DNA of 64,000 nt from Devosiaceae bacterium (GTDB lineage Bacteria; Pseudomonadota; Alphaproteobacteria; Rhizobiales; Devosiaceae). How positions within the stretch are numbered: the stretch's first letter is position 1; each line of letters opens with the position of its first letter. Where the stretch lies: the NCBI GenBank assembly GCA_036499825.1, contig DASYCZ010000012.1, forward strand, positions 1 through 64,000, written 5' to 3'. The notes beneath the pieces are model-generated. The model had not been told where the DNA came from. It ran no database searches and saw only the letters and a program-made list of their open reading frames with translations. This document shows positions 1 to 64,000 of this stretch, piece after piece. Both the position numbers and the translations under genes were made by a program.

Positions 1-1978
1 CGGCAAGCCTTCGTCAGCCCACGATTCCGACCGGAACGGAATTCTGGATATTGCCATCGGCGCGCTGGTGCATCTGAGCTTTGCCGCGCAGACAGCCTTT
101 CGCCGGGCACTGACCACCGCGAAGAACAACGCCGCCGCCCGCCGCGAGGCTGACGCCGCCGAGTGGCGCGATGGTGCGCAGGAGCCGACCACGACCGCGC
201 CCCGCATTCCCGGCGTCGCCGTGCTGCCCGATGAACGCCGCGAGCCCGGCGCCTATGACCGGCGTGAGCCTGGCCTCACGGTCGAGCGCCGCATCTTCAC
301 CCCGGCCGAGCCGGAAGTGAACGAGGACGATTTCTATCCGCCCGAGGCCGAGGACGACGACGTGCCGATGGCGCCCGTTGCCCCGGCGCGTGCACCGCGG
401 GTTGTGGCGCCGCCGCGCCGTCCCGTCGCCGGCAATCGCGCGGCCCGCGAGGCGCAGCCCTCGCTGCTCGACGACAATAACGGCTTTGAACTGCCCGAAC
501 TCAGCCTCCTCGCTGAAGCCAAGCATCGCGGCCTGATGGACGAGCACCGGCCGGAACGGCTCGAGGCCATGGCCCGCCGGCTCGAGGGCGTGCTGGAAGA
601 TTTTGGCGTCAAGGGCGACATCATCAATGTCCGCCCCGGCCCGGTGGTGACGCTTTACGAGCTGGAGCCGGCCCCCGGCATCAAGTCGAGCCGCGTCATT
701 TCGCTGGCCGATGACATCGCCCGCTCGATGAGCGCCATTTCGGCCCGCGTCGCCGTGGTGCCGGGCCGCAATGCCATCGGCATCGAGTTGCCCAACGAGA
801 ATCGCGAAACCGTTTATCTGCGCGAAATGCTGGCCTCGACCGATTTCGAGAAGATGAAGGGCAAGCTGCCCATCTGCCTGGGCAAGACCATCGGCGGCGA
901 GCCCATTATCGCCGATCTCGCCAAGATGCCCCATTTGCTCATCGCCGGCACCACCGGCTCGGGCAAGTCCGTGGGCATCAACACCATGATCCTGTCGCTG
1001 CTCTACCAGATGACGCCCGAGCAGTGCCGGCTGATCATGATCGATCCGAAAATGCTCGAACTCTCCATCTATGACGGCATTCCGCATCTGCTGACCCCCG
1101 TCGTCACCGACCCCTCCAAGGCGGTCGTGGCGCTCAAATGGGCGGTGCGGGAGATGGAAGACCGCTATCGCAAGATGAGCAAGATCGGCGTCCGCAATAT
1201 CGATGGCTTCAACCAGCGCGTCGGCGAAGCCCGCGCCCGCGGCGACGTCATCACCCGCACGGTGCAGACGGGCTTTGACCGCGAAACCGGCGAAGCGATC
1301 TTTGAAAGCGAAGCGTTCGACCTGCAGCCGCTGCCCTATATCGTCGTCATCGTCGACGAAATGGCCGACCTGATGATGGTCGCCGGCAAGGACATCGAAG
1401 GCTCGGTGCAGCGCCTCGCCCAGATGGCGCGCGCCGCCGGCATCCACGTCATCACCGCCACCCAGCGTCCGTCCGTCGACGTCATCACCGGCACCATCAA
1501 GGCCAACTTCCCGACCCGCATCTCCTTCATGGTGACGTCCAAGATCGACAGCCGCACCATTCTGGGCGAACAGGGCGCCGAAACCCTGCTTGGCAATGGC
1601 GACATGCTCTATATGGCGGGCGGCGGCCGCATCAAGCGCCTGCACGGCCCGTTCGTTTCCGACAGCGAAGTGGAATCGATCGTCAACCACCTCAAGAGCC
1701 AGGGCTCGCCCGACTATCTCGAGGCCATCGTCGCCGAGGAAGACGAGGACGACGTGCCGGCGGGCGACGATGATTTCGGCGGCTCGGGCGACGAGCTCTA
1801 CGACAAGGCCGTCAACATCGTGCTGCAGGACAAGAAGGCCTCCACCTCTTATATCCAGCGGCGCCTCGCCATCGGCTACAACAAGGCCGCCACGCTCATC
1901 GAGCGCATGGAAAAGGAAGGCGTCATCAGCCAGGCCAACCATGCGGGCAAGCGCGAGATCCTGGTCGGCGGCGACTGA
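1..1978 (+). CDS. ftsK: DNA translocase FtsK, C-terminal linker plus motor domain; N-terminus lies upstream of the window
   Basis: ORF 68..1978 shows a Pro/Ala-rich linker, then Walker A (GTTGSGKS), the FtsK/SpoIIIE motor motifs and a gamma domain at the end. The N-terminal transmembrane domain is absent, so the gene continues past the window edge. Confidence 0.9.
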
Positions 1979-1999
1979 CCACCGGCGGGCAGAAGCCAG

Positions 2000-2041
2000 A
2001 ATATACAAGGTTTGACTTATATAAGCCTATCCTTGTATATT
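2000..2041 (+). promoter_or_regulatory. Perfect 11-bp inverted repeat (AATATACAAGG N20 CCTTGTATATT) bracketing a sigma70-like promoter (TTGACT, 18-bp spacer, TATATT); putative operator for the downstream ArsR-family regulator
   Basis: Read directly: left arm 2000-2010, right arm 2031-2041, -35 at 2012-2017, -10 at 2036-2041. A GGAGG ribosome-binding site at 2057-2061 precedes the ATG at 2070. Confidence 0.4.
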
Positions 2042-2069
2042 GCCTTCGTTCCCGTACGGAGGCCCTGCC

Positions 2070-2708
2070 ATGTCGAGAGATCCCGTTGCCGCCATCGGCG
2101 CCACCACCCGCAGCGTCGAAAAGCGCATACATGATGGTGTCGCGGTGCATGCCGTCATCGCTGGCCGCACCTATCCGACCGATGCGGCAGACCTCTGGGA
2201 CGCCATCACCAATGCGGAGCGCATTCCGCGCTGGTTCCTCCCGGTTTCCGGCGAACTTCGCCTTGGCGGCCGTTACCAGTTCGAGGGCAATGCGGGCGGT
2301 ACGGTGACTGCGTGCGAGCCGCCCCGGCGCCTCGCCGCCACCTGGGAATTCGCCGGCCAGGTCAGCTGGGTGACCGTCACCCTTTCCGCCGATGGCGCCG
2401 CCACGCAACTGACGCTCGAACACCTCGTGCCCGACGATGACCACTGGCGCCGGTTCGGCCCGGGCGCCGTCGGGCTCGGCTGGGATTCGGGCTTCATGGG
2501 GTTGGGCAACTATCTCGCCGGCGGCATCGGCGTTACCCCCGCAACGGCTGCCGCCTGGCTGGCGACGCCGGCGGCCACCGCCTTCTTCCGCAACAGTTGC
2601 GTGGGCTGGCTCGCCGCCGACCTTGCGGGGGGCGAGGCCGCAGTGCCGGCGCGCCAACGGGCCGACCAGACCCTTGCCGCCTATACGGGCGGCACGGCGC
2701 ATCTTTAG
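2070..2708 (+). CDS. SRPBCC superfamily protein (AHSA1/activator-of-Hsp90-ATPase-like, polyketide-cyclase fold)
   Basis: ORF 2040..2708; the ATG at 2070 is preferred because GGAGG sits 8 nt upstream. Sequence resembles AHSA1/SRPBCC proteins, which commonly pair with ArsR regulators. Confidence 0.6.
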   Translation: MSRDPVAAIGATTRSVEKRIHDGVAVHAVIAGRTYPTDAADLWDAITNAERIPRWFLPVSGELRLGGRYQFEGNAGGTVTACEPPRRLAATWEFAGQVSWVTVTLSADGAATQLTLEHLVPDDDHWRRFGPGAVGLGWDSGFMGLGNYLAGGIGVTPATAAAWLATPAATAFFRNSCVGWLAADLAGGEAAVPARQRADQTLAAYTGGTAHL

Positions 2709-2711
2709 GCC

Positions 2712-3050
2712 ATGCACGCCTTCGACGTTCTCGGCGATCCCGTCCGCCGCCGTATCCTGGAACTTCTGGCCGGCGATGAGCTGGCCTCGGGCAAGATCGT
2801 CGAAACGATCCAGGCCGAATTCGGCATCACCCAGGCCGCCGTCTCCCAGCATCTCAAGGTCTTGCGGGACAGCGGCTTCGCAACGGTGCGGGGCGATGGC
2901 CAGCGCCGGCTTTATTCCCTCGATCCGGCCCCGCTGGCCGCGATCGATACCTGGCTGCAGCCGTTCCGCAACTTCTGGACGCACCGGCTCGAAGCCCTTG
3001 CCACCGAGGTGGCCCGCGGCAAAAAAACCAGCAGGAACAAGGATTCATGA
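2712..3050 (+). CDS. ArsR/SmtB-family HTH transcriptional regulator
   Basis: 112 aa with the typical ArsR helix-turn-helix (RRRILELL...AVSQHLKVLRDSG). It starts 4 nt after the SRPBCC stop, so the two are probably one operon. Confidence 0.85.
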   Translation: MHAFDVLGDPVRRRILELLAGDELASGKIVETIQAEFGITQAAVSQHLKVLRDSGFATVRGDGQRRLYSLDPAPLAAIDTWLQPFRNFWTHRLEALATEVARGKKTSRNKDS

Positions 3051-3131
3051 TCGCGGCGTGAACGGAACCTTCCCGCTGTTGCCGCAATTGCTTTCTAGGT
3101 TAGTTTATCTCCCAGACAGCCAAGGGACCAC

Positions 3132-3773
3132 ATGTCCATGATTCGCCGCGACGTCCTGTTGCTCGGTACGGCCTTTGCGGCCGCCATCGCCCTCCCCACC
3201 ATGCCAGCACTGGCGCTCGACCGGCAATTGACCGCTGACGAGACCAAGCTCATCAACGACATCAGCGCCCACAATACCGCCATCCGCACCATGGCGGGGC
3301 GGTTCCTGCAGATCGACAGCGCCGGCGGCCGCATCGAGGGCACCTTCTACCTGCAGCGCCCCGACAAGGTCCGCTTCCGCTACAATCCACCCAGCCGCCA
3401 GGAAATCATTTCCGTCGGCCGCGGCTTTTACGTCGTCGACCGCAAGGAGCAGACCCAATACGCCTATCCGCAGGACCGCATTCCGCTGCGCAATTTTTTG
3501 GGCGACAAGATCGACCTGTTGACCTCCAACATCGTCGATGTCGCCACCTCCGACGGCTATATGACGGTGACGGTTTCGGACGATACCCCCATCGGCACCG
3601 TGCAGGTCGGGCTGACCTTTGGCACCGACAGCCTCGATCTCAAGCAGTGGAACCTGGTCGAGCCCAGCGGCGAACAGCTGACCTTCTCGCTCTATGATAT
3701 CGAAAAGGACGTGGATATCCCCAAATCCTTCTTCTATATCGATCCCACCTACAAGGCGCTGGAACCCAAGTAA
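3132..3773 (+). CDS. lolA: Outer-membrane lipoprotein carrier LolA-like periplasmic protein (Tat/Sec signal peptide)
   Basis: 213 aa with an N-terminal RRDVLLLGTAFAAAIALP signal and the LolA fold pattern (FxQ...GxxYLQRPDKVRFRY). ftsK-lolA adjacency is conserved in alphaproteobacteria. Confidence 0.75.
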   Translation: MSMIRRDVLLLGTAFAAAIALPTMPALALDRQLTADETKLINDISAHNTAIRTMAGRFLQIDSAGGRIEGTFYLQRPDKVRFRYNPPSRQEIISVGRGFYVVDRKEQTQYAYPQDRIPLRNFLGDKIDLLTSNIVDVATSDGYMTVTVSDDTPIGTVQVGLTFGTDSLDLKQWNLVEPSGEQLTFSLYDIEKDVDIPKSFFYIDPTYKALEPK

Positions 3774-3804
3774 CAGCGCCCCTCTCGCGCTGGAAACTCC
3801 CGCC

Positions 3805-4611
3805 ATGTCCGTGACTGTCGCCACCTGGAACATCAATTCGGTGCGTCTGCGCCTGCCGATCGTGCTCGATCTGCTCAGCCAGTATGGCCCGGACGTACTG
3901 ATGCTGCAGGAGATCAAGTGCACCAATGACCAGTTTCCCGCCAAGGCCTTCGCCGAAGCCGGTTATCCCTACCAGGCCGTGCACGGCCAGAAGGGCTATC
4001 ACGGCGTCGCCACCGTCTCGAAATTCCCGCTGACCGATATTTCCAGCCGGGTTTTCTGCGATATCCCCGAAAGCCGGCACGTCTCGGCCCTGCTGGATTT
4101 CGGCCAGGGGCCGGTAACCTTCCATAATTTCTACATTCCGGCCGGCGGCGACGAGCCCGATCCCCTCATCAACCCCAAGTTCAAGCACAAGCTGGGCTTT
4201 CTGGATGAGCTCAAGACCTGGTTCGCCGAGCCCTCTTTTGCGCGCGGCCATCTCATCGCCGGGGATTTCAACGTCGCCCCGCATGAGAACGACGTCTGGA
4301 GCCACAAGCAGCTGTTGAAGATCGTGAGCCATACGCCGGCCGAAACCGAGCGCCTCGACGCGCTCCTCGCCGGTGGCCATGGCTGGGTCGATCTGGTGCG
4401 CAAGCACGTGCCCTATGACCAGAAGCTCTATTCCTGGTGGAGTTATCGGGCCCAGGACTGGCAGGCTTCCGACCGCGGCCGGCGTCTCGACCATATCTGG
4501 TCCACCGCCGATATCGCCGCGCATTCGACCGGCGCCGAAATCCTGCGCCCGGCGCGCGGCTGGAGCGACAAGCCGTCCGACCACGTCCCCGTGATGGTGC
4601 GCTTCAGCTAG
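3805..4611 (+). CDS. xthA: Exodeoxyribonuclease III
   Basis: MSVTVATWNINSVRLR...LMLQEIK...SDHVPVMVRF: canonical ExoIII/AP-endonuclease motifs. The internal ATG of ORF 3694..4611 was chosen as start. Confidence 0.9.
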   Translation: MSVTVATWNINSVRLRLPIVLDLLSQYGPDVLMLQEIKCTNDQFPAKAFAEAGYPYQAVHGQKGYHGVATVSKFPLTDISSRVFCDIPESRHVSALLDFGQGPVTFHNFYIPAGGDEPDPLINPKFKHKLGFLDELKTWFAEPSFARGHLIAGDFNVAPHENDVWSHKQLLKIVSHTPAETERLDALLAGGHGWVDLVRKHVPYDQKLYSWWSYRAQDWQASDRGRRLDHIWSTADIAAHSTGAEILRPARGWSDKPSDHVPVMVRFS

Positions 4612-5072
4612 ATCTCGTCCTTGTTCATCCGGCCGTGCAGCGGCGTGATGGCGCCGAGATAGGCGCTCAGCTCCATGCGGATGTGATCCGCCGCCCGCTC
4701 GGCGAGGTCGGGATATTGCTTGGCAAGCTTGAGGAACGCCTGACGCGGCACGAACAGCGTTTCGACCGGCGTCAGCGCCGTCACCGTCACCGGCCGGGGC
4801 TTGGACAGGACCAGCGCCATGGCGCCGATCAGCGCCCCCTCCATGGTGATGTCCTTGGGCTTGCCGGCGCCTTCGCCCTGCGGGGCGATGCGGATGCGGC
4901 CCGAGATCAGCACATGGGCGCCCTGCGGCACCTCGCCTTCGGCGAACAGCGCCCCGCCCGCCGTAAAGCTTTGCCTCTCGCTGGCGAAAGCCAGGAGCCG
5001 CCTTTGCTCATCGTTGCAGATGGCGAAGAAATCGGCATGCGCCAGGATCGTCGCCGCGTCGTCCAGTTGCAT
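4608..5072 (-). CDS. Cyclic-nucleotide-binding (Crp-like cNMP-binding) domain protein
   Basis: ORF 4608..5150, start taken at MQLDD. Carries a cNMP-binding beta-barrel signature (FASERQSFTAGGALFAEGE...GEGAGKP...GEMAL). Confidence 0.65.
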   Translation of the reverse strand: MQLDDAATILAHADFFAICNDEQRRLLAFASERQSFTAGGALFAEGEVPQGAHVLISGRIRIAPQGEGAGKPKDITMEGALIGAMALVLSKPRPVTVTALTPVETLFVPRQAFLKLAKQYPDLAERAADHIRMELSAYLGAITPLHGRMNKDEI

Positions 5073-5208
5073 GCTGCCCCAATATCCCCGCCGGAGCGCA
5101 ACCGGCATCCGGCTGCAATTCGCCCCAGACGCAGTTATAGGAGCGCGCAAGCCGTTGGGGAACCGGTTTCGGCTCGTTTCCCAACGCTAGCGCCCCCGGC
5201 AGCGTGCC

Positions 5209-5892
5209 TCAGGGCACCAGCCGGTAGCCGCCTTCTTCGGTGACCAATAGCCGCGCATTGGAAGGGTCCCGCTCGATCTTCTGGCGCAGGCGGTAGATAT
5301 GGGTTTCGAGCGTATGGGTAGTGACGCGGTTGTTGTAGCCCCACACTTCCTTCAGCAGCACATCGCGCGTGATGGTCTTGGGACCCTGGCGATAGAGATA
5401 TTTGAGGATCGAGGTTTCCTTGTCGGTCAGCCGCACCTTGCCGCCATCCGTGCCCTCGAGCAGCTTGGCGGCCGGCTGGAAGCTGTACTGGCCGATGGTG
5501 AAGACCACGTCCTCGCTCTGGTCGTGCTGGCGCAGCGCCGCGCGCACGCGGGCCAGCAGCACCGAAAACCGGAACGGCTTGGTCACATAGTCATTGGCGC
5601 CCGATTCCAGCCCGAGGATCTCGTCGGCGTCGCTGTCATGCCCGGTGAGCATGAGGATGGGGCTCTTGAAGCCTTCGCGCCTCAGGATTTTCACCGCCTC
5701 GCGGCCGTCCATGTCGGGCAGCCCCACGTCCAGGACCATCAGGTCGACATGGCTTTCCCGCACGGCCTTCAGGGCATCGTTGGCCGATCCGGCCTCGGCG
5801 ATGTCGAATTCCCGATACTGGGTCAGTTGTTCGACCAGGGTCTTGCGCAGGTCGGAATCGTCGTCGACGATCAGCAGTCGGCGCTTGTTCAT
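5209..5892 (-). CDS. OmpR-family two-component response regulator (receiver plus winged-helix); resembles the alphaproteobacterial CenR family
   Basis: Start at MNKRRLLIVDDD. Receiver aspartates and TGHDSDADEILGLESGANDYVTKPF are present, followed by a C-terminal trans_reg_C domain (LTDKETSILKYL...GYRL). Confidence 0.85.
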   Translation of the reverse strand: MNKRRLLIVDDDSDLRKTLVEQLTQYREFDIAEAGSANDALKAVRESHVDLMVLDVGLPDMDGREAVKILRREGFKSPILMLTGHDSDADEILGLESGANDYVTKPFRFSVLLARVRAALRQHDQSEDVVFTIGQYSFQPAAKLLEGTDGGKVRLTDKETSILKYLYRQGPKTITRDVLLKEVWGYNNRVTTHTLETHIYRLRQKIERDPSNARLLVTEEGGYRLVP

Positions 5893-6030
5893 TGCATAAT
5901 TCCTCACGGACATGCCCCCCATCATGCACATTAGGCATGGAACGGAGGGCTTCCAATCACATCGGCGTTACGGTCGCAGCAACGGCTGCTGCGTCGAAAA
6001 AGTTGCAGCAAGCCGCTGCACCGGCTGGCT

Positions 6031-6708
6031 TTAATGGCGGGCGCCGAAAAGAGCGGACCCAACCCTTACATGGGTGGCCCCCATGCCGATGGCAATCTCG
6101 AAGTCGCCGCTCATGCCCATGGACAGCAAAGGCAGCGCCGCAGCCCGCCCCAGCATCGCCAGTTGGGCGAAATACGGCCCCGGCGGCTCGCCATCGGGCG
6201 GAATGCACATCAGGCCGCAGATATCGAGCCCGTGTGTGTCCCGGCAGCGCGCCGCGAAGGCCAGGGCTTCATCGACCGCAATCCCGGATTTTTGCGCTTC
6301 CCCGCCGATATTGACCTGGACGAAGCAGGGCAGCCGCTTGCCCTGGCGCTCCATTTCGGCGCGCAGCGCCACCGCCAGCCGCTCGCGGTCGAGTGTTTCG
6401 ATGACATCGAACAGCGCTACGGCTTCCCGCACCTTGTTGGTCTGCAACGGCCCGATGAGGTGCAGCTCCGTATCGGGGTATCGGGCTTGCAGCGCCGGCC
6501 ACTTGTCCATGGCTTCCTGCACCCGGTTCTCGCCGAACCGGCGCTGCCCGGCCATGAGGAACGGCGCGATCGCCTCGGCCGGCACGGTCTTGGAAACCGC
6601 CACCAGGCGCACTATCTCCGGAGGCGCCCCGAAGCGGGCCTCTGCCGCGGTGATTCGGGCCGTAATGGCGGCAAGACGTTCGGCGGCGGAAGTCTCTGGG
6701 AACTCCAT
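6031..6708 (-). CDS. yggS: YggS-family pyridoxal-phosphate homeostasis protein (alanine-racemase N-terminal fold)
   Basis: Start at MEFPETSAAERL; conserved VSKT, GENRVQE and HLIGPLQTNK motifs. Confidence 0.85.
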   Translation of the reverse strand: MEFPETSAAERLAAITARITAAEARFGAPPEIVRLVAVSKTVPAEAIAPFLMAGQRRFGENRVQEAMDKWPALQARYPDTELHLIGPLQTNKVREAVALFDVIETLDRERLAVALRAEMERQGKRLPCFVQVNIGGEAQKSGIAVDEALAFAARCRDTHGLDICGLMCIPPDGEPPGPYFAQLAMLGRAAALPLLSMGMSGDFEIAIGMGATHVRVGSALFGARH

Positions 6709-6787
6709 CAGCGTCTTCCTGTTGACCCGGCACAGCTTTTCTGGTGATGGTCCGGTAGCCAAAATCCCCCCATAACGCAACAGGTGA

Positions 6788-6826
6788 GCAGTTATCTGCG
6801 CCTTAGAGCAGTAATCTGCGCCTTAT
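6788..6826 (+). repeat. Tandem 20-bp direct repeat (GCAGTTATCTGCGCCTTAG / GCAGTAATCTGCGCCTTAT) in the yggS-leuS divergent intergenic region
   Basis: Read directly; 17 of 19 positions identical, period 20 bp, immediately upstream of the leuS start. Confidence 0.6.
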
Positions 6827-6841
6827 AGGACTGATCCGACA

Positions 6842-9454
6842 GTGAGCGTCGAACGCTACAACCCGCGCGAAAAAGAGCCGTATTGGCAAAAGGTCTGGAA
6901 CGACCGCAAATCCTTCGTCGTCGGCGACGACCTGCCAAGCGATCCTTACTACGTCCTCGAGATGTTTCCCTATCCGTCAGGGCGCATCCATATGGGCCAT
7001 GTGCGCAATTATTCCCTGGGCGACGTCGTGGCGCGCTACCAGCGCGCCAAGGGCCGCACCGTGCTGCACCCCATGGGTTGGGACGCTTTCGGCCTTCCCG
7101 CCGAGAACGCCGCGCTGGAGCGCGGCATTCCGGCCGGCGCCTGGACGCACCAGAACATCGCCACCATGCGCGACCAGCTCAAATCCATGGGTCTGTCGCT
7201 GGACTGGAGCCGTGAGATCGCCACCTGCGATCCCTCCTATTACCGGCACCAGCAGGCCCTGTTCCTCGATTTCCTCGAGGCCGGCCTCGTCACCCGCAAG
7301 AAATCCAAGGTCAACTGGGACCCGGTCGATCATACCGTGCTCGCCAACGAGCAGGTCATCGATGGCCGCGGCTGGCGTTCCGGCGCCGTGGTCGAGCAGC
7401 GCGAGTTGACACAGTGGTTCCTGCGCATTTCCGATTTTTCCGAAGAGCTGCTGACGGCCCTCGATGGCCTCGACCAATGGCCCGACAAGGTGCGCATCAT
7501 GCAGCGCAACTGGATCGGCCGCTCGGAAGGCCTCCGCCTGTTGTTCGAGGTTGCGGAGGGCCATAACCATGCCGACAGCATCGAGGTTTTCACGACGCGC
7601 CCCGATACCATTTTCGGCGCCTCGTTCGTCGCCCTGTCGCCCGATCATGCCCTGACCACCGCGCTCAGCGCCAACGATCCGGCGCTGGCGGCGTTCGTGG
7701 CCGAATGCCATCGCCACGGCACCGCCACCGAAACCATCGAAAAGGCCGAAAAGCAGGGCTATTTCACCGGGCTGACCGTCCGTCACCCCGTGCATGCCGA
7801 CCAGACCCTGCCGGTCTATGTGGCCAATTTCGTTTTGATGGATTATGGCACCGGCGCCATTTTCGGCTGCCCGGCCCATGACCAGCGCGATCTGGATTTC
7901 GCCCGCAAATATGGGCTGCCGGTCATTCCGGTGGTGCTGCCGCCCGATGCCGATGCCGAAAGCTTCGCCGTCGCCGACGAGGCCTATGTGGGCCCCGGCC
8001 GCATCTATCATTCCGATTTCCTGAACGATCTCACCGTCGAGGCCGCCAAGGCACGCATCGCCGCTCATTTCGGCGACATCCGCATCGGCGATCGCCCGCA
8101 GGGTGTCGTCGAGGTCAACTATCGCCTGCGCGACTGGGGTATTTCCCGCCAGCGCTACTGGGGCTGCCCGATCCCGGTCATCCATTGCGAGACCTGCGGC
8201 ACCGTGCCGGTCCCCAAGAAGGACCTGCCGGTGAAGCTGCCGGAGGACATCGACGTCAAGGTCGCCGGCAACCCGCTGGATCACCATCCGACCTGGAAGC
8301 ATGTCCATTGCCCGCAATGCGGCGGCGCGGCACGGCGTGAAACCGACACCATGGACACGTTCGTGGATTCGTCCTGGTACTTTACCCGCTTCACGGCCCC
8401 GCAGGCCGATACGCCGACCGTGCCCGCCATGGCCAATGCCTGGCTGCCGGTCGACCAGTATATCGGCGGCGTCGAGCACGCTATCCTGCACCTGCTCTAT
8501 TCGCGCTTCTTCACGCGCGCCATGCACAAGACCGGCCACGTCAACGTCGACGAGCCCTTCAAGGGCATGTTCACCCAGGGCATGGTGACCCACGAAACCT
8601 ACCGCACCCCCACGGGTGACTGGGTGGCGCCCGTGGATGTGCTGATCGAGGGCATCGGCGAAGGCCGGACCGCCCAGCACGTCACCAGTGGCGCCGCGAT
8701 CACCATCGGCGCCATCGAAAAGATGAGCAAATCCAAGAAGAACGTCGTCGATCCCGACGAGATCGTGCGCACCTACGGCGCCGATACGGCGCGCTGGTTC
8801 ATGCTCTCCGACTCCCCGCCCGAGCGGGACGTGCAGTGGACAGAGGCCGGCATCGAAGGCGCCAGCCGTTTCCAGCAGCGTATCTGGAAGCTGGTGGCTG
8901 AATCGATCGATATCATTGGACAGTCTCCCGCAACCGTTCAATCGACCGATGACGCCCTGCCCCTGCGCAAGCTTGTGCATCGCGCTGTCCGCAGCGTCGG
9001 CGAGGACATCGAGGGCCTGCGCTTCAACCGTGCCGTCGCCCAGATCTACGAATTGACCAATGCCCTGGCCAAATTCGTGGTGGGACTGGAGGCCGGCGCC
9101 ACCGCCGAGCAGCAATTGGCACTGGCCGAGGGCGTCGAACGCCTGGTGCAGCTGGTGGCCCCGATGATGCCGCATCTGGCCGAGACCTGCTGGCAGGCCC
9201 TCGGGCGCGACGGCCTCGTCTGCGATGCGCGCTGGCCCAGCGTCGATCCGGCCCTGCTGGTCGATGACACCGTGACGATCGCCATCCAGGTCGCCGGCAA
9301 ACGCCGGGCCGAAATCGAGCTGCCCAAGGGCCTGCCCAATGCGGAAGTCGAGCAGCGGGTCTTGTCTCTGGAGGCAATCGCCCGCATTCTCGACGGCGCG
9401 ACACCGCGCAAGATCGTTATCGTACCAGACAGGATCGTCAATGTGGTCATCTAA
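6842..9454 (+). CDS. leuS: Leucyl-tRNA synthetase
   Basis: 870 aa with HMGH and KMSKS class-I signatures and a leucyl-specific domain. Confidence 0.95.
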
Positions 9455-9947
9455 GCGCCTGGCCGGCAAGGTCTTGTTTGCATTGGCATTTTCCATGCCG
9501 GTGCTAGCCCTCGCCGGCTGCACGCTGACCCCTGTCTATTCGGAGGCGAACACCGAAGGCAAATTCGCCGTTCGTTTCGCCCCGCCCGCCGATCGCCTGC
9601 AGCAGCTCGTCTATCAGGATCTGGCGCTGCGGTTCCCCGGCACCGCCGGTCCGGATGCGCCCACGGTTCACATAACCGTACGGCCCCGGGCGCACCTCCT
9701 GGCGCGCACCGCGACCGACAACCCGTTGCAATCGCTCGAGGTGGGCGTAACCGGAACCATCAAGATCATTGCCGCCGACGGCAAGACGGTTTTGCCGTCC
9801 ACCAGTCGCACCGCGAGCGCCGGCTATGAAGTCAGCGGTCAGGTCTTTGCCGATACCGAAGCCCGCACCGAGGCGACGGAGCGCGCCACCCATGAGCTGG
9901 CCGAAAGCCTGCGTCTCGCCATGCTCGCGGCGCTGGCCAGCCGTTAG
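9441..9947 (+). CDS. lptE: LPS-assembly lipoprotein LptE
   Basis: Lipobox LALAGC plus LptE-like sequence. Its ATG overlaps the leuS 3' end; leuS-lptE-holA is a conserved synteny. Confidence 0.75.
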
Positions 9948-10970
9948 ATGACGGCCCTCAAGGCCCACGAGGTCGCGCGCTTCCTGCAGCGGCCCGACCT
10001 CGATGAGGGTATCTTTTTGGCCTACGGCCCCGATGCGGGCCTCGTCAGCGAAACCGCCAAGACTCTTGCCAAGCGCCTTGCCGGCACCAAGGGGCAAGGC
10101 ACCGAGGTGCTGGTGTTTGAAGGCTCCGAACTCGACGCCGAACCTTCACTGCTGGCCATCGAGGCCAAAACCCAATCGATGTTCGGGGACAAGCGCATCA
10201 TTCGCGTCCGCGGCGCCACCAAATCCCTGCTGCTGACGCTGACTGAGCTGCGCGACGATCCGCAGGGCGCCGTCATCATCCTCGAAGCAGGCAATCTTCT
10301 TCCCAAGGACGCCTTGCGGGCCTTTGTCGAGGCCGCCAAATCCGGCCGCGCTCTGCCCTGCTATCCCGATACGGATGAGAGCCTCAGCGCTCTCATTCGC
10401 GAAACCTTCAATCAGAATGGCATTCGGGTCGATGCCGACGTGCTACCGGCCCTGCGGGGCATTCTGGGCAATGATCGGGAGGTGACGCGGCGCGAACTTG
10501 AAAAGCTGACGCTCTTCGCCGCGTCCAGCAAGGAACTGACCCTGGTGGACGTCATGACGCTTTGTGCCGACAACGCCGCGTTGGTGATGGACGAGATCAT
10601 TGATGCCACCGGCACCGGCCACGCCCAAAAGCTCGACGATGCGCTTAATCGTGCCTTTGCGGCGGCCGTCGACCCGCAGCGACTACTCGCCGTGAGTCTC
10701 AATCATTTCAGTGGCTTACGGCGACTGCGCGGAGAAGTCGATGCCGGGCGTTCGCCACGCGACGTGCTTGAATCGGCCCGGCCCCGTCCACATTTTTCCC
10801 GCAAGGCCGCCATGGAGCAGCAATTGCGCCTATGGAGCGACGGCGCCCTGGCCAATGCTTGCGAGCGGCTCCAGGACATGGTGGCCGAGAGCCGGCGCAA
10901 GCCGGCACTGGCCGAAGCCCTGCTGCGCCGCAGCCTTTTGGCACTCGCCACGATGGCCGCCGGTCATTGA
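9948..10970 (+). CDS. holA: DNA polymerase III delta subunit
   Basis: 340 aa with delta-subunit-like N-terminal and clamp-loader fold; positioned after lptE as in most proteobacteria. Confidence 0.8.
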   Translation: MTALKAHEVARFLQRPDLDEGIFLAYGPDAGLVSETAKTLAKRLAGTKGQGTEVLVFEGSELDAEPSLLAIEAKTQSMFGDKRIIRVRGATKSLLLTLTELRDDPQGAVIILEAGNLLPKDALRAFVEAAKSGRALPCYPDTDESLSALIRETFNQNGIRVDADVLPALRGILGNDREVTRRELEKLTLFAASSKELTLVDVMTLCADNAALVMDEIIDATGTGHAQKLDDALNRAFAAAVDPQRLLAVSLNHFSGLRRLRGEVDAGRSPRDVLESARPRPHFSRKAAMEQQLRLWSDGALANACERLQDMVAESRRKPALAEALLRRSLLALATMAAGH

Positions 10971-10972
10971 GC

Positions 10973-10988
10973 CGTTTCACGTGAAACG
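10973..10988. other. parS: parS site (cGTTTCACGTGAAACg, 14/16 match to TGTTTCACGTGAAACA) in the holA/parB convergent intergenic region
   Basis: Palindrome read directly; matches the canonical ParB-binding parS consensus TGTTNCACGTGAAACA. Confidence 0.8.
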
Positions 10989-11021
10989 ACGTCAAAAACC
11001 TCATCTGTTTCAGAAGCTTGC

Positions 11022-11897
11022 CTAGTTCCCCGACAATTTCGTGCAAATGGCGTCGAGCTGCTCCAGCGTCCGGTAGCGTATTTCGAGACGCCCGCCATTA
11101 GAGGCATGGTTGATGCTGACCGCCAGCCCCAGCACATCCGAAAGCTGCTTTTCGACGGCTCGCGTATCGGCGTCCTTTTCCTCACGCTCGACGCTCGGGC
11201 GGCGCTTGGGAACATTGAGATCGCGCTGGCTCAACGCCTCCGCTTCGCGCACCGATAATCCACCACCGACGATCTGGCGCGCCAACGCCGCCGGATCCTC
11301 GGCCGTGATCAGCGTCCGCGCATGGCCAGCCGTCAGTTCGCCGCGCGCCAGCATATCGCGCACGTCATCCGGCAGACGCAACAGCCGGAGGGTATTGGCG
11401 ACATGCGAGCGGCTCTTGCCGATGACCTGTCCGAGATCCTGCTGCGTATAGCCGAACTGCTGCATCAGCTGGTCATAGCCCATCGCCTCTTCGAGCGGGC
11501 TGAGATCGGCGCGCTGCACGTTCTCGATAATCGCAAGCTCGAGGGCTTCCTTGTCATCGACCTCACGGACGATGACCGGTACATCATGGAGGCCAGCCCG
11601 CTGCGCGGCGCGCCAACGGCGCTCGCCTGCGATGATCTCAAAGATATTGGGATCCTGGCTCGGACGCACCAGCAGCGGCTGCATGACGCCCTTCTCACGA
11701 ATGGAACTGGTCAGCTCCTCCAGCTGATCCGGATCGAAATCCCGTCGCGGATTCTGCCGGTTGGCGATGATGAATTCAACCGGTAAACGCTTGATGCCAT
11801 TGGATGATTCCGCGACACGCGCACCCTCCAGCGTTGCCATGTCGCCGATCAGCGCCGCAAGGCCGCGTCCAAGTCGTGAGGGTTTGTCAGTCATCAT
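11022..11897 (-). CDS. parB: Chromosome partitioning protein ParB
   Basis: ParB box (GERRWRAA), HTH and LGRGL motifs; lies immediately downstream of parA. Confidence 0.95.
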   Translation of the reverse strand: MMTDKPSRLGRGLAALIGDMATLEGARVAESSNGIKRLPVEFIIANRQNPRRDFDPDQLEELTSSIREKGVMQPLLVRPSQDPNIFEIIAGERRWRAAQRAGLHDVPVIVREVDDKEALELAIIENVQRADLSPLEEAMGYDQLMQQFGYTQQDLGQVIGKSRSHVANTLRLLRLPDDVRDMLARGELTAGHARTLITAEDPAALARQIVGGGLSVREAEALSQRDLNVPKRRPSVEREEKDADTRAVEKQLSDVLGLAVSINHASNGGRLEIRYRTLEQLDAICTKLSGN

Positions 11898-11907
11898 CGT
11901 TCCTTCC

Positions 11908-12723
11908 TCAAGCTGCTACCAGCTGCCGCTCACGCCGGATTACTTCCGTCGCAAGCCGCAAATAGGCCTGGCTGCCGGCGCATTTGAGATCATAGAGCAG
12001 CGCCGGCTTACCGTAGGACGGAGCTTCGCTGAGTCTCACGTTACGGGGAATGACCGTATCGTAGACAAGATCGCCCATTTCATGGCGCACATCCTGCAAC
12101 ACCTGCTCGGAGAGATTGTTGCGCTTGTCGAACATGGTCATCACCACGCCCTGGATAGACAGGCGCGGATTGAGCGTCGAGCGAATCTGCTCGATGGTCT
12201 GCAACAGCTGGCTCAGACCTTCCAGCGCAAAGAATTCACATTGCAACGGCACCAGCACCGCATCCGCCGCCACCAGCGCATTGATGGTCAGGAGATTGAG
12301 CGAGGGCGGACAATCGATGAGCACATAGCTCACCGCCTGGTTGTTGATGGTAAGTTCGCCGATTGCCTTGAAGGCGTCACGCAACCGGAAAGCCCGATCG
12401 GCATGCAACGCAATGGTCAGCTCGACGCCGAGCAGATCCATGGTCGACGGCACGATCGCCACATTGGGGACCGAAGTCATGACCGCCGCCTGCGCGATGC
12501 GGGCCTCGCCCACCAGCAGGTCATAGCTCGAAACTTCACGCCCGGCACGGGAAATACCCAGGCCCGTGGAAGCATTGCCCTGCGGGTCGAGATCGAGGAT
12601 CAGCACACGCTCGCCGATCGCCGCCAAGGCGGTCGCGAGGTTAATCGCCGTCGTGGTTTTGCCGACGCCGCCCTTCTGGTTTGCCAGAGTCAAAATTCGT
12701 GGAGCCACTGCCGGCCTCCGCAA
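11908..12723 (-). CDS. parA: Chromosome partitioning ATPase ParA
   Basis: Deviant Walker A (ANQKGGVGKTTTAINLA) and overall ParA/Soj family sequence. Confidence 0.95.
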   Translation of the reverse strand: MRRPAVAPRILTLANQKGGVGKTTTAINLATALAAIGERVLILDLDPQGNASTGLGISRAGREVSSYDLLVGEARIAQAAVMTSVPNVAIVPSTMDLLGVELTIALHADRAFRLRDAFKAIGELTINNQAVSYVLIDCPPSLNLLTINALVAADAVLVPLQCEFFALEGLSQLLQTIEQIRSTLNPRLSIQGVVMTMFDKRNNLSEQVLQDVRHEMGDLVYDTVIPRNVRLSEAPSYGKPALLYDLKCAGSQAYLRLATEVIRRERQLVAA

Positions 12724-13371
12724 CTATTTGGTTTTCAAGCTTAAATTGCTAAGCTCTAGAATGACGCCGCCACTATCGGTAACGCTTGGATGTTCTATCA
12801 CGTCAAAGCGCCAGCGCGCATCCGTTTCCGCCAGCTCTTCAACATATTCCCGGCCTTTATGCAGCAGCGCGCGGGTTTGTGATGTAAAAAACGGCATCAT
12901 CATACCGCAGAGATCGTTGAGACTCGCCAGTGCGCGTGCGGTTATCACGTCAGGCGGCAATGTTTCACGTGGATCAATGGCGTCGCTCCGATTCGACAGC
13001 ACAGTGACATTCAGCGAAAGGTCCCGTGCAACGGCTCTGAGAAAGCTCACCTTTCTGGAGTTCGAGTCGATCAGGACGAAGCGCGGCTTACCCTTCAGCG
13101 CGATGGCAAGCGGCAATGAGGGGAAACCGCCGCCGCTGCCGAAGTCGAGAAAGTTCGCCGCGTCCCCCACAAGGCTCAGAATCTGCAAGCTATCGGCGAT
13201 ATGGCGTGTCCATAGCGTCGCCAATGTTTCACGTGAAACAAGATTCTGTATCCTCTGCCATTTCTGCAATAACTGAGAAAAGGATTCCAGATCACTGGCG
13301 ACTTCGCTGATCGGCCGCGTCAGCCACTGCTCATAGGGAGCGAGCGTTGCGAGAGCCTCTTGTCCGGCCAC
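12724..13371 (-). CDS. rsmG: 16S rRNA (guanine527-N7)-methyltransferase RsmG (GidB)
   Basis: GidB family SAM-binding motifs (LDFGSGGGFPSLPLA); GTG start; conserved mnmG-rsmG-parAB order. Confidence 0.9.
   Translation of the reverse strand: MAGQEALATLAPYEQWLTRPISEVASDLESFSQLLQKWQRIQNLVSRETLATLWTRHIADSLQILSLVGDAANFLDFGSGGGFPSLPLAIALKGKPRFVLIDSNSRKVSFLRAVARDLSLNVTVLSNRSDAIDPRETLPPDVITARALASLNDLCGMMMPFFTSQTRALLHKGREYVEELAETDARWRFDVIEHPSVTDSGGVILELSNLSLKTK
12961..12976. other. parS: parS-like site (TGTTTCACGTGGATCA, 14/16) inside rsmG
   Basis: Read directly. Confidence 0.5.
13225..13240. other. parS: Perfect parS site (TGTTTCACGTGAAACA, 16/16) inside rsmG coding sequence
   Basis: Read directly; exact match to the canonical parS. 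On the minus strand it encodes V-S-R-E-T of RsmG. Confidence 0.9.
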
Positions 13372-15234
13372 TTAGCTGGCCTTCGCCATGGCACCGCGGC
13401 GGATAACCGCCAGGAGCAATGTAACCGCAGCCGGCGTCATGCCATCGATCGCCTGCGCCTGCGCTAGCGTTGCGGGCTTGCGCATCGCGAGCTTCTGGCG
13501 CAATTCCATCGACAGGCCCGGCATGGCATCGTAATCGACCCATCCCGGAATCGCGCGACTCTCATCACGCCGGACCGCTTCGATGTCGGCTTTCTGGCGA
13601 TCGAGATAAACCGCATACTGCGCATCGATGGATAACTGCTCCAAGGTCGCTGCCGGGATGCTGGCGATTTCCGGCCACAAGCGCTCCAAATCCGTGGCAG
13701 CCACATCCGGATATGACATCAACTCGAAGGCCGAACGTACCCTGCCATCGGCATTGACGGCGAAGCCCGCCTGGCGGGCCACCGTCGGCGACGACGTCAG
13801 GCTATCGAGCAGCACCCGGCCTTTAGTCAGGCGCTCGCGTTTTTCTTCAAATATTTCAACCCGTTGTGGCCCGACGAGGCCCGTCTCGGTCCCCATTGGG
13901 GTAAGCCGTTGATCGGCATTATCGGCCCGCAGATGCAAGCGAAACTCAGCGCGTGAAGTGAACATGCGATAGGGCTCGCTGACGCCACGGGTTACCAGAT
14001 CATCCACCATCACGCCGAGATAGCTCTCGGTGCGGGACAGCACGATCTGTTCGGCTCCACTCGCCATCAGGCCCGCATTGGCGCCGGCGAGCAGGCCCTG
14101 GGCGCCCGCTTCCTCATAACCTGTCGTGCCGTTGATCTGTCCGGCAAGGAACAGTCCCGGGAGCCGTTGCAACTCCAATGTCGCCCGCAGCTCGCGAGGA
14201 TCGACGTGATCATATTCGATGGCATAGCCCGGCCGCACGATGCGGACGTTCTCCAATCCGGGCATGGAGTGCAGGAACGCCTCCTGTACTTCCGCCGGCA
14301 ATGAGGTCGACAGGCCGTTCGGATAGATGGTGGTATCGTCGAGGCCTTCCGGCTCCAGGAAAATCTGGTGGCTGTCGCGGTCAGCGAAGCGTACGATCTT
14401 GTCTTCGATCGACGGGCAATACCGTGGTCCCCGGCTCTGGATACGCCCCGAATACATCGCCGATCGATGAATATTGTCGGCGATGATGCGGTGCGTTTCA
14501 GCCGTCGTCCGCGTGATGAAGCACGACACCTGGGGCGTCGTGATCACCGACGTGAGCGCCGAGAAGGGCTCCGGCGGCACGTCGCCCTGCTGTTCTTCCA
14601 GCGCGCTAAAATCGATTGTCGCACCATCGAGCCGCGCGGGCGTGCCAGTTTTCAGGCGTCCCAGGCGCAGGCCGAGCGTTTCCAGCCGCGTCGACAGGCC
14701 GAGCACCGGCTTTTCGCCGACCCGCCCCGCAGGCACGGTCTCTTCACCTCGATGGATCAGGCCGCGCAGGAATGTTCCGGTCGTCAGCACCACGGCCTTG
14801 GCCGAAAAGCTACGCCCATCCAACAACCTGACCCCCGCCACCGCGCCATCTTGGACGATGAGATCATCGACTTCGCCCTCGATGACATCGAGATGGCTCT
14901 GCGCCGTGATCGCCGCCTGCATGGCCTCACGGTAGAGCTTGCGATCTGCCTGGGCGCGCGGCCCACGCACAGCTGGCCCTTTGCGGCGGTTCAGCACGCG
15001 GAACTGAATGCCGGCAGCATCGGCGACACGACCCATGAGGCCATCCAGCGCATCGATTTCGCGCACAAGATGGCCCTTGCCGAGGCCTCCGATCGCCGGA
15101 TTGCAGCTCATCTCGCCGATGGTTGCGAATTTGTGGGTAATGAGCGCCGTCGGGACGCCCAGGCGTGCCGCGGCCGCAGCCGCTTCACAGCCCGCATGTC
15201 CGCCGCCGACAACGATGACGCCAAAATCACTCAT
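13372..15234 (-). CDS. mnmG: tRNA uridine-5-carboxymethylaminomethyl modification enzyme MnmG (GidA)
   Basis: 620 aa with FAD-binding [10 protein letters not shown] and full-length GidA similarity. Confidence 0.95.
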
Positions 15235-15267
15235 GGAATTCTCCGGAAGTCCGGCGGTTTAGGCCAA

Positions 15268-15283
15268 TGTTTCACGTGAATCA
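15268..15283. other. parS: parS site (TGTTTCACGTGAATCA, 15/16) between mnmE and mnmG
   Basis: Read directly. Confidence 0.8.
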
Positions 15284-15304
15284 AGCGTCACACGGTCCTG
15301 GCCG

Positions 15305-15320
15305 TGTTTCACGTGAATCA
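15305..15320. other. parS: parS site (TGTTTCACGTGAATCA, 15/16) overlapping the mnmE stop codon
   Basis: Read directly; a second copy 37 bp from the previous one. Confidence 0.8.
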
Positions 15321-16622
15321 TTTGCCGATGCAAAAGCTCGAAAACAGTCTGTCGAGGATCATCTCCGGGTCGATCTTCCCGAGGAGGCGCTCCAGCTCGG
15401 TCGATGCGATACGCAATTGTTCGGCCGCCAACTCGGGCTGCCCCAGGCTACGTATGGCGAACTCCAGCGCGGCGACCGCTTCCGCGAGGCGCTCCCGATC
15501 GCGCTCGCGGCTGACCAGCGACGGCTCGCCCTCGCCAGCCAGCTCGGCTGCAAACACCGAAAGCCGCCGTGTCAACGCGGCTATCCCCTCATCTGTGACC
15601 ACCGAGATAGCCAAGTCGAACGTTCCGGCTGGCGTACCCAAATCCCGCTTTGTAGCGATGCGCCAGATCGGCGCCTCAACATCGAACTCTTCTTCCAGCC
15701 CTGCATCGGGCGCCTCGAGCTTAAGAACCAGGTCAGCCCGGCTAAGCTCCAGGCGCGCGCGCCGCACACCCTCGGCCTCCGCCTTGCTGTCCGTGTCCCG
15801 CAGGCCGGCGAGGTCGACGACGATCAGTAATTGCCCATCGAGATCGATGGCCACCTCGCGCACGTCGCGCGTCGTTCCCGGCTCCTCGGTGACGATAGCC
15901 ACGTCCGATCGGGCCAAGGCATTGACCAGGCTGGATTTTCCGGCATTGGGCGCACCCGCCAGGGCGACGCGAACCCCCTCGCGCACGATACGGCCACGCG
16001 TCACGCTTTCGAGCGCCCGGCTGAGTTGCCCCATGAGGGTGGCAATGTCGGCGCCGAACGACGCCGGCAATTCCGCCGATACGTCGCCTTCGTCGGAGAA
16101 ATCCAGACGCGCCTCGATCTCGGCCCTCAAATCCAGGAGTCGTTCACGCCAGTCGGTCACTGCGGCCGACAGGCCACCCGATGCGCGCATCAGCGCCTGC
16201 TTGCGCTGGCTTTCGGTTTCCGCATCGAGCAGATCGCCAAGACCCTCGATCTCGGTGAGATCGAGCTTGCCGTTCTCGAAAGCGCGCCGGGTAAATTCGC
16301 CGGCTTCAGCCAGCCTTATCCCGGACTCTGCCGTCAGTGTGCGCAGAATTGCCCGCACGCCCGCAGGCGAGCCATGCACCTGCAACTCGGCGCAATCTTC
16401 GCCCGTAAAACTACGGGGGGCCGGAAACCAGGTGACCAGCCCGCGATCGAGGATCGTATCGCCGATCTTCACATCGGCAAGCACCAGGCGGCGCGGCTCA
16501 GGCAACCGCCCCAGGATGGCTTCGACCACGCCTGCCGTCGCGGGCCCGGAGAGGCGGACCACCGCCACCCCGGAGGGCAATCCGCCCGACGACAACGCCA
16601 CGATGGTATCGCCGGCACGCAT
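15318..16622 (-). CDS. mnmE: tRNA modification GTPase MnmE (TrmE)
   Basis: G-domain motifs (GAPNAGKSSL, DLAG), an N-terminal THF-binding region, and the C-terminal CIGK. Confidence 0.95.
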   Translation of the reverse strand: MRAGDTIVALSSGGLPSGVAVVRLSGPATAGVVEAILGRLPEPRRLVLADVKIGDTILDRGLVTWFPAPRSFTGEDCAELQVHGSPAGVRAILRTLTAESGIRLAEAGEFTRRAFENGKLDLTEIEGLGDLLDAETESQRKQALMRASGGLSAAVTDWRERLLDLRAEIEARLDFSDEGDVSAELPASFGADIATLMGQLSRALESVTRGRIVREGVRVALAGAPNAGKSSLVNALARSDVAIVTEEPGTTRDVREVAIDLDGQLLIVVDLAGLRDTDSKAEAEGVRRARLELSRADLVLKLEAPDAGLEEEFDVEAPIWRIATKRDLGTPAGTFDLAISVVTDEGIAALTRRLSVFAAELAGEGEPSLVSRERDRERLAEAVAALEFAIRSLGQPELAAEQLRIASTELERLLGKIDPEMILDRLFSSFCIGK

Positions 16623-16637
16623 GATCGGATCGCGGTA

Positions 16638-17903
16638 TCAGGTGTTCATGGACTCGAAGAATTCGCCATTGGTCTTGGTCTGGCGGATCTTGTCCATCAG
16701 GAATTCCATGGCGTCGATCGTGCCCATCGGCGTCAGGATGCGGCGGAGCACATACATCTTCTTCAAGATATCGGGCTCGACCAGCAGCTCTTCCTTGCGG
16801 GTGCCGGACTTGGTGATATCCAGCGCCGGGAACACGCGCTTATCCGCCACCTTGCGGTCGAGAATGATTTCCGAGTTACCCGTACCCTTGAACTCTTCGA
16901 AGATCACTTCGTCCATGCGCGAGCCGGTATCGATCAGCGCCGTGGAAATGATGGTGAGCGAGCCGCCATCCTCGATATTGCGCGCCGCGCCGAAGAAGCG
17001 CTTCGGGCGCTGCAGCGCATTGGCGTCCACGCCGCCGGTCAACACCTTGCCCGAGCTTGGCACCACGGTGTTGTAGGCGCGGCCCAAACGGGTGATGGAA
17101 TCGAGCAGGATGACGACGTCACGCTTGTGTTCGACCAGGCGCTTGGCCTTTTCGATCACCATTTCGGCGACTTGCACGTGGCGCGAGGCCGGCTCGTCGA
17201 AGGTCGAGGAAATCACCTCACCCTTCACAGAGCGCTGCATGTCGGTCACTTCTTCGGGCCGCTCATCGATCAGCAGTACGATGAGGTAGCATTCGGGGTG
17301 ATTGGTAGCGATAGACTGTGCGATATTTTGCAACAGTACCGTCTTACCAGTACGGGGCGGCGCAACAATCAAAGCACGCTGGCCCTTGCCGAGCGGCGCC
17401 ACCAGGTCGAGTACGCGGGCGCTGCGATCCCTGATCGTGGGGTCCGGCAGTTCCATGCGCAGCCGCTCATCGGGATAAAGCGGCGTCAAATTGTCGAAAT
17501 TGATCTTGTGGCGGACCGCTTCTGGGTCCTCGAAATTGATGGTGTTGACCTTGAGCAGGGCGAAATAGCGCTCGCCCTCCTTGGGTGAACGAATCTGCCC
17601 TTCGACCGTATCGCCGGTGCGCAGCGAGAACCGCCGGATCTGCGAGGGGCTGACATAGATGTCGTCGGGACCGGGCAGGTAATTGGCATCGGGCGAACGC
17701 AGGAAGCCGAAGCCATCGGGCAGCACTTCGACCACGCCCTCGCCGGTGATGTCGACCTCTTTGGCCGCCAGCTCCTTGAGGATGGCAAACATCAATTCCT
17801 GCTTGCGCATGGTCGAGGCGTTCTCGACCTCGTGTTCCTCGGCGAAAACCAGCAGTTCGGCTGGGGACTTGGCCTTGAGCTCGCTGAGCTTCAGATTTTG
17901 CAT
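16638..17903 (-). CDS. rho: Transcription termination factor Rho
   Basis: Start at [10 protein letters not shown]; RNA-binding cold-shock-like domain, Walker A (GKTVLLQ) and conserved Rho motifs. Confidence 0.95.
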
Positions 17904-18055
17904 ACGGAGTAACCCTTTGGGGAAGTCGGGTGAGGGCATGGTGGGGAGGGAAATACACCGCCGCGGCGGCTGGAATCAGCCGCGCTCTCTGGGTGAGATG
18001 GGCACTGATTTACCCAAAAGCCGCGCCGGTTTCAAGGCGATTATCGCCGGAGACC

Positions 18056-18071
18056 GGCGATTCACGTGAAA
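18056..18071. other. parS: parS-like site (cGaTTCACGTGAAACA, 14/16) in the rho upstream region
   Basis: Read directly. Confidence 0.6.
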
Positions 18072-18092
18072 CAGGTTATGCCCGCGCCGCGA

Positions 18093-18521
18093 TCAGAATG
18101 GTTTGACGATGACCATGATGACGATGACGATCATCAGGACCGTCGGAATCTCGTTGATCATGCGGAAGAATTTGGCCGGCTTGTCGTTCCGGTCCTGGGC
18201 GAATGCCCTCAGATACCGGCCCAAAACGCCGTGAAAACCGCTGAGCGCCAGAACGAACACGGCCTTGACCCAGGGCCAGATGCTGCTCCAGTCGACCGCG
18301 CCGCCAAAGATCATCGCCAGGCCGAACACATAAGCGGCGATCATCGCCGGCGTGGTGATGCCGCGATAGAGCCGCCGCTCCATGATCTTGAAGGTTTCGG
18401 ACTGCACCGAGCCTTTTTCGGCATCGGCGTGATAGACGAACAATCGCGGCAGATACAGCATGCCCGCCATCCAGGCGATCACCGAGATCACATGCAGTGC
18501 CTTGACCCATTCGATCCACAT
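18093..18521 (-). CDS. hemJ: Protoporphyrinogen IX oxidase HemJ (CopD-like membrane protein)
   Basis: 142 aa, multi-pass membrane protein with HemJ signature (W..A.H.I.....AG..YLPRLFVYH). Confidence 0.8.
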   Translation of the reverse strand: MWIEWVKALHVISVIAWMAGMLYLPRLFVYHADAEKGSVQSETFKIMERRLYRGITTPAMIAAYVFGLAMIFGGAVDWSSIWPWVKAVFVLALSGFHGVLGRYLRAFAQDRNDKPAKFFRMINEIPTVLMIVIVIMVIVKPF

Positions 18522-19561
18522 CAGCGGCGACCCTTTACGATTTCGACCAGTTCCGCCACGTTTTCGATCGGCGTTTCCGGCACAATGCCATGCCCGAGGT
18601 TGAAGATATGCGGCCGGCCCGAAAAGCCCCTGATGATGGCTTCCGCCCGCTCCCGCATCTGTGTCCCACCTGCCACGAGGCGCAGCGGATCAAGATTGCC
18701 CTGCACGCCGAGCGTCCTGGGCAGGATGGAATCCGCAAACCCCACCGGCATCGAATAATCGAGGCCGACGAGATTTACCTTAGTCGATTCGGCGTAGCGG
18801 GAAATCATGCCGGCGGCACCACGGGGAAAACCGATGATGGGCGCGTCGGCGATCTGCTGCCGGACGCCGGCAACGATGCGGCAGTTCGGCTCAATCACAT
18901 GGGAAACGAAGGCGTCTTCGTCAAGGTTCAGCGCCCAGCTTTCAAACAGCTGCACCACATCGGCGCCGGCGCGGAACTGCGCCACCAGATGGGCGATACT
19001 GGCCTCGATGAGGATATCCAGCAATTGCCCGAAGGCCTCGGGTTGTTGCAGCGCGAACAGCCGGGCCGCCGCCTGATCGGTCGAACCCCGGCCGTTTATC
19101 ATGTAGGTCGCAACAGTCCAGGGCGAGCCGCAAAAGCCGATCAGCGTCTTGTCGGCCGCAAGGCTCGCTTTCACCCGCTCCAGGGTTTCGTAGACCGGCG
19201 CCAGAAACTTGACCACGCCTTCCGGCTTCAAAGCCGCAAGGCTACCGGCATCCACCGGATCGAGACGTGGTCCCTCGCCCACTTCAAAGCGAACTTTCTG
19301 GCCCAGCGCATCCGGGATGATGAGAATGTCCGAAAAGATGATCGCCGCATCGAGATCGAAGCGGCGCAGCGGCTGCAGCGTCACTTCCGCAGCCATTTCG
19401 GGGTTGTAGCACAGCTCGAGGAAGCTGCCGGCCTTGGCACGCAGCGCCTTGTACTCGGGAAGATAGCGCCCTGCCTGTCGCATCACCCACATGGGCGGCC
19501 GTTCCTGGCGCTGTCCCAGAACCGTGTCCAGTAAAGGCTTGCCGCTCGTCTTCGGGCTCAA
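18521..19561 (-). CDS. hemE: Uroporphyrinogen decarboxylase
   Basis: PPMWVMRQAGRYLPEY and downstream URO-D motifs. Probable TTG start at LSPKTSGKPLL; a longer in-frame ORF runs to 19687 but lacks a good start. Confidence 0.9.
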   Translation of the reverse strand: MSPKTSGKPLLDTVLGQRQERPPMWVMRQAGRYLPEYKALRAKAGSFLELCYNPEMAAEVTLQPLRRFDLDAAIIFSDILIIPDALGQKVRFEVGEGPRLDPVDAGSLAALKPEGVVKFLAPVYETLERVKASLAADKTLIGFCGSPWTVATYMINGRGSTDQAAARLFALQQPEAFGQLLDILIEASIAHLVAQFRAGADVVQLFESWALNLDEDAFVSHVIEPNCRIVAGVRQQIADAPIIGFPRGAAGMISRYAESTKVNLVGLDYSMPVGFADSILPRTLGVQGNLDPLRLVAGGTQMRERAEAIIRGFSGRPHIFNLGHGIVPETPIENVAELVEIVKGRR

Positions 19562-20005
19562 TGGGATACCCCGCTTCCCTTCCAGGAAGAGAATCTTTTC
19601 TTGTTTATCTTTATTATCATAGCGGTGTTTTGCCCCAATTCCTGGCCGTCCACAATCGCTGGCGTGATGACACAAGCGCACAGCCACAAAGGTAAACTAT
19701 GTGTAAACGCCGGCCGTGATCCCAACGGGGAAAAGCCCGGAAAATCATGGTTAACGAACCGTTAATCCGGGCCTTTCGGAGGGCGGCGGAATTTTCTCCA
19801 TTGGGGAAAACTCCTGCACCGGCACGGGCTTGCGGCTTTGGGTTTTCCCCAGAGTTACCAGTCTTGGGCCATGAGGCGTCCACAGCACCATGCCTGTGCA
19901 CGAAAAAGCGCGGCACTGGGATAAACCCGTCTCGCCGGTCTTCCCGACGGTATTTTCACAACCGGGGTCTTGAGCCAGCGTGAACTGTGTGGAAAACCTC
20001 AACGC
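19562..20005. promoter_or_regulatory. oriC: Candidate chromosomal replication origin (oriC/Cori-like) in the hemE-maf divergent intergenic region
   Basis: Same position as Caulobacter Cori (hemE | Cori | CC0001-maf-aroE-coaE-dnaQ). Contains an AT-rich stretch (19595-19625), a TTAACgaaccgTTAA CtrA-type box (19751-19765), a weaker GTAA-N7-GTAA box (19692-19706) and DnaA-box-like 9-mers (TGTGGAAAA at 19988-19996; CCGTCCACA at 19646-19654; GCGTCCACA near 19878). Confidence 0.5.
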
Positions 20006-30058: not shown

Positions 30059-30646
30059 ATGCGCAAGGCCGAAATCGCCCGCAAGACCAACGAGACCGAC
30101 ATCACCGTCGCCGTCAATCTGGACGGCACCGGCAGCCATGACATCAAGACCGGCATCGGTTTTCTCGACCATATGCTCGATCAGCTGGCGCGCCATGGTC
30201 TGATCGACATCACAGTCAGGGCCAAGGGCGACCTCCATATCGACTATCACCACACCGCCGAGGATGTAGGCATCGCGCTCGGCCAGGCCATCGCCAGGGC
30301 CCTGGGCGACAAGAAGGGCATTCGCCGCTATGCGAGCTGCCACCTGCCCATGGACGAGGCGCTGACCCGCGTCGCGCTCGATATCTCCGGCCGGCCGTTC
30401 CTGGTCTGGAAGGTCGAGTTCACCCGCGACAAGGTGGGCGAGATGGATACCGAGCTCTTCCGCGAATGGTTCCAGGCCTTCGCCATGAATGCCGGCATCA
30501 CCTTGCATGTGGAGTGCCTTTACGGCGACAACAACCATCATATCGCCGAAAGCGCCTTCAAGGCCCTGGCCCGTTCGCTGCGCGACGCCGTCGAGATCGA
30601 CGCGCGTGCCGCCGACCGTATTCCCTCGACCAAGGGCACGCTCTAG
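30059..30646 (+). CDS. hisB: Imidazoleglycerol-phosphate dehydratase
   Basis: Conserved IGPD metal-binding motifs ([13 protein letters not shown]; [15 protein letters not shown]). An alternative ATG lies at 30047. Confidence 0.9.
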
Positions 30647-30682
30647 TCCCTTGCGTCTGGCTCACCCTGATAGGAGCCCGCG

Positions 30683-31048
30683 ATGACCATCTATACCGTC
30701 TTCGACCGCAACGACCGGGCGCGTCATGACGCGCCCGCCGTGGTGCCCGAAAAATTCTCCTGGTTCGCTTTCCTGCTGCCGCCCGTCTATGCGCTGGTGC
30801 ATCGGCTGTGGCGGCTGCTGGCGGGCTATGTGGTCGCCGTGCTGGCGCTGCAGGTAGCCTCGCGCCTCGTCGGCGGTGAGGCCGGCTTCTGGCTCTATTG
30901 GCTGATGGCGCTGTGGATCGGCTTTGCGGTTCCCGGCATGCGCCGGCAGCGGCTCGCCCGTTCCGGCTGGTCCGATCGCGGGGCGGTGGTGGCCGCCGGC
31001 CCCGATCTCGCCCAGCTCGCCTATTTGCAGCGGGAGGCCCTGAAGTGA
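30683..31048 (+). CDS. DUF2628-like small membrane protein conserved between hisB and hisH
   Basis: 121 aa with two transmembrane helices. Its stop overlaps the hisH GTG start (GTGA), and the position matches the alphaproteobacterial his cluster. Confidence 0.6.
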
Positions 31049-31692
31049 GCACTGTCGCCATCATCGACTATGGTTCGGGCAACCTCAAATCCGCCGCCAA
31101 GGCCTTCGAGCGCGAAGCCGCCGGCAGCGGTGCCGGGATCGTCGTCACCGCCGATGCCGAAACCGTCCGCCGCGCCGACCGCATCGTTTTGCCCGGCGTC
31201 GGTGCCTTCGCCGATTGCAAGGCCGGGCTCGAAGCCGTGCCCGGCATGATCGAGGTCCTCAACGAGCGGGTCATTATGGGCGGCGTGCCGTTCCTCGGCA
31301 TTTGCGTGGGCATGCAGCTGATGGCCGAGGAAGGCCGCGAAAAGGGCACCACCCCCGGCCTCGGCTGGATCAAGGGCGCCATCGTCAAGCTGCAGCCGGC
31401 CGATCCGGACCTCAAGGTGCCGCATATGGGCTGGAACACCCTGCGCTTCGAGCAGGCCCATCCCCTCCTCGCCGGCATTCCGGATGGTCCGGATGGGCTG
31501 CATGCCTATTTCGTCCATTCCTACCATTTGGCGGCGGAAGACCCGGCATCGCTTGTCGCCACCGCCGACTACGCCCAGACCGTCACCGCCGCCGTCGGCC
31601 GCGACAACCTCTTCGGCACCCAGTTCCACCCGGAAAAGAGCCAGGCCCTGGGCCTGGCCCTCATCCGCAATTTCCTGGAGTGGCGGCCGTGA
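31045..31692 (+). CDS. hisH: Imidazole glycerol phosphate synthase glutaminase subunit HisH
   Basis: Class-I glutamine amidotransferase triad (GICVGMQ; H/E near the C-terminus). GTG start overlaps the upstream stop. Confidence 0.9.
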
Positions 31693-31777
31693 TGGCCCGC
31701 TCCGCGCCTGCCACCAGCCTCCCCACAAGGGGGAAGTCCGGGGACGGGCGCCTCCACACATTCTTGAGACCATCCGC

Positions 31778-32512
31778 ATGATCCTCTTCCCCGCCATCGA
31801 CATCAAGGACGGCCAGTGCGTCCGCCTGAAGCTGGGCGAGATGAGCGAGGCGACCGTCTTCAACGATTCGCCCGCCGCCCAGGCCAAAAGCTTCGAGGAC
31901 CAGGGCTTTCAATATCTGCATGTCGTCGATCTCAACGGCGCTTTCGCCGGTGAAAGCGTCAATGGCGCGGCGGTCGAGGCCATCCTCCGTGAGGTGAAGT
32001 TCCCCGTACAGCTCGGCGGCGGTATCCGCAGCCTCGCCCATGTGGAGGACTGGCTCGGTCGGGGCCTCGCCCGCGTCATCCTCGGCACCATCGCGGTCCG
32101 CGATCCGGCGCTGGTCAAGGAGGCCGCGAAGAAGTTTCCCGGCCAGGTTGCGGTCGGCATCGATGCGCGCGGCGGCAAGGTCGCGGTCGAAGGCTGGGCC
32201 GAAACCTCCGAACTCGACGTCGTCGATCTGGCGAGGCGCTTCGAGGGCGCCGGCGTTGCGGCCATCATCTATACCGACATCGATCGTGACGGCATCCTCA
32301 CCGGCATCAACTGGGAATCGACCCTGGCGCTGGCCCGGTCGGTTTCCATCCCGGTCATCGCCTCGGGCGGCCTCGCCTCCATGGCCGATATCCGCCGCAT
32401 GACGGCGCCCGATGCCCAGGTGCTCGAAGGCGCCATTTCGGGCCGCGCGCTTTATGACGGGCGCATTGATTCACGTGAAGCACTCGCCCTGCTGCGGGAC
32501 ATCGGCAGATGA
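31778..32512 (+). CDS. hisA: 1-(5-phosphoribosyl)-5-[(5-phosphoribosylamino)methylideneamino]imidazole-4-carboxamide isomerase HisA
   Basis: [17 protein letters not shown] start and a HisA TIM-barrel sequence. Confidence 0.9.
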
Positions 32513-32846
32513 ACACGGCCCCCGGCCAACGCCGCCGGCGCTTCCCCTGGCTCATCTACTGGCTGGTGCTGGCGGTCGTTCTCATTCTGATGCTGCTGCC
32601 GGTGTTCTCGGTGATCTTCGCCGCCACCGTCGCCAACACCCATGGCTGCGCGCTGGATGAAGGCAGCGTGCATCCCTGCATGGTCAATGGCTCCGATTGG
32701 GGCGAGGCCCTTTATGATTTCGCCGTCATGGGCTGGCTCGCCATCGCCACCCTGCCGCTCGGCGGCGGCGCGCTCATCGTGTGGCTGGTCATCCTTATCA
32801 TTCATCGCCAGGCTTGGCGCCGTAACAACCCGGAAGGGATATCGCC

Positions 32847-32850
<4 letters not shown>
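32509..32850 (+). CDS. Small hypothetical membrane protein (113 aa, 2-3 TM helices, two Cys in the periplasmic loop) inserted between hisA and hisF
   Basis: ORF 32509..32850 overlaps hisA's stop and hisF's start by 4 nt each (translational coupling). Coding potential is supported by hydrophobic helices, but no family was recognised. Confidence 0.5.
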
Positions 32851-33655
<805 letters not shown>

Positions 33656-33656
<1 letters not shown>

Positions 33657-33970
33657 TGACGCTCGATGAACTCGACCAGCGCCTCGCCATAAGGGCCGGG
33701 GCTTCGCCCGACGAGAGCTATACGGCCAAGCTGATGGCGCGCGGCGTCGAAAAATGCGCCCAAAAACTGGGCGAGGAAGCCGTCGAGGCCGCCATCGCTG
33801 CCGTCACCCACGACCGCGCCGGCCTCGTGGGTGAGGCCTCCGACGTGCTTTATCACCTATTGGTCCTATTGCGCGTCAGCGCCATTCCGTTGGAGGAGGT
33901 CATGGCCGAACTGGAGCGCCGCACGGCGCAATCCGGCCTTGCTGAAAAAGCCTCGCGCCCCAAGGAGTGA
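33656..33970 (+). CDS. hisE: Phosphoribosyl-ATP pyrophosphatase HisE
   Basis: 104 aa MazG-like HisE ([12 protein letters not shown]...SYTAKL...[13 protein letters not shown]). ATG overlaps the hisF stop. Confidence 0.85.
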
Positions 33971-34938
33971 CAGTGGCCCATTCCAAGCCGCCGAAATCGA
34001 CGCCCGATTTCTCCGCCTATCATCACTTCACCAAAGCCGAATGGTCGAAATTCCGCGCCGACGAGCCGATGACGCTCGATGCCGCCGACATCAAGCGGCT
34101 GCGGGCGCTCAACGATCCGATCTCCTTCGAGGAAGCAGAGGATATCTACCTGCCGCTGGCGCGCCTGCTGTCGCTTTATGTCGAGGCCACGCAGGGCCTC
34201 CATCGCGCCTCGATGAAATTCCTGGGCACCACCGATGGCAAGGTGCCCTTTATCGTCGGCGTCGCGGGCTCGGTGGCGGCGGGCAAATCCACCACCGCCC
34301 GTATCCTTCATGCGCTGATGCAGCGCTGGCAGACCTCGCCCAAGGTCGATCTCGTCACCACCGATGGGTTCCTTCATCCCAACGCCGTGCTGCAGGCGCG
34401 CGGCCTCATGGACCGCAAGGGCTTCCCCGAAAGCTACGACCGCACCCGCTTCATCAAGTTCCTCTCCGACATCAAGTCGGGCAAGGGCAAGGTGCATGTG
34501 CCGGTCTATTCCCACCTGGTCTATGACGTGGTGCCCGGCAAGGAGATCATCGTCGATCACCCCGACATCCTGATCGTCGAAGGGCTCAACATCCTGCAGC
34601 CCGGCGAATTGCCGAAATCCGGCAAGCCCATCGTCTTCGCCTCGGACTTCCTCGATTTTTCCATCTACATGGATGCCGACGAAGCCGACCTCACCGACTG
34701 GTATCTCGAACGCTTCCTGCGTCTGCGCGAAACCGCCTTCGCGGACGAGAAGTCGTTCTTCCACAAGTTCAGCCTGATGAGCGAGGAAGAGGCCAAGACC
34801 TTCGGGCGCTGGGTCTGGGCCTCGATCAACCGGCCCAACCTCATCGAAAACATCATCCCCACCCGCAGCCGCGCCGACCTCATCCTCAAGAAGGGCAAGA
34901 GCCACGTCATCGAGGAAGTCCACCTGCGCCGGGTGTAG
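33967..34938 (+). CDS. coaA: Type I pantothenate kinase
   Basis: P-loop [15 protein letters not shown] and CoaA family sequence. Confidence 0.9.
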
Positions 34939-34973
34939 GGGTACCTAAGGGGCGGGATAAAGCGGTGCGTGCC

Positions 34974-35087
34974 GCCCCACCCCACCCTTAATCCCTCCCC
35001 ATCAAAGGGGAGGGAAATCCCGACTGAGAGTCCTGCGGCTCCATCGTCTCCCTCCCCCTACGTGGGGAGGGATTAAGGGTGGGGGGC
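34974..35087. repeat. REP/RIME-like nested palindromic element (CCCCACCCTTAATCCCTCCCC ... GGGGAGGGATTAAGGGTGGGG)
   Basis: Outer and inner inverted repeats read directly; the GGGATTAAGGGTGGGG motif recurs at 44925, 45170 and 45395. Confidence 0.7.
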
Positions 35088-35142
35088 TACGATCTTGAGG
35101 GGTTCGCTGCTCTATGCGGTAGCATCCCAGCCAAACCCAAAC

Positions 35143-36144
35143 TCAGACCGCCACGCCCTTCTCGGCCGCCAGCTGCCTCAAATCCACGATCGGGCGTGCC
35201 CCGATATGGGAGATCACTTCGGAGGCGGCGAGGCACCCGGCCTTCAGCGCCATCTGGAAATCCTGCCCGCGGCCTGCCGCCAGCATAAAGCCTGCCGCGA
35301 AGAGATCGCCCGCGCCGGTTGCATCCACCACGTCCACCGGGAAGGCCGGCACGGTGACGATCTCGCCGTCATAGATCGCCATGGCGCCTTGCGCCCCCAT
35401 GGTGACGGCCGCCAGTTCGGCGTCCTTGGCTACCTGCTGCACCGCTTCGGGCAGGCTGTCGGTCTGGTAGAGCGCTTTCAGCTCATCGATATTGGCGAAC
35501 ACGTAGTCGATGGTCTTGGACCGCAGCAGGTCGAGGAATTCGTCGCGGAAGCGGTTGACGCAGAACGGGTCCGACAGCGTGATCGCCGTCGCCCGCTCGT
35601 GCCGGTGGGCATAATTGGCGGCGCGCACGAAGGCTTTCTTGGCCTCCACCGGGTCCCACAGATACCCCTCCATATAGGTGATGGTGGCCGAGCCGATCTC
35701 GTCCTCGTGGATGTCGGCCTCGGTCAATTCGTGGCAGGCGCCCAGATAAGTGTTCATGGTGCGCTCGCCGCCCTCGCTGATGAGGATCATCGAGCGGGCC
35801 GTGGCGGCGCCGTTGATCAGCCTGGTGGTCGAGTAGTCGACGCCGATGGCCTTGAGGTCGTTGGCGAACACATCGCCCAGCGCGTCGTCCGCCACCTTGC
35901 CGATGAACCTGGCGCGGCCACCGAGCGAGGCGACGCCCGCCGCCGTATTGGCGGCGCTGCCGCCCGAGATCTGCTGCTTGTCGGCCGGCATGCGGTCATA
36001 GAGGTAGGCCGAGCGGTCGCTGTCAACCAGATGCATGATGCCCTCGGTCAGTCCCTCACGGGCGAGGAACCCCGCATCGATAGGGGCGATGACGTCGACA
36101 ATGGCATTGCCGATGGTCAGAACGTCGTAACGGGTCTCGGCCAT
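35143..36144 (-). CDS. PfkB-family carbohydrate/nucleoside kinase (adenosine kinase-like)
   Basis: PfkB motifs (GGSAANTA; DATGAGDLFAAGF). Start chosen at the ATG preceded by GGAG; a longer alternative ends at 36156. Confidence 0.8.
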   Translation of the reverse strand: MAETRYDVLTIGNAIVDVIAPIDAGFLAREGLTEGIMHLVDSDRSAYLYDRMPADKQQISGGSAANTAAGVASLGGRARFIGKVADDALGDVFANDLKAIGVDYSTTRLINGAATARSMILISEGGERTMNTYLGACHELTEADIHEDEIGSATITYMEGYLWDPVEAKKAFVRAANYAHRHERATAITLSDPFCVNRFRDEFLDLLRSKTIDYVFANIDELKALYQTDSLPEAVQQVAKDAELAAVTMGAQGAMAIYDGEIVTVPAFPVDVVDATGAGDLFAAGFMLAAGRGQDFQMALKAGCLAASEVISHIGARPIVDLRQLAAEKGVAV

Positions 36145-36220
36145 CGGGGTCTCCATAGGGTGCGAGTTGCGCCGGAGATAACGGATTGACGGGTGTGGCG
36201 CAACCGCGGGCGCCTCGATT

Positions 36221-36802
36221 TCAGCGGTGCCCGAGCCCTGCCATGAAGGCGCCCGTCACTGCGCCGATCAGCGCATCGTCCGATTGCCCCGGCCGCCGGT
36301 TGATCTGGTCATCGAGCAGCAATTGCGCCAGCCCGTGCACCAGCGACCATGCGGCCAGCGCCGTCGCGTGCGGATCCTGCGGATTGGCGCTCGCCGCCAG
36401 GGCTTCGAGCGAAAAGAACGCCGTATCGGCTGACTCCTTCAGCGCCGGATGCTCGCTGCGTTTCACTTCCGGCGAAAACATCAGCCGGAACAGCGCCGGA
36501 TGCGTCAGCGCGAAGCGCACATAGGCTCGGCCCTGTTCGAGCAGGTGCCGCTCGACCGGCACGCCCCGGGCGGCCTTTTTCAGATCGGCGCCAAACCGCC
36601 GAAACCCTTCGGTCGCCACCGCTGCCAAAAGCGCGGTCCGGTTCTTGAAATGCCGGTAGGGTGCCGATGGCGACACCCCCACGGCTCGCGCCACTTCGCG
36701 CAAACCAAGCCCGCCCTGCCCGTCCCGGGCCAATAGCCCGAGCCCCGCTTCCACCAGCGCATGCCGCAAATCCCCATGGTGATAGGGGCTTTCAGCCTTC
36801 AT
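36221..36802 (-). CDS. TetR/AcrR-family transcriptional regulator
   Basis: N-terminal HTH (GLREVARAVGVSPSAPYRHFKNRTALL). It lies in-frame within a longer spurious ORF (to 37465); start taken at MKAESPYHHG. Confidence 0.8.
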   Translation of the reverse strand: MKAESPYHHGDLRHALVEAGLGLLARDGQGGLGLREVARAVGVSPSAPYRHFKNRTALLAAVATEGFRRFGADLKKAARGVPVERHLLEQGRAYVRFALTHPALFRLMFSPEVKRSEHPALKESADTAFFSLEALAASANPQDPHATALAAWSLVHGLAQLLLDDQINRRPGQSDDALIGAVTGAFMAGLGHR

Positions 36803-36876
36803 GTTGACATTGCTCACATTGGCTTCCACTATACGAACACCGTTAACATTGAAAATGCCGAAACGGAAGGCTGCGC

Positions 36877-37330
36877 CATGACCGATCTCGTCCTCGCCAT
36901 CGCCCACCACCTCGTCGTCTTCACTTTCGTGGCGCTCATCGCGGCCGAAGTGCTGTTGCTGCGTCCGGGGATCACGGGCGAGCGCCTCGCCCAACTCGGC
37001 CGCATCGATGCGGCTGTCGGCCTCGTCGCCACCTTCGTTCTGGTCGTGGGCTTCCTGCGCGTCTTTTTCGGCGCCGCCGGCTCGGCTTACTATTTCGCCA
37101 ACTGGGCCTTCTGGGCCAAGCTCGCCGCCTTCGCCGCCGTCGGTCTCCTCTCTGTCGTCCCCACCCTTGCGATCCTGCGCTGGCGCAAAGCCGCCCGCGC
37201 CGACACCGCCTTCGCGCCACCCCTCGCCGAAGTCACCCGTGTCCGCCGCTTCTTTGCCGCCGAAGCCATCACGCTCATCCTCATCCCCACCTTCGCCGCC
37301 ATGATGGCGCGGGGGTATGGGAGTTTTTGA
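36877..37330 (+). CDS. Small integral membrane protein (4 predicted TM helices), divergent from the TetR gene
   Basis: 150 aa, highly hydrophobic (LVVFTFVALIAAEVLLL...). A possible target of the adjacent TetR regulator. Confidence 0.55.
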
Positions 37331-37467
37331 CGGGAAGGACGAGGTTGGGGAAGGCACTACGAGTTGCCTCATTGCCTTGCCATTCGGGTTCCGAAATCCT
37401 GTCATCCGACGCTGCGCATCGACCTTCTCGCAACCTGCGGATGAGAACCCGGAGCAGGCCACCATCC

Positions 37468-37620
37468 AGCCCCCCTCCCCAGAGGGGCGAGGTGGCTGAG
37501 AGATTGGCGGCCGCTTCTACGCGTCTGGCCATTCGAGCGTAACTGTCACTCCGCCTAGAGGCGGAACGGCTCGAAGTCCCCCCAGGGGCGAGGTGGCCGA
37601 GAAGCCTGCACCCCCACCCA
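37468..37620. repeat. REP-like GC-rich palindromic repeats (CCCCTCCCCAGAGGGGCGAGGTGGC motif, two copies)
   Basis: Read directly; the 'aggggcgaggtggc(t/c)gaga' motif appears at about 37483 and about 37585 and resembles the elements at 51.6 and 54.1 kb. Confidence 0.6.
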
Positions 37621-37626
37621 ACACCC

Positions 37627-38295
37627 CTACCCCACCGGCGTCCGTGTCTTTGGCTCAAACCTGCACCATTCACGGATGATGCAGCGCCAGCATTCCGGCT
37701 TGCGGGCCTTGCACACATAGCGTCCGTGCAGGATCAGCCAGTGATGGGCGTGCAGCATGTATTCGGGCGGCACCACCTTCAGCAGTTGCGTCTCCACCGC
37801 CAGCGGCGTCTTGCCGGGTGCGAGGCCGGTGCGGTTGCCGACGCGGAAAAGGTGCGTGTCCACGGCGATCGTCGGGTGCCGGAAGGCGATGTTCAGCACC
37901 ACATTGGCGGTTTTCCGCCCCACGCCCGGCAGGGCTTCCAGTGCTTCACGTGAATCAGGCACTTGCGAGCCGTGCCGGTCGATCAGCATCTGGCTCAGCG
38001 AAAAGACGTTCTTCGCCTTGGTACGGTAGAGCCCGATGGTGCGGATCTTGTCTTCGATGCCGGCGACGCCCAGCGCCACCATCTTTTCGGGCGTGGGGGC
38101 GGCGGCAAACAGTCCGGGGGTCGCCTTGTTCACGCCCGCGTCGGTCGCCTGTGCCGAAAGCACCACCGCCACCAGCAGCTCAAATGGCGATTCCGCCACC
38201 AATTCGCCCTTTGGCTCTGGATTAATGGTGGCAAACGCGCGAAAAATTGCTTCGACATCCGCCCTCGGAAGGGTTTTGCTTTTGCTGCCGGCCAT
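37627..38295 (-). CDS. nth: Endonuclease III (DNA glycosylase/AP lyase, 4Fe-4S)
   Basis: HhH-GPD motif (LPGVGRKTANVVL) and a C-terminal Cys cluster (CKARKPECWRCIIREWC). Confidence 0.95.
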   Translation of the reverse strand: MAGSKSKTLPRADVEAIFRAFATINPEPKGELVAESPFELLVAVVLSAQATDAGVNKATPGLFAAAPTPEKMVALGVAGIEDKIRTIGLYRTKAKNVFSLSQMLIDRHGSQVPDSREALEALPGVGRKTANVVLNIAFRHPTIAVDTHLFRVGNRTGLAPGKTPLAVETQLLKVVPPEYMLHAHHWLILHGRYVCKARKPECWRCIIREWCRFEPKTRTPVG

Positions 38296-38332
38296 TCCGT
38301 CCCCGCGATTCTCAGCCTATAGTGATGCTGAT

Positions 38333-38812
38333 ATGACCACGAAAACGCAAGCCGAGCCGATCTTCGCCGCCAAGCTGACGCCGCACCGTTCGCTGTCGCC
38401 CCGCGGCCGGCAGGTCCTGATCATCGCCCTCGCCATCTGCGCGGCCATTCCGGGCTTCGTCTTTTCGCGCCTGGGCGCCTGGCCCATCGTGGGCTTCATG
38501 GGCCTTGACGTTCTGGCGGTTTACTTCGCCCTGCGCTGGTCGATGCGTGACGGCGACCGCTTCGAGGAAATCACCCTCTGGCCCAACCGGCTGCAGCTGC
38601 GCCGTGTCTCCGCCAAGGGTAAGGAGGCCATCAGCCAGTTCAACCCGCGCCAGGTCCGTCTCGTGCTCGAGCGCGATTACGATGAGCGCACCACCGGCCT
38701 TAACCTGCGCACCGAGGACGGCGATGTCGAAATCGGCGGGTTCCTGGCCGCCGCCGAGCGGGCCAGCTTCGCCAAGGTGTTCGGCACGGCGCTGCGCAAG
38801 GCCCGGCGCTAA
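38333..38812 (+). CDS. Conserved hypothetical membrane protein (2 TM helices)
   Basis: Internal ATG of ORF 38036..38812; hydrophobic N-terminus, no assignable function. Confidence 0.5.
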   Translation: MTTKTQAEPIFAAKLTPHRSLSPRGRQVLIIALAICAAIPGFVFSRLGAWPIVGFMGLDVLAVYFALRWSMRDGDRFEEITLWPNRLQLRRVSAKGKEAISQFNPRQVRLVLERDYDERTTGLNLRTEDGDVEIGGFLAAAERASFAKVFGTALRKARR

Positions 38813-38885
38813 AGCCCGCGAAAAAAGCGCCTGGCGCCAAAACCGTCAAAACCGGGTCGTAACCCTATTGGGGCAGGCCTAGATT

Positions 38886-39761
38886 ATGCCCATGACAATG
38901 CATCAGAGCCTTTCACCCCATTCCGATTACGAAACCGTCCGTGCCGCCATCGCCTATCTTAGCGAAACCGGCGCCGACGAAGTCGACCTCGCGCGCTTTT
39001 CGCGGGCGCTGGGCCTGACGGAGCGGCAGTTGACCGATCTCTTCCGGCGCTGGTGCGGGCTCAGCCCCAAATCCTTCGCCCAGGCGGTGGCGCTCGATCA
39101 TGCCAAGTCGCTTTTGGCCCAGAACGGCAGCGTGCTCGACACCACCTATGAGGTTGGCCTGTCCTCGCCCTCGCGCCTCCACGATCTGTTCGTCACCTAT
39201 GAGGCCATGCCGCCTGGCGCCTTCCGCGCCCGCGGCGAGGGCCTCACCATGACCTGGGGCGCGGTGCCCTCGCCTTTCGGCACCGCCGTCCTCACCGTCA
39301 CCGATTATGGTCTTTCGGGCCTCGGCTTCGCCGATGACAACACCAGCGTGCAGCAGGCCTTCGAGGATCTGGCCAATCGCTGGCCCAACGCCAAATTCGT
39401 GCGCAACGACAACCACGTCGCCCCCATCGCCCAACGGGTCTTCGATCCGGGGCGCTGGTCGTCCGAGCAGCCGGTGCGGGTGGTGTTCATCGGCACCGAT
39501 TTCGAGGTCAAGGTCTGGGAAACGCTGCTCTCGGTGCCCTTCGGCAAGGCCACCACCTATGGGAGCATCGCCAGCCAGCTCGGCCGCCCCAGCGCTTCGC
39601 GCGCCGTCGGCGCCGCCGTGGGCAAGAACCCGATCTCGTTCGTGGTGCCCTGCCACCGCGTCGTGGGCAGCTCCGGCGCCCTCACCGGCTATCACTGGGG
39701 CGTGCCCCGCAAACGCGCCATCATGGGCTGGGAAGCCGGCGTCATCTCCAGCCGGGGGTAG
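38886..39761 (+). CDS. AraC-type HTH fused to O6-methylguanine-DNA methyltransferase domain (Ada-like regulator lacking the N-terminal zinc domain)
   Basis: The N-terminal half shows an AraC HTH pattern. The C-terminal half carries the MGMT active site PCHRV and the HTH of the Ogt family. Confidence 0.8.
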   Translation: MPMTMHQSLSPHSDYETVRAAIAYLSETGADEVDLARFSRALGLTERQLTDLFRRWCGLSPKSFAQAVALDHAKSLLAQNGSVLDTTYEVGLSSPSRLHDLFVTYEAMPPGAFRARGEGLTMTWGAVPSPFGTAVLTVTDYGLSGLGFADDNTSVQQAFEDLANRWPNAKFVRNDNHVAPIAQRVFDPGRWSSEQPVRVVFIGTDFEVKVWETLLSVPFGKATTYGSIASQLGRPSASRAVGAAVGKNPISFVVPCHRVVGSSGALTGYHWGVPRKRAIMGWEAGVISSRG

Positions 39762-39810
39762 TTGGACTTTCGGCAGGGGGCTTTCGATGTTCGGCGGCGC
39801 ACCCGAAATC

Positions 39811-39860
39811 CTCCCCTACCACCGGGTCATTCCGGCGGAGGCTGGCCGGAATCCATTTCC
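39811..39860. repeat. Short-form copy of the palindromic repeat family (CCACCGGGTCATTCCGGCggaggctgGCCGGAATCCA) also found tandemly at 44.9-45.4 kb
   Basis: Shares the CCACCGGGTCAT(T/C)CCGGCGGAGGC...GCCGG(A/G)ATCCA core with the 45-kb units; read directly. Confidence 0.6.
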
Positions 39861-39905
39861 GTGGCGCGCCACGCGCAACATCTCTCAGTCCAGGCGCGCC
39901 AACCC

Positions 39906-40520
39906 CTAGATCGCCACCTTGTCCTTGAGCCTGCCCTGTGCGTCCAGCGTGTAGATCACCGGCTCGCCCGTCGCCAGTTCACGTTTCAGGATCTGCTCGG
40001 GCGTCAGGCCTTCGATCGCCATCACCAGCGCCCTCAGCGAATTGCCATGCGCGGCGACCAGCACCGTCTCGCCGGCGGCGACTTTCGGCTCGATCTCGGC
40101 CTTGTAATAGGGCAGCGTCCGTGCTGCCGTGTCCTTGAGGCTTTCGCCCCCCGGCGGAGGCACGTCGAAGGAGCGGCGCCAGATGAGCACCTGCTCCTCG
40201 CCCCACTTCTTGCGGGCATCGTCCTTGTTGAGGCCGGACAGATCGCCATAGTCGCGCTCGTTCACCGCCTGGTTGCGGACGATCGTGACGTTCAGGATGT
40301 CCATTTCCTCAAGGATCAGGTCCAGCGTGTGCTGGGCCCTTTTCAACGCCGACGTAAACGCCAGGTCGAACGCAAAACCTTTCTGCTTCAACAGCCTGCC
40401 AGCGGCACGCGCCTCCTCGATGCCCTTTTCGGTAAGGTCTGGATTGCGCCAGCCGGTGAACAGGTTCTGAAGGTTCCATTCGCTCTCGCCGTGGCGGACG
40501 AGGATCAGCGTGCCGGTCAT
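39906..40520 (-). CDS. gpmA: 2,3-bisphosphoglycerate-dependent phosphoglycerate mutase
   Basis: [10 protein letters not shown] catalytic His motif and the histidine phosphatase fold. Confidence 0.9.
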
Positions 40521-40642
40521 TTGACTATTGTCTCCGATGAGAAGTGCGGCGTGAGGATTGCCCTGCCCTCAGGGCTTGGGCAATGCGGCGAAAGACGGAC
40601 ATAAGGACAGGCTGCGTCGGATTGGTGACAATCCGGCCCGCA

Positions 40643-41452
40643 TCAGTCGAGCCCCAGCACGTCGTTCATGGAATAGAGCCCGGGTCGCTGGCCCTTCGCC
40701 CAGTGCAGCGCCCGGATGGCGCCATTGGCGAAAAGGCTGCGGTCTTCGGCATGGTGAACCAATTCGATCCGCTCCGAGGGGCCGGCCAGTATGACGCTGT
40801 GTTCGCCGATCACCGTACCGCCGCGCAGGCTCGCAAAGCCGATGGTGCCCGCCTCGCGCGGGCCCGTATGGCCATCCCGCCCCTTGACGGCGCGTGCGCC
40901 GAGCGATGTCTGCCGCCCCTTTGCGGCCGCCTCGCCCAGCATCAGCGCCGTGCCCGAAGGCGCGTCTACCTTGCGGTTGTGGTGCATCTCCAGCACTTCG
41001 ACGTCGTAATCGGCGAGCTTTGCGGCCGCCTGCTTGACCAGATTGGCCAGAATGGCGAGGCCCAGCGAGAAATTGCCGGCCTTGACGATGCGCGCCCCGT
41101 TCTGCCCGGCCTCGGCGATCTGCTGGTCATCGGAAACCGAACAGCCGGTGGTGCCGATGATGTGGATCAGCCCGCGATCGGCGGCCTTGTGGGCCAGCGC
41201 CACGCTGGCCGCCGGCGCGCTGAAATCGATGATGGCGTCGGCATCGGCCAGCGCCCTGTCGACATCGTCTGTCACCGGCACGCCCAGCGTCTCGAGCCCG
41301 GCCAGGATTCCCGCATCGCGCCCGATCGCCGCGGAGCCGGGGCGATCGATGGCGCCCACCAGCCTCAGGCCTGCCTCGGCGGCGACGGCGCGAATATTGG
41401 CGGCGCCCATGCGCCCGCCGGCGCCCGCAACCACAACCCTCAGATCGGCCAT
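40643..41452 (-). CDS. dapB: 4-hydroxy-tetrahydrodipicolinate reductase
   Basis: N-terminal NAD(P)-binding ([11 protein letters not shown]) and DapB C-terminal domain ([18 protein letters not shown]). Confidence 0.9.
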
Positions 41453-41513
41453 GACGAAAACTCCTCGTTCAGGGGCCTATAGCAAGGCGTGGCCTTTTGG
41501 CCAACGCCCCTGT

Positions 41514-42212
41514 TCAGGCGCGTCGCATGCCGCCCTTCATTTCATCGAGGATGTGCCGGGCCGCCACGGCCGGATCGGCCGCCGCGGTGATCGGCCGGCC
41601 CACCACCAGATGGCTGGCGCCGCGATCCAGCGCCTCGCGCGGCCCGGCCACGCGCTTCTGGTCGCCCTGCTCGCCGCCCGCCGGCCTGATGCCGGGCGTC
41701 ACGATAGACATCTTCTCGCCCACGATCGCCCGCACCATTTCGGCCTCGCGGGGCGAGCACACCACCCCGCCGATGCCGATGTCGCGCGCCTGCTCGGCCC
41801 TCAGCGCCACCAGCCCCGCCGCATCGCGCGCATAACCGGCCGCCGCCACGTCCACATCATCCATCGAGGTCAGGACCGTCACCCCCAATATGCTGAGGTC
41901 CGAGCCCGCGCTGCCCTTCAGCGCCGCCCGCATCGCCTGCGGATAGGCATGCACGGTCAGCATGTGGGCGCCGGTCGCCGCAATCGCCGCCACGCCGTGT
42001 TCGACCGTATTGTCGATATCGAGCAGCTTGAGGTCGAAGAACACGCGCTTTCCGGCCTTGATCAGCGACTTGCCGAACGCCAGCCCGTCACCGCCGTAAA
42101 ACAGCTGGTAGCCGATCTTGTAGAAATCCACCGTCTCGCCCAGCGCAGCCACGATCCCCTCGGCTGCGGCGCGCGTGTCGACGTCCAGGGCAACGATCAA
42201 CGTTCCCGACAT
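41514..42212 (-). CDS. pyrF: Orotidine 5'-phosphate decarboxylase
   Basis: Start at [11 protein letters not shown]; OMPdecase motifs (FFDLKLLDI; catalytic K). Confidence 0.9.
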
Positions 42213-42355
42213 GGCAGTCTCCCCAATTTTTGCAATGCCGCTCCCTCGCACATCGACCGCCCCGACGCAAGCCGCCGATGCTATGGCGCCATACTGCCCA
42301 ACAAAAAGGGCGCGCCCGAAGCGCACCCTCTGCTTATCGGCGATGGCGGGCCGCA

Positions 42356-42615
42356 TCAGGTCCGCTCGCTGCCGTCCTGTTCCTCCTCGTGCAGCACCGC
42401 CACATCGGCATTGGCCGACAGCCGCACGGTGTTGCCTTCGATTTCAGCCACCAGTTCGCCGCGGATGAAATGGTGATGCCCCTGATGGGAGCCCTCGCCG
42501 CTCGAGGCCCTGGTGAGCTTGATGCGCCCGCCTTCCACATGATCGACCACGCCGACCGGCACCCCATCGGCCCCGATGACATCCATATGCGGCTTGATCC
42601 CGGACAGTTGCGACA
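42356..42615 (-). CDS. Small DUF2171-like hypothetical protein
   Basis: About 86 aa; start taken at [18 protein letters not shown] within a longer ORF (to 42799); no assignable function. Confidence 0.45.
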
Positions 42616-42849
42616 TGGTAGTTCTCCTTGCTTGTGGAGCCACAACGTTTTGGGTGTCGGCTTGGATGCACGATCGGGTTGTGTGGGTCGGCATAGGGCG
42701 ACTGTGCGGCGCGGTGGCGAAGAACGTGCGTGCTGCCCCACCCAGGTTCATAGATTCAAGCCCGTTGCGCGTCTCCTCACGCCTTCCGAAGGTGACCACC
42801 CTCCTCGATCCCCTTGCGAATCTCGATATTATGCCGCCATAACATCCTT

Positions 42850-43296
42850 ATGCAGCAACAAGCTCTTTCCGCCATCATCGCCTGGGTCCGGCTCGACCGG
42901 GCCATCGAGTCCCTCAATGCCGAACTGCGCAAGACCCTTGGCCTCACCGGCCTGCAGCTCGCCGTGCTGCGCATCCTGAGCGAGCGTCCGCAATTGCCGC
43001 TGGCCGCCCTGCGCAAGGCGCTGGTCATGCATCCGGCAACGCTCGGCCAGGCCGTGGATGAATTGCGCATCATGGGCCTTTGCCTCGTGCGCCGCGATAG
43101 CCGCGATCGGCGGGCCCGCCTCGTCGCCATCACCCCGGAGGGCACGGCGCTGCTGGAGCGCGCCCCGCTCGCGGGGCCGGTGCGCCTGCGCCAGGTTGCC
43201 GCCGAGCCCGAGCGGCTCGAACGCCTCGCCGCGGCGCTGGAAGATGCCGTCGACCTGTTCGGCCTGACCGGCTGGGCACCCGGAGCCAAACCATGA
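42850..43296 (+). CDS. MarR-family transcriptional regulator
   Basis: Winged-helix MarR pattern (LTGLQLAVLRIL...RDSRDRRARLVAITPEG). Confidence 0.8.
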   Translation: MQQQALSAIIAWVRLDRAIESLNAELRKTLGLTGLQLAVLRILSERPQLPLAALRKALVMHPATLGQAVDELRIMGLCLVRRDSRDRRARLVAITPEGTALLERAPLAGPVRLRQVAAEPERLERLAAALEDAVDLFGLTGWAPGAKP

Positions 43297-43565
43297 CCCG
43301 CCTGCAGGGGCTGCCCAATATCGGCCCGGTCCTCGCGCAACGCCTCGAGAAAGCCGGCATCGCTTCCGCCGAAGAATTTCTGGCGCTGGGTGATGAGGCC
43401 GCTTTCGCCCGCCTCGTCGCCCTTTATCCCGAGGATGCCTGCACCCATACGCGCCTGGCGCTGGCGGGCGCTGCGCGCAACACCCGCTGGATGGCGCTCG
43501 ACAGGCAATTGCGCCAGAGCCTTTGCCAAGGGGCTGCGCTGAAACGCCATCGAACAAAAACCTAA
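43293..43565 (+). CDS. Small TfoX C-terminal-domain-like (helix-hairpin-helix) protein
   Basis: 90 aa (LQGLPNIGPVLAQRLEKAGIASAEEFLALGDEAAFARL); its ATG overlaps the MarR stop. Confidence 0.5.
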   Translation: MTRLQGLPNIGPVLAQRLEKAGIASAEEFLALGDEAAFARLVALYPEDACTHTRLALAGAARNTRWMALDRQLRQSLCQGAALKRHRTKT

Positions 43566-43569
43566 AGCT

Positions 43570-44163
43570 CTAGGCCGAAAAATCCTCCATCGCGCGCCAG
43601 TCGCTCAAGAGCCGCAGGTCGCGCGAAAAGGCAAAGATATTGCCACCGCCCGGCGCCGCCATCAGCCGCTGGTCTTCGCTGAGTGCGACGGGCCGGTTGC
43701 CCAATGCGCATTTCAGCAGTGTGCCCACGCACCCATGCCCGCAAAAGGCCACGTGGGTATCCTGCGGCAGTTCCGCGAGCTTCCGTTTGACGGCCGCAAC
43801 GATCCGGCTTTGGGCCGCCGCGGCGGTTTCCCAACCCCGATAGCTGACCTCGGGCTTACCGAACAATTCGCGCACAGCCTCGGCAAACCCGTCGCCCGCA
43901 AGAAACCCGGTGGAGGAGCGATCGTTCTCATCGAACGCCTCGTCGTGGCTCACGACGCCGGCGCAGGCCGTGGCGAGAATCGCCGCCAAATCCATGGCCT
44001 TCTGCTCGGTGCTCGCCGCCAGCCTCGTGCCCGTCGCCAGCAGTCCGCGCGCCGCGAAGCGCTCGGCCCGGGCCCGGCCGATGGCGTTGAGGCCCCAGCG
44101 CGGTGTCGGCACCTGCGGATCGATATCGACTTCCGGATGCGTGATGTAAAGCAGGGGCTGCAT
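43570..44163 (-). CDS. Histidine phosphatase family protein
   Basis: RHG-like N-terminal motif (ITHPEV) and a C-terminal catalytic His (CGHGCV). Confidence 0.7.
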   Translation of the reverse strand: MQPLLYITHPEVDIDPQVPTPRWGLNAIGRARAERFAARGLLATGTRLAASTEQKAMDLAAILATACAGVVSHDEAFDENDRSSTGFLAGDGFAEAVRELFGKPEVSYRGWETAAAAQSRIVAAVKRKLAELPQDTHVAFCGHGCVGTLLKCALGNRPVALSEDQRLMAAPGGGNIFAFSRDLRLLSDWRAMEDFSA

Positions 44164-44714
44164 CAGATGCCGCCGCGCGAAAAATGCGTCAGCTCTTTGA
44201 TGAGCTGCCCGACCTTCCAGCGGATGCTTTCCTCCAAGGGCTCGCCATCGGCGCTGAACGCCTCATCGGCGGGGCCGACGCCCAGCAGCGTCGGCGCCAG
44301 CAGCGCGCCGAGCTTGGACAGCGTATCGCGCAGGTGCGCTATCCCCACCACGCCGCCATATTTGCCCGACGACACTGCCGCCAGTCCGAACACCGCATGG
44401 CGCCACTGTCCGTGCTTTTGCCGGCTGATCCAGTCGATGGTGTTCTTGAGCAGCGCCGTGGTGCCGGAATTGTTCTCGGGCGATACGATCAGCACGATAT
44501 CGGCGGCCGCCAGCTTTCGCGCCAAGATCCCCGCCGCCGCCGGCGTCCCCTCGGCTTCGATATCCTCGTCGAAGATCGGCATGGGGTAATCCCCGAGGTC
44601 GATATCCTCGACCTCGACACCGGCCTCCCGCAGCTTCTGGCTGAGATGGCGCCGCAAGAGTTCATTGTAGGAGCCCTTGCGGAGCGACCCGCAAAGGGTG
44701 ATAGCCGTCTTCAT
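44163..44714 (-). CDS. NAD(P)H-dependent FMN reductase-like flavoprotein
   Basis: Flavodoxin-like fold motif (LCGSLRKGSYN...VSPENNSG). Confidence 0.75.
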   Translation of the reverse strand: MKTAITLCGSLRKGSYNELLRRHLSQKLREAGVEVEDIDLGDYPMPIFDEDIEAEGTPAAAGILARKLAAADIVLIVSPENNSGTTALLKNTIDWISRQKHGQWRHAVFGLAAVSSGKYGGVVGIAHLRDTLSKLGALLAPTLLGVGPADEAFSADGEPLEESIRWKVGQLIKELTHFSRGGI

Positions 44715-44789
44715 CGTCGCGCCCCATTCCATCAGGTTCGGGCGGACACTACCGGCTTGGCGGCCATTGGCAACCGCTGCCGTAGAGCC

Positions 44790-45420
44790 ACTGCGTTCGT
44801 CATGCCGGAACGGTGCGGTTCAGCGCGCGTGGCCACCCCCACCCGACCCCCATGGGGCCACCCTCCCCACAAGGGGGAGGGAGAGTGAAGGAGCCGCAAG
44901 CACTGCGCGGGTTTCCCTCCCCCTTGTGGGGAGGGATTAAGGGTGGGGGTGGAGCAGCGCTGCGCATTTGCGGCGCGGCAAGGTCCAGGTTCTCCGGTAC
45001 TATCGCTCCCCACCACCGGGTCATCCCGGCGGAGGCCGGGATCCATGCGGGGAGCGTCCCACACGCTGGATGTGTCGGCCCGCCACGGACATGGATTCCG
45101 GCCTCCGCCGGAATGACCCGGTGGGATGATTTGAGGCAAGAAGGCCATGAGAGCTAAGCTCGAATGGCCGGGATTAAGGGGGCAGCGCTGCGCATTTGCG
45201 GCGCGGCAAGGTCCAAGTTCTCCGGTACTATCGCTCCCCACCACCGGGTCATCCCGGCGCAGGCCGGGATCCATGCGGGGAGCGTCCCACACGCTGGATG
45301 CATCGGCCAGCCACGGACATGGATTCCGGCCTGCGCCGGAATGACCCGGTGGGATGATTTGAGGCAAGAAGGCCGTGAGAGCTAAGCTCGAATGGCCGGG
45401 ATTAAGTGTGGGGGTGGGCA
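44790..45420. repeat. Complex repeat region: a RIME-like palindrome (44790-44950), then two tandem roughly 230-bp units (44937-45173; 45174-45402), each with a long inverted repeat of about 35-bp arms
   Basis: Units about 95% identical, read directly. Arm 1 is CCACCGGGTCATCCCGGCG[G/C]AGGCCGGGATCCATG; arm 2 is its reverse complement about 45 bp downstream. The single arm difference between units is matched in the partner arm. ORF 44732..45421 (-) over this region is regarded as spurious. Confidence 0.8.
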
Positions 45421-45454
45421 ACGCGCGCCGAGTTCTCAGCCCGTGCCACGCCGC

Positions 45455-46590
45455 TTACGCGTCGAAAATATGCTTCAGCTTTGAGAAGAATCCCGTCGAG
45501 GTCGGGCTGTTGTCCTGGGTCGACAGCTTCTGGAATTCTTCCATCAGTTCGCGCTGCCGCCGGTTGAGGTTTTGCGGCACCTCCACGTCGAGCTGCACAT
45601 AGAGATCGCCGATATCCTTGCTGCGCAGCACTGGCATGCCCTTGCCCTTGAGCCTGACGCGCTGGCCCGGCTGGGTGCCGGAGGGCACCTTCACCTTGGC
45701 GCGGGCTTCATCCAGGGTCGGCACTTCGAACTCGCCGCCCAGCGCCGCCGTCGTCATGGCGATCGGCACCCGCGCATATAGGTCGGCGCCGTCGCGCTGG
45801 AACAGATCGTGCGGCTTCAATGAAATGAAGATGTAGAGATCGCCCGGCGGTCCGCCGCGCAGGCCAGCCTCGCCCTCATTGGCCAGCCGGATGCGGGTGC
45901 CGTCCTCGATGCCCTTGGGTATATCGACCGACAGCTTGCGGTTTTCCTGCCGCCTGCCCTGGCCGCCGCAATCGGTGCAGGGCTGATCCATCATCTCGCC
46001 GCGGCCCTGGCACACGGGGCAGGTCCGCTCGATGGTGAAGAAGCCCTGCGCGGCGCGCACCTTGCCATGGCCATTGCACTGCCGGCACGTATGGGTGCCG
46101 GTGCCGGGCTTGGCGCCGGTGCCGTCGCAGGTGACGCACCCCACCAGGGTCGGCACGTCGATCTCGACGGTGCGGCCCGCGAACGCTTCTTCGAGCGAAA
46201 TTTCGAGATTGTATCTGAGGTCCGAGCCGCGCAGCTTGGCGGCGCCGCCGCCGCGCCGGCCCTGGCCGCCGCCCATGAAATCGCCGAAAATGTCCTCGAA
46301 CATATCCGACATCGAGGAGGCGAAATCGGGCCCGAAGCCATGGGCGCCGCCGCGCGCCCCGCCATTCTCGAACGCCGCATGGCCGAAGCGGTCATAGGCG
46401 GCACGCTTTTGCGGGTCCTTCAGCGTGTCATAGGCTTCGCTGATTTCCTTGAACTTGTGCTCGGCTTCTTCATTGCCGGGGTTGCGATCCGGGTGGAACT
46501 GCATGGCGAGTTTGCGGTAGGCGCTTTTCAGCCCAGCCTCATCGGCGCCCTTTTGCACGCCGAGCACTTCGTAGAAATCGCGTTTGGCCA
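45455..46590 (-). CDS. dnaJ: Chaperone DnaJ
   Basis: J-domain (DFYEVLGV...HPDRN), a G/F region, four CxxCxGxG zinc-finger repeats and a C-terminal domain. Probable TTG start at LAKRDFYE. Confidence 0.95.
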
Positions 46591-46785
46591 AGAAAGCAGT
46601 TCCCCGATCGGCCCGCACGGGGCCTGAAGTCAATATTGCTTGCCTCTAGATGGCGCCTCCGGCCCTTAAAACAAGGGCTCGGCCACTGGGCCGCGCAACA
46701 ACCATACAGCCAACAATGATAAAGCGCGCCGCTCTTATCAAGAGGCAGGCGCGCTTTCAACCTTGGCGGGGAATATCGAAACTTC

Positions 46786-47841
46786 TCAGGACGAGCGCTT
46801 GTCGGTCGAAAACGCCTCGTTCAGCGTATTGATCACCTGCGACTGCGCGAACAGCGCCTTGGTGACGATGCTGCCAAGGCCGAAGAAATCATGGCCGACG
46901 CCCTCATAGGTCTTGGCGTCCACCCATACGCCCTGCTCGTGCAGGGCCTGCGCCAGCACTTCGCCCTCGGTGCGCAACGGGTCGAGTTCGGCCAGGATCA
47001 GCGTCACCGGCGGCAGGCCGGAAAAATCCTGCCGCTCGACCAGGTTGATGCGCGGATCAGCGGTGTCGCCGCGCGCCTCGAACGCATGGCGGGTGAACCA
47101 CTGCATCATCGGCGTATTGAGCGGCTGCGCCCGCATCGCTTCCAGATAGGATTCCCGCGTCATGTCATTGCCCACGATCGGGTAGATCAGCGCCTGGTGC
47201 ACCGGCATCGGCATGGCTTCGTCCCGCGCCTGCAGGGCGATGTTGAGCGCCATGTTGCCGCCCGCATCCTCGCCCACCACGGCCGCACGGCTGGCATCGC
47301 CACCCAGGGCTTCGGCCTCTTCCAGCATCCACAGCCAGGCCGCGTAGCTGTCTTCATGCGCCGCCGGGAATTTGTGCTCCGGCCCCAGCCGGTAATGGGC
47401 CGACACCACGATGGCGCCGGTGCGCTTGGCCAGGATGCGCGGCACCGGGTCGGCGCTGTCGAGATCGCCCAGCACCCAGCCGCCGCCATGCAGATAAAGG
47501 ATCATCGGCAGCTTGCTCTCGCCTTCGAGCGCCGCGGGCCGATAGAGGCGCGCCGCGATCTCGCCGATGGGGCCCGGAATGCTCACATCCTCGGTGGTGA
47601 TTCCCATGTCGTCGGCAAGGTCGCGCCCTGCCGGCGCCAGGACCTGTTTCACCGCCTCGGTCAGCTTGGGTTGCCGGCGCGCCTGCGCGGGCAGGCAGCT
47701 TTCGATCGGACGCCCGCCAAGATCGGCCAGCGTATTGAGCACATGCCGCATATCGGCATCCGCCTTCACCATCGGATCATTGGTCAGATAGTCGCCGATT
47801 GCCACGACGTTGTCGCCGAAGCTCTTGTCGATTGAACTCAT
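46786..47841 (-). CDS. Alpha/beta-hydrolase fold-3 esterase/lipase (HSL family), located between dnaK and dnaJ
   Basis: HGGGW oxyanion motif, the GDSAGG-like nucleophile elbow (GEDAGGN) and a C-terminal His. Confidence 0.85.
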   Translation of the reverse strand: MSSIDKSFGDNVVAIGDYLTNDPMVKADADMRHVLNTLADLGGRPIESCLPAQARRQPKLTEAVKQVLAPAGRDLADDMGITTEDVSIPGPIGEIAARLYRPAALEGESKLPMILYLHGGGWVLGDLDSADPVPRILAKRTGAIVVSAHYRLGPEHKFPAAHEDSYAAWLWMLEEAEALGGDASRAAVVGEDAGGNMALNIALQARDEAMPMPVHQALIYPIVGNDMTRESYLEAMRAQPLNTPMMQWFTRHAFEARGDTADPRINLVERQDFSGLPPVTLILAELDPLRTEGEVLAQALHEQGVWVDAKTYEGVGHDFFGLGSIVTKALFAQSQVINTLNEAFSTDKRSS

Positions 47842-47941
47842 TTACTTAGCCCCACGGTTTGGTTGGGCCGCGCCGCCGCGCGCCGGCCCAGACGTTCGTC
47901 TCCCCATGCGGGCAAACCGTGATGCGTTTATGGACATTTGG

Positions 47942-47978
47942 TGGCAAGGATGGGGAAACAAAAAGGCCCGGGAGCAAT
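47942..47978 (-). terminator. Rho-independent terminator downstream of dnaK (GGCCCGGGAttgcTCCCGGGCC + TTTTTGTTT on the minus strand)
   Basis: Read directly on the reverse complement. Confidence 0.75.
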
Positions 47979-47988
47979 CCCGGGCCTT

Positions 47989-48004
47989 GTGATTCACGTG
48001 AAAC
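47989..48004. other. parS: parS-like site (TGaTTCACGTGAAACt, 14/16) between the dnaK stop and its terminator
   Basis: Read directly. Confidence 0.5.
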
Positions 48005-48078
48005 TCCGCGCCTTACGGCACTTTCCGGCGAAGCCGTGAGGGCGGTGCCAACGGCAGCGCCCTCAACCAGCCCTGGAC

Positions 48079-49986
<1,908 letters not shown>

Positions 49987-50112
49987 TCACTTAGCCTCTT
50001 TCTCAGCAGACCCGATGGGGAACCCCTTCCAGAGAACGGCAGTTCCATGAGCCCTAAGGGCCCGGGTCCCTTATATAGATTGGTGAAGTGCCCGTTGCCG
50101 GGCCTGGCGCTG

Positions 50113-50142
50113 ATATAAGGGCATCGCCATTACCCTTCAAGC
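50113..50142 (-). promoter_or_regulatory. Sigma32 (RpoH)-type heat-shock promoter upstream of dnaK (CTTGAAG - 14 nt - CCCTTATAT on the minus strand)
   Basis: Read on the reverse complement of 50113-50142; matches the CTTGAA-N13-15-CCCCATAT consensus. Confidence 0.55.
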
Positions 50143-50419
50143 GCGCTGCCCAAAAAGAATGCCGTTCGTCCCGCTTGCTTTATGACGGCCGAACTGCCCG
50201 GAAAACCGGCTTTCGCACGGGACCCGGCGTGTTGCGGTTTTGCCGTATCGGTACGCCGTTTTCCCGGCTAGAACTAGGCATTCCGGCAGTTGGCGGTGTC
50301 ATTCCGACTCTGGCCATGTTCTGACCAACAAACCCCGCTAGTCAGGCCTCACGACCTGCTGGTCGGCAGACCGGTAGACTTTCGCAGCGGGCCGTGCCCG
50401 AACTAGAAGGATTGAGACT

Positions 50420-50851
50420 ATGCGACTGACTTCCGCCCTGGCCTCCGCCATTGCCCTTTGCCTGCTCGCCGCGCCCGCTTTGGCGCAGGCTCCCGCCGCC
50501 CCGACGACGCCTGCCGCGCCCGCTCCCGCAGTAGAGCCGGCCCCGAAGGCGCCCAAGGCTCCCAATCCCGAAGGCGTCTCCGACGAGGCCGACAAGGCCC
50601 TGTGGTGCGGCCATGCCTTCACCTTCGTTTCCGCGCAGGCCAAGGCTGCCGGCGATGAAGCCAGCGCCACCGCCATGAGCAAGAACGGCGCCGACCTCAT
50701 CGACAAGGGCTCCAAGCTCCTCACCGATTTCACGCCCGAAAAGCTCACCGCCCTCAAGGCCGACTACAGCACGCGTATCCAGACCGAGCTGGCGGGCGAT
50801 GGCAGCAATGCCCGCTTCTCCTACAATGATTGCGTCGCGCTGACGCAGTAA
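50420..50851 (+). CDS. Secreted hypothetical protein (Sec signal peptide, Ala/Pro-rich linker)
   Basis: Signal MRLTSALASAIALCLLAAPALAQA with a low-complexity APAAPTTP region; no assignable family. Confidence 0.55.
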   Translation: MRLTSALASAIALCLLAAPALAQAPAAPTTPAAPAPAVEPAPKAPKAPNPEGVSDEADKALWCGHAFTFVSAQAKAAGDEASATAMSKNGADLIDKGSKLLTDFTPEKLTALKADYSTRIQTELAGDGSNARFSYNDCVALTQ

Positions 50852-50869
50852 GCCACGGGAGCATAGGTC

Positions 50870-51493
50870 ATGGCGCTGCATGCCACCGACGCCCTCATCG
50901 TCGTCGACCTGCAGGCGGATTTCCTGCCCGGCGGTGCCCTGGCCGTGACCGATGGCGATGCCATCATCGAACCCATCGAGGCGCTGTCGCAGCGCTTCGA
51001 TACCGTCCTCCTGACCCAGGACTGGCACACGCCGGGCCACGTGTCCTTCGCCAGTGCCCATGCGGGCCACCGGCCCTTCGATGTCATCGAACTGCCCTAT
51101 GGGCAGCAGGTGCTATGGCCCGATCACTGCATCATGGGCAGCGCCGGCGCCAGGATCGTCTCCGAGCCTTTGCTCAATCGCGCCCAGCTCGTCATCCGCA
51201 AGGGCTTTCATCCCAGGGTCGACAGCTATTCGGGGTTCCAGGAAGCCGACCGCCGCACGCTCACCGGCCTTTCGGGTTATCTGAAGGAGCGCGGCTTCCG
51301 CCGCCTTTTCCTCACCGGCCTCGCCACCGATTTCTGCGTCGGCTGGACCGCCCTCGATGCCCGCAGCAACGGCTTCGACACCTATGTGGTCGAAGACCTG
51401 ACCCGCCCCATCGACACCAACAACTCCCTCGCCAACGCCCACGCCGCCATGTCCCGCGCCAGCGTGCATCGGATTACGTCGAGCGATCTGTAG
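50870..51493 (+). CDS. pncA: Nicotinamidase/pyrazinamidase (isochorismatase family)
   Basis: Catalytic triad context (VVDLQADF; K; C in LATDFCVG) plus a metal-binding DWH motif. Confidence 0.85.
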   Translation: MALHATDALIVVDLQADFLPGGALAVTDGDAIIEPIEALSQRFDTVLLTQDWHTPGHVSFASAHAGHRPFDVIELPYGQQVLWPDHCIMGSAGARIVSEPLLNRAQLVIRKGFHPRVDSYSGFQEADRRTLTGLSGYLKERGFRRLFLTGLATDFCVGWTALDARSNGFDTYVVEDLTRPIDTNNSLANAHAAMSRASVHRITSSDL

Positions 51494-51494
51494 G

Positions 51495-51850
51495 CTGGGC
51501 TCGCCGATCTCCCAGTCCCTTCGCCCCTCTGGGGAGAAGGTGGCCCGGAGGGCCGGATGAGGCGTAGCGGAGCCACCGGCATTCAGGAGGATTACTTCTT
51601 TGTCCGGTTGCGGACCCGCCCCACACCCCAGCCCTCTCCCCGGAGGGGCGAGGGGGCAAATTTGCAAGATTCGCTAGGCTTTTATTCCTCTATCCGCCAC
51701 AGCGCTCCCGGTCACCTCTCCCCTTCGGGGAGAGGTCGACGCGTAGCGGCGGGTGAGGGGGAGCCACCGACATTTTAGGATGACACCTTCCCCTCCCCTG
51801 TCGTTGCGGCCCGATCGCAGGGGCCACACCCCCTACCCCTTCGGCATCAA
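51495..51850. repeat. Cluster of REP-like GC-rich palindromes (CCCCTCTGGGGAG; CCCTCTCCCCGGAGGGGCGAGGGGGCAA; CTCTCCCCTTCGGGGAGAGG) with a repeated GCGTAGCGG...GCCACCGNCATT..AGGATGAC module
   Basis: Read directly; two partially similar approximately 170-bp sub-units. Confidence 0.65.
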
Positions 51851-53356
51851 CGACTCGACCACCTGGTCGATACCAAAGCTGGCCGAACGAGCCCTCGGTG
51901 GGAACTCCTTGAAGCTTTCCAGCCATTGCTCGACGATCGGGCCGGCGGAATAGAGCAGGAAGTTCTGCTGGAGGAACCAGTCATCATATTTGAAGCTCAC
52001 CTCCCCGGCTTCGAAGGGATCGCTGCGCAGGTTGAAGAATTTGGGGATGCGCATCGTCGAGAACGGCTCACGCCAGGCATCGAGCCCTTCGGCGCGCTGC
52101 TCCATGAAGACGATCTTCCAGTCCCTGATGCGCAGCGCCAAAAGGTCGCCGTCATCGCTCCAATAGAGGAAGCCTTCTCGCGGGGATTTTTCTTCCCTGC
52201 CGGAAAGGAACGGCATCAGGTTGAAGCCGTCGAGATGCACCTTGACGGATTTGTCGCCGATCTTGGCGCCCTTCTTGACCTTCTCGACAAGGCCGGTATC
52301 GCCATTGGCAGCCGCGAATGTGGGGATGAAGTCCTGCAGCGAGCAGATGTCGTTGATGACGCGGCCGGGCTCGATCACGCCGGGCCAGCGCATGACGCAG
52401 GGAACGCGCCAGCCTCCTTCCCAATTGGTGTCTTTCTCACCGCGGAACGGGCTGGCGCCGCCATCGGGCCAGGTGCACTTTTCGGCGCCGTTGTCGGTGG
52501 TGAAAACCACGATGGTGTTGTCCCTGACCCCCAGCGCATCGAGCTTGTCGAGAAGCTGCCCCACATGCAGGTCAAGTTCCACCATGCCGTCCGGATAGGT
52601 GCCGAGGCCGGTCTTGCCGTCCGATTCCGGCTTGAGATGAGTGAACACATGCATGCGGGTGGTGTTCATGTAGCAGAACCAGGGTGCCCCCTCTTTGGTC
52701 TTGCGCTCCATGAAATCGAGCGCCGAGTTCAAAAATTCCTCGTCGACGGTTTCCATGCGCTTTCTGGTGAGAGGGCCGGTATTGTCGATCACCTGCTTGC
52801 CCACACGGCCGAAATGCGGATCGACGGTGGCGTCGTCCTTTTGGGTGGCCTTGCACTTCAAGACACCGCGCGGCCCGAATTTCTCGGTGAACCGCTTATC
52901 CTTCGGCCAATTGGGATATTCGGGCTCTTCCTCGGCATTGAGATGGTAGAGATTGCCGAAGAACTCATCGAACCCGTGCACCGTGGGCAGGTGTTCGTTG
53001 CGGTCGCCGAGATGGTTCTTGCCGAACTGCCCGGTGGCATAGCCATAGGATTTGAGGAACTCGGCGATGGTGGGGTCCTTGGCGCTGAGCCCCAGGGTGG
53101 CGCCCGGCATGCCCACCTTGGTGAGGCCGGTGCGGATCGGCGATTGTCCGGTGATGAAGGCGGCGCGGCCGGCCGTGCAGCTCTGCTGGCCGTAAAAATC
53201 GGTGAAGTTGGCGCCTTCCTTGGCGATCCTGTCGATATTGGGCGTGCGGTAGCCCATGATGCCGTTGTTGTTGCAGCTGATGTTGAACCAGCCGATGTCG
53301 TCGCTCATGATGAACAGAATGTTGGGCTTGTCAGTCTTCGGGTTTGCCATTTTCAA
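51833..53356 (-). CDS. Sulfatase-family (arylsulfatase-like) protein lacking an evident signal peptide; active-site motif C-T-A-G-R
   Basis: N-terminal sulfatase signature (ILFIMSDDIGW...SCTAGRAAFITG) and a C-terminal sulfatase domain. The N-terminus MKMANPKTDKPN is hydrophilic. Confidence 0.85.
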   Translation of the reverse strand: MKMANPKTDKPNILFIMSDDIGWFNISCNNNGIMGYRTPNIDRIAKEGANFTDFYGQQSCTAGRAAFITGQSPIRTGLTKVGMPGATLGLSAKDPTIAEFLKSYGYATGQFGKNHLGDRNEHLPTVHGFDEFFGNLYHLNAEEEPEYPNWPKDKRFTEKFGPRGVLKCKATQKDDATVDPHFGRVGKQVIDNTGPLTRKRMETVDEEFLNSALDFMERKTKEGAPWFCYMNTTRMHVFTHLKPESDGKTGLGTYPDGMVELDLHVGQLLDKLDALGVRDNTIVVFTTDNGAEKCTWPDGGASPFRGEKDTNWEGGWRVPCVMRWPGVIEPGRVINDICSLQDFIPTFAAANGDTGLVEKVKKGAKIGDKSVKVHLDGFNLMPFLSGREEKSPREGFLYWSDDGDLLALRIRDWKIVFMEQRAEGLDAWREPFSTMRIPKFFNLRSDPFEAGEVSFKYDDWFLQQNFLLYSAGPIVEQWLESFKEFPPRARSASFGIDQVVESLMPKG

Positions 53357-53531
53357 CTCGCTCTACTGTTGACGATAGGGAGACGGAGACGTGGCGGATA
53401 TCGGGGGCATGCGCCGGCCGGCGCCGCCGGGCGCCCGGGCTTCGGCGGGGTAAAACTTGCGTGCGTCCGCTGGCATTGCGGGGGCGCAGATGGGATGGTG
53501 CAGGAAGTGTTAATGCCACCCGGAGAGAGCT

Positions 53532-53747
53532 GTGCTGCTCGACGTCAATGATTTCGGCGGGGGCCAGCCCGGCCCCTTCTGCCCTTCCTGCAAGCGTCCC
53601 CTGGCGGACGAGCGCACCATGCATATCGTTTTCGAAACCGATCCCCATGGCTTCAAGGGGCTGAGCGGGCACTACCATGCCGCTTGCGGCAGGCCCTTCG
53701 CATCGATGGCCAATGCGCTGAACCAGCTGTCGCGGCCGCGCCGCTAG
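53532..53747 (+). CDS. Small hypothetical zinc-ribbon-like protein (71 aa, CPSC...HYHAAC)
   Basis: ORF only. The cysteine/histidine spacing suggests a zinc ribbon, with no other support. Confidence 0.25.
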   Translation: MLLDVNDFGGGQPGPFCPSCKRPLADERTMHIVFETDPHGFKGLSGHYHAACGRPFASMANALNQLSRPRR

Positions 53748-54094
53748 GCTCAATTCAGCAGTTCGGGGAGAAAAGCTGGCCATCACGCGGCCCGCTGGCC
53801 GGCATGCCTGCCCAGCGTGGTGCTTCGCCCAAAGCACCATAAGTGTTGCGGCAATAAAGTCTGGGGAAGCGGCTCTCAAATCCACAACATTCTCCTCGCG
53901 CGTTTCCGCGCCAGTATATTGTGTGAGGCCTGGAGTTTAATTTATCCGCCAATGGCGTCATTGCAAAGCCTGAACTGAACAGTATTCGCGATGAACTTAG
54001 CTCTACATCATCGTAAATTTGCTGATTGCCGCGGAGTGTGGATTTCGGTTGTGGGTGGTCTCATCCTTCTTCTGTGCTCGCCGCACCTCCGCTC

Positions 54095-54128
54095 ACCCCG
54101 ACCCTCTCCCCGGAGGGGCGAGGGGGCA
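54095..54128. repeat. REP-like palindrome CCCTCTCCCCGGAGGGGCGAGGGGGCAA (same core as 51634-51661)
   Basis: Read directly. Confidence 0.65.
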
Positions 54129-54195
54129 ACGAGCAAGAGCCGGCAGGCTCCTGGCTATTTCCTCTATCCTTCGTAGCCCTCCAAGCCCCATTACT

Positions 54196-54235
54196 CCCCA
54201 AAACAAAAAGCCCCGGACCATCGGTCCAGGGCTCG
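54196..54235 (-). terminator. Rho-independent terminator downstream of grpE (GCCCTGGACCgatgGGTCCGGGGC + TTTTTGTTTT on the minus strand)
   Basis: Read on the reverse complement. Confidence 0.7.
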
Positions 54236-54256
54236 CAAATTCTCGCGTCAAATCGC

Positions 54257-54838
54257 CTAGACGCTTTTGTCGATGCTTTCGGTGTCGCCGCTGACCTTGG
54301 GGCCGCCCTTGGCGATGCCCACCATGGCGGGGCGGAGGATACGGTCGCCGATGGCGAAGCCGGCCTGCACCACCTGCACCACCGTGCCTTCCGGCCGGCT
54401 GGGGTCGGGAACCTCGAACATGGCCTGGTGCTTGTGCGGGTCGAACTTCTGCCCGTCCGCCTCGATCGGCTTGACGCCGTGCTTGGCCAGCAACCGCTGC
54501 ATCTCGCGCTCGGTCATCTCGATGCCGTCGATCAGCGATCGCAGCGTGCCGTCGGCAGTGTCGCGGGCTTCGGCGGGCAACACCATCAGCGCCCGGCTCA
54601 GCGAATCGGTGGCCGTCAGCATGTCGCGCGCAAAGCCGGCGATCGCATAGGTGCGCGTATCGGCGATCTCGCGCTCGGTACGCTTGCGCAGGTTTTCCAT
54701 CTCGGCCGCCAGCCGCAGCAGGCGGTCCTTGAGGTCGGAATTCTCGGTGCGCAGCGCTTCCGTCGGATCAGCTTCCGGCGTTTCGATCGCGATATCGTTG
54801 TCCGGGGCGGCGCCGGCCGCGGTCTCGTCACTCATCAT
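54257..54838 (-). CDS. grpE: Nucleotide exchange factor GrpE
   Basis: GrpE coiled-coil and beta-domain motifs (ENLRKR...; FDPHKHQA). Start at MMSDE. Confidence 0.9.
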
Positions 54839-54970
54839 GGCGTTATCGTCCGCATTTCGTTTGTCTGGGGATTGCGCCCGATATCGGCCAACGGCGCGCA
54901 CAATTCAAGGCCCTCGGCGCACCATGGGTCCGATTGCGCCATGGGGCAACGTCTGGCGGCGCCTTGGGTT

Positions 54971-56053
54971 TCAGCCTTTGCGCACCATCATGCGGGAAAT
55001 CACATGCGCCGTGTAGTCGACCACCGGCACGATGCGCGCATAGTTGAGCCGCGTCGGCCCGATGACGCCGAGCACGCCCACCACCTTGTCGTTGGCGTCC
55101 TTGTAGGGGCTGAGGATCACCGACGACCCGGACAGCGAAAACAGCTTGTTCTCCGAGCCGATGAAGATGCGCACGCCCTGCGCCATTTCGGCATCGCCCA
55201 GGAGCTCCAAGAGCCCATCCTTGCTTTCCAGTTCGTCGAACAGCTGCCGCACCCGCAGCAGGTCGTCCGACGCCATGGCGTCGTTGATGAGGTTGGCCCT
55301 GCCGCGCACGATCACCGTGGGATGCGCCGCGCTCAATGGCGTCGAGAGTGTCGCGAGCCCCGTATCCACCAGCTTTTGCGTCAATTCGTCGAGTTCGGCA
55401 CGCTGCTCGGCCCGTTGCTTGATGAGTGCTGCCCGGGCTTCCGCCAGCGTGCGCCCCACCACATGATGGGCGAGATAATTGCTCGCCTGCGTCAAGGCGC
55501 CGGGCGTGAGGCCGGCGGGCAGCAGCACGATGCGGTTTTCCACCTGCCCGTCCTCGCCCACCAGGATCGCCATGGCGCGTTCGGCGTCGAGCCGCACGAA
55601 TTCGATATGCTTGAGCACCATGTCGGCCTTGGCGGCGATGACGACGCCGGCGCCCTGGCTGAGGCCGGAGAGCACCTGGCTCGCCTCGGTCAGCAGGTCC
55701 TCGATCTGGCCCTGGCTCGCCGGGCCCTCGATATGCTTGGAAATCTGCGCCCGCTCGCGCTCATCGACATCGCCGATCTCCAGCATCGCGTCGACGAAGA
55801 ACCTCAGGCCGCGTTGCGTCGGGGCCCGTCCAGCCGACGTGTGGGGGGCGGCGATCAGACCCAGATCCTCCAGATCGGCCATGACATTGCGCACCGAAGC
55901 CGGCGACAACCCCATCTGCAGCATCTTCGACAGATCGCGCGACCCGACCGGCATGCCGGTGTCGAGATAACGTTCGACGATCTTCTTGAAAATGTCCTGG
56001 CTGCGGTGGTTGAGCACGGCCAGGAAGTCTTCGGGTGATTGCACCATGGGCAT
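54971..56053 (-). CDS. hrcA: Heat-inducible transcription repressor HrcA
   Basis: HrcA family: N-terminal winged helix (VGSRDLSKM) and a C-terminal domain. hrcA-grpE is divergent from rph as in other alphaproteobacteria. Confidence 0.9.
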   Translation of the reverse strand: MPMVQSPEDFLAVLNHRSQDIFKKIVERYLDTGMPVGSRDLSKMLQMGLSPASVRNVMADLEDLGLIAAPHTSAGRAPTQRGLRFFVDAMLEIGDVDERERAQISKHIEGPASQGQIEDLLTEASQVLSGLSQGAGVVIAAKADMVLKHIEFVRLDAERAMAILVGEDGQVENRIVLLPAGLTPGALTQASNYLAHHVVGRTLAEARAALIKQRAEQRAELDELTQKLVDTGLATLSTPLSAAHPTVIVRGRANLINDAMASDDLLRVRQLFDELESKDGLLELLGDAEMAQGVRIFIGSENKLFSLSGSSVILSPYKDANDKVVGVLGVIGPTRLNYARIVPVVDYTAHVISRMMVRKG

Positions 56054-56190
56054 TTCGATAAAGCTTGAGCGATTAACGCTGTCAACTCATTTAAGGGCAA
56101 ACGCAGGGCCCGCCAAGCGCCGCCGCCTTGTGAGCGCCCCCCCGAAGGGTTAAGAGGCGGTTAACGTCTAAAACCCAAGGTGATTTGCCG

Positions 56191-56907
56191 ATGCGCCCAT
56201 CCGGACGCCAAGCCGACGAAATGCGGGCCGTGACCATCGAGCGCGGCGTCGCCCCCAAGGCCGAGGGCTCGTGCCTCGTGGCCTTCGGTTCGACCCGCGT
56301 GCTCGTCACCGCCAGCGTCGAGACCAGCCTGCCGTCCTGGCGGCGCGGTCAGGGCCTGGGCTGGGTCACCGCCGAATATGGCATGCTGCCGCGCGCCACC
56401 GGCACCCGCACCCGGCGCGAGGCCGCCGCCGGCAAGCAGTCCGGCCGCACCCAGGAAATCCAGCGCCTCATCGGCCGGAGCCTGCGCGCCGTGGTCGACA
56501 TGGCGGCGCTGGGCGAAAACCAGGTCATTCTCGATTGCGACGTGCTGGAAGCCGATGGCGGCACCCGCACCGCCTCGATCACCGGCGCCTATGTGGCGCT
56601 CGCCGATGCCATCGCCTGGATGACCGAGCGCAACCTCACCAAGGGCGCCCCGCTGCGCGACACCGTCGCGGCCGTCTCCTGCGGCATCTATCGCGGCACC
56701 CCCGTCCTCGATCTCGATTATCTCGAAGACGTCGAGGCCCATACGGACGCCAATTTCGTCATGACCGGCACCGGCCGGTTCGTCGAGATCCAGGGCACCG
56801 CCGAACAGGCGCCGTTCTCGCGCGCCGAACTCGAAACCCTCATGGGCCTTGCCGAAAAGGGCATCGGCGAGCTGACGGCCCTGCAGCAGACGGCGTTGTC
56901 GGCCTGA
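56191..56907 (+). CDS. rph: Ribonuclease PH
   Basis: [12 protein letters not shown] start; RNase PH motifs ([12 protein letters not shown]; [13 protein letters not shown]). Confidence 0.95.
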
Positions 56908-57563
56908 TGGCGCCCCGGCTCACATTGCGGGCAGGCGACCGGCTGGTGATTGCCACCCACAATGCCGGCAAGCTCACCGAATTCCGCGAACTGTTCGAGC
57001 CGTTCGATCTCGACCTGGTTTCGGCGGGCGAACTCGGCCTGCCCGAGCCCGACGAAACCGGCACCACCTTTGTCGAGAATGCCCGCCTCAAGGCCCATGC
57101 GGCCGCCAGGGGCTCGGGGCTTTTGGCGCTGTCCGACGATTCAGGCCTGTGCGTGGATGCGCTCGATGGCCGCCCCGGCGTCTATACGGCCAACTGGGCG
57201 GGCGTGCGCCCCGATGGCGGCCGCGATTTCGCCGTCGGCATGCGCCGCGTCGAGGATTCGCTGCAGGCCGTGGGCGCCAACACCCCGGCCCAGCGCCGCG
57301 GCTCATTCCACGCCACGCTCTGCCTCGCTTCGCCCGATGGTACCGATGATGTCTATGTGGGCGTCGTTCCCGGCACCCTGGTCTGGCCGCCGCGCGGCGA
57401 CATGGGCCACGGCTTCGATCCCGTCTTCATGCCCGATGGCTACGACATCACGTTCGGGCAGATGGCGCCTGAGACCAAGCATTCCTGGACGCCCGGCGCC
57501 ACGGGCCTGTCGCACCGCGCCCGCGCCTTCGCCAAGCTCGTGGAGACCGCCATTGTCAAATAG
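56907..57563 (+). CDS. rdgB: Non-canonical purine NTP pyrophosphatase RdgB/HAM1
   Basis: ATHNAGK and FGYDPVF-like (HGFDPVF) motifs. ATG overlaps the rph stop. Confidence 0.9.
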
Positions 57564-58755
57564 CGCCCGCATCCACACCGATACCGTCTATTCGGACAAC
57601 GGCGCCCGCTTCAATTCCCTGTTCGGGGTCTATGTGCACTGGCCGTTCTGCGCCGCCAAATGCCCCTATTGCGACTTCAACAGCCACGTGCATCGCGGCC
57701 CCTTCGATGAAGCCGCCTATCTGGCCTCCTATCGCCGCGAGATCGCCGCCACCGCCGCCCGCGCGCCGGGCCGCAAGGTGCAGTCGATCTTCTTTGGCGG
57801 CGGCACGCCCTCGCTGATGGACCCCAGGACCGTCGCCGGCATTCTGGATGCCATCGCCGAACACTGGACCATCGATGATCGCGCCGAGATCACGCTCGAG
57901 GCCAACCCGACCAGCGTCGAGGCCGACCGCTTTCGCGGCTACAAGGCTGCCGGCGTCAACCGCGTCTCGCTCGGCGTGCAATCGCTGCGCGACAAGCCGC
58001 TGGCCGATCTCGGCCGCCGCCATACGGTGGACGAAGCCGTCGCGGCGGTGCGCCTGGCGCAATCGATCTTCGAGCGCTCCAGCTTCGATCTCATCTATGC
58101 CCGTCCGCACCAGACGCTCGACGATTGGCGCGATGAGCTGACCGAGGCGCTGTGGATGGCCCAGGGCCATATCTCGCTCTACCAGCTCACCATCGAGCAG
58201 GGCACGCGCTATTTCGACCTGCACAAGGCCGGCAAGCTCAAGATGCCCGACGAGGATCTGAGCGCCGATTTCTACGAATTGACCCAGGAACTGGCGACCG
58301 CCGCTGGCCTTCCGGCCTACGAGATTTCCAACCACGCCCGCCCCGGACAGGAAAGCCGCCACAACCTCACCTACTGGCGCTATGGCGAATATGCGGGCAT
58401 CGGCCCGGGCGCCCATGGCCGCCTGGTGCTCAACAATGAGCGCCACGCCACCGCCGCCGAAAAACTCCCCTTCGACTGGCAGGCGCGCGTCACCGCCAAG
58501 GGCGATGGCCTGGTCACCGACGATGTTCTCACCTGGGAAGAGCAGGGCGACGAATTCCTCGTCATGGGGCTGCGCCTGCGCGAAGGCATCGATCCGCAGC
58601 GCTATGCGGCCCTGTCGGGGCGGCGCATCGACGCCCGCCAGATCGCCACGCTCAAGGGTTATGGCTTCGTCGAGACCCTGCCCAACGGCAATCTGCGTGT
58701 CACCGATCGCGGCTGGCCCGTGCTCGACGCCGTCGTCGCCGATCTCGCCGCCTAG
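57553..58755 (+). CDS. hemW: Radical-SAM heme chaperone HemW (coproporphyrinogen III oxidase-like)
   Basis: CxxxCxxC radical-SAM motif ([10 protein letters not shown]) and a HemN-like C-terminal domain. Start uncertain (TTG at 57553 overlapping the rdgB end). Confidence 0.85.
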
Positions 58756-58831
58756 AGGGCTTCGCGCTTGATCGCGGCTTGGTCGCGTTTTTCGAACCGG
58801 AAAAGTGACATTCCGTTTTCCTGAAAGCGCT

Positions 58832-59629
58832 CTATTCCAGCGCCCGGATATAGCGTTCGGCCGAGCGCTGAACCGCGCCCTGCCCGTCTTCGGTCATTAC
58901 CCGGTCCCACCAGCCGCCATAGAGTTTTTCGAAGGCGAAGGGCATGACCTTGCCGGCGATCGTCCTGACCCTGGCGGCCGGCAGCGGAATGAGGTTGGGG
59001 TAGGAGCGCATGAAGCTCACCCAGCCTTTGTCGGGCACCAGCTGGATGGTGTCGCCGGTGAACAGGGCGCCCTCGCCCGCCGCCCAGTGCAGCACCGTGC
59101 TGCCCTCGAAATGCCCGCCGCAGCGGATCAGCGTCACCCCATCCATCAGCGCCAGCGTCTCCCCGCTCCAGAAGCGGATATTGGCCGATGGCCGCATCAC
59201 ATGCGCCCGGTCCGCTTCGTGCAGATAGATCGGCACATCGCCCAGACGCTCGCTCCAGGTGACCATCGCGGCATAGAAATGCGGATGCGAGATGGCGATG
59301 GCCGCAACGCCCCCCGCTGCCCTGATGCGCCCGACCGTCTCGTCGGTGATCAGCGGCACCATATCCCACAGCACGCCGCCTTCCGGCCGCATGATGAACA
59401 GCGAGCGCTGCCCGATACCCACCGCCGGCGTTACCCCGATGCCGGCGAGCCCCGGCGCCAGAGCGCGCCAGTCATTGTGGTGGTTGCGGGCGATGGCCTC
59501 CATGCTGGTCCAGCGCTGCCCTTCGGCGCCCACATATTGCCGCTCGTCCTCACAGATCGCACAGCGCTCCGGCGGCGTCGCGGTCTCCGGATACTGGACG
59601 CAGCAGGTGGTGCAGATCCATGCCGTCAT
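58832..59629 (-). CDS. MBL-fold metallo-hydrolase
   Basis: HxHxDH-like metal-binding motif (ISHPHFYAAM) and a beta-lactamase-like fold. Confidence 0.75.
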   Translation of the reverse strand: MTAWICTTCCVQYPETATPPERCAICEDERQYVGAEGQRWTSMEAIARNHHNDWRALAPGLAGIGVTPAVGIGQRSLFIMRPEGGVLWDMVPLITDETVGRIRAAGGVAAIAISHPHFYAAMVTWSERLGDVPIYLHEADRAHVMRPSANIRFWSGETLALMDGVTLIRCGGHFEGSTVLHWAAGEGALFTGDTIQLVPDKGWVSFMRSYPNLIPLPAARVRTIAGKVMPFAFEKLYGGWWDRVMTEDGQGAVQRSAERYIRALE

Positions 59630-60957
59630 AGCTTTGCTCCATCTACCGTCACGGCTCCGCCCGGCGTCACCTTTTCCATCACCAGCGCATAATCGCTTTG
59701 CCCGTCCGGATGGAAGCGGAACAGCCCGTCGCGCCCGTTGAAGCCGGCCGGGCCCGTGAGCTTGCCACGGTCATATTGCGGCGTGGCCTTCGACAACAGC
59801 GACGTGTTGGCGAGGATCGTCGCCGTATAGGCCAGCGTCGTCAACGGATGCGGCGAGCCGCCGAACCGCGCCCCATAGGCCGGCCGGATGGCGTCGAGCC
59901 CCGCCGGGTCCACCGCCGGATAGACCGCGCCATCGAGCAGCGGCGCCGCAAGAATTGCGCCATCGCCCTGCCAGTCGGCCGACCCCACGATCAACAGGTG
60001 CTGGGTCGAAACCCCGGCGGCCTCAAGGGCCGCCGCGATGCGCGGCGCGCTCGCCCGGTCGGGCAGGAACAGCGTGTCGATCGCTCCCGATTTGAGGCGC
60101 GGCGCCAGTTTGCCCACAAGGCGTTGCATCTCGGCGTCGCTGCCGAAACTGTTGACCGCCTGCGGCGTCAGCCCCAGCCCGCCCATGGCCTGCGTGAACG
60201 CGGCTTGCTCCACCTGCCCATAGGCGCTGGTGGGAAACAGTGCCGCCACGGCCCTATGCCCCTGTGCCTTGGCATAGCCGAGCCCGCGCCGCACCTCGCC
60301 GCCGGGCAACACGCTCAGCAGATAGACCCCCGGCCCTGCCGCGTCGGGATTGTTCGAAAAGGCGATCACCGGAACCCCGGCGGCCCGCGCCACCGACCCT
60401 ACCGCCGTCACCTCGTCGGCACGCAGCGGCCCCAGGATGATGCTGGCCCCGGCGCCGATCGCGGCGCTGGCCTCTTGCGCCGCCTGGCCGGCGCTGCCGC
60501 CGGTATCGTGCAGCGTCACGGTGATGTTGTCGGCGATATTGGCATTGGCCGCGATATAGTCGACCGCCAGCCGCGCGCCGTTCGCCATCGACATGCCGAC
60601 GGCGCCAAGGCCCTGGTCCCCGCTCAGCGGCAGCAGCAGCGCCACCTTGACGGGCCCCGACCCGAAACTTTCCCCCTGTGCCTGTCCCGCAGCCCTCACC
60701 GGCGCGCTGTAGATATTGGCGCCCCCAGCCGCCGGCAGCGGCTGTTCGTACACCTGGCCAGGCATCCGACCCGTCATTTGCCCGGTCATCTGCCCATTCA
60801 CCGGCACGGGCTCGCCCTGCTGGTTCACGGTCATCGGCGCGCGGATTTCCCTGAGGGAATCGAAATCCCCCATCGTGCATTGCGCAAGGAGCGGCGCGGC
60901 CAGCACCAGGCCCGCGATACCCCGCAATTGCTTCAGCCTCAGGCGCTTTGCTGCCAT
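59626..60957 (-). CDS. LpoA-like penicillin-binding-protein activator (lipoprotein, periplasmic-binding-protein type 1 fold)
   Basis: Lipobox LLAQC. Leu/Ile/Val-binding-protein-like fold, divergent from rsmI and followed by yraN (the E. coli yraL-lpoA-yraN synteny). Confidence 0.7.
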   Translation of the reverse strand: MAAKRLRLKQLRGIAGLVLAAPLLAQCTMGDFDSLREIRAPMTVNQQGEPVPVNGQMTGQMTGRMPGQVYEQPLPAAGGANIYSAPVRAAGQAQGESFGSGPVKVALLLPLSGDQGLGAVGMSMANGARLAVDYIAANANIADNITVTLHDTGGSAGQAAQEASAAIGAGASIILGPLRADEVTAVGSVARAAGVPVIAFSNNPDAAGPGVYLLSVLPGGEVRRGLGYAKAQGHRAVAALFPTSAYGQVEQAAFTQAMGGLGLTPQAVNSFGSDAEMQRLVGKLAPRLKSGAIDTLFLPDRASAPRIAAALEAAGVSTQHLLIVGSADWQGDGAILAAPLLDGAVYPAVDPAGLDAIRPAYGARFGGSPHPLTTLAYTATILANTSLLSKATPQYDRGKLTGPAGFNGRDGLFRFHPDGQSDYALVMEKVTPGGAVTVDGAKL

Positions 60958-61092
60958 GGCGACCGGCCTTCCATAGGGCGATGGCGCCGGCCCTGGCATC
61001 GTGGCCCAGTCTGTGACCACGTCTCCGGCGCTATACAAAATCGCCCCTGGCTGCTTAAAGACGGCTTAACCCTCCGGAAAGGACCGGCCCGC

Positions 61093-61992
61093 ATGTCCGC
61101 CGACCCCGACGCCAGACGCGGCTATTTCATCGCCGGCATGACCTTCGCCGCGCCCCCGCTGGCCCCCGGCCTCTATGTGGTCTCAACCCCCATCGGCAAT
61201 CTCCGCGACATCACCGTGCGGGCGCTCGAAACCCTCGCCGCCGCCGATCAGGTGCTGTGCGAGGATACCCGCCTTTCGGCGCGCCTGCTCGATCACTACG
61301 GCATCCGCACCCAGCGCAAGGCGTTGCACGAGCATAATGAGCGGGCCCGCGCCGAAGCCATCGCGGCCGAGATCGCCGCCGGCGCCGCCATCGCGCTCAT
61401 CTCCGATGCCGGCACGCCGCTGCTCTCCGACCCGGGCTTTCCGCTGGTGCGAACGCTGCGTGAACACGACCTCCCGGTCTTCGCCATTCCGGGCCCCTCG
61501 GCCCTGCTCTCCGCGCTCGCCGTGGCGGGCCTGCCCACCGATGCTTTCTCCTTCGTGGGGTTTTTGCCCACCAGATCCGGCGCCCGCGCCAAGGCGCTCA
61601 CCGGCTGGCGCGATCGCACCGAGACCCTGGTGTTTTACGAATCCCCCCGGCGGCTCGACGATGCCCTCGCCGCCATGGCGGCGGCGTTCGGCCCCGATCG
61701 CGAGGCGGCCGTCGCCCTCGAACTCACCAAGAAATTCGAGCGCGTGCAGCGTGGATCCCTGGGTGAACTGGCCGCCGCCTTCGCTGCCGCCGAAACCAGG
61801 GGCGAAGCCGTCATCGTCGTCGCCGGCGCCGCCGAGGCGGCCGCCCCCGATGCCGCCGACTGGCAGGCGGCGCTCGACACCGCGCTCGACGAACAGCCAT
61901 TGCGCGCCGCCGTCGACACCATCACCGAACGGTTCGGTCTCAAGCGCAAGGAAGTCTACAATGCCGCGCTCGCCCGCCGACCGGACCGCTGA
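61093..61992 (+). CDS. rsmI: 16S rRNA (cytidine1402-2'-O)-methyltransferase RsmI
   Basis: Tetrapyrrole-methylase fold motifs (LYVVSTPIGNLRDIT; CEDTR). Confidence 0.9.
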   Translation: MSADPDARRGYFIAGMTFAAPPLAPGLYVVSTPIGNLRDITVRALETLAAADQVLCEDTRLSARLLDHYGIRTQRKALHEHNERARAEAIAAEIAAGAAIALISDAGTPLLSDPGFPLVRTLREHDLPVFAIPGPSALLSALAVAGLPTDAFSFVGFLPTRSGARAKALTGWRDRTETLVFYESPRRLDDALAAMAAAFGPDREAAVALELTKKFERVQRGSLGELAAAFAAAETRGEAVIVVAGAAEAAAPDAADWQAALDTALDEQPLRAAVDTITERFGLKRKEVYNAALARRPDR

Positions 61993-62359
61993 GCGGCTGC
62001 GTGCCGAACGGCTGCGTGCCGAAAAGCGCGGCCGCCGCGCCGAGGCGGTGGCGGCGCTGTTCCTCATGGCGCAGCTCTATACCATTGCGGAACGCCGCTA
62101 TCGCACGCCGGTCGGCGAGATCGATCTCATCGCCGCCCGCTTCGGCACCATCGTCTTCGTCGAGGTCAAGACGCGCGCCACCCCTCAGGGTGAAAGCGAC
62201 GCCATGGAAGCCGTCAACGCCGCCCGCCTCACCCGCGCGGCCCAATACTATCTCTCGCGCCATCCGGCGCGGGCCCATACCAGCCTGCGCTTCGACGTGA
62301 TATTCGTTGCGCCCTTCGCCTGGCCCCGCCACCTGAAAAACGCTTTCGACGCCGTTTAG
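61961..62359 (+). CDS. yraN: YraN-family (UPF0102) predicted endonuclease
   Basis: GEIDLIA...VFVEVKTR motif. Overlaps the rsmI 3' end; start approximate. Confidence 0.75.
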   Translation: MPRSPADRTAERLRAERLRAEKRGRRAEAVAALFLMAQLYTIAERRYRTPVGEIDLIAARFGTIVFVEVKTRATPQGESDAMEAVNAARLTRAAQYYLSRHPARAHTSLRFDVIFVAPFAWPRHLKNAFDAV

Positions 62360-62368
62360 GATTGTTTC

Positions 62369-63316
62369 ATGACGCTTAAAGTCGCCGTCCAGATGGACCC
62401 CATCGCCTCGATCAATCCGCTCGGCGATTCCACCTTCGCCATGATGCTGGAAGCCCAGGCCCGTGGCCACCAGATCGCCTATTACACGCCCGATACGCTG
62501 GCGCTGCGCGGCGACACCGTCTCCGCCAGGGTCGCCTCCATCGAGGTTTTCGACAAGCCCAGGGGCGAGCACTATGCGCTCGGCGATTTCGCCCGCACGG
62601 ACCTGTCGGAATACGATGTGCTGCTCATGCGGCAGGATCCGCCCTTCGACATGAACTACATCACCTTGACCCATATGCTGGAGCGGCTGCACCCCAGGAC
62701 CCTGGTGGTCAACCCGCCGGCCTCGGTGCGCAACGCCCCCGAAAAGATCCTGGTCACCGACTTCCCTCAATTGATGCCGCCGACCCTCGTCACCCGTGAC
62801 CGCGATCTGATCCATGCCTTCCGCAAGGAGCATGGCAACATCATCGTCAAGCCGCTCTACGGCAATGGCGGCGCCGGCGTCTTCTTCATCCAGGAAGGCG
62901 ATCACAATCTCGCCTCGCTGCTGGAACTGTTCGAATTGAACTATCGCGAACCGTTCATGATCCAGCGCTACCTGCCGGAAGTGCGCAAGGGCGACAAGCG
63001 CATCATCCTGGTCGATGGCGAGCCGGTGGCCGGCCTCAACCGCATCCCCTCCGAGGGCGAGGCCCGCTCCAACATGCATGCCGGGGGGCGCCCGGAGCTT
63101 TCCGCCCTCACCCCGCGCGAGCTCGAAATCTGCCGCGCCATCGGCCCGGCCCTTAAACAGCGCGGCATGATCTTCGTCGGCATCGACGTCATCGGCGACT
63201 ACCTCACCGAGATCAACGTCACCTCCCCCACCGGCATCCGCGAGATCAAGCGCTTCGGCGGCCCCGACATCGCCGTGCTCATCTGGGACGCCATCGAAAA
63301 ACAGCGCCGCGCCTAG
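62369..63316 (+). CDS. gshB: Glutathione synthetase
   Basis: ATP-grasp GshB family ([10 protein letters not shown]...; [12 protein letters not shown]). Confidence 0.95.
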
Positions 63317-63348
63317 CCTCGACCACCCGCGTCCTGCCGGAGCCTGCC

Positions 63349-64000
63349 GTGCCGATCACCAACCCCATCTATACGGGCCTGCCCACGACGATTTTCGAGG
63401 TCATGTCCCGGCTCGCCCGGGACCATGGCGCCATTAACCTGGGCCAGGGCTTTCCGGATACCGATGGGCCGGAGGATGTGTTGCGGATCGCCGCCGAGGC
63501 GCTGCTCAAGGGGCCCAACCAGTATCCGCCCATGCTGGGGCTTCCGGCCCTGCGCCAGGCCGTCGCCGCGTCCAACAAGCGGTTTTATGGGCTCGATGTC
63601 GATTTCGAGACCGAGGTGCTGGTCACCTCCGGCGCCACCGAGGCGCTGGCCGATTGCTTCACGGCGCTGCTGGTGCCGGGCGATGAAGTGGTCATGTTCG
63701 AGCCGCTTTACGATTGCTACCTGCCGCTGGTGCGGCGCGCCGGCGGCATCCCCAAACTGGTGCGGCTGACCCCGCCGCATTGGCGCCTCGACCCCGAAGC
63801 CCTCGCCGCCGCCTTCTCGCCCCGCACCAAGGCGGTGCTGCTCAACAACCCCATGAACCCCGCCGCCAAGGTGTTCTCGCCCCAGGAGCTCGCCGCCATC
63901 GCGGCCCTCGCCGTCAGCCACGACGCCATCGCCATCTGCGACGAAGTCTATGAGCACATCGTCTTCGATGGCGCCCGGCATGTGCCGCTGCTGAGCCTTG
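63349..64000 (+). CDS. Class I/II pyridoxal-phosphate-dependent aminotransferase (methionine/kynurenine aminotransferase-like), 3'-truncated by the window edge
   Basis: Manual translation from GTG 63349 gives VPITNPIYTGL...INLGQGFPD...NPMNPAAKVFS...ICDEVYEHIVFDG, which are aminotransferase motifs. The ORF runs off the window. Confidence 0.8.
   Translation, partial: MPITNPIYTGLPTTIFEVMSRLARDHGAINLGQGFPDTDGPEDVLRIAAEALLKGPNQYPPMLGLPALRQAVAASNKRFYGLDVDFETEVLVTSGATEALADCFTALLVPGDEVVMFEPLYDCYLPLVRRAGGIPKLVRLTPPHWRLDPEALAAAFSPRTKAVLLNNPMNPAAKVFSPQELAAIAALAVSHDAIAICDEVYEHIVFDGARHVPLLSL

Follow-up and report, generated by a model that had tools for sequence, protein, structure and literature searches.

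Probable chromosomal parS sites around parAB of a Devosia-like bacterium (Hyphomicrobiales)

A short palindrome recurs around parB and parA in the 64-kb stretch of DNA analysed here (64,000 nucleotides, referred to below as the window). This raises the question of whether these copies are the parS sites of the chromosome, and what their distribution implies for the position of the replication origin. The 10-mer TTCACGTGAA is present in exactly 8 copies, the number given in an initial annotation of this DNA. None would be expected from 100 dinucleotide-preserving shuffles (0.00), and arithmetic from the GC content (64.5%) gives ∼0.02, again in agreement with that annotation. When the 16-mer TGTTTCACGTGAAACA was searched for with up to three mismatches, nine sites were found in the window, as against 0.01 expected. 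All nine differ from it at 0–2 positions and none has exactly three mismatches, so that the mismatch distribution is bimodal. They are 16-bp palindromes matching TGTTNCACGTGAAACA, and eight of the nine have a perfect 10-bp core, the exception being the site at 12961, with the core variant TTCACGTGGA.

The features are collected in Table 1. Seven of the nine coordinates in the initial annotation are exact, while the sites it placed at 18056–18071 and 47989–48004 begin two and one bases later, respectively. Its gene assignments are correct, with the refinements that the 12961 site, as well as the 13225 site, lies within rsmG, and that the site described as following dnaK is intergenic.

Table 1. 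Candidate parS sites, predicted partition genes and features of the hemE–maf spacer (window coordinates unless stated)
Feature	Position	Strand	Match to TGTTTCACGTGAAACA	Context
parS CGTTTCACGTGAAACG	10973–10988		14/16	Convergent spacer between holA stop (10970) and parB stop (11022)
parB	11022–11897	-		Predicted chromosomal ParB CTPase clamp, 291 aa; LGRGL N-terminal peptide, GERRWRA, HTH, C-terminal domain
parA	11908–12693	-		Predicted ParA ATPase, 261 aa; deviant Walker A motif KGGVGKTT
parS TGTTTCACGTGGATCA	12961–12976		14/16, core TTCACGTGGA	Inside rsmG, codons 132–137 (I-D-P-R-E-T)
parS TGTTTCACGTGAAACA	13225–13240		16/16, perfect	Inside rsmG, codons 44–49 (L-V-S-R-E-T)
parS TGTTTCACGTGAATCA	15268–15283		15/16	mnmE–mnmG spacer, near mnmG start codon (15234)
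parS TGTTTCACGTGAATCA	15305–15320		15/16	mnmE–mnmG spacer; final three bases form the mnmE stop (TGA, minus strand)
parS CGATTCACGTGAAACA	18058–18073		14/16	hemJ–rho spacer, ∼155 bp upstream of JGI-called rho start (17903)
AT-rich block	∼19560–19640			Just inside hemE 5′ end; 46% GC over 19521–19700
hemE–maf spacer	19682–20005			Corresponds by synteny to the position of Caulobacter Cori
CtrA-type box TTAACGAACCGTTAA	19751–19765			hemE–maf spacer; only full CtrA box
DnaA-type box TGTGGAAAA	19988–19996			hemE–maf spacer; only DnaA box with ≤1 mismatch
Distal parS TGATTCACGTGAAGCA	32467–32482		14/16	Inside hisA, codons 230–235 (I-D-S-R-E-A)
Distal parS TGCTTCACGTGAATCA	37942–37957		14/16	Inside nth, codons 113–118 (P-D-S-R-E-A, minus strand)
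Distal parS TGATTCACGTGAAACT	47990–48005		14/16	Intergenic, between dnaK stop (48079) and esterase gene (start 47841)
Tenth parS TGATTCACGTGAAGCA	65532 (extended coordinate)			1.5 kb past right edge of window

Extending the scan to 81 kb (−7.9 to 73.3 kb) of the 720-kb contig added the tenth site. Their number greatly exceeds chance expectation, and they are concentrated at and near parAB: six fall within 7.1 kb around these genes and four over the following 47 kb on the right, and none was found to the left of the cluster in 18.9 kb (window positions 1–10972 plus 7.9 kb beyond the left edge). The initial annotation had confined the array to the interval 10973–18071; it spans 37 kb within the window and at least 54.6 kb with the extension, rightwards only. 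All ten sites share G2 and C15, and the variable position is 3/14 (T, A or C). At least five of the ten have two mismatches, among them the position-3/14 variants and the TTCACGTGGA core, and this counts against a full parS reading.

The hexamer CACGTG is a generic palindrome, and outside the nine window sites it is rarer than predicted (5 observed versus ∼16 in shuffles). Both points would suit the idea that the palindromes are targets of some other CACGTG-reading factor, such as a regulator or a restriction–modification system, or are copies of a small repeat, and not ParB sites. However, conservation covers the full 14–16 bp of the parS consensus and thus extends beyond the hexamer, the sites lie at the parAB locus, a placement found in hundreds of genomes, and their cognate reader, ParB, is encoded alongside. 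No similarity is seen among the flanks of the ten, which argues against copies of a repeat element. We give this explanation hardly any chance.

The parB product itself appears to be of the type that reads parS. It scores 188 bits against TIGR00180 (cut-off 58), has the Pfam architecture ParB_N + HTH_ParB + ParB_C, and carries the ParB motifs LG(R/K)GL and GERRxRA (in the contexts ‘srlgrglaaligd’ and ‘iiagerrwraaqrag’); the parA product carries the ParA motif KGGxGK(T/S), and the activities of both proteins are predicted from these motifs. Against the Caulobacter ParB whose crystal structure contains parS (6T1F), the protein shows ∼62% identity (E = 8e-76), and there is essentially no difference between the two in the recognition helix (here KSRSHVANTLRLL) or in the GELTAGHAR stretch. 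In the alignment to 6T1F, the equivalents of Q162, G170, K171, S172, R173, N178, T179, G201 and R204 are all present. Thus the parS-type specificity residues (R173, T179 and G201) and six of the six conserved DNA contacts, both defined in PMC7383237, are kept; position 184, which is variable among ParBs, is Arg. A Noc/NBS system was considered and rejected: Noc has Q173, K179, K184 and R201 where the protein here has R, T, R and G, the NCBIfam Noc model gives 218 bits where 315 are required, and the window sites carry the parS core and not the ATTTCCCGGGAAAT-type NBS core.

The gene order is parB-parA-rsmG-mnmG-mnmE-rho-hemE, followed by maf-aroE-coaE-dnaQ, and most of 73 Hyphomicrobiales loci have parS within or beside rsmG as well as upstream of mnmG. 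Across species the DNA of the sites is conserved independently of coding or neighbouring sequence. The mnmE–mnmG spacer was compared in five Devosia genomes: both 16-mers are invariant, while the 21 bp between them are unconserved. The sites recur at matching offsets in four Devosia loci (L001–L004); the 37-bp distance between the starts of the two spacer sites is kept in L001, L003 and L004, the offset of the 18058 site is unchanged in L003 and L004, and in L002–L005 the parB start is followed, 877–1185 bp downstream, by an equivalent of the 10973 site. L003 belongs to the cultivated D. nitrariae NBRC 112416, in which all six clustered sites are present. Within rsmG, every Devosiaceae sequence with the peptide VSRET encodes the 13225 site as GTT TCA CGT GAA ACx, a string of five rare codons that the codon usage of the window would produce with probability 1.15e-5 for this peptide. 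Families without a site at this position have VAPST there, with codons free to vary. From the rare codons and the VSRET versus VAPST peptides, the sequence comparison indicates that selection at the rsmG site is on the DNA rather than on the protein. At the position of the 12961 site, Devosia relatives have GAT TCA CGT GAA ACA (DSRET) within a variable stretch of RsmG that is otherwise unalignable.

The tandem pair in the mnmE–mnmG spacer lies 34–86 bp upstream of the mnmG start codon and is kept in Devosia together with the motif TTGGCNTA just downstream, and paired sites upstream of mnmG are also seen in Maritalea and Roseibium. The gaps between mnmG, rsmG, parA and parB (0, 30 and 10 bp) are compatible with one transcript. 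It might be, then, that the pair is real parS but acts mainly as an operator, through which ParB tunes a possible mnmG-rsmG-parA-parB operon (autoregulation), with segregation left to the other sites; ParB of P. aeruginosa is reported to repress promoters beside high-affinity parS (PMC5521831). On the other hand, the operon is a prediction from gene spacing, and a consensus scan of 10900–18200 found no sigma-70-like promoter. Rhizobiaceae, moreover, have a single parS at the position upstream of mnmG, which suggests that parS was placed here ancestrally for segregation and that the position is no special operator. A mainly regulatory role for the pair therefore seems improbable to us.

The distal sites behave differently in the comparison. 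The hisA site is present as an identical 16-mer at an identical offset (+689) in the contigs of the nine closest relatives (HisA 83–91% identical) and is missing there in the contigs of more distant relatives. The nth site was searched for in close relatives and not found, and is therefore lineage-specific; it sits in a ∼7-kb block that is inverted relative to these relatives. The intergenic site near dnaK adjoins an esterase gene that stands between dnaK and dnaJ. Other Devosia-like contigs have the sites of this region at different places, or have none within ±10 kb. By sequence comparison, then, the distal sites turn over between lineages, and some of them may for this reason be weak or neutral.

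This pattern, with the nth site missing from close relatives, the hisA site limited to the nearest clade and placement differing among other contigs, would fit a situation in which only the clustered, conserved sites are functional, and the distal 14/16 copies (in hisA, in nth, downstream of dnaK and at 65.5 kb) arise and decay while adding little to segregation. Each such 16-mer is, however, expected only ∼0.003 times per 20 kb (scaled from the window expectation), and roughly one in two his-region loci of the relatives has such a site, always with a perfect 10-bp core. As this frequency is far above chance and the core is perfect, the recurrent gain of distal sites looks selected. The hisA site is also written in rare codons (probability 9e-5 given the peptide), and a reach of this order has a parallel in A. 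tumefaciens, where ParB1 occupies ∼40 kb. Although the initial annotation called the distal copies weaker, their mismatch count equals that of three of the six clustered sites (14/16). We regard it as rather unlikely that the distal sites are weak or non-functional copies of little use to segregation.

The initial annotation also took the hemE–maf spacer as a putative origin lying 1.5–9 kb from the array. The distances hold, the clustered sites being 1.6–8.9 kb from the spacer; the origin itself is less well placed. The spacer and its surroundings do have the elements of a Cori-type origin, that is, a hemE-adjacent position, a DnaA box, a CtrA box (TTAA-N7-TTAA) and an AT-rich region, the last three of which are kept in five Devosia genomes. 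The spacer is nonetheless motif-poor beside Caulobacter Cori, where two G-boxes, five W-boxes and CtrA sites are described (PMC6393856). Neither GC3 skew nor G-rich oligomers showed a polarity switch at the spacer or anywhere in the 81 kb (−7.9 to 73.3 kb). With strand controlled for, GC3 skew is negative to the left (r = −0.13) and to the right (r = −0.07 to −0.15) alike, CCCTGCC (GGCAGGG on the reverse strand) occurs 11 times on the plus and 0 times on the minus strand to the left and 13 and 3 times to the right, and GGGNAGGG is found 15 times on the minus strand and 5 times on the plus strand. A local inversion was rejected as the cause of the unflipped polarity, as the local gene order is the ancestral one. 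Because one polarity is kept across 81 kb, the assignment of the origin to hemE–maf is possibly wrong, and the usual proximity of chromosomal parS to the origin is unsupported by polarity here.

We can tentatively suggest, while leaning against it, that the origin in this Devosia lineage has left hemE–maf and now lies >53 kb further on, to the right of the extended 73 kb, with the parS array as a stretched centromere zone. If so, the displaced origin would fall at record coordinates below ∼107 kb of Ga0376653_0000022, and the rightward array (32.5, 37.9, 48.0 and 65.5 kb) would bridge the ancestral parAB cluster and the displaced origin. The polarity term over the same orthologous genes ranges from r = −0.14 to +0.05 among Devosia-like contigs, and this variation would then reflect lineage-specific origin positions.

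Because the match to the consensus exceeds chance, parAB is adjacent, ParB has parS-type residues and the sites leave phylogenetic footprints, the nine 16-mers and the tenth are very probably the chromosomal parS of an uncultured Devosia-like bacterium represented by a metagenome contig, as the initial annotation had proposed from the extended consensus, with six sites at parB-parA-rsmG-mnmG-mnmE-rho and four scattered to one side. From homologous systems we infer how they would work. ParB dimers would recognise each palindrome through the HTH, take CTP at GERRWRA, close into a clamp and slide to flanking DNA. The close sites, at spacings of 0.04–2.8 kb, would fuse into a single unbroken partition complex covering at least 10.9–18.1 kb, with the distal sites as weaker satellite loading points. 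ParA would move this complex in segregation, and ParB would probably load SMC there; the zone of ParB spreading and SMC loading named in the initial annotation is likewise a prediction from such systems.

Among known systems, Spo0J/parS of Bacillus subtilis is reportedly the subject of Lin & Grossman 1998, and the general distribution of parS that of Livny et al. 2007. The B. subtilis parS (see also PMC7333895) is the same 16-bp palindrome that is matched here, with several dispersed, often intragenic, origin-proximal sites that serve for SMC loading. The variable position is 5 in B. subtilis and 3/14 here, and the present sites are much more tightly clustered. Caulobacter crescentus has at least five clustered parS, with ParB spreading over ∼10 kb (Toro 2008; Tran et al. 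2018, PMC5815017), and shares both the parS consensus and the ParB specificity residues. In both organisms the sites cluster around parAB, to one side of the hemE-adjacent Cori (Caulobacter) or the Cori-equivalent spacer (here). In Caulobacter, however, all sites are within ∼10 kb, ∼8 kb from the mapped origin, whereas here four extra sites reach 14–47 kb further.

The closest parallel in gene neighbourhood is Agrobacterium tumefaciens, which belongs to the same order and shares the whole arrangement from parB to hemE and from maf to dnaQ. On chromosome 1 of strain C58 there are seven parS1, and ChIP shows ParB1 enriched across ∼40 kb (Ren et al. 2022, PMC8833148); here there are nine to ten sites, spread over 37 kb (window) or 54.6 kb (extended). 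Binding in A. tumefaciens is experimental, whereas the present sites are predicted, next to an equivalent spacer at which polarity does not flip. Rhizobiaceae loci have 3–5 sites within ±10 kb of parB, as against six here, and their rsmG site is ∼100–170 bp further from parB; the Devosiaceae site is at NLV-SRET-L, where Rhizobiaceae have VAPST. On the comparative evidence, these are very probably ordinary parS sites under selection, in an arrangement much as in Agrobacterium and Caulobacter.

The window contains exactly eight copies of the 10-mer TTCACGTGAA, as the initial annotation had counted, and 100 dinucleotide-preserving shuffles contain none; the expectation of about 0.02 that it gave from base composition was recovered by independent arithmetic at 64.5% GC. 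Searching the window for TGTTTCACGTGAAACA with up to three mismatches gave nine sites where 0.01 were expected; each has 0-2 mismatches, and sites at exactly three are absent. Seven of these lie where they had been placed, but two are slightly shifted, to 18058-18073 (from 18056-18071) and 47990-48005 (from 47989-48004). The window belongs to a 719.6-kb contig of JGI metagenome 3300036781 (Ga0376653_0000022; record coordinate = 180649 - window coordinate), and sequence taken from there past the window edges adds a tenth parS-like site, TGATTCACGTGAAGCA, shortly after the window ends on the right, at extended position 65532-65547 (L075:13164-13179, L075 being one of the extensions). It has a MarC-family gene on one side and a 38-aa ORF on the other and is identical in sequence to the hisA site. 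No parS site was found in the 7.9 kb left of the window, and thus the array spans at least 54.6 kb and runs from parB in one direction only. The gaps between the six clustered sites are 1988, 264, 2043, 37 and 2753 bp, and the distal sites follow at successive spacings of 14.4, 5.5, 10.0 and 17.5 kb.

The ten sites vary only at positions 1/16 and 3/14, plus a single A-to-G at position 12; positions 2, 4-11, 13 and 15 carry the same base throughout, and one site is a TTCACGTGGA variant. Because their flanks have nothing in common, they do not represent copies of a repeat element. Elsewhere in the window than at its nine parS sites, CACGTG occurs 5 times against about 16 expected, which is rarer than in dinucleotide shuffles, and isolated half-sites GWTTCAC occur 3 times against about 12 in such shuffles, which ignore codon usage. 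Stray sites at which ParB could nucleate may be avoided, or codon usage may be all that lies behind this scarcity.

Genes and parS sites of the locus (window coordinates; parS sites by first base)
Feature	Position	Strand	Location
leuS, lptE-sized ORF, holA		+	left of parB
parB	11022-11897	-	
parA	11908-12693	-	
rsmG	12724-13371	-	
mnmG	13372-15234	-	
mnmE	15318-16622	-	
rho	16638-17903	-	
hemJ/UPF0093	18093-18521	-	
hemE	18521-19681	-	
maf, aroE, coaE, dnaQ		+	beyond hemE
parS	10973		convergent spacer holA/parB
parS	12961		within rsmG
parS	13225		within rsmG
parS	15268		mnmE-mnmG spacer (83 bp)
parS	15305		mnmE-mnmG spacer (83 bp), overlapping mnmE stop codon
parS	18058		spacer hemJ-rho
parS	32467		hisA, final 15 codons
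parS	37942		within nth
parS	47990		spacer dnaK-esterase

A consensus scan of 10900-18200 revealed no sigma-70-like promoter, and promoter overlap of the parS sites was dropped on that ground; the only terminator-like hairpins in the same stretch are two weak ones, both away from the parS sites. A structured RNA was also dropped, as Rfam at gathering thresholds returns one tRNA only in the window. With regard to gene order, an alpha/beta-hydrolase (hormone-sensitive-lipase-type esterase) gene at 46786-47841 separates dnaK from dnaJ, which are usually adjacent. The pfkB-nth-ada-dapB(-pyrF) block (~35100-42400), within which the lineage-specific nth site sits, is inverted relative to four contigs of close relatives (L082, L083, L085 and L089) but not to L084.

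The ParB encoded at the locus is of the kind expected to bind these palindromes. Among reference genomes, its closest match is a ParB of 82% identity from a Devosia MAG, which makes the organism a Devosia-like member of Hyphomicrobiales. The protein, with ParB_N, HTH_ParB and ParB_C domains, passes the ParB/Spo0J domain model (188 bits, cut-off 58) and fails the Noc model (218 bits, cut-off 315). Residues 7-233 align with the Caulobacter ParB crystallised on parS (6T1F, E = 8e-76), an N-terminal LGRGL peptide and the GERRWRA CTP motif are present, and the recognition helix KSRSHVANTLRLL differs from that of Caulobacter by one residue. In Jalal et al. (PMC7383237), parS-type specificity is defined by R173/T179/A184/G201 and Noc-type specificity by Q/K/K/R, with position 184 varying among ParBs. 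The window ParB has R, T, R and G at these positions (mapped by alignment, chain index + 10), together with all six of the conserved contacts reported there (Q162, G170, K171, S172, N178 and R204). In the neighbouring ParA, the Walker A motif is of the deviant type, KGGVGKTT.

Four lines of comparative evidence indicate that the parS sites are under selection as DNA. Relative to the parB start, the clustered sites lie at -6176, -3423/-3386, -1343, -1079 and +909, matching those of four Devosia reference loci (L001-L004) at about -6200, -3437/-3400, -1360, -1090 and +900, where the -3437/-3400 pair is the same 37-bp pair. Among 73 ParB-centred loci from reference genomes, those of Hyphomicrobiales mostly show one site within or close to rsmG, and a further one or two lie upstream of mnmG. 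When the mnmE-mnmG spacer is aligned over five Devosia genomes, both 16-mers are invariant, whereas the 21 bp between them are unconserved and are replaced in one genome by a longer insert. Within rsmG, V-S-R-E-T is encoded as GTT TCA CGT GAA ACx in every Devosiaceae sequence (probability 1.15e-5 given the peptide and the codon usage of the window), whereas flanking codons vary synonymously. In families that lack a site here, the peptide is V-A-P-S-T and its codons vary freely; the peptide itself has thus been reshaped in Devosiaceae to accommodate parS. The second rsmG site falls in a stretch of RsmG otherwise unalignable between families, yet Devosia share GAT (T/C)CA CGT GAA ACA.

The codon position of the rsmG-internal site at 13225-13240 differs between families when compared over L001-L073: Devosiaceae have NLV-SRET-L where Rhizobiaceae and Stappiaceae have NLV-APST-L, and the site of the latter two lies ~100-170 bp further from parB. 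Such family-specific positions imply that a site was gained or moved within rsmG more than once. A reading-frame rule was considered and rejected. All four intragenic window sites are in (V/D)(S/P)RE(T/A) phase, but relatives use both stop-free phases, 48 versus 21, counts that are rough since 270 of 339 sites had no ORF assignment.

The fourth line comes from the distal sites. In each of the nine nearest metagenomic relatives, whose HisA is 83-91% identical, hisA has the same 16-mer at the same offset. Devosia-like contigs at a greater distance have no copy at that place but often contain a parS-like 16-mer at some other point within these 20 kb, for which chance predicts ~0.003 per locus. 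The nth site is specific to its lineage. It follows that the distal sites turn over, a pattern that would fit accessory sites under weaker and position-independent selection. Taken together, the consensus count, the parS-type ParB and the conservation at the DNA level uphold the original assignment: the nine window sites are very probably chromosomal parS, and the locus the centromere.

By analogy with homologous ParB, ParA and SMC proteins (reviewed in PMC7333895; see also PMC7053999 and PMC8367383), ParB dimers would nucleate at every palindrome, take up CTP, close as clamps and slide to adjacent DNA. Nucleoid-bound ParA-ATP would then pull the ParB complex, and SMC would be loaded by ParB. 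The six clustered sites, at this spacing, would be predicted to form one unbroken ParB domain that reaches roughly from holA as far as hemJ, with satellite ParB peaks at the distal sites. The statements on ParB spreading and SMC loading in the initial annotation are thus reasonable inferences.

The distance of the sites from a putative origin, by which the hemE-maf spacer was evidently meant, fared less well. In Rhizobiaceae, maf-aroE-coaE-dnaQ begin at the skew-defined origin, and the S. meliloti origin is said, by Sibley et al. in 2006, to lie next to hemE. The Caulobacter Cori adjoins hemE (PMC6393856). The spacer does contain a DnaA-type box TTTTCCACA, a full CtrA-type box TTAACGAACCGTTAA (19751) and an AT-rich block, each conserved in five Devosia genomes, and full CtrA-type boxes (TTAA-N7-TTAA) number 3 in the window against ~0.07 expected from composition. 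The other two, at 56150-56164 and 61055-61069, lie one in the hrcA/rph divergent spacer and one upstream of an rsmI-like gene.

Strand polarity, however, does not support this location. When gene strand and replication polarity are fitted separately, the GC3 skew polarity term is -0.13 left of 19.8 kb; to its right, four successive blocks give -0.08, -0.12, -0.07 and -0.15. Beyond the window, as far as -7.9 kb and +73.3 kb, the raw skew is negative throughout. Of the most strongly skewed oligomers, CCCTGCC is found 11 times on the plus and 0 times on the minus strand to the left, and 13 and 3 times to the right, giving the same polarity on both sides of the spacer. GGGNAGGG occurs 15 times on the minus and 5 times on the plus strand, four of the five plus-strand copies being inside two palindromic repeat elements. 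The chaperone genes right of the spacer (dnaK, dnaJ, grpE, hrcA, hslUV and secB) are all on the minus strand. Neither strand-controlled GC3 skew nor GGCAGGG/GGGNAGGG orientation changes sign between -7.9 and 73.3 kb, the spacer at ~19.7-20.0 kb included. The spacer occupies the ancestral alphaproteobacterial origin position, and the minus strand looks 'leading' over the whole of this range. A ~110-bp intergenic element of nested G/C-rich inverted repeats, laid out as CCCCACCC...CCCTCCCC-loop-GGGGAGGG...GGGTGGGGG and resembling REP/MITE, is present in two copies (34975-35090 and 44837-44950), to which most of the GGGNAGGG occurrences on the plus strand belong.

A local inversion does not explain the absent flip, since the order and orientation of maf-aroE-coaE-dnaQ-secB...hslUV-hisBHAFE are the same in relatives and the local gene order is ancestral. 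The whole window has no DnaA-box cluster, its 6 boxes with at most one mismatch all being dispersed. Its most AT-rich stretch (53870-54050, 43% GC) lies in the intergenic region that separates a 71-aa ORF from grpE, with inverted copies of the weakly DnaA-box-like AAATCCACA on either side; an alternative origin at this spot (~53.9-54.05 kb) was rejected, as polarity does not change there. For the same orthologous genes in relatives, polarity terms range from -0.14 to +0.05, which may mean that lineages differ. The left flank, in the window as in all relatives, is consistent with an origin somewhere right of parAB. Because the polarity evidence goes against it, we regard an origin at 19.8 kb as unproven and rather doubtful, and the origin may be displaced from the hemE-maf spacer.

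The result locates the centromere on the chromosome of an uncultured Devosia and has little reach beyond annotation. The rsmG sites offer a clean case in which, within a housekeeping gene, selection on the DNA has prevailed over codon usage and even over the amino-acid sequence. From the ten natural variants, a small affinity series for ParB could be drawn up. The polarity result, a single unexplained side observation, is the sole point with potential to grow: if true on the whole contig, the origin would be uncoupled from its ancestral hemE-linked position in one family of Hyphomicrobiales.

The arrangement itself is textbook, a well-conserved and well-understood feature in a new organism. 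A. tumefaciens, which also belongs to Hyphomicrobiales, has the same flanking genes, with seven parS1 sites and ParB1 enrichment over ~40 kb around ori1 (PMC8833148), while Caulobacter has at least five clustered sites ~8 kb from Cori and spreading of ~10 kb (PMC5815017). Between 1 and 20-23 parS sites per chromosome have been reported (PMC7333895). We found no paper on parS in Devosia. Six sites within 10 kb either side of parB is at the upper end among the 73 loci (range 0-7) and normal for Devosiaceae, and the six clustered sites of the window are shared by D. nitrariae.

Follow-up and report, generated by a model that had tools for sequence, protein, structure and literature searches.

A conserved origin-type spacer between hemE and maf in Devosiaceae, set in DNA of uniform strand polarity

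Results

Gene neighborhood and features of the hemE-maf spacer

The window, which is the whole 64,000-nucleotide stretch of Devosiaceae DNA analyzed here, contains a 444-bp non-coding spacer from which hemE and maf are transcribed divergently. Identification with NCBIfam and Pfam gives the order parB-parA-rsmG-mnmG-mnmE-rho-hemJ-hemE to the left of the spacer, where hemJ is the UPF0093 gene and all genes from parB to hemE run leftward, and maf-aroE-coaE-dnaQ to the right, running rightward. This bears out the neighborhood (hemE, maf-aroE-coaE-dnaQ and parAB) that the first-pass annotation of this DNA had likened to that of the Caulobacter origin. The maf-aroE-coaE-dnaQ order was also found in four other Devosiaceae loci, and the hemE-maf-dnaQ-secB-tim44-hslU order is unbroken in four other Devosiaceae assemblies. 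The hemE protein is 70-79% identical to proteins of Devosia and Pelagibacterium, and gshB, further to the right, shows 87% identity to Devosia sp. H5989 and Paradevosia shaoguanensis.

The left edge of the spacer hinges on the start codon assigned to hemE. A TTG at 19561 yields a product of 346 aa, to which NCBI protein P0001 is identical in length and sequence, and the JGI call of 386 aa places the start inside the spacer. We favor the TTG because the NCBI hemE protein has 346 aa. The features of the locus, in window coordinates, are as follows.

18521-19561, minus strand: hemE (uroporphyrinogen decarboxylase; TIGR01464, E = 3e-116), left boundary gene
19562-20005, non-coding, 444 bp: hemE-maf divergent spacer between the hemE and maf starts, origin-type region
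19587-19622, no strand assigned: AT-rich patch adjoining hemE, candidate unwinding element and/or hemE -10 region
19591-19595, no strand assigned: GANTC (CcrM-type methylation site), here GAATC
19613-19642, no strand assigned: nearly invariant block ATTATCATAGCGGTGTTTTGC..CAATTCC, with many invariant alignment columns
19646-19654, plus strand: D1, DnaA-box-like, CCGTCCACA, with the core GTCCACAAT at 19648-19656
19669-19683, no strand assigned: conserved block GACACAAGCGCACAG, family consensus GGCACAAGCGCGCAG
19692-19706, no strand assigned: degenerate CtrA-type site GTAAACTATGTGTAA
19747-19766, minus strand: canonical CtrA box, reading TTAACGGTTCGTTAACCAT on the minus strand with its flanks
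19802-19810, minus strand: D2, DnaA-box-like, TGGGGAAAA (= TTTTCCCCA), two mismatches to TTATCCACA
19843-19851, plus strand: D3, DnaA-box-like, TTTTCCCCA
19894-19902, minus strand: D4, weak DnaA-box-like, within CTGTGCACG
19918-19926, minus strand: D5, weak DnaA-box-like, GGGATAAAC, the least certain element
19969-19997, minus strand: conserved block CTTGAGCC..GAACTGTGTGGAAAAC, which holds D6
19988-19996, minus strand: D6, DnaA box, = TTTTCCACA, 8/9
20006-22729, plus strand: maf-aroE-coaE-dnaQ (NCBIfam matches), right boundary operon, maf ATG at 20006

Ten parS-like sites lie to the left and to the right of the spacer, with a dense cluster 1.5-8.6 kb away from it. The region is therefore centromere-proximal, and the true origin is probably not far off. 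The dnaA gene is not among the annotated genes of the window, and tblastn with E. coli DnaA gave no match in any of the loci fetched, among them the window itself. An Rfam search of 19400-20200 found no family. A 24-mer REP-like repeat also occurs in the window and is widespread in metagenome contigs among the matches listed.

The spacer is conserved across Devosiaceae

We aligned the window spacer with eleven other Devosiaceae hemE-maf spacers of 409-456 bp (alignment A1). Identical bases occupy 99 columns in at least 10 of the 12 sequences, and the window departs from these at only 3, despite an overall identity of ∼48% to the other aligned spacers; the spacer has therefore not decayed in the window lineage. 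The conserved blocks include GANTC, CCACAAT, ATTATCATGGCGGTGTTTTGC, TTATCCCCA, TGTnnA and, directly before maf, TGTGGAAAA.

On the hemE side, the AT-rich patch described in the first-pass annotation at 19595-19625 is present, with 29% GC. The 31-mer at 19587-19617 (19% GC) is the most AT-rich in the whole 64 kb, and the patch belongs to the second least stable 41-mer of the same 64 kb. The same position is AT-rich in the spacers of Ensifer, Rhizobium, Mesorhizobium and Aminobacter. The published definition of the basal unwinding system (BUS) asks for a DnaA box of no more than two mismatches, 0-16 bp from at least three NAN trios and in a defined orientation (PMC8287927). By our own reading the minus strand of the patch contains nine NAN triplets, with no DnaA box on the side and at the distance demanded by the BUS rule, and none of the three spacer boxes with at most two mismatches precedes such a run of trios.

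The GANTC within the patch occupies a column kept in all 12 aligned spacers, its middle base varying so that the site reads GAATC or GAGTC. It is the only such site in the window spacer, as against 2-8 per ∼430 bp in relatives and ∼1.6 expected from composition by our own arithmetic. The nearly invariant block that follows contains, in the direction of hemE, the sequence TATGATAAT, which we read as a possible -10 element. A scan of the spacer with the sigma-70 consensus found no promoter, and its two terminator-like hairpins are no more than expected by chance. The IHF consensus was matched nowhere in the spacer, either as WATCAANNNNTTR or as WATCAN5WTR.

DnaA-box-like elements recur at conserved positions

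The best DnaA box of the spacer is D6, the only one with at most one mismatch. It corresponds to the 9-mer TGTGGAAAA reported by the first-pass annotation at 19988-19996, and its TGTG and A432 are invariant in 12/12 spacers, with the trailing A's nearly so. D6 ends 9 bp ahead of the maf ATG, and because of this proximity a role in maf expression is inseparable from DnaA binding at this box. The same annotation had pointed to two xxGTCCACA copies, which fare differently. The first, CCGTCCACA at 19646-19654, is both present and conserved, CCACAAT being shared across the family, and is our D1. The second, placed near 19878, is present as GCGTCCACA at 19876-19884 but is not conserved in the family.

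The remaining elements are weaker. At the position aligned with D2, relatives carry TGTGCAAAA, TGTGGACAG and similar sequences, and D3 has the family consensus TTATCCCCA with invariant C columns. D4 keeps a TGTnnA pattern, formed by columns T334, G335, T336 and A339, in which TG and A never vary and the second T almost never does; relatives show TGTTGATG, TGTGGATG or TGTTAATG here. D5 has three mismatches to the consensus by our own reading and aligns with the conserved block CCAGCGGGGACAA.

Taken by itself, the window spacer holds three boxes with at most two mismatches and one with at most one, a weak signal against shuffled sequences (P = 0.064), even though the spacer is the densest 500-bp cluster of DnaA boxes in the 64 kb. 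It is the family comparison that makes the DnaA-box signal significant as a sequence pattern. The 12 Devosiaceae spacers together contain 63 9-mers within two mismatches of TTATCCACA, compared to 10.6 ± 3.3 in shuffles, a sixfold enrichment that is spread over five or six recurrent positions in both orientations. These DnaA-like boxes are under purifying selection across Devosiaceae.

CtrA-type boxes are a family feature

A full CtrA-type box had been claimed at 19751-19765, and we find it there as TTAACGAACCGTTAA. Read on the minus strand with its flanks, TTAACGGTTCGTTAACCAT fully matches both published forms of the CtrA motif, TTAA-N7-TTAAC and TTAACCAT. The pattern TTAA-N7-TTAA occurs at three sites in the 64 kb, where shuffles predict 0.03, and the other two sites also lie in divergent spacers, the one between hrcA and rph being identical in six genomes. 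So strong an excess in spacers is indirect evidence that the organism may encode CtrA and its phosphorelay. The weaker GTAA-N7-GTAA noted earlier is likewise present, as GTAAACTATGTGTAA at 19692-19706. Its aligned position is occupied by a canonical TTAA-N7-TTAA in two relatives (L005 and L009) and by a near-canonical one in two others (L007 and L008).

At the aligned position of the window's canonical box, 9 of the 12 spacers have a canonical box with an N7 that differs between species, and at least one canonical TTAA-N7-TTAA is found somewhere in the spacer in 11 of the 12. Two further aligned positions hold a box in subsets of species, the window's GTAAACTATGTGTAA being at one of them. Among four additional relatives, three have one or two boxes, and within 21 kb these lie only in the hemE-maf spacer, so that most of 16 Devosiaceae spacers have kept a CtrA site. 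Fixed half-sites separated by a variable N7 are the pattern predicted by selection on the two half-sites.

None of the 10 non-Devosiaceae spacers from Rhizobiaceae, Brucellaceae and Phyllobacteriaceae contains TTAA-N7-TTAA. In agreement with this, the S. meliloti origin was reported to have neither a CtrA motif nor CtrA binding (PMC4433202), and CtrA was reported not to bind the B. abortus origin (PMC2877005). The CtrA box predicted here is a real difference from the origins of S. meliloti and Brucella.

The first-pass annotation had further reasoned that a CtrA box in the origin would imply Caulobacter-like cell-cycle control of initiation. Such control does not follow from the box alone. The canonical box overlaps no DnaA-like box, the nearest of which start 37 bp to its right (19802) and end 97 bp to its left (19654). 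Since there is neither an overlap of CtrA and DnaA boxes nor an IHF site, direct competition of the Caulobacter type is not evident, even if the spacer is an origin.

Comparison with hemE-linked origins of other alphaproteobacteria

Cori of Caulobacter crescentus is linked to hemE and comprises five CtrA sites, seven weak DnaA boxes, an IHF site and five GANTC sites (PMC6393856). The window spacer resembles it in lying upstream of hemE, in its weak DnaA boxes, in an AT-rich region next to hemE and in the presence of TTAA-N7-TTAA and GANTC. The far side of Cori is occupied by maf-aroE-coaE-dnaQ, as in the window. The window spacer differs from Cori in its CtrA boxes, one canonical and one degenerate where Cori has five, in its single GANTC, and in lacking an overlap of CtrA and DnaA boxes, an IHF consensus, a bordering COG1806/duf299 gene and a switch of strand polarity.

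Within Hyphomicrobiales, the oriC of S. meliloti is also adjacent to hemE, and Sibley et al. reportedly showed in 2006 that it replicates autonomously and binds DnaA. Brucella oriI lies near hemE as well (PMC4104442), and spacers of this type are the accepted origins of both Caulobacter and Brucella. The distance from hemE to maf in Ensifer, Rhizobium, Brucella, Mesorhizobium and others is 1.2-1.4 kb. In Ensifer a COG1806 (Kinase-PPPase) gene sits between the two and leaves a hemE-proximal spacer of 407 bp; this gene is absent from the spacer region of the window and from all Devosiaceae loci examined. Ten other Hyphomicrobiales spacers share the layout of the window spacer, with paired GANTC sites accompanying an AT-rich patch by hemE and with further DnaA boxes at 220-400 bp. 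A GTCCAC box is found ∼90 bp from hemE in Ensifer and Nitratireductor, with degenerate GTCCA or GTCCC versions in Aminobacter and Mesorhizobium.

The Ensifer spacer (L034) is thus close to that of the window in size (407 versus 444 bp), in its AT-rich patch and GANTC, and in a GTCCAC ∼90 bp from hemE followed by more DnaA boxes at 220-400 bp, whereas the COG1806 gene and the "leading" genes on both sides of the Ensifer spacer have no equivalent in the window. These comparisons support the view that, in position and architecture alike, the spacer corresponds to the hemE-linked origin of alphaproteobacteria. Judged by sequence, Devosiaceae have a variant form of a known module, one without the COG1806 gene and with conserved CtrA boxes.

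In Hyphomonas neptunium, CtrA gives a single ChIP-seq peak next to the origin (PMC7200025). The window shares with it one CtrA site at or beside an origin-type region, as opposed to an array of five, but Hyphomonas belongs to a different order of bacteria, and CtrA binding has been shown in Hyphomonas and is only predicted here.

Strand polarity does not change at the spacer

The first-pass annotation proposed the GC-skew switch as a test of an origin at this locus. Plain GC skew is negative in nearly all 1-kb bins of the window, and cumulative skew drops steadily throughout. We computed GC3 and AT3 skew per gene strand, a procedure that strips the effects of codon usage and gene orientation, and extended the analysis by a further 9.3 kb of the source, the 719.6-kb metagenome contig Ga0376653_0000022 (JGI 3300036781), to coordinate 73316. 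On the plus strand, GC3 skew is about -0.24 for plus-strand genes and about 0 for minus-strand genes on either side of the spacer. For GC3 the strand component amounts to -0.133 on the left flank of the spacer, -0.101 between 20 and 42 kb and -0.098 between 42 and 64 kb, and it stays below zero in all 8-kb bins and over the 64-73 kb extension. The corresponding AT3 values are -0.076, -0.074 and -0.060, and non-coding DNA has a GC skew of -0.071 on the left flank and -0.053 on the right flank.

By all four measures (GC3, AT3, non-coding and plain skew), the test went against an origin here, the sign being the same at the spacer and throughout the interval from -19.5 kb to +53 kb. Neither a polarity switch nor an alternative origin was found in this interval, and the contig runs 107 kb further. 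The asymmetry is strong, with |r| of ∼0.1, and this is therefore not a genome without skew. Its sign is that expected if the minus strand is leading throughout, which fits the leftward mnmE-mnmG-rsmG-parAB cluster. Strand bias of GGGCAGGG and GCTGGTGG agrees with the skew but is confounded by G-richness, and we give it little weight. Uniform polarity implies that replication forks have passed through the spacer in one direction, right to left, and that they diverge from a point over 53 kb away on the right; that another origin exists, and where, is what we infer from it. Misassembly was considered as a cause of the missing switch and rejected, since four independent Devosiaceae assemblies and a Logan contig all show the window's gene order across the spacer.

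Five other Devosiaceae genomes repeat this polarity in their gshB block (54-69 kb in the window), with values from -0.027 to -0.149; linkage of the block to the maf side of the spacer is established in the window only. Because the polarity is kept in these five relatives, the polarity state is old. As a control, orthologous genes of Ensifer, Rhizobium and Brucella look "leading" on both sides of the spacer, with a right-minus-left difference of -0.02 to +0.07, compared to -0.20 for the same genes in the window and -0.09 to -0.19 in Mesorhizobium. Within 10 kb of hemE in three relatives the skew is noisy and not decisive, at about 0 on the hemE side and -0.02, +0.08 and -0.07 on the maf side (window orientation). 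One of the three, L205, has an origin-consistent sign on its maf side within 10 kb.

Discussion

The origin proposed in the first-pass annotation holds up in part. The spacer is an origin-type module with real CtrA boxes and conserved DnaA-like boxes, but its use as an active start of replication is disfavored by the uniform strand polarity around it. We consider that it is best read as an origin-type region that has been retained and to which DnaA and CtrA bind, without its being the principal site of initiation, a reading to which we give a probability of about one half. The spacer would then be the Devosiaceae version of an ancestral hemE-linked alphaproteobacterial origin module, in which an AT-rich patch and a CcrM site by hemE are followed by five or six weak-to-moderate DnaA boxes, and to which Devosiaceae would have added one to two CtrA boxes mid-module. 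The module is under purifying selection and, judging by its motifs, most likely still binds DnaA and phosphorylated CtrA. Forks would cross the spacer from the maf side toward hemE, from a principal origin more than 53 kb to the right. The likeliest present role would be that of a control region, occupied by DnaA and CtrA, for the divergent hemE and maf-aroE-coaE-dnaQ units, and the spacer may in addition be a dormant or secondary origin, or titrate DnaA.

Some observations sit uneasily with a retained region that is not the main start site. Five to six conserved DnaA boxes together with an AT-rich patch suit an active origin and exceed what a promoter usually contains, and both the dense parS cluster nearby and the maf-side sign of L205 are consistent with an origin. 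We also know of no natural bacterial origin that was abandoned yet kept under selection. Were the spacer an active principal chromosomal origin gated by CtrA as in Caulobacter, DnaA would assemble on the boxes and open the AT-rich patch beside hemE, and phosphorylated CtrA at 19751-19765, and weakly at 19692-19706, would block initiation in one cell type. The layout and position of the spacer, homologous to Caulobacter Cori, Brucella oriI and S. meliloti oriC, argue for such an origin, as do the enriched and conserved DnaA-like boxes, the most AT-rich stretch of the window, the parS sites on either side, the divergence of genes from the spacer and the single origin-adjacent CtrA site bound in Hyphomonas (PMC7200025). 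We nevertheless regard it as unlikely, given that a strongly asymmetric sequence shows no polarity change at the spacer or from -19.5 to +53 kb and that five relatives keep the gshB block in the same polarity. For an active origin to hold, the polarity evidence would have to mislead in some manner that we are unable to construct. An inversion cannot hide the switch: if it contained the origin, the switch would stay at the origin, and if it ended at the spacer, it would part hemE from maf-dnaQ-secB-tim44-hslU, an order intact in four relatives. The absence of an IHF consensus and of any DnaA-like box overlapping the CtrA box also weighs against gating of the Caulobacter kind. An active origin could be reconciled with uniform polarity on both flanks in one way only, if replication from the spacer were unidirectional or strongly asymmetric, with a leftward fork alone and the right flank copied after a full circuit. 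No fork barrier was seen, the proposal is a logical possibility more than anything else, and we know of no bacterial chromosome that replicates unidirectionally, which counts against it; we hold it to be highly improbable.

Uniform polarity is, on the other hand, fully compatible with an ordinary divergent promoter region, holding no more than the promoters and leaders of hemE and the maf operon and a CtrA box that would make transcription depend on the cell cycle. The resemblance to DnaA boxes would then be inherited or incidental, and DnaA would play no part. The single-sequence box count (P = 0.064) falls short of significance, the best box lies 9 bp before the maf start codon, the -10-like TATGATAAT points toward hemE from inside the most conserved block (by our own reading), and the company of the other two TTAA-N7-TTAA sites of the window, which are in divergent spacers too and include the hrcA/rph site common to six genomes, also suggests promoter function. 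What such a region would leave unexplained is that 12 spacers have six times the expected number of DnaA-like 9-mers, at five to six conserved positions, that the layout is common to spacers that are origins in other families, and that some 99 columns are conserved along all 444 bp, which is more than a pair of promoters typically requires; nor was a sigma-70 consensus promoter found. We rate a plain promoter region as slightly less probable again than the active, CtrA-gated origin, and we leave a small remainder of the probability with none of these readings.

Clusters of DnaA boxes away from an origin are familiar from E. coli, where datA and DARS lie apart from oriC and regulate DnaA. If our preferred reading is right, the Devosiaceae spacer would resemble these loci functionally, as a conserved DnaA-box cluster off the point of fork divergence. 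It has no sequence or evolutionary relation to them and lacks an IHF site, and to our knowledge no locus of the datA/DARS type has been described in alphaproteobacteria. Another parallel is chromosome 1 of Ochrobactrum anthropi, where two candidate origins separated by 882 kb are listed in DoriC, the first next to dnaA and the second next to hemE (PMC4403523). There a member of Hyphomicrobiales has a hemE-linked origin-like spacer together with a further candidate origin, a precedent for a hemE spacer that is not the sole origin or not the one in use, and both cases are prediction only; the window differs in having no local skew minimum at the hemE spacer. The double listing indicates that the status of the hemE spacer in Hyphomicrobiales is not settled. 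A literature search found no report on origins in Devosia or Mesorhizobium.

At the level of the family, we would put at somewhat below even odds that Devosiaceae initiate replication away from the ancestral hemE-linked origin and yet keep the old module, CtrA boxes included, under purifying selection, in the role of a dormant or secondary origin, or of a DnaA/CtrA control locus. Phyllobacteriaceae such as Mesorhizobium, whose maf side is of "lagging" type, may have undergone the same relocation.

Prediction of alphaproteobacterial origins leans on hemE or maf as indicator genes together with DnaA boxes (PMC2275245, PMC3794950). In the window this recipe picks a well-conserved origin-like spacer, and strand composition says that forks do not diverge there. 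If our reading is correct, an origin module can outlive its role in initiation, automatic origin calls in Hyphomicrobiales need checking, and Devosiaceae would provide a natural case of origin relocation in which the former origin is retained. The family-wide CtrA box, set against S. meliloti and Brucella, also bears on how origins acquired or lost direct control by CtrA. Direct testing is possible in cultured relatives with complete genomes, namely Devosia sp. H5989, Devosia sp. 1566 and Paradevosia shaoguanensis. As a lead only, the position of gshB in the records of three complete isolate genomes would suit an origin close to the record start.

Boundaries of the hemE-maf spacer

In Caulobacter the COG1806 gene (Kinase-PPPase, duf299) adjoins the origin, and in Ensifer (locus L034) it sits between hemE and maf; other Hyphomicrobiales loci share this hemE-maf spacing of 1.2 to 1.4 kb. 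None of the Devosiaceae loci examined (L001-L011, L060, and L204-L207) has space for a COG1806 gene at this position, and maf is therefore the boundary gene in these loci.

On the hemE side, the JGI gene call gives a protein of 386 aa starting at ∼19681, which counts 19562-19681 as coding and would overlap both the AT-rich patch and the DnaA-box-like element D1. The NCBI hemE protein of the same organism has 346 aa, corresponding to a TTG start at 19561. This protein and the homologue alignment both favor TTG 19561.

parS-like, CtrA-type, and GANTC sites

Allowing up to two mismatches to the 16-mer TGTTTCACGTGAAACA, we found 10 parS-like sites in the window and its rightward extension on the source contig (L083), against 0.01 expected.

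parS-like 16-mers by side of the spacer
Left: 10973, 12961, 13225, 15268, 15305, 18058
Right: 32467, 37942, 47990, L083 13164 (= window 65532)

The six sites on the left, including a perfect copy at 13225, are clustered within and around parAB-mnmG-rho, and the remaining four are scattered to the right as far as 46 kb away.

Two further CtrA-type boxes lie outside the spacer, both in divergent intergenic regions.

CtrA-type boxes outside the spacer
56150-56164, TTAA-N7-TTAA, hrcA/rph divergent spacer
61055-61069, TTAA-N7-TTAA, lppC-like/rsmI divergent spacer

The hrcA/rph box, GTTAAGAGGCGGTTAAC, has the same sequence, including the N7 bases, in six Devosiaceae genomes; the full lppC/rsmI box is not retained in relatives. 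The equivalent hemE-maf spacers of relatives (L001-L011 and L060) carry 2 to 8 GANTC sites per ∼430 bp, and in L005, L007, L009, and L010 a 12-bp palindrome containing GANTC, GACTCCGGAGTC, directly follows the CtrA box. This palindrome is absent from the window's spacer, where a single GANTC is found, at 19591.

Strand skew at other hemE loci

In Mesorhizobium (L037, L043, L059, L061, L074, L075, and L079) and Aminobacter (L071 and L072), third-position skew of the maf-side genes minus that of the hemE-side genes is -0.09 to -0.19. Relative to the hemE side, the maf side is of the lagging type, as in the window and unlike Ensifer, Rhizobium, and Brucella, where the difference is about 0. Perfect TTATCCACA boxes are still present in the Mesorhizobium and Aminobacter hemE spacers, and the fork-divergence point in these genera may also lie away from the hemE-linked spacer.

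In a Devosia contig the size of a chromosome (4.36 Mb; L204; JGI 3300063157, Ga0597485_0017), hemE lies at 2.10 Mb, almost exactly at the midpoint, and the strand component of skew is about 0 on both flanks (10 kb each side).

REP-like repeats

Two families of G/C-rich, REP-like hairpin repeats occur in the window and its extension.

REP-like repeats
51632, 54102, and L083 13100 (= window 65468), CCCTCTCCCCGGAGGGGCGAGGGG, three copies in one orientation
34980-35086 and 44861-44950, GGGGAGGGATTAAGGGTGGGG paired with hairpins CCCTCCCC..GGGGAGGG

The exact REP-like 24-mer was found in more than 120 metagenome contigs among the matches listed, from many environments.

What the first reader, a model, noticed from the sequence alone, without database searches (positions are those of the whole stretch)
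44937..45402. Tandemly duplicated ~230-bp palindromic element with a compensatory substitution in its hairpin arms
Two approximately 95%-identical units (44937-45173 and 45174-45402) each contain a 35-bp inverted repeat, CCACCGGGTCATCCCGGCG[G]AGGCCGGGATCCATG with its reverse complement about 45 bp downstream. The only arm difference between units is G (45032) versus C (45260). It is matched by C (45105) versus G (45333) in the partner arm, so both units keep perfect pairing.

This indicates either selection for a folded structure (structured ncRNA, MITE terminal inverted repeats, or a protein-binding cruciform) or intra-palindrome gene conversion. Each arm is itself a small hairpin (CCCGGCggagGCCGGG). 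A single-hairpin short form of the same family sits at 39811-39860. No annotated function is evident; the overlapping ORF (44732..45421 minus) looks spurious.
Basis: seen in the sequence. Interest (0 to 1): 0.6.

Follow-up and report, generated by a model that had tools for sequence, protein, structure and literature searches.

The report
Duplicated REP-type palindromic repeat in Devosia
The feature is real but ordinary: two tandem copies of a paired "REP" hairpin repeat that is scattered through the intergenic DNA of Devosia bacteria and fits a repeat class (CGTC-tagged REPs) described in 2013.

Summary
Two 228-nt tandem units (44951-45178, 45179-45406) are 96.5% identical. Each carries 35-nt inverted arms 42 nt apart, and the G/C difference at 45032/45260 is mirrored by C/G at 45105/45333.

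The 228-nt unit is not the element. The conserved, dispersed unit is a ~116-nt head-to-head dimer of a 27-nt hairpin repeat: (G/T/C)GTC tag, 8-bp stem ATTCCGGC/GCCGGAAT or ATCCCGGC/GCCGGGAT, tetraloop GNAG, tail CCA. It occurs in many Devosia genomes and fits the CGTC-1 REP class of Di Nocera et al. 2013, the class that includes Neisseria dRS3. The ~114 nt of flanking DNA in each window unit has no other copy in the sequence I hold, so the array looks like a local tandem duplication, bounded by a 20-nt direct repeat borrowed from a second palindromic family next door.

The "compensatory" site is the second base of each REP tetraloop. Across 22 Devosia dimers the two loops match in 18 (about 13 expected within genomes, p = 0.005), so the covariation is real but already noted for this class ("homodimers predominate").

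No RAYT transposase, target-site duplication or Rfam family was found, and the overlapping ORF is spurious. The likely role, inferred only, is a transcribed, very stable hairpin downstream of dnaJ. New member of a known kind; low interest.

The parts
44951..45178 (.). Tandem unit 1 (228 nt): unique left flank (44953-45012), REP dimer, unique right flank (45125-45178)
   Evidence: The flanks have no other copy in the window or in the Devosia loci held.
45179..45406 (.). Tandem unit 2 (228 nt), 220/228 identical to unit 1
45013..45124 (-). REP head-to-head dimer 1. The tag-to-tag core is 45019-45118. The outer inverted ends are CCACCGG/CCGGTGG. The usual family orientation (ATTCCGGC arm first) is on the minus strand, the strand of dnaJ.
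   Evidence: Folds as one hairpin at -93.3 (minus) and -90.2 (plus) kcal/mol as RNA, z = -8.7 and -8.4.
45019..45045 (+). REP unit 1a: tag GGTC 45019-22, stem ATCCCGGC 45023-30, loop GGAG 45031-34 (variable base 45032), stem GCCGGGAT 45035-42, tail CCA 45043-45
   Evidence: Sequence.
45092..45118 (-). REP unit 1b (read on the minus strand: GGTC-ATTCCGGC-GGAG-GCCGGAAT-CCA). On the plus strand the loop is CTCC 45103-06, with the variable base at 45105.
   Evidence: Sequence.
45241..45352 (-). REP head-to-head dimer 2 (tag-to-tag core 45247-45346), loops GCAG/GCAG
   Evidence: Folds at -88.3 and -87.1 kcal/mol, z = -8.8 and -8.0.
45247..45273 (+). REP unit 2a: GGTC-ATCCCGGC-GCAG-GCCGGGAT-CCA (variable base 45260)
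45320..45346 (-). REP unit 2b: GGTC-ATTCCGGC-GCAG-GCCGGAAT-CCA on the minus strand (variable base 45333)
44933..44952 (+). 20-nt direct repeat GGGATTAAGGGTGGGGGTGG bounding the array on the left. It is the right end of the neighbouring 'family A' palindrome.
   Evidence: D2. The same tail belongs to family A copies in the window and in other Devosia genomes.
45398..45417 (+). Second copy of the 20-nt direct repeat (GGGATTAAGTGTGGGGGTGG) bounding the array on the right. The junction between the units keeps only GGGATTAAGGG.
44830..44952 (.). Neighbouring 'family A' palindromic repeat: arms CCCTCCCCACAAGGGGGAGGGA, outer CCACCCCCACCC/GGGTGGGGGTGG. A different dispersed Devosia repeat; it supplies the direct repeat that bounds the array.
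39825..39855 (+). Single REP unit of the same family: GGTC-ATTCCGGC-GGAGGCTG-GCCGGAAT-CCA. It lies at the site where Devosia limi has a full dimer.
   Evidence: synteny and alignment.

Best explanation
The feature is a local tandem duplication (two 228-nt units) of one head-to-head dimer of a REP-type hairpin repeat together with about 114 nt of its unique surroundings.

The repeat unit is 27 nt: a (G/T/C)GTC tag, an 8-bp stem that starts with A-T and T-A, a GNAG tetraloop and a CCA tail. This is the architecture of the CGTC-1 class of repetitive extragenic palindromes, the class that holds Neisseria dRS3 and Rickettsia RPE-6. The family is dispersed in the intergenic DNA of Devosia. Synteny with Devosia limi indicates that the window comes from a Devosia-like alphaproteobacterium.

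Shown:
- family membership by sequence architecture;
- dispersal across Devosia genomes;
- the local nature of the 228-nt period, within the sequence held;
- strong conservation of the two small hairpins, with T-A/C-G covariation;
- a significant tendency for the two loops of a dimer to carry complementary bases.

Inferred:
1. The duplication arose by unequal recombination or slippage between the two 20-nt GGGATTAAG(G/T)GTGGGGGTGG copies that bound the array.
2. The G/C plus C/G difference between units is the replacement of one 'homodimer' allele (GGAG/GGAG) by another (GCAG/GCAG), both of which are common in the family. This could have happened by short-tract conversion from another copy, or by a second mutation favoured because it restores the dimer-level hairpin.
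3. The array lies between dnaJ and the next gene on the same strand, so it is probably transcribed and forms very stable hairpins (about -90 kcal/mol each). Such hairpins would act like other REPs as 3' exonuclease barriers or processing sites that tune the relative levels of flanking transcripts.

How the family spreads is unknown. The literature reports no dedicated transposase for CGTC REPs, and none was found here.
For: Family and taxon:
- A scan of 185,579 species genomes with CACCGGGTCATYCCGGCG found matches with the full repeat context only in Devosia (D. limi, D. algicola, D. faecipullorum, strains A8/3-2, Root635 and LC5, and many MAGs). Other taxa gave isolated chance hits.
- Window 34016-41452 is syntenic with D. 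limi at 68-81% nucleotide identity.

Architecture, from 77 units:
- 75 have perfect 8-bp stems; 57 are ATTCCGGC/GCCGGAAT and 18 are ATCCCGGC/GCCGGGAT.
- Loops: GCAG 42, GAAG 17, GGAG 15.
- Tail CCA in 68 of 77.
- Tags: GGTC 44 (inflated, because the search pattern required it), TGTC 26, CGTC 6.
- This matches the published definition: CGTC, often TGTC or CCTC; 8-bp stem with A-T residues in the first two positions; 4-nt loop in family 1; CCA tail; mostly head-to-head dimers with 20-100 bp spacers; mostly in alpha-Proteobacteria (PMC3733652).

Dimers:
- 22 head-to-head dimers span 90-102 nt from tag to tag.
- The local hairpins are paired in 99.4% of cells, with C-G/U-A covariation.
- The long hairpin is paired in 88.8%; its only covarying pair is the loop base: CG 11, GC 5, AU 2, GU 1, other 3.
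- Loop bases match in 18 of 22 dimers, against 8.8 expected by global shuffle (0 of 10,000 shuffles reached 18) and 13.1 by within-genome shuffle (p = 0.005).

Local duplication:
- The unit flanks have no other copy in the 64-kb window or in the ~45 Devosia loci held.
- A 22-mer from the flank has one unrelated hit in the metagenome collection.
- The array is bounded by a 20-nt direct repeat.
- D. limi has an independent 215-nt x 2.7 array of dimers plus flanks at another locus. [quoted passage not shown]

Context:
- Of 31 scorable REP sites, 20 lie between same-direction genes, 8 between convergent genes, 3 between divergent genes and none inside genes (crude gene calls). This is the published REP pattern.
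- Fold energies are -87 to -93 kcal/mol, z about -8.
Against: - The tag in the window is GGTC in all four units, not the canonical CGTC; GGTC is not among the variants the paper lists. Figure 2 of the paper, which gives the family consensus sequences, could not be read, so assignment to family 1 rests on the text description.
- No transcript data exist, and no sigma-70 promoter or intrinsic terminator was found in the spacer. The RNA-level role is inference by analogy.
- The array rests on a single metagenome assembly. The only other assembly of this strain breaks inside the neighbouring palindrome.
- The middle junction lacks 9 nt of the 20-nt repeat, so the simple unequal-crossover model needs a secondary deletion.
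- In the D. limi array the left loops differ (G, C, A) while the right loops stay G. Loop matching is therefore not obligatory.
Confidence: 0.78

Rival explanations
1. It is a REPIN in the strict sense: a REP doublet copied around the genome by a single-copy RAYT (REP-associated tyrosine transposase).
For: The geometry is that of a REPIN: two inverted REPs, a spacer of roughly 40-46 nt, a long hairpin, singlets that look like decayed doublets (the window singlet 39825-39855 is orthologous to a full dimer in D. limi), and orthologous retention across species.
Against: REPs cleaved by RAYTs carry a GTAG-type tag. Here the tags are GGTC, TGTC or CGTC. No Y1/HUH transposase was found in the 64-kb window or in the ~45 Devosia loci around REPs, either by motif search or by tblastn with E. 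coli RayT and IS608 TnpA (best E = 0.16). [quoted passage not shown] A single-copy gene could easily lie outside the sequence held.
Confidence: 0.08
2. The paired G/C change was made and kept in place by selection for a specific folded RNA (a structured ncRNA, or two hairpins whose GNAG and CUN'C loops kiss). The repeat would then be a functional RNA gene rather than selfish or structural DNA.
For: Loop bases of partner units are complementary in 18 of 22 dimers, above within-genome expectation. All three loop alleles occur in both stem configurations, which implies repeated double changes. A chance compensatory pair has probability ~0.012.
Against: No Rfam family reaches threshold; the weak hits are generic long-hairpin miRNA models and a sub-threshold Guanidine-II match. 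Both strands fold equally well. In most Devosia copies the outer part of the long stem is unpaired: columns 3, 5 and 7 are unpaired in 11 to 20 of 22 copies. One stem position is an A-C mismatch in 15 of 22. Four of 22 dimers, including two of three in one tandem array, tolerate mismatched loops. The spacers vary in sequence.
Confidence: 0.07
3. It is a MITE: a miniature inverted-repeat transposable element with terminal inverted repeats, moved by a DDE transposase and leaving target-site duplications.
For: Short size, terminal inverted repeats (CCCACC.../...GGTGGG), many dispersed copies, intergenic location.
Against: No direct repeat of 3-9 nt flanks the 22 dimers at any offset, apart from a trinucleotide that is part of the element's own inverted ends. 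The arms are themselves perfect hairpins with internal covariation, which is a REP property and not a TIR property. No related transposase lies nearby.
Confidence: 0.04
4. The two-unit array is an assembly artefact: two strain variants of a single-copy locus joined in tandem.
For: The contig is from a metagenome. The units differ at 8 sites, as strain alleles might. The only other assembly of this strain (Logan SRR11833507) breaks at 44883, inside the adjacent palindrome, and does not cross the array.
Against: The junction (…GGCCGGGATTAAGGGGGCAGCGC…) is a distinct sequence with a 9-nt gap relative to both outer copies. The isolate genome of D. limi has a comparable 215-nt x 2.7 array. Tandem REP clusters with flanking DNA are described in the literature.
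Confidence: 0.05

Closest known systems
CGTC-tagged REPs, family CGTC-1 (Di Nocera, De Gregorio & Rocco 2013, BMC Genomics 14:522; includes Neisseria dRS3 and Rickettsia RPE-6)
   Same: A xGTC tag next to an 8-bp stem beginning A-T, T-A; a 4-nt loop; a CCA tail; predominance of head-to-head dimers with spacers of tens of nt; mostly homodimers; an alphaproteobacterial host; location between same-direction and convergent genes; occasional tandem clusters that include flanking DNA; no associated transposase. D. limi also holds copies with the stem ATTCCCGC/GCGGGAAT (L022 6925-7000). Intragenic CGTC-1 peptides such as VIPAKAGI in the paper's supplement would be encoded by GTCATTCCCGCGAAAGCGGGAATC; that back-translation and the dRS3 consensus ATTCCC-N8-GGGAAT come from my own knowledge.
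   Different: The tag is mostly GGTC or TGTC rather than CGTC. Stem position 6 is G-C instead of C-G. The Devosia family was not in the 2013 survey and I found no paper describing it. The outer inverted ends CCCACC/GGTGGG extend the element beyond the tag.
REPINs and RAYTs (Bertels & Rainey 2011; Pseudomonas, Enterobacteria)
   Same: An inverted REP doublet forming a long hairpin, singlets as decayed doublets, long-term vertical retention at orthologous sites, and compensatory preservation of the hairpin.
   Different: No GTAG tag and no RAYT found. The dimer-level stem is imperfect in most copies, while the small hairpins are near-perfect.
E. coli BIMEs and Neisseria NIMEs (mosaic arrays of REP/dRS3 units alternating in orientation)
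   Same: REP units in alternating orientation, reiterated in tandem with intervening segments, downstream of genes.
   Different: Here the intervening segments have no other copy in the sequence held and are not drawn from a small set of recurring linker motifs. There are only two periods.
Bacterial MITEs (Correia/NEMIS, ERIC, RUP)
   Same: About 100-150 nt, palindromic, dispersed, intergenic, likely co-transcribed hairpins.
   Different: No target-site duplication was detected. The arms are autonomous hairpins.

Membership tests
CGTC-tagged REP, family 1 (PMC3733652) | Terminal CGTC motif (TGTC or CCTC accepted variants) next to the stem | tested here: inconclusive
   Of 77 units: GGTC 44 (inflated by the search pattern), TGTC 26, CGTC 6, AGTC 1. 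The GTC core is invariant, but GGTC, the tag of all four window units, is not a variant listed in the paper.
CGTC-tagged REP, family 1 (PMC3733652) | 8-bp stem with complementary A-T residues in the first and second positions | tested here: met
   ATTCCGGC/GCCGGAAT or ATCCCGGC/GCCGGGAT in 75 of 77 units; 99.4% of cells paired.
CGTC-tagged REP, family 1 (PMC3733652) | 4-nt loop | tested here: met
   GCAG, GAAG or GGAG in 74 of 77 units. The window singlet has an 8-nt loop.
CGTC-tagged REP, family 1 (PMC3733652) | Short unpaired tail, consensus CCA | tested here: met
   CCA in 68 of 77 units, including all five window units.
CGTC-tagged REP, family 1 (PMC3733652) | Mostly head-to-head dimers (tags outside), spacers 20-100 bp, homodimers predominant | tested here: met
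   22 head-to-head versus 3 tail-to-tail dimers; 90-102 nt from tag to tag; 18 of 22 have matching loops.
CGTC-tagged REP, family 1 (PMC3733652) | High copy number, intergenic, mainly between same-direction or convergent genes | tested here: met
Context: 20 same-direction, 8 convergent, 3 divergent, 0 intragenic (crude gene calls). The copy number per genome could not be counted.
REPIN/RAYT system | GTAG-type tetranucleotide at the REP 5' end (the RAYT cleavage site) | tested here: not met
   Tags are GGTC, TGTC or CGTC.
REPIN/RAYT system | A RAYT (Y1/HUH) gene in the genome, flanked by the REPs | tested here: inconclusive
   None in the 64-kb window or the ~45 Devosia loci. A single-copy gene could lie elsewhere; whole genomes could not be read with these tools.
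REPIN/RAYT system | Inverted REP doublet able to form one long hairpin | tested here: met
MITE | Target-site duplication flanking the terminal inverted repeats | tested here: not met
   No flanking direct repeat of 3-9 nt at any offset in 22 dimers.
MITE | Terminal repeats related to those of an autonomous IS in the same genomes | not tested
   No IS with matching ends was looked for beyond the loci held.
Rfam RNA families | Match at the curated gathering score | tested here: not met
   Only a tRNA elsewhere in the window reaches threshold. The best local hits (plant miRNA hairpin models at 42.7 bits against 77.5; Guanidine-II at 22.8 against 32) are below threshold.

The most novel reading that the evidence does not exclude
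The complementarity of the two tetraloop bases in a dimer recurs for three alleles (C/G, G/C, A/T), in both stem configurations and in several genomes. The neighbouring stem position, only 7 nt away, stays different between the two arms. This pattern may mean that the dimer-level structure (a long hairpin, or a loop-loop kiss in single-stranded DNA or RNA) is what an as-yet-unknown copying or processing enzyme recognises. Devosia would then be a tractable system for finding the missing mobilising activity of CGTC-type REPs, a class that includes Neisseria dRS3 and for which no transposase is known.
Probability: 0.12. Interest if true: 0.55.

Novelty: new member of a known kind. Interest (0 to 1): 0.2.

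Why it matters
The practical value is for annotation. This 722-bp dnaJ-downstream spacer, and many other Devosia intergenic regions, are filled with REP-type hairpins. They generate spurious ORFs (here a 229-codon one), break short-read assemblies and seed local duplications.

As far as my searches reached, the Devosia family has not been described. It adds a clean, abundant example of CGTC-type REPs, whose means of spreading is still unknown. The loop-matching signal is a small but real piece of evidence that dimers, not single hairpins, are the evolving unit. None of this would surprise a specialist in bacterial repeats.

Tried and rejected
- **Rfam**, at gathering threshold over the whole window and at permissive E-values over 44500-45700: only sub-threshold long-hairpin miRNA models and a sub-threshold Guanidine-II hit. 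Rejected as generic hairpin matches.
- **Overlapping ORF 44732-45421 (-):** no NCBIfam hit and not called in the public annotation of the same contig. Rejected as a gene.
- **RAYT/IS200 search:** Nothing found.
- **Exact-protein look-ups** with my own DnaJ (378 aa) and FMN-reductase (183 aa) start choices failed. The esterase and the 189-aa version identified the source contig.
- **Metagenome scan** with a 22-mer from the unit's left flank, to find other copies or orthologous arrays: one unrelated 23-nt hit. The collection evidently lacks the source contig, so this is a weak negative.
- **Plasmid collection** (blastn, distant mode) with one dimer: a single 75% hit in a Sphingomonas plasmid, not followed up.
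- **Target-site duplication test:** negative.
- **Promoter and terminator scan** of the spacer: none.
- **Clustering of differences:** 5 of the 8 differences between units lie in the 74 nt from loop to loop, which might mark a conversion tract. Suggestive only (Fisher p = 0.076).
- **Spacer substitutions:** the three spacer differences are not compensatory. They weaken a small inner stem in unit 2.

Full report
**1. The observation**

The window holds a clean tandem repeat. Tandem Repeats Finder gives 44954-45406, period 228, 2.0 copies, 96% matches and no indels. The gapless repeat finder gives 44951-45178 and 45179-45406. The two units differ at eight positions: 44953, 44988, 45032, 45073, 45074, 45081, 45105 and 45147.

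Each unit holds 35-nt inverted arms separated by 42 nt: 45013-47/45090-124 and 45241-75/45318-52. The arms are 33/35 complementary. The only differences between units inside the arms are G45032 versus C45260 and C45105 versus G45333, and these pair with each other. In a simulation of eight random substitutions per unit, a compensatory pair in the 35-bp stem arises 1.2% of the time. The short form near 39.8 kb is real; the unit is 39825-39855.

**2. Setting**

The array lies in a 722-bp spacer on the minus strand between dnaJ (stop at 45455; NCBIfam PRK10767, E = 6e-166) and a flavodoxin-like/FMN-reductase-like gene (44163-44732).

The window is 100% identical to JGI metagenome contig 3300036781|Ga0376653_0000022 (719.6 kb). 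Its public gene calls leave this spacer empty. The 229-codon ORF over the array has no family match and is spurious.

The spacer also holds a second, unrelated palindromic repeat ('family A', 44830-44952). Its right end, GGGATTAAGGGTGGGGGTGG, recurs at 45398-45417, so the two-unit array is bounded by a 20-nt direct repeat.

**3. What the repeat is**

Every hit with the full repeat context was in Devosia: D. limi DSM 17137, D. algicola, D. faecipullorum, strains A8/3-2, Root635 and LC5, and many MAGs. Hits in other taxa were isolated 18-mers in unrelated sequence. Window 34016-41452 is syntenic with D. limi at 68-81% nucleotide identity, which places the source organism in or near Devosia.

In these genomes the recurring unit is not 228 nt. 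It is a dimer of constant length, mostly 115-118 nt with its outer ends, with this layout:

CCCACC-GGTC-ATTCCGGC-GNAG-GCCGGAAT-CCA-TG ... about 40 nt ... CA-TGG-ATCCCGGC-CTN'C-GCCGGGAT-GACA-TCGTGGG

Across 77 single units:
- The 8-bp stem is perfect in 75. Fifty-seven are ATTCCGGC/GCCGGAAT and 18 are ATCCCGGC/GCCGGGAT, a T-A to C-G double change at stem position 3.
- The loop is GCAG (42), GAAG (17) or GGAG (15).
- The tail is CCA in 68.
- The tag is GGTC (44, favoured by my search pattern), TGTC (26) or CGTC (6).

**4. Comparison with what is known**

Di Nocera, De Gregorio and Rocco (BMC Genomics 2013; PMC3733652) sorted prokaryotic REPs into GTAG-tagged and CGTC-tagged superfamilies. They describe CGTC repeats as follows:
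[quoted passage not shown] - organisation 'predominantly as HH dimers', with spacers of 20-100 bp;
- hosts mostly in alpha-Proteobacteria;
- location between unidirectional and convergent ORFs;
- 'homodimers predominate among CGTC-1';

CGTC-1 in Neisseria is the dRS3 repeat.

The Devosia unit meets every one of these features except that its commonest tag is GGTC or TGTC rather than CGTC. D. limi also has copies with the stem ATTCCCGC/GCGGGAAT (L022), which I recall as the dRS3 type. It also has a canonical CGTC-tagged 9-bp-stem REP (L080 1184-1213).

I therefore file the window feature as a new, Devosia-specific member of the CGTC-1 kind. I found no paper that describes it. I could not read the paper's Figure 2, which gives the consensus sequences, so the family-1 assignment rests on the text.

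**5. Why the period is 228 nt**

The parts of each unit outside the dimer are the left flank (44953-45012) and the right flank (45125-45178). Neither has another copy in the window or in the ~45 Devosia loci held. A 22-mer from the left flank has one unrelated match in the metagenome collection. That collection seems not to hold the source contig, so this negative is weak. Flanks of dimers in other genomes are unrelated to each other.

The array is thus best read as a local duplication of 'dimer plus surroundings'. It was most simply made by unequal recombination or slippage between the two copies of the 20-nt family-A tail. The middle junction keeps only GGGATTAAGGG, so a 9-nt loss must be added to that model. 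D. limi has an independent 215-nt x 2.7 array of dimers plus flanks at another locus, so such arrays recur.

One caveat applies. The window's array is supported by one assembly only. The only other assembly of the same strain ends at 44883, inside the family-A palindrome.

**6. The compensatory pair**

The variable base is the second base of each REP tetraloop. I tested two mutually exclusive structures on an alignment of 22 head-to-head dimers (A2).

*Two small hairpins.* These are paired in 99.4% of cells, with a C-G/U-A double change: 14 versus 7 in the right unit.

*One long hairpin.* This is paired in 88.8% of cells, but:
- the outer columns 3, 5 and 7 are unpaired in 11 to 20 of 22 copies;
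- column 28/88 is an A-C mismatch in 15 of 22;
- the only pair with changes on both sides is the loop base (CG 11, GC 5, AU 2, GU 1, other 3).

Loop bases match in 18 of 22 dimers. The expectation is 8.8 under global shuffling (0 of 10,000 shuffles reached 18) and 13.1 under shuffling within genomes (p = 0.005). All three matched alleles occur both in dimers whose two stems differ and in dimers whose stems are alike. The matching therefore cannot be traced to a single ancestral event.

It is also not obligatory. In the D. limi array the left loops are G, C and A while the right loops are all G.

It concerns one base pair, and it is the same thing the 2013 paper calls homodimer predominance.

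In the window, five of the eight differences between units lie in the 74 nt from loop to loop (Fisher p = 0.076). This is compatible with replacement of one homodimer allele by another through a short conversion tract, but does not prove it. In-place compensation is equally possible.

**7. Mechanism**

*Shown:* the repeat class, its distribution, its structure conservation, and the local duplication within the sequence held.

*Inferred:*
- Transcription. The array sits between two genes on the same strand, and 28 of 31 scorable Devosia sites adjoin at least one gene 3' end. Many fill 20-90-nt gaps between same-direction genes (crude gene calls).
- Function. Each dimer folds at -87 to -93 kcal/mol as RNA and about -51 as DNA, with z between -7.8 and -8.8 on either strand. 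Such hairpins are expected to block 3' exonucleases or to be cut by double-strand-specific RNases, as established for E. coli REPs and proposed for CGTC REPs.
- The spacer has no canonical promoter or intrinsic terminator.

The means of dispersal is unknown. No RAYT or IS200-like gene was found in the sequence held, there are no target-site duplications, and the tag is not GTAG.

The window singlet at 39825-39855 occupies the same intergenic site as a full dimer in D. limi. This shows long vertical retention and decay of dimers to singlets, as described for REPINs.

**8. Verdict**

The object is a locally duplicated head-to-head dimer of a CGTC-1-type REP: a new member of a known kind, of low general interest.

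The most novel reading still open is that loop complementarity marks a dimer-level structure recognised by an unknown mobilising or processing enzyme. I put that at about 12%.

Noticed in passing
window 44830-44952, 34971-35085; fragment 31714-31734: A second dispersed palindromic family ('family A'). It has inverted copies of CCCTCCCC-NNNN-GGGGAGGG hairpins, flanked by ATTAAGGGTGGGG / CCCCACCCTTAAT tails. Like the REP dimer, each arm is itself a hairpin. Copies occur in other Devosia genomes (L006, L057, L071, L102, L103). It folds at -92.9 kcal/mol (z about -8).
   Followed up: partly
window 39825-39855 versus L080 5858-5957 (Devosia limi): The single REP unit in the window, with its loop enlarged to 8 nt, sits at the same intergenic site where D. 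limi has a complete head-to-head dimer. The window has lost the right half. This is an example of orthologous retention and decay.
   Followed up: yes
L086 5503-6535 (Devosia limi NZ_FQVC01000006): Four REP dimers at one locus, three of them in a 215-nt x 2.7 tandem array (88% matches). Each is preceded by partial CACCGGGTCATCA copies. The left loops are G, C and A while the right loops are all G.
   Followed up: partly
L005 about 2090-2150 and L066 about 85-145: In two different Devosia genomes the right-hand REP unit is interrupted in its loop by a ~30-nt insert: GCCTG(T/C)CCTCGGGCGC(G/A)A(A/G)GCGACCCG. It looks like a further small repeat nested in the REP.
   Followed up: no
L080 1184-1213 and 1000-1043 / 1317-1360 (Devosia limi): A canonical CGTC-tagged REP with a 9-bp stem and 5-nt loop (CGTC-ATTGCCCGG-CTCGT-CCGGGCAAT-CCA), and a duplicated CCCACCCACCG(C/G)GCTGCCCACGGGCTCGACCCGTGGGCCACTA element. 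These lie in the spacer orthologous to the window's family-A site. Devosia carries several REP families.
   Followed up: no
L022 6925-7000 (Devosia limi): A tight dimer whose units have the stem ATTCCCGC/GCGGGAAT with loop GCAG. From memory, this matches the Neisseria dRS3 core.
   Followed up: no
window 37440-37640: Another repeat-rich spacer. It has two direct copies of CCCC(A/-)GAGGGGCGAGGTGGC(T/C)GAGA(G/A) about 110 nt apart and a CCGCCTAGAGGCGG hairpin between them. It shares a short GCTCGAATGGCC motif with the right flank of the tandem unit.
   Followed up: no
window 45455-48000 (L001 7856-12387): A hormone-sensitive-lipase-type esterase gene (46786-47841, minus strand) lies between dnaK and dnaJ. 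These two genes are usually adjacent.
   Followed up: no
window 42105-44883 (= L113) and 46428-48207 (= L002): Contigs from an independent short-read assembly (Logan SRR11833507) are 100% identical to the window. One stops at 44883, inside the family-A palindrome, and no contig was recovered across the repeat-filled spacer. These repeats seem to break short-read assemblies.
   Followed up: partly
window 25628-25654 (minus strand): A lone GGTC-tagged hairpin (GGTC-ATCGGGCGC-CAG-GCGCCCGAT) about 240 nt from the tRNA gene at 25892-25965. It lacks the CCA tail and is probably unrelated.
   Followed up: no
plasmid NZ_CP155757.1 100476-100560 (Sphingomonas parapaucimobilis): The only plasmid-collection match to the Devosia dimer: 75% identity over 76% of the query, with no annotation. 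Probably a sphingomonad CGTC-type REP dimer.
   Followed up: no
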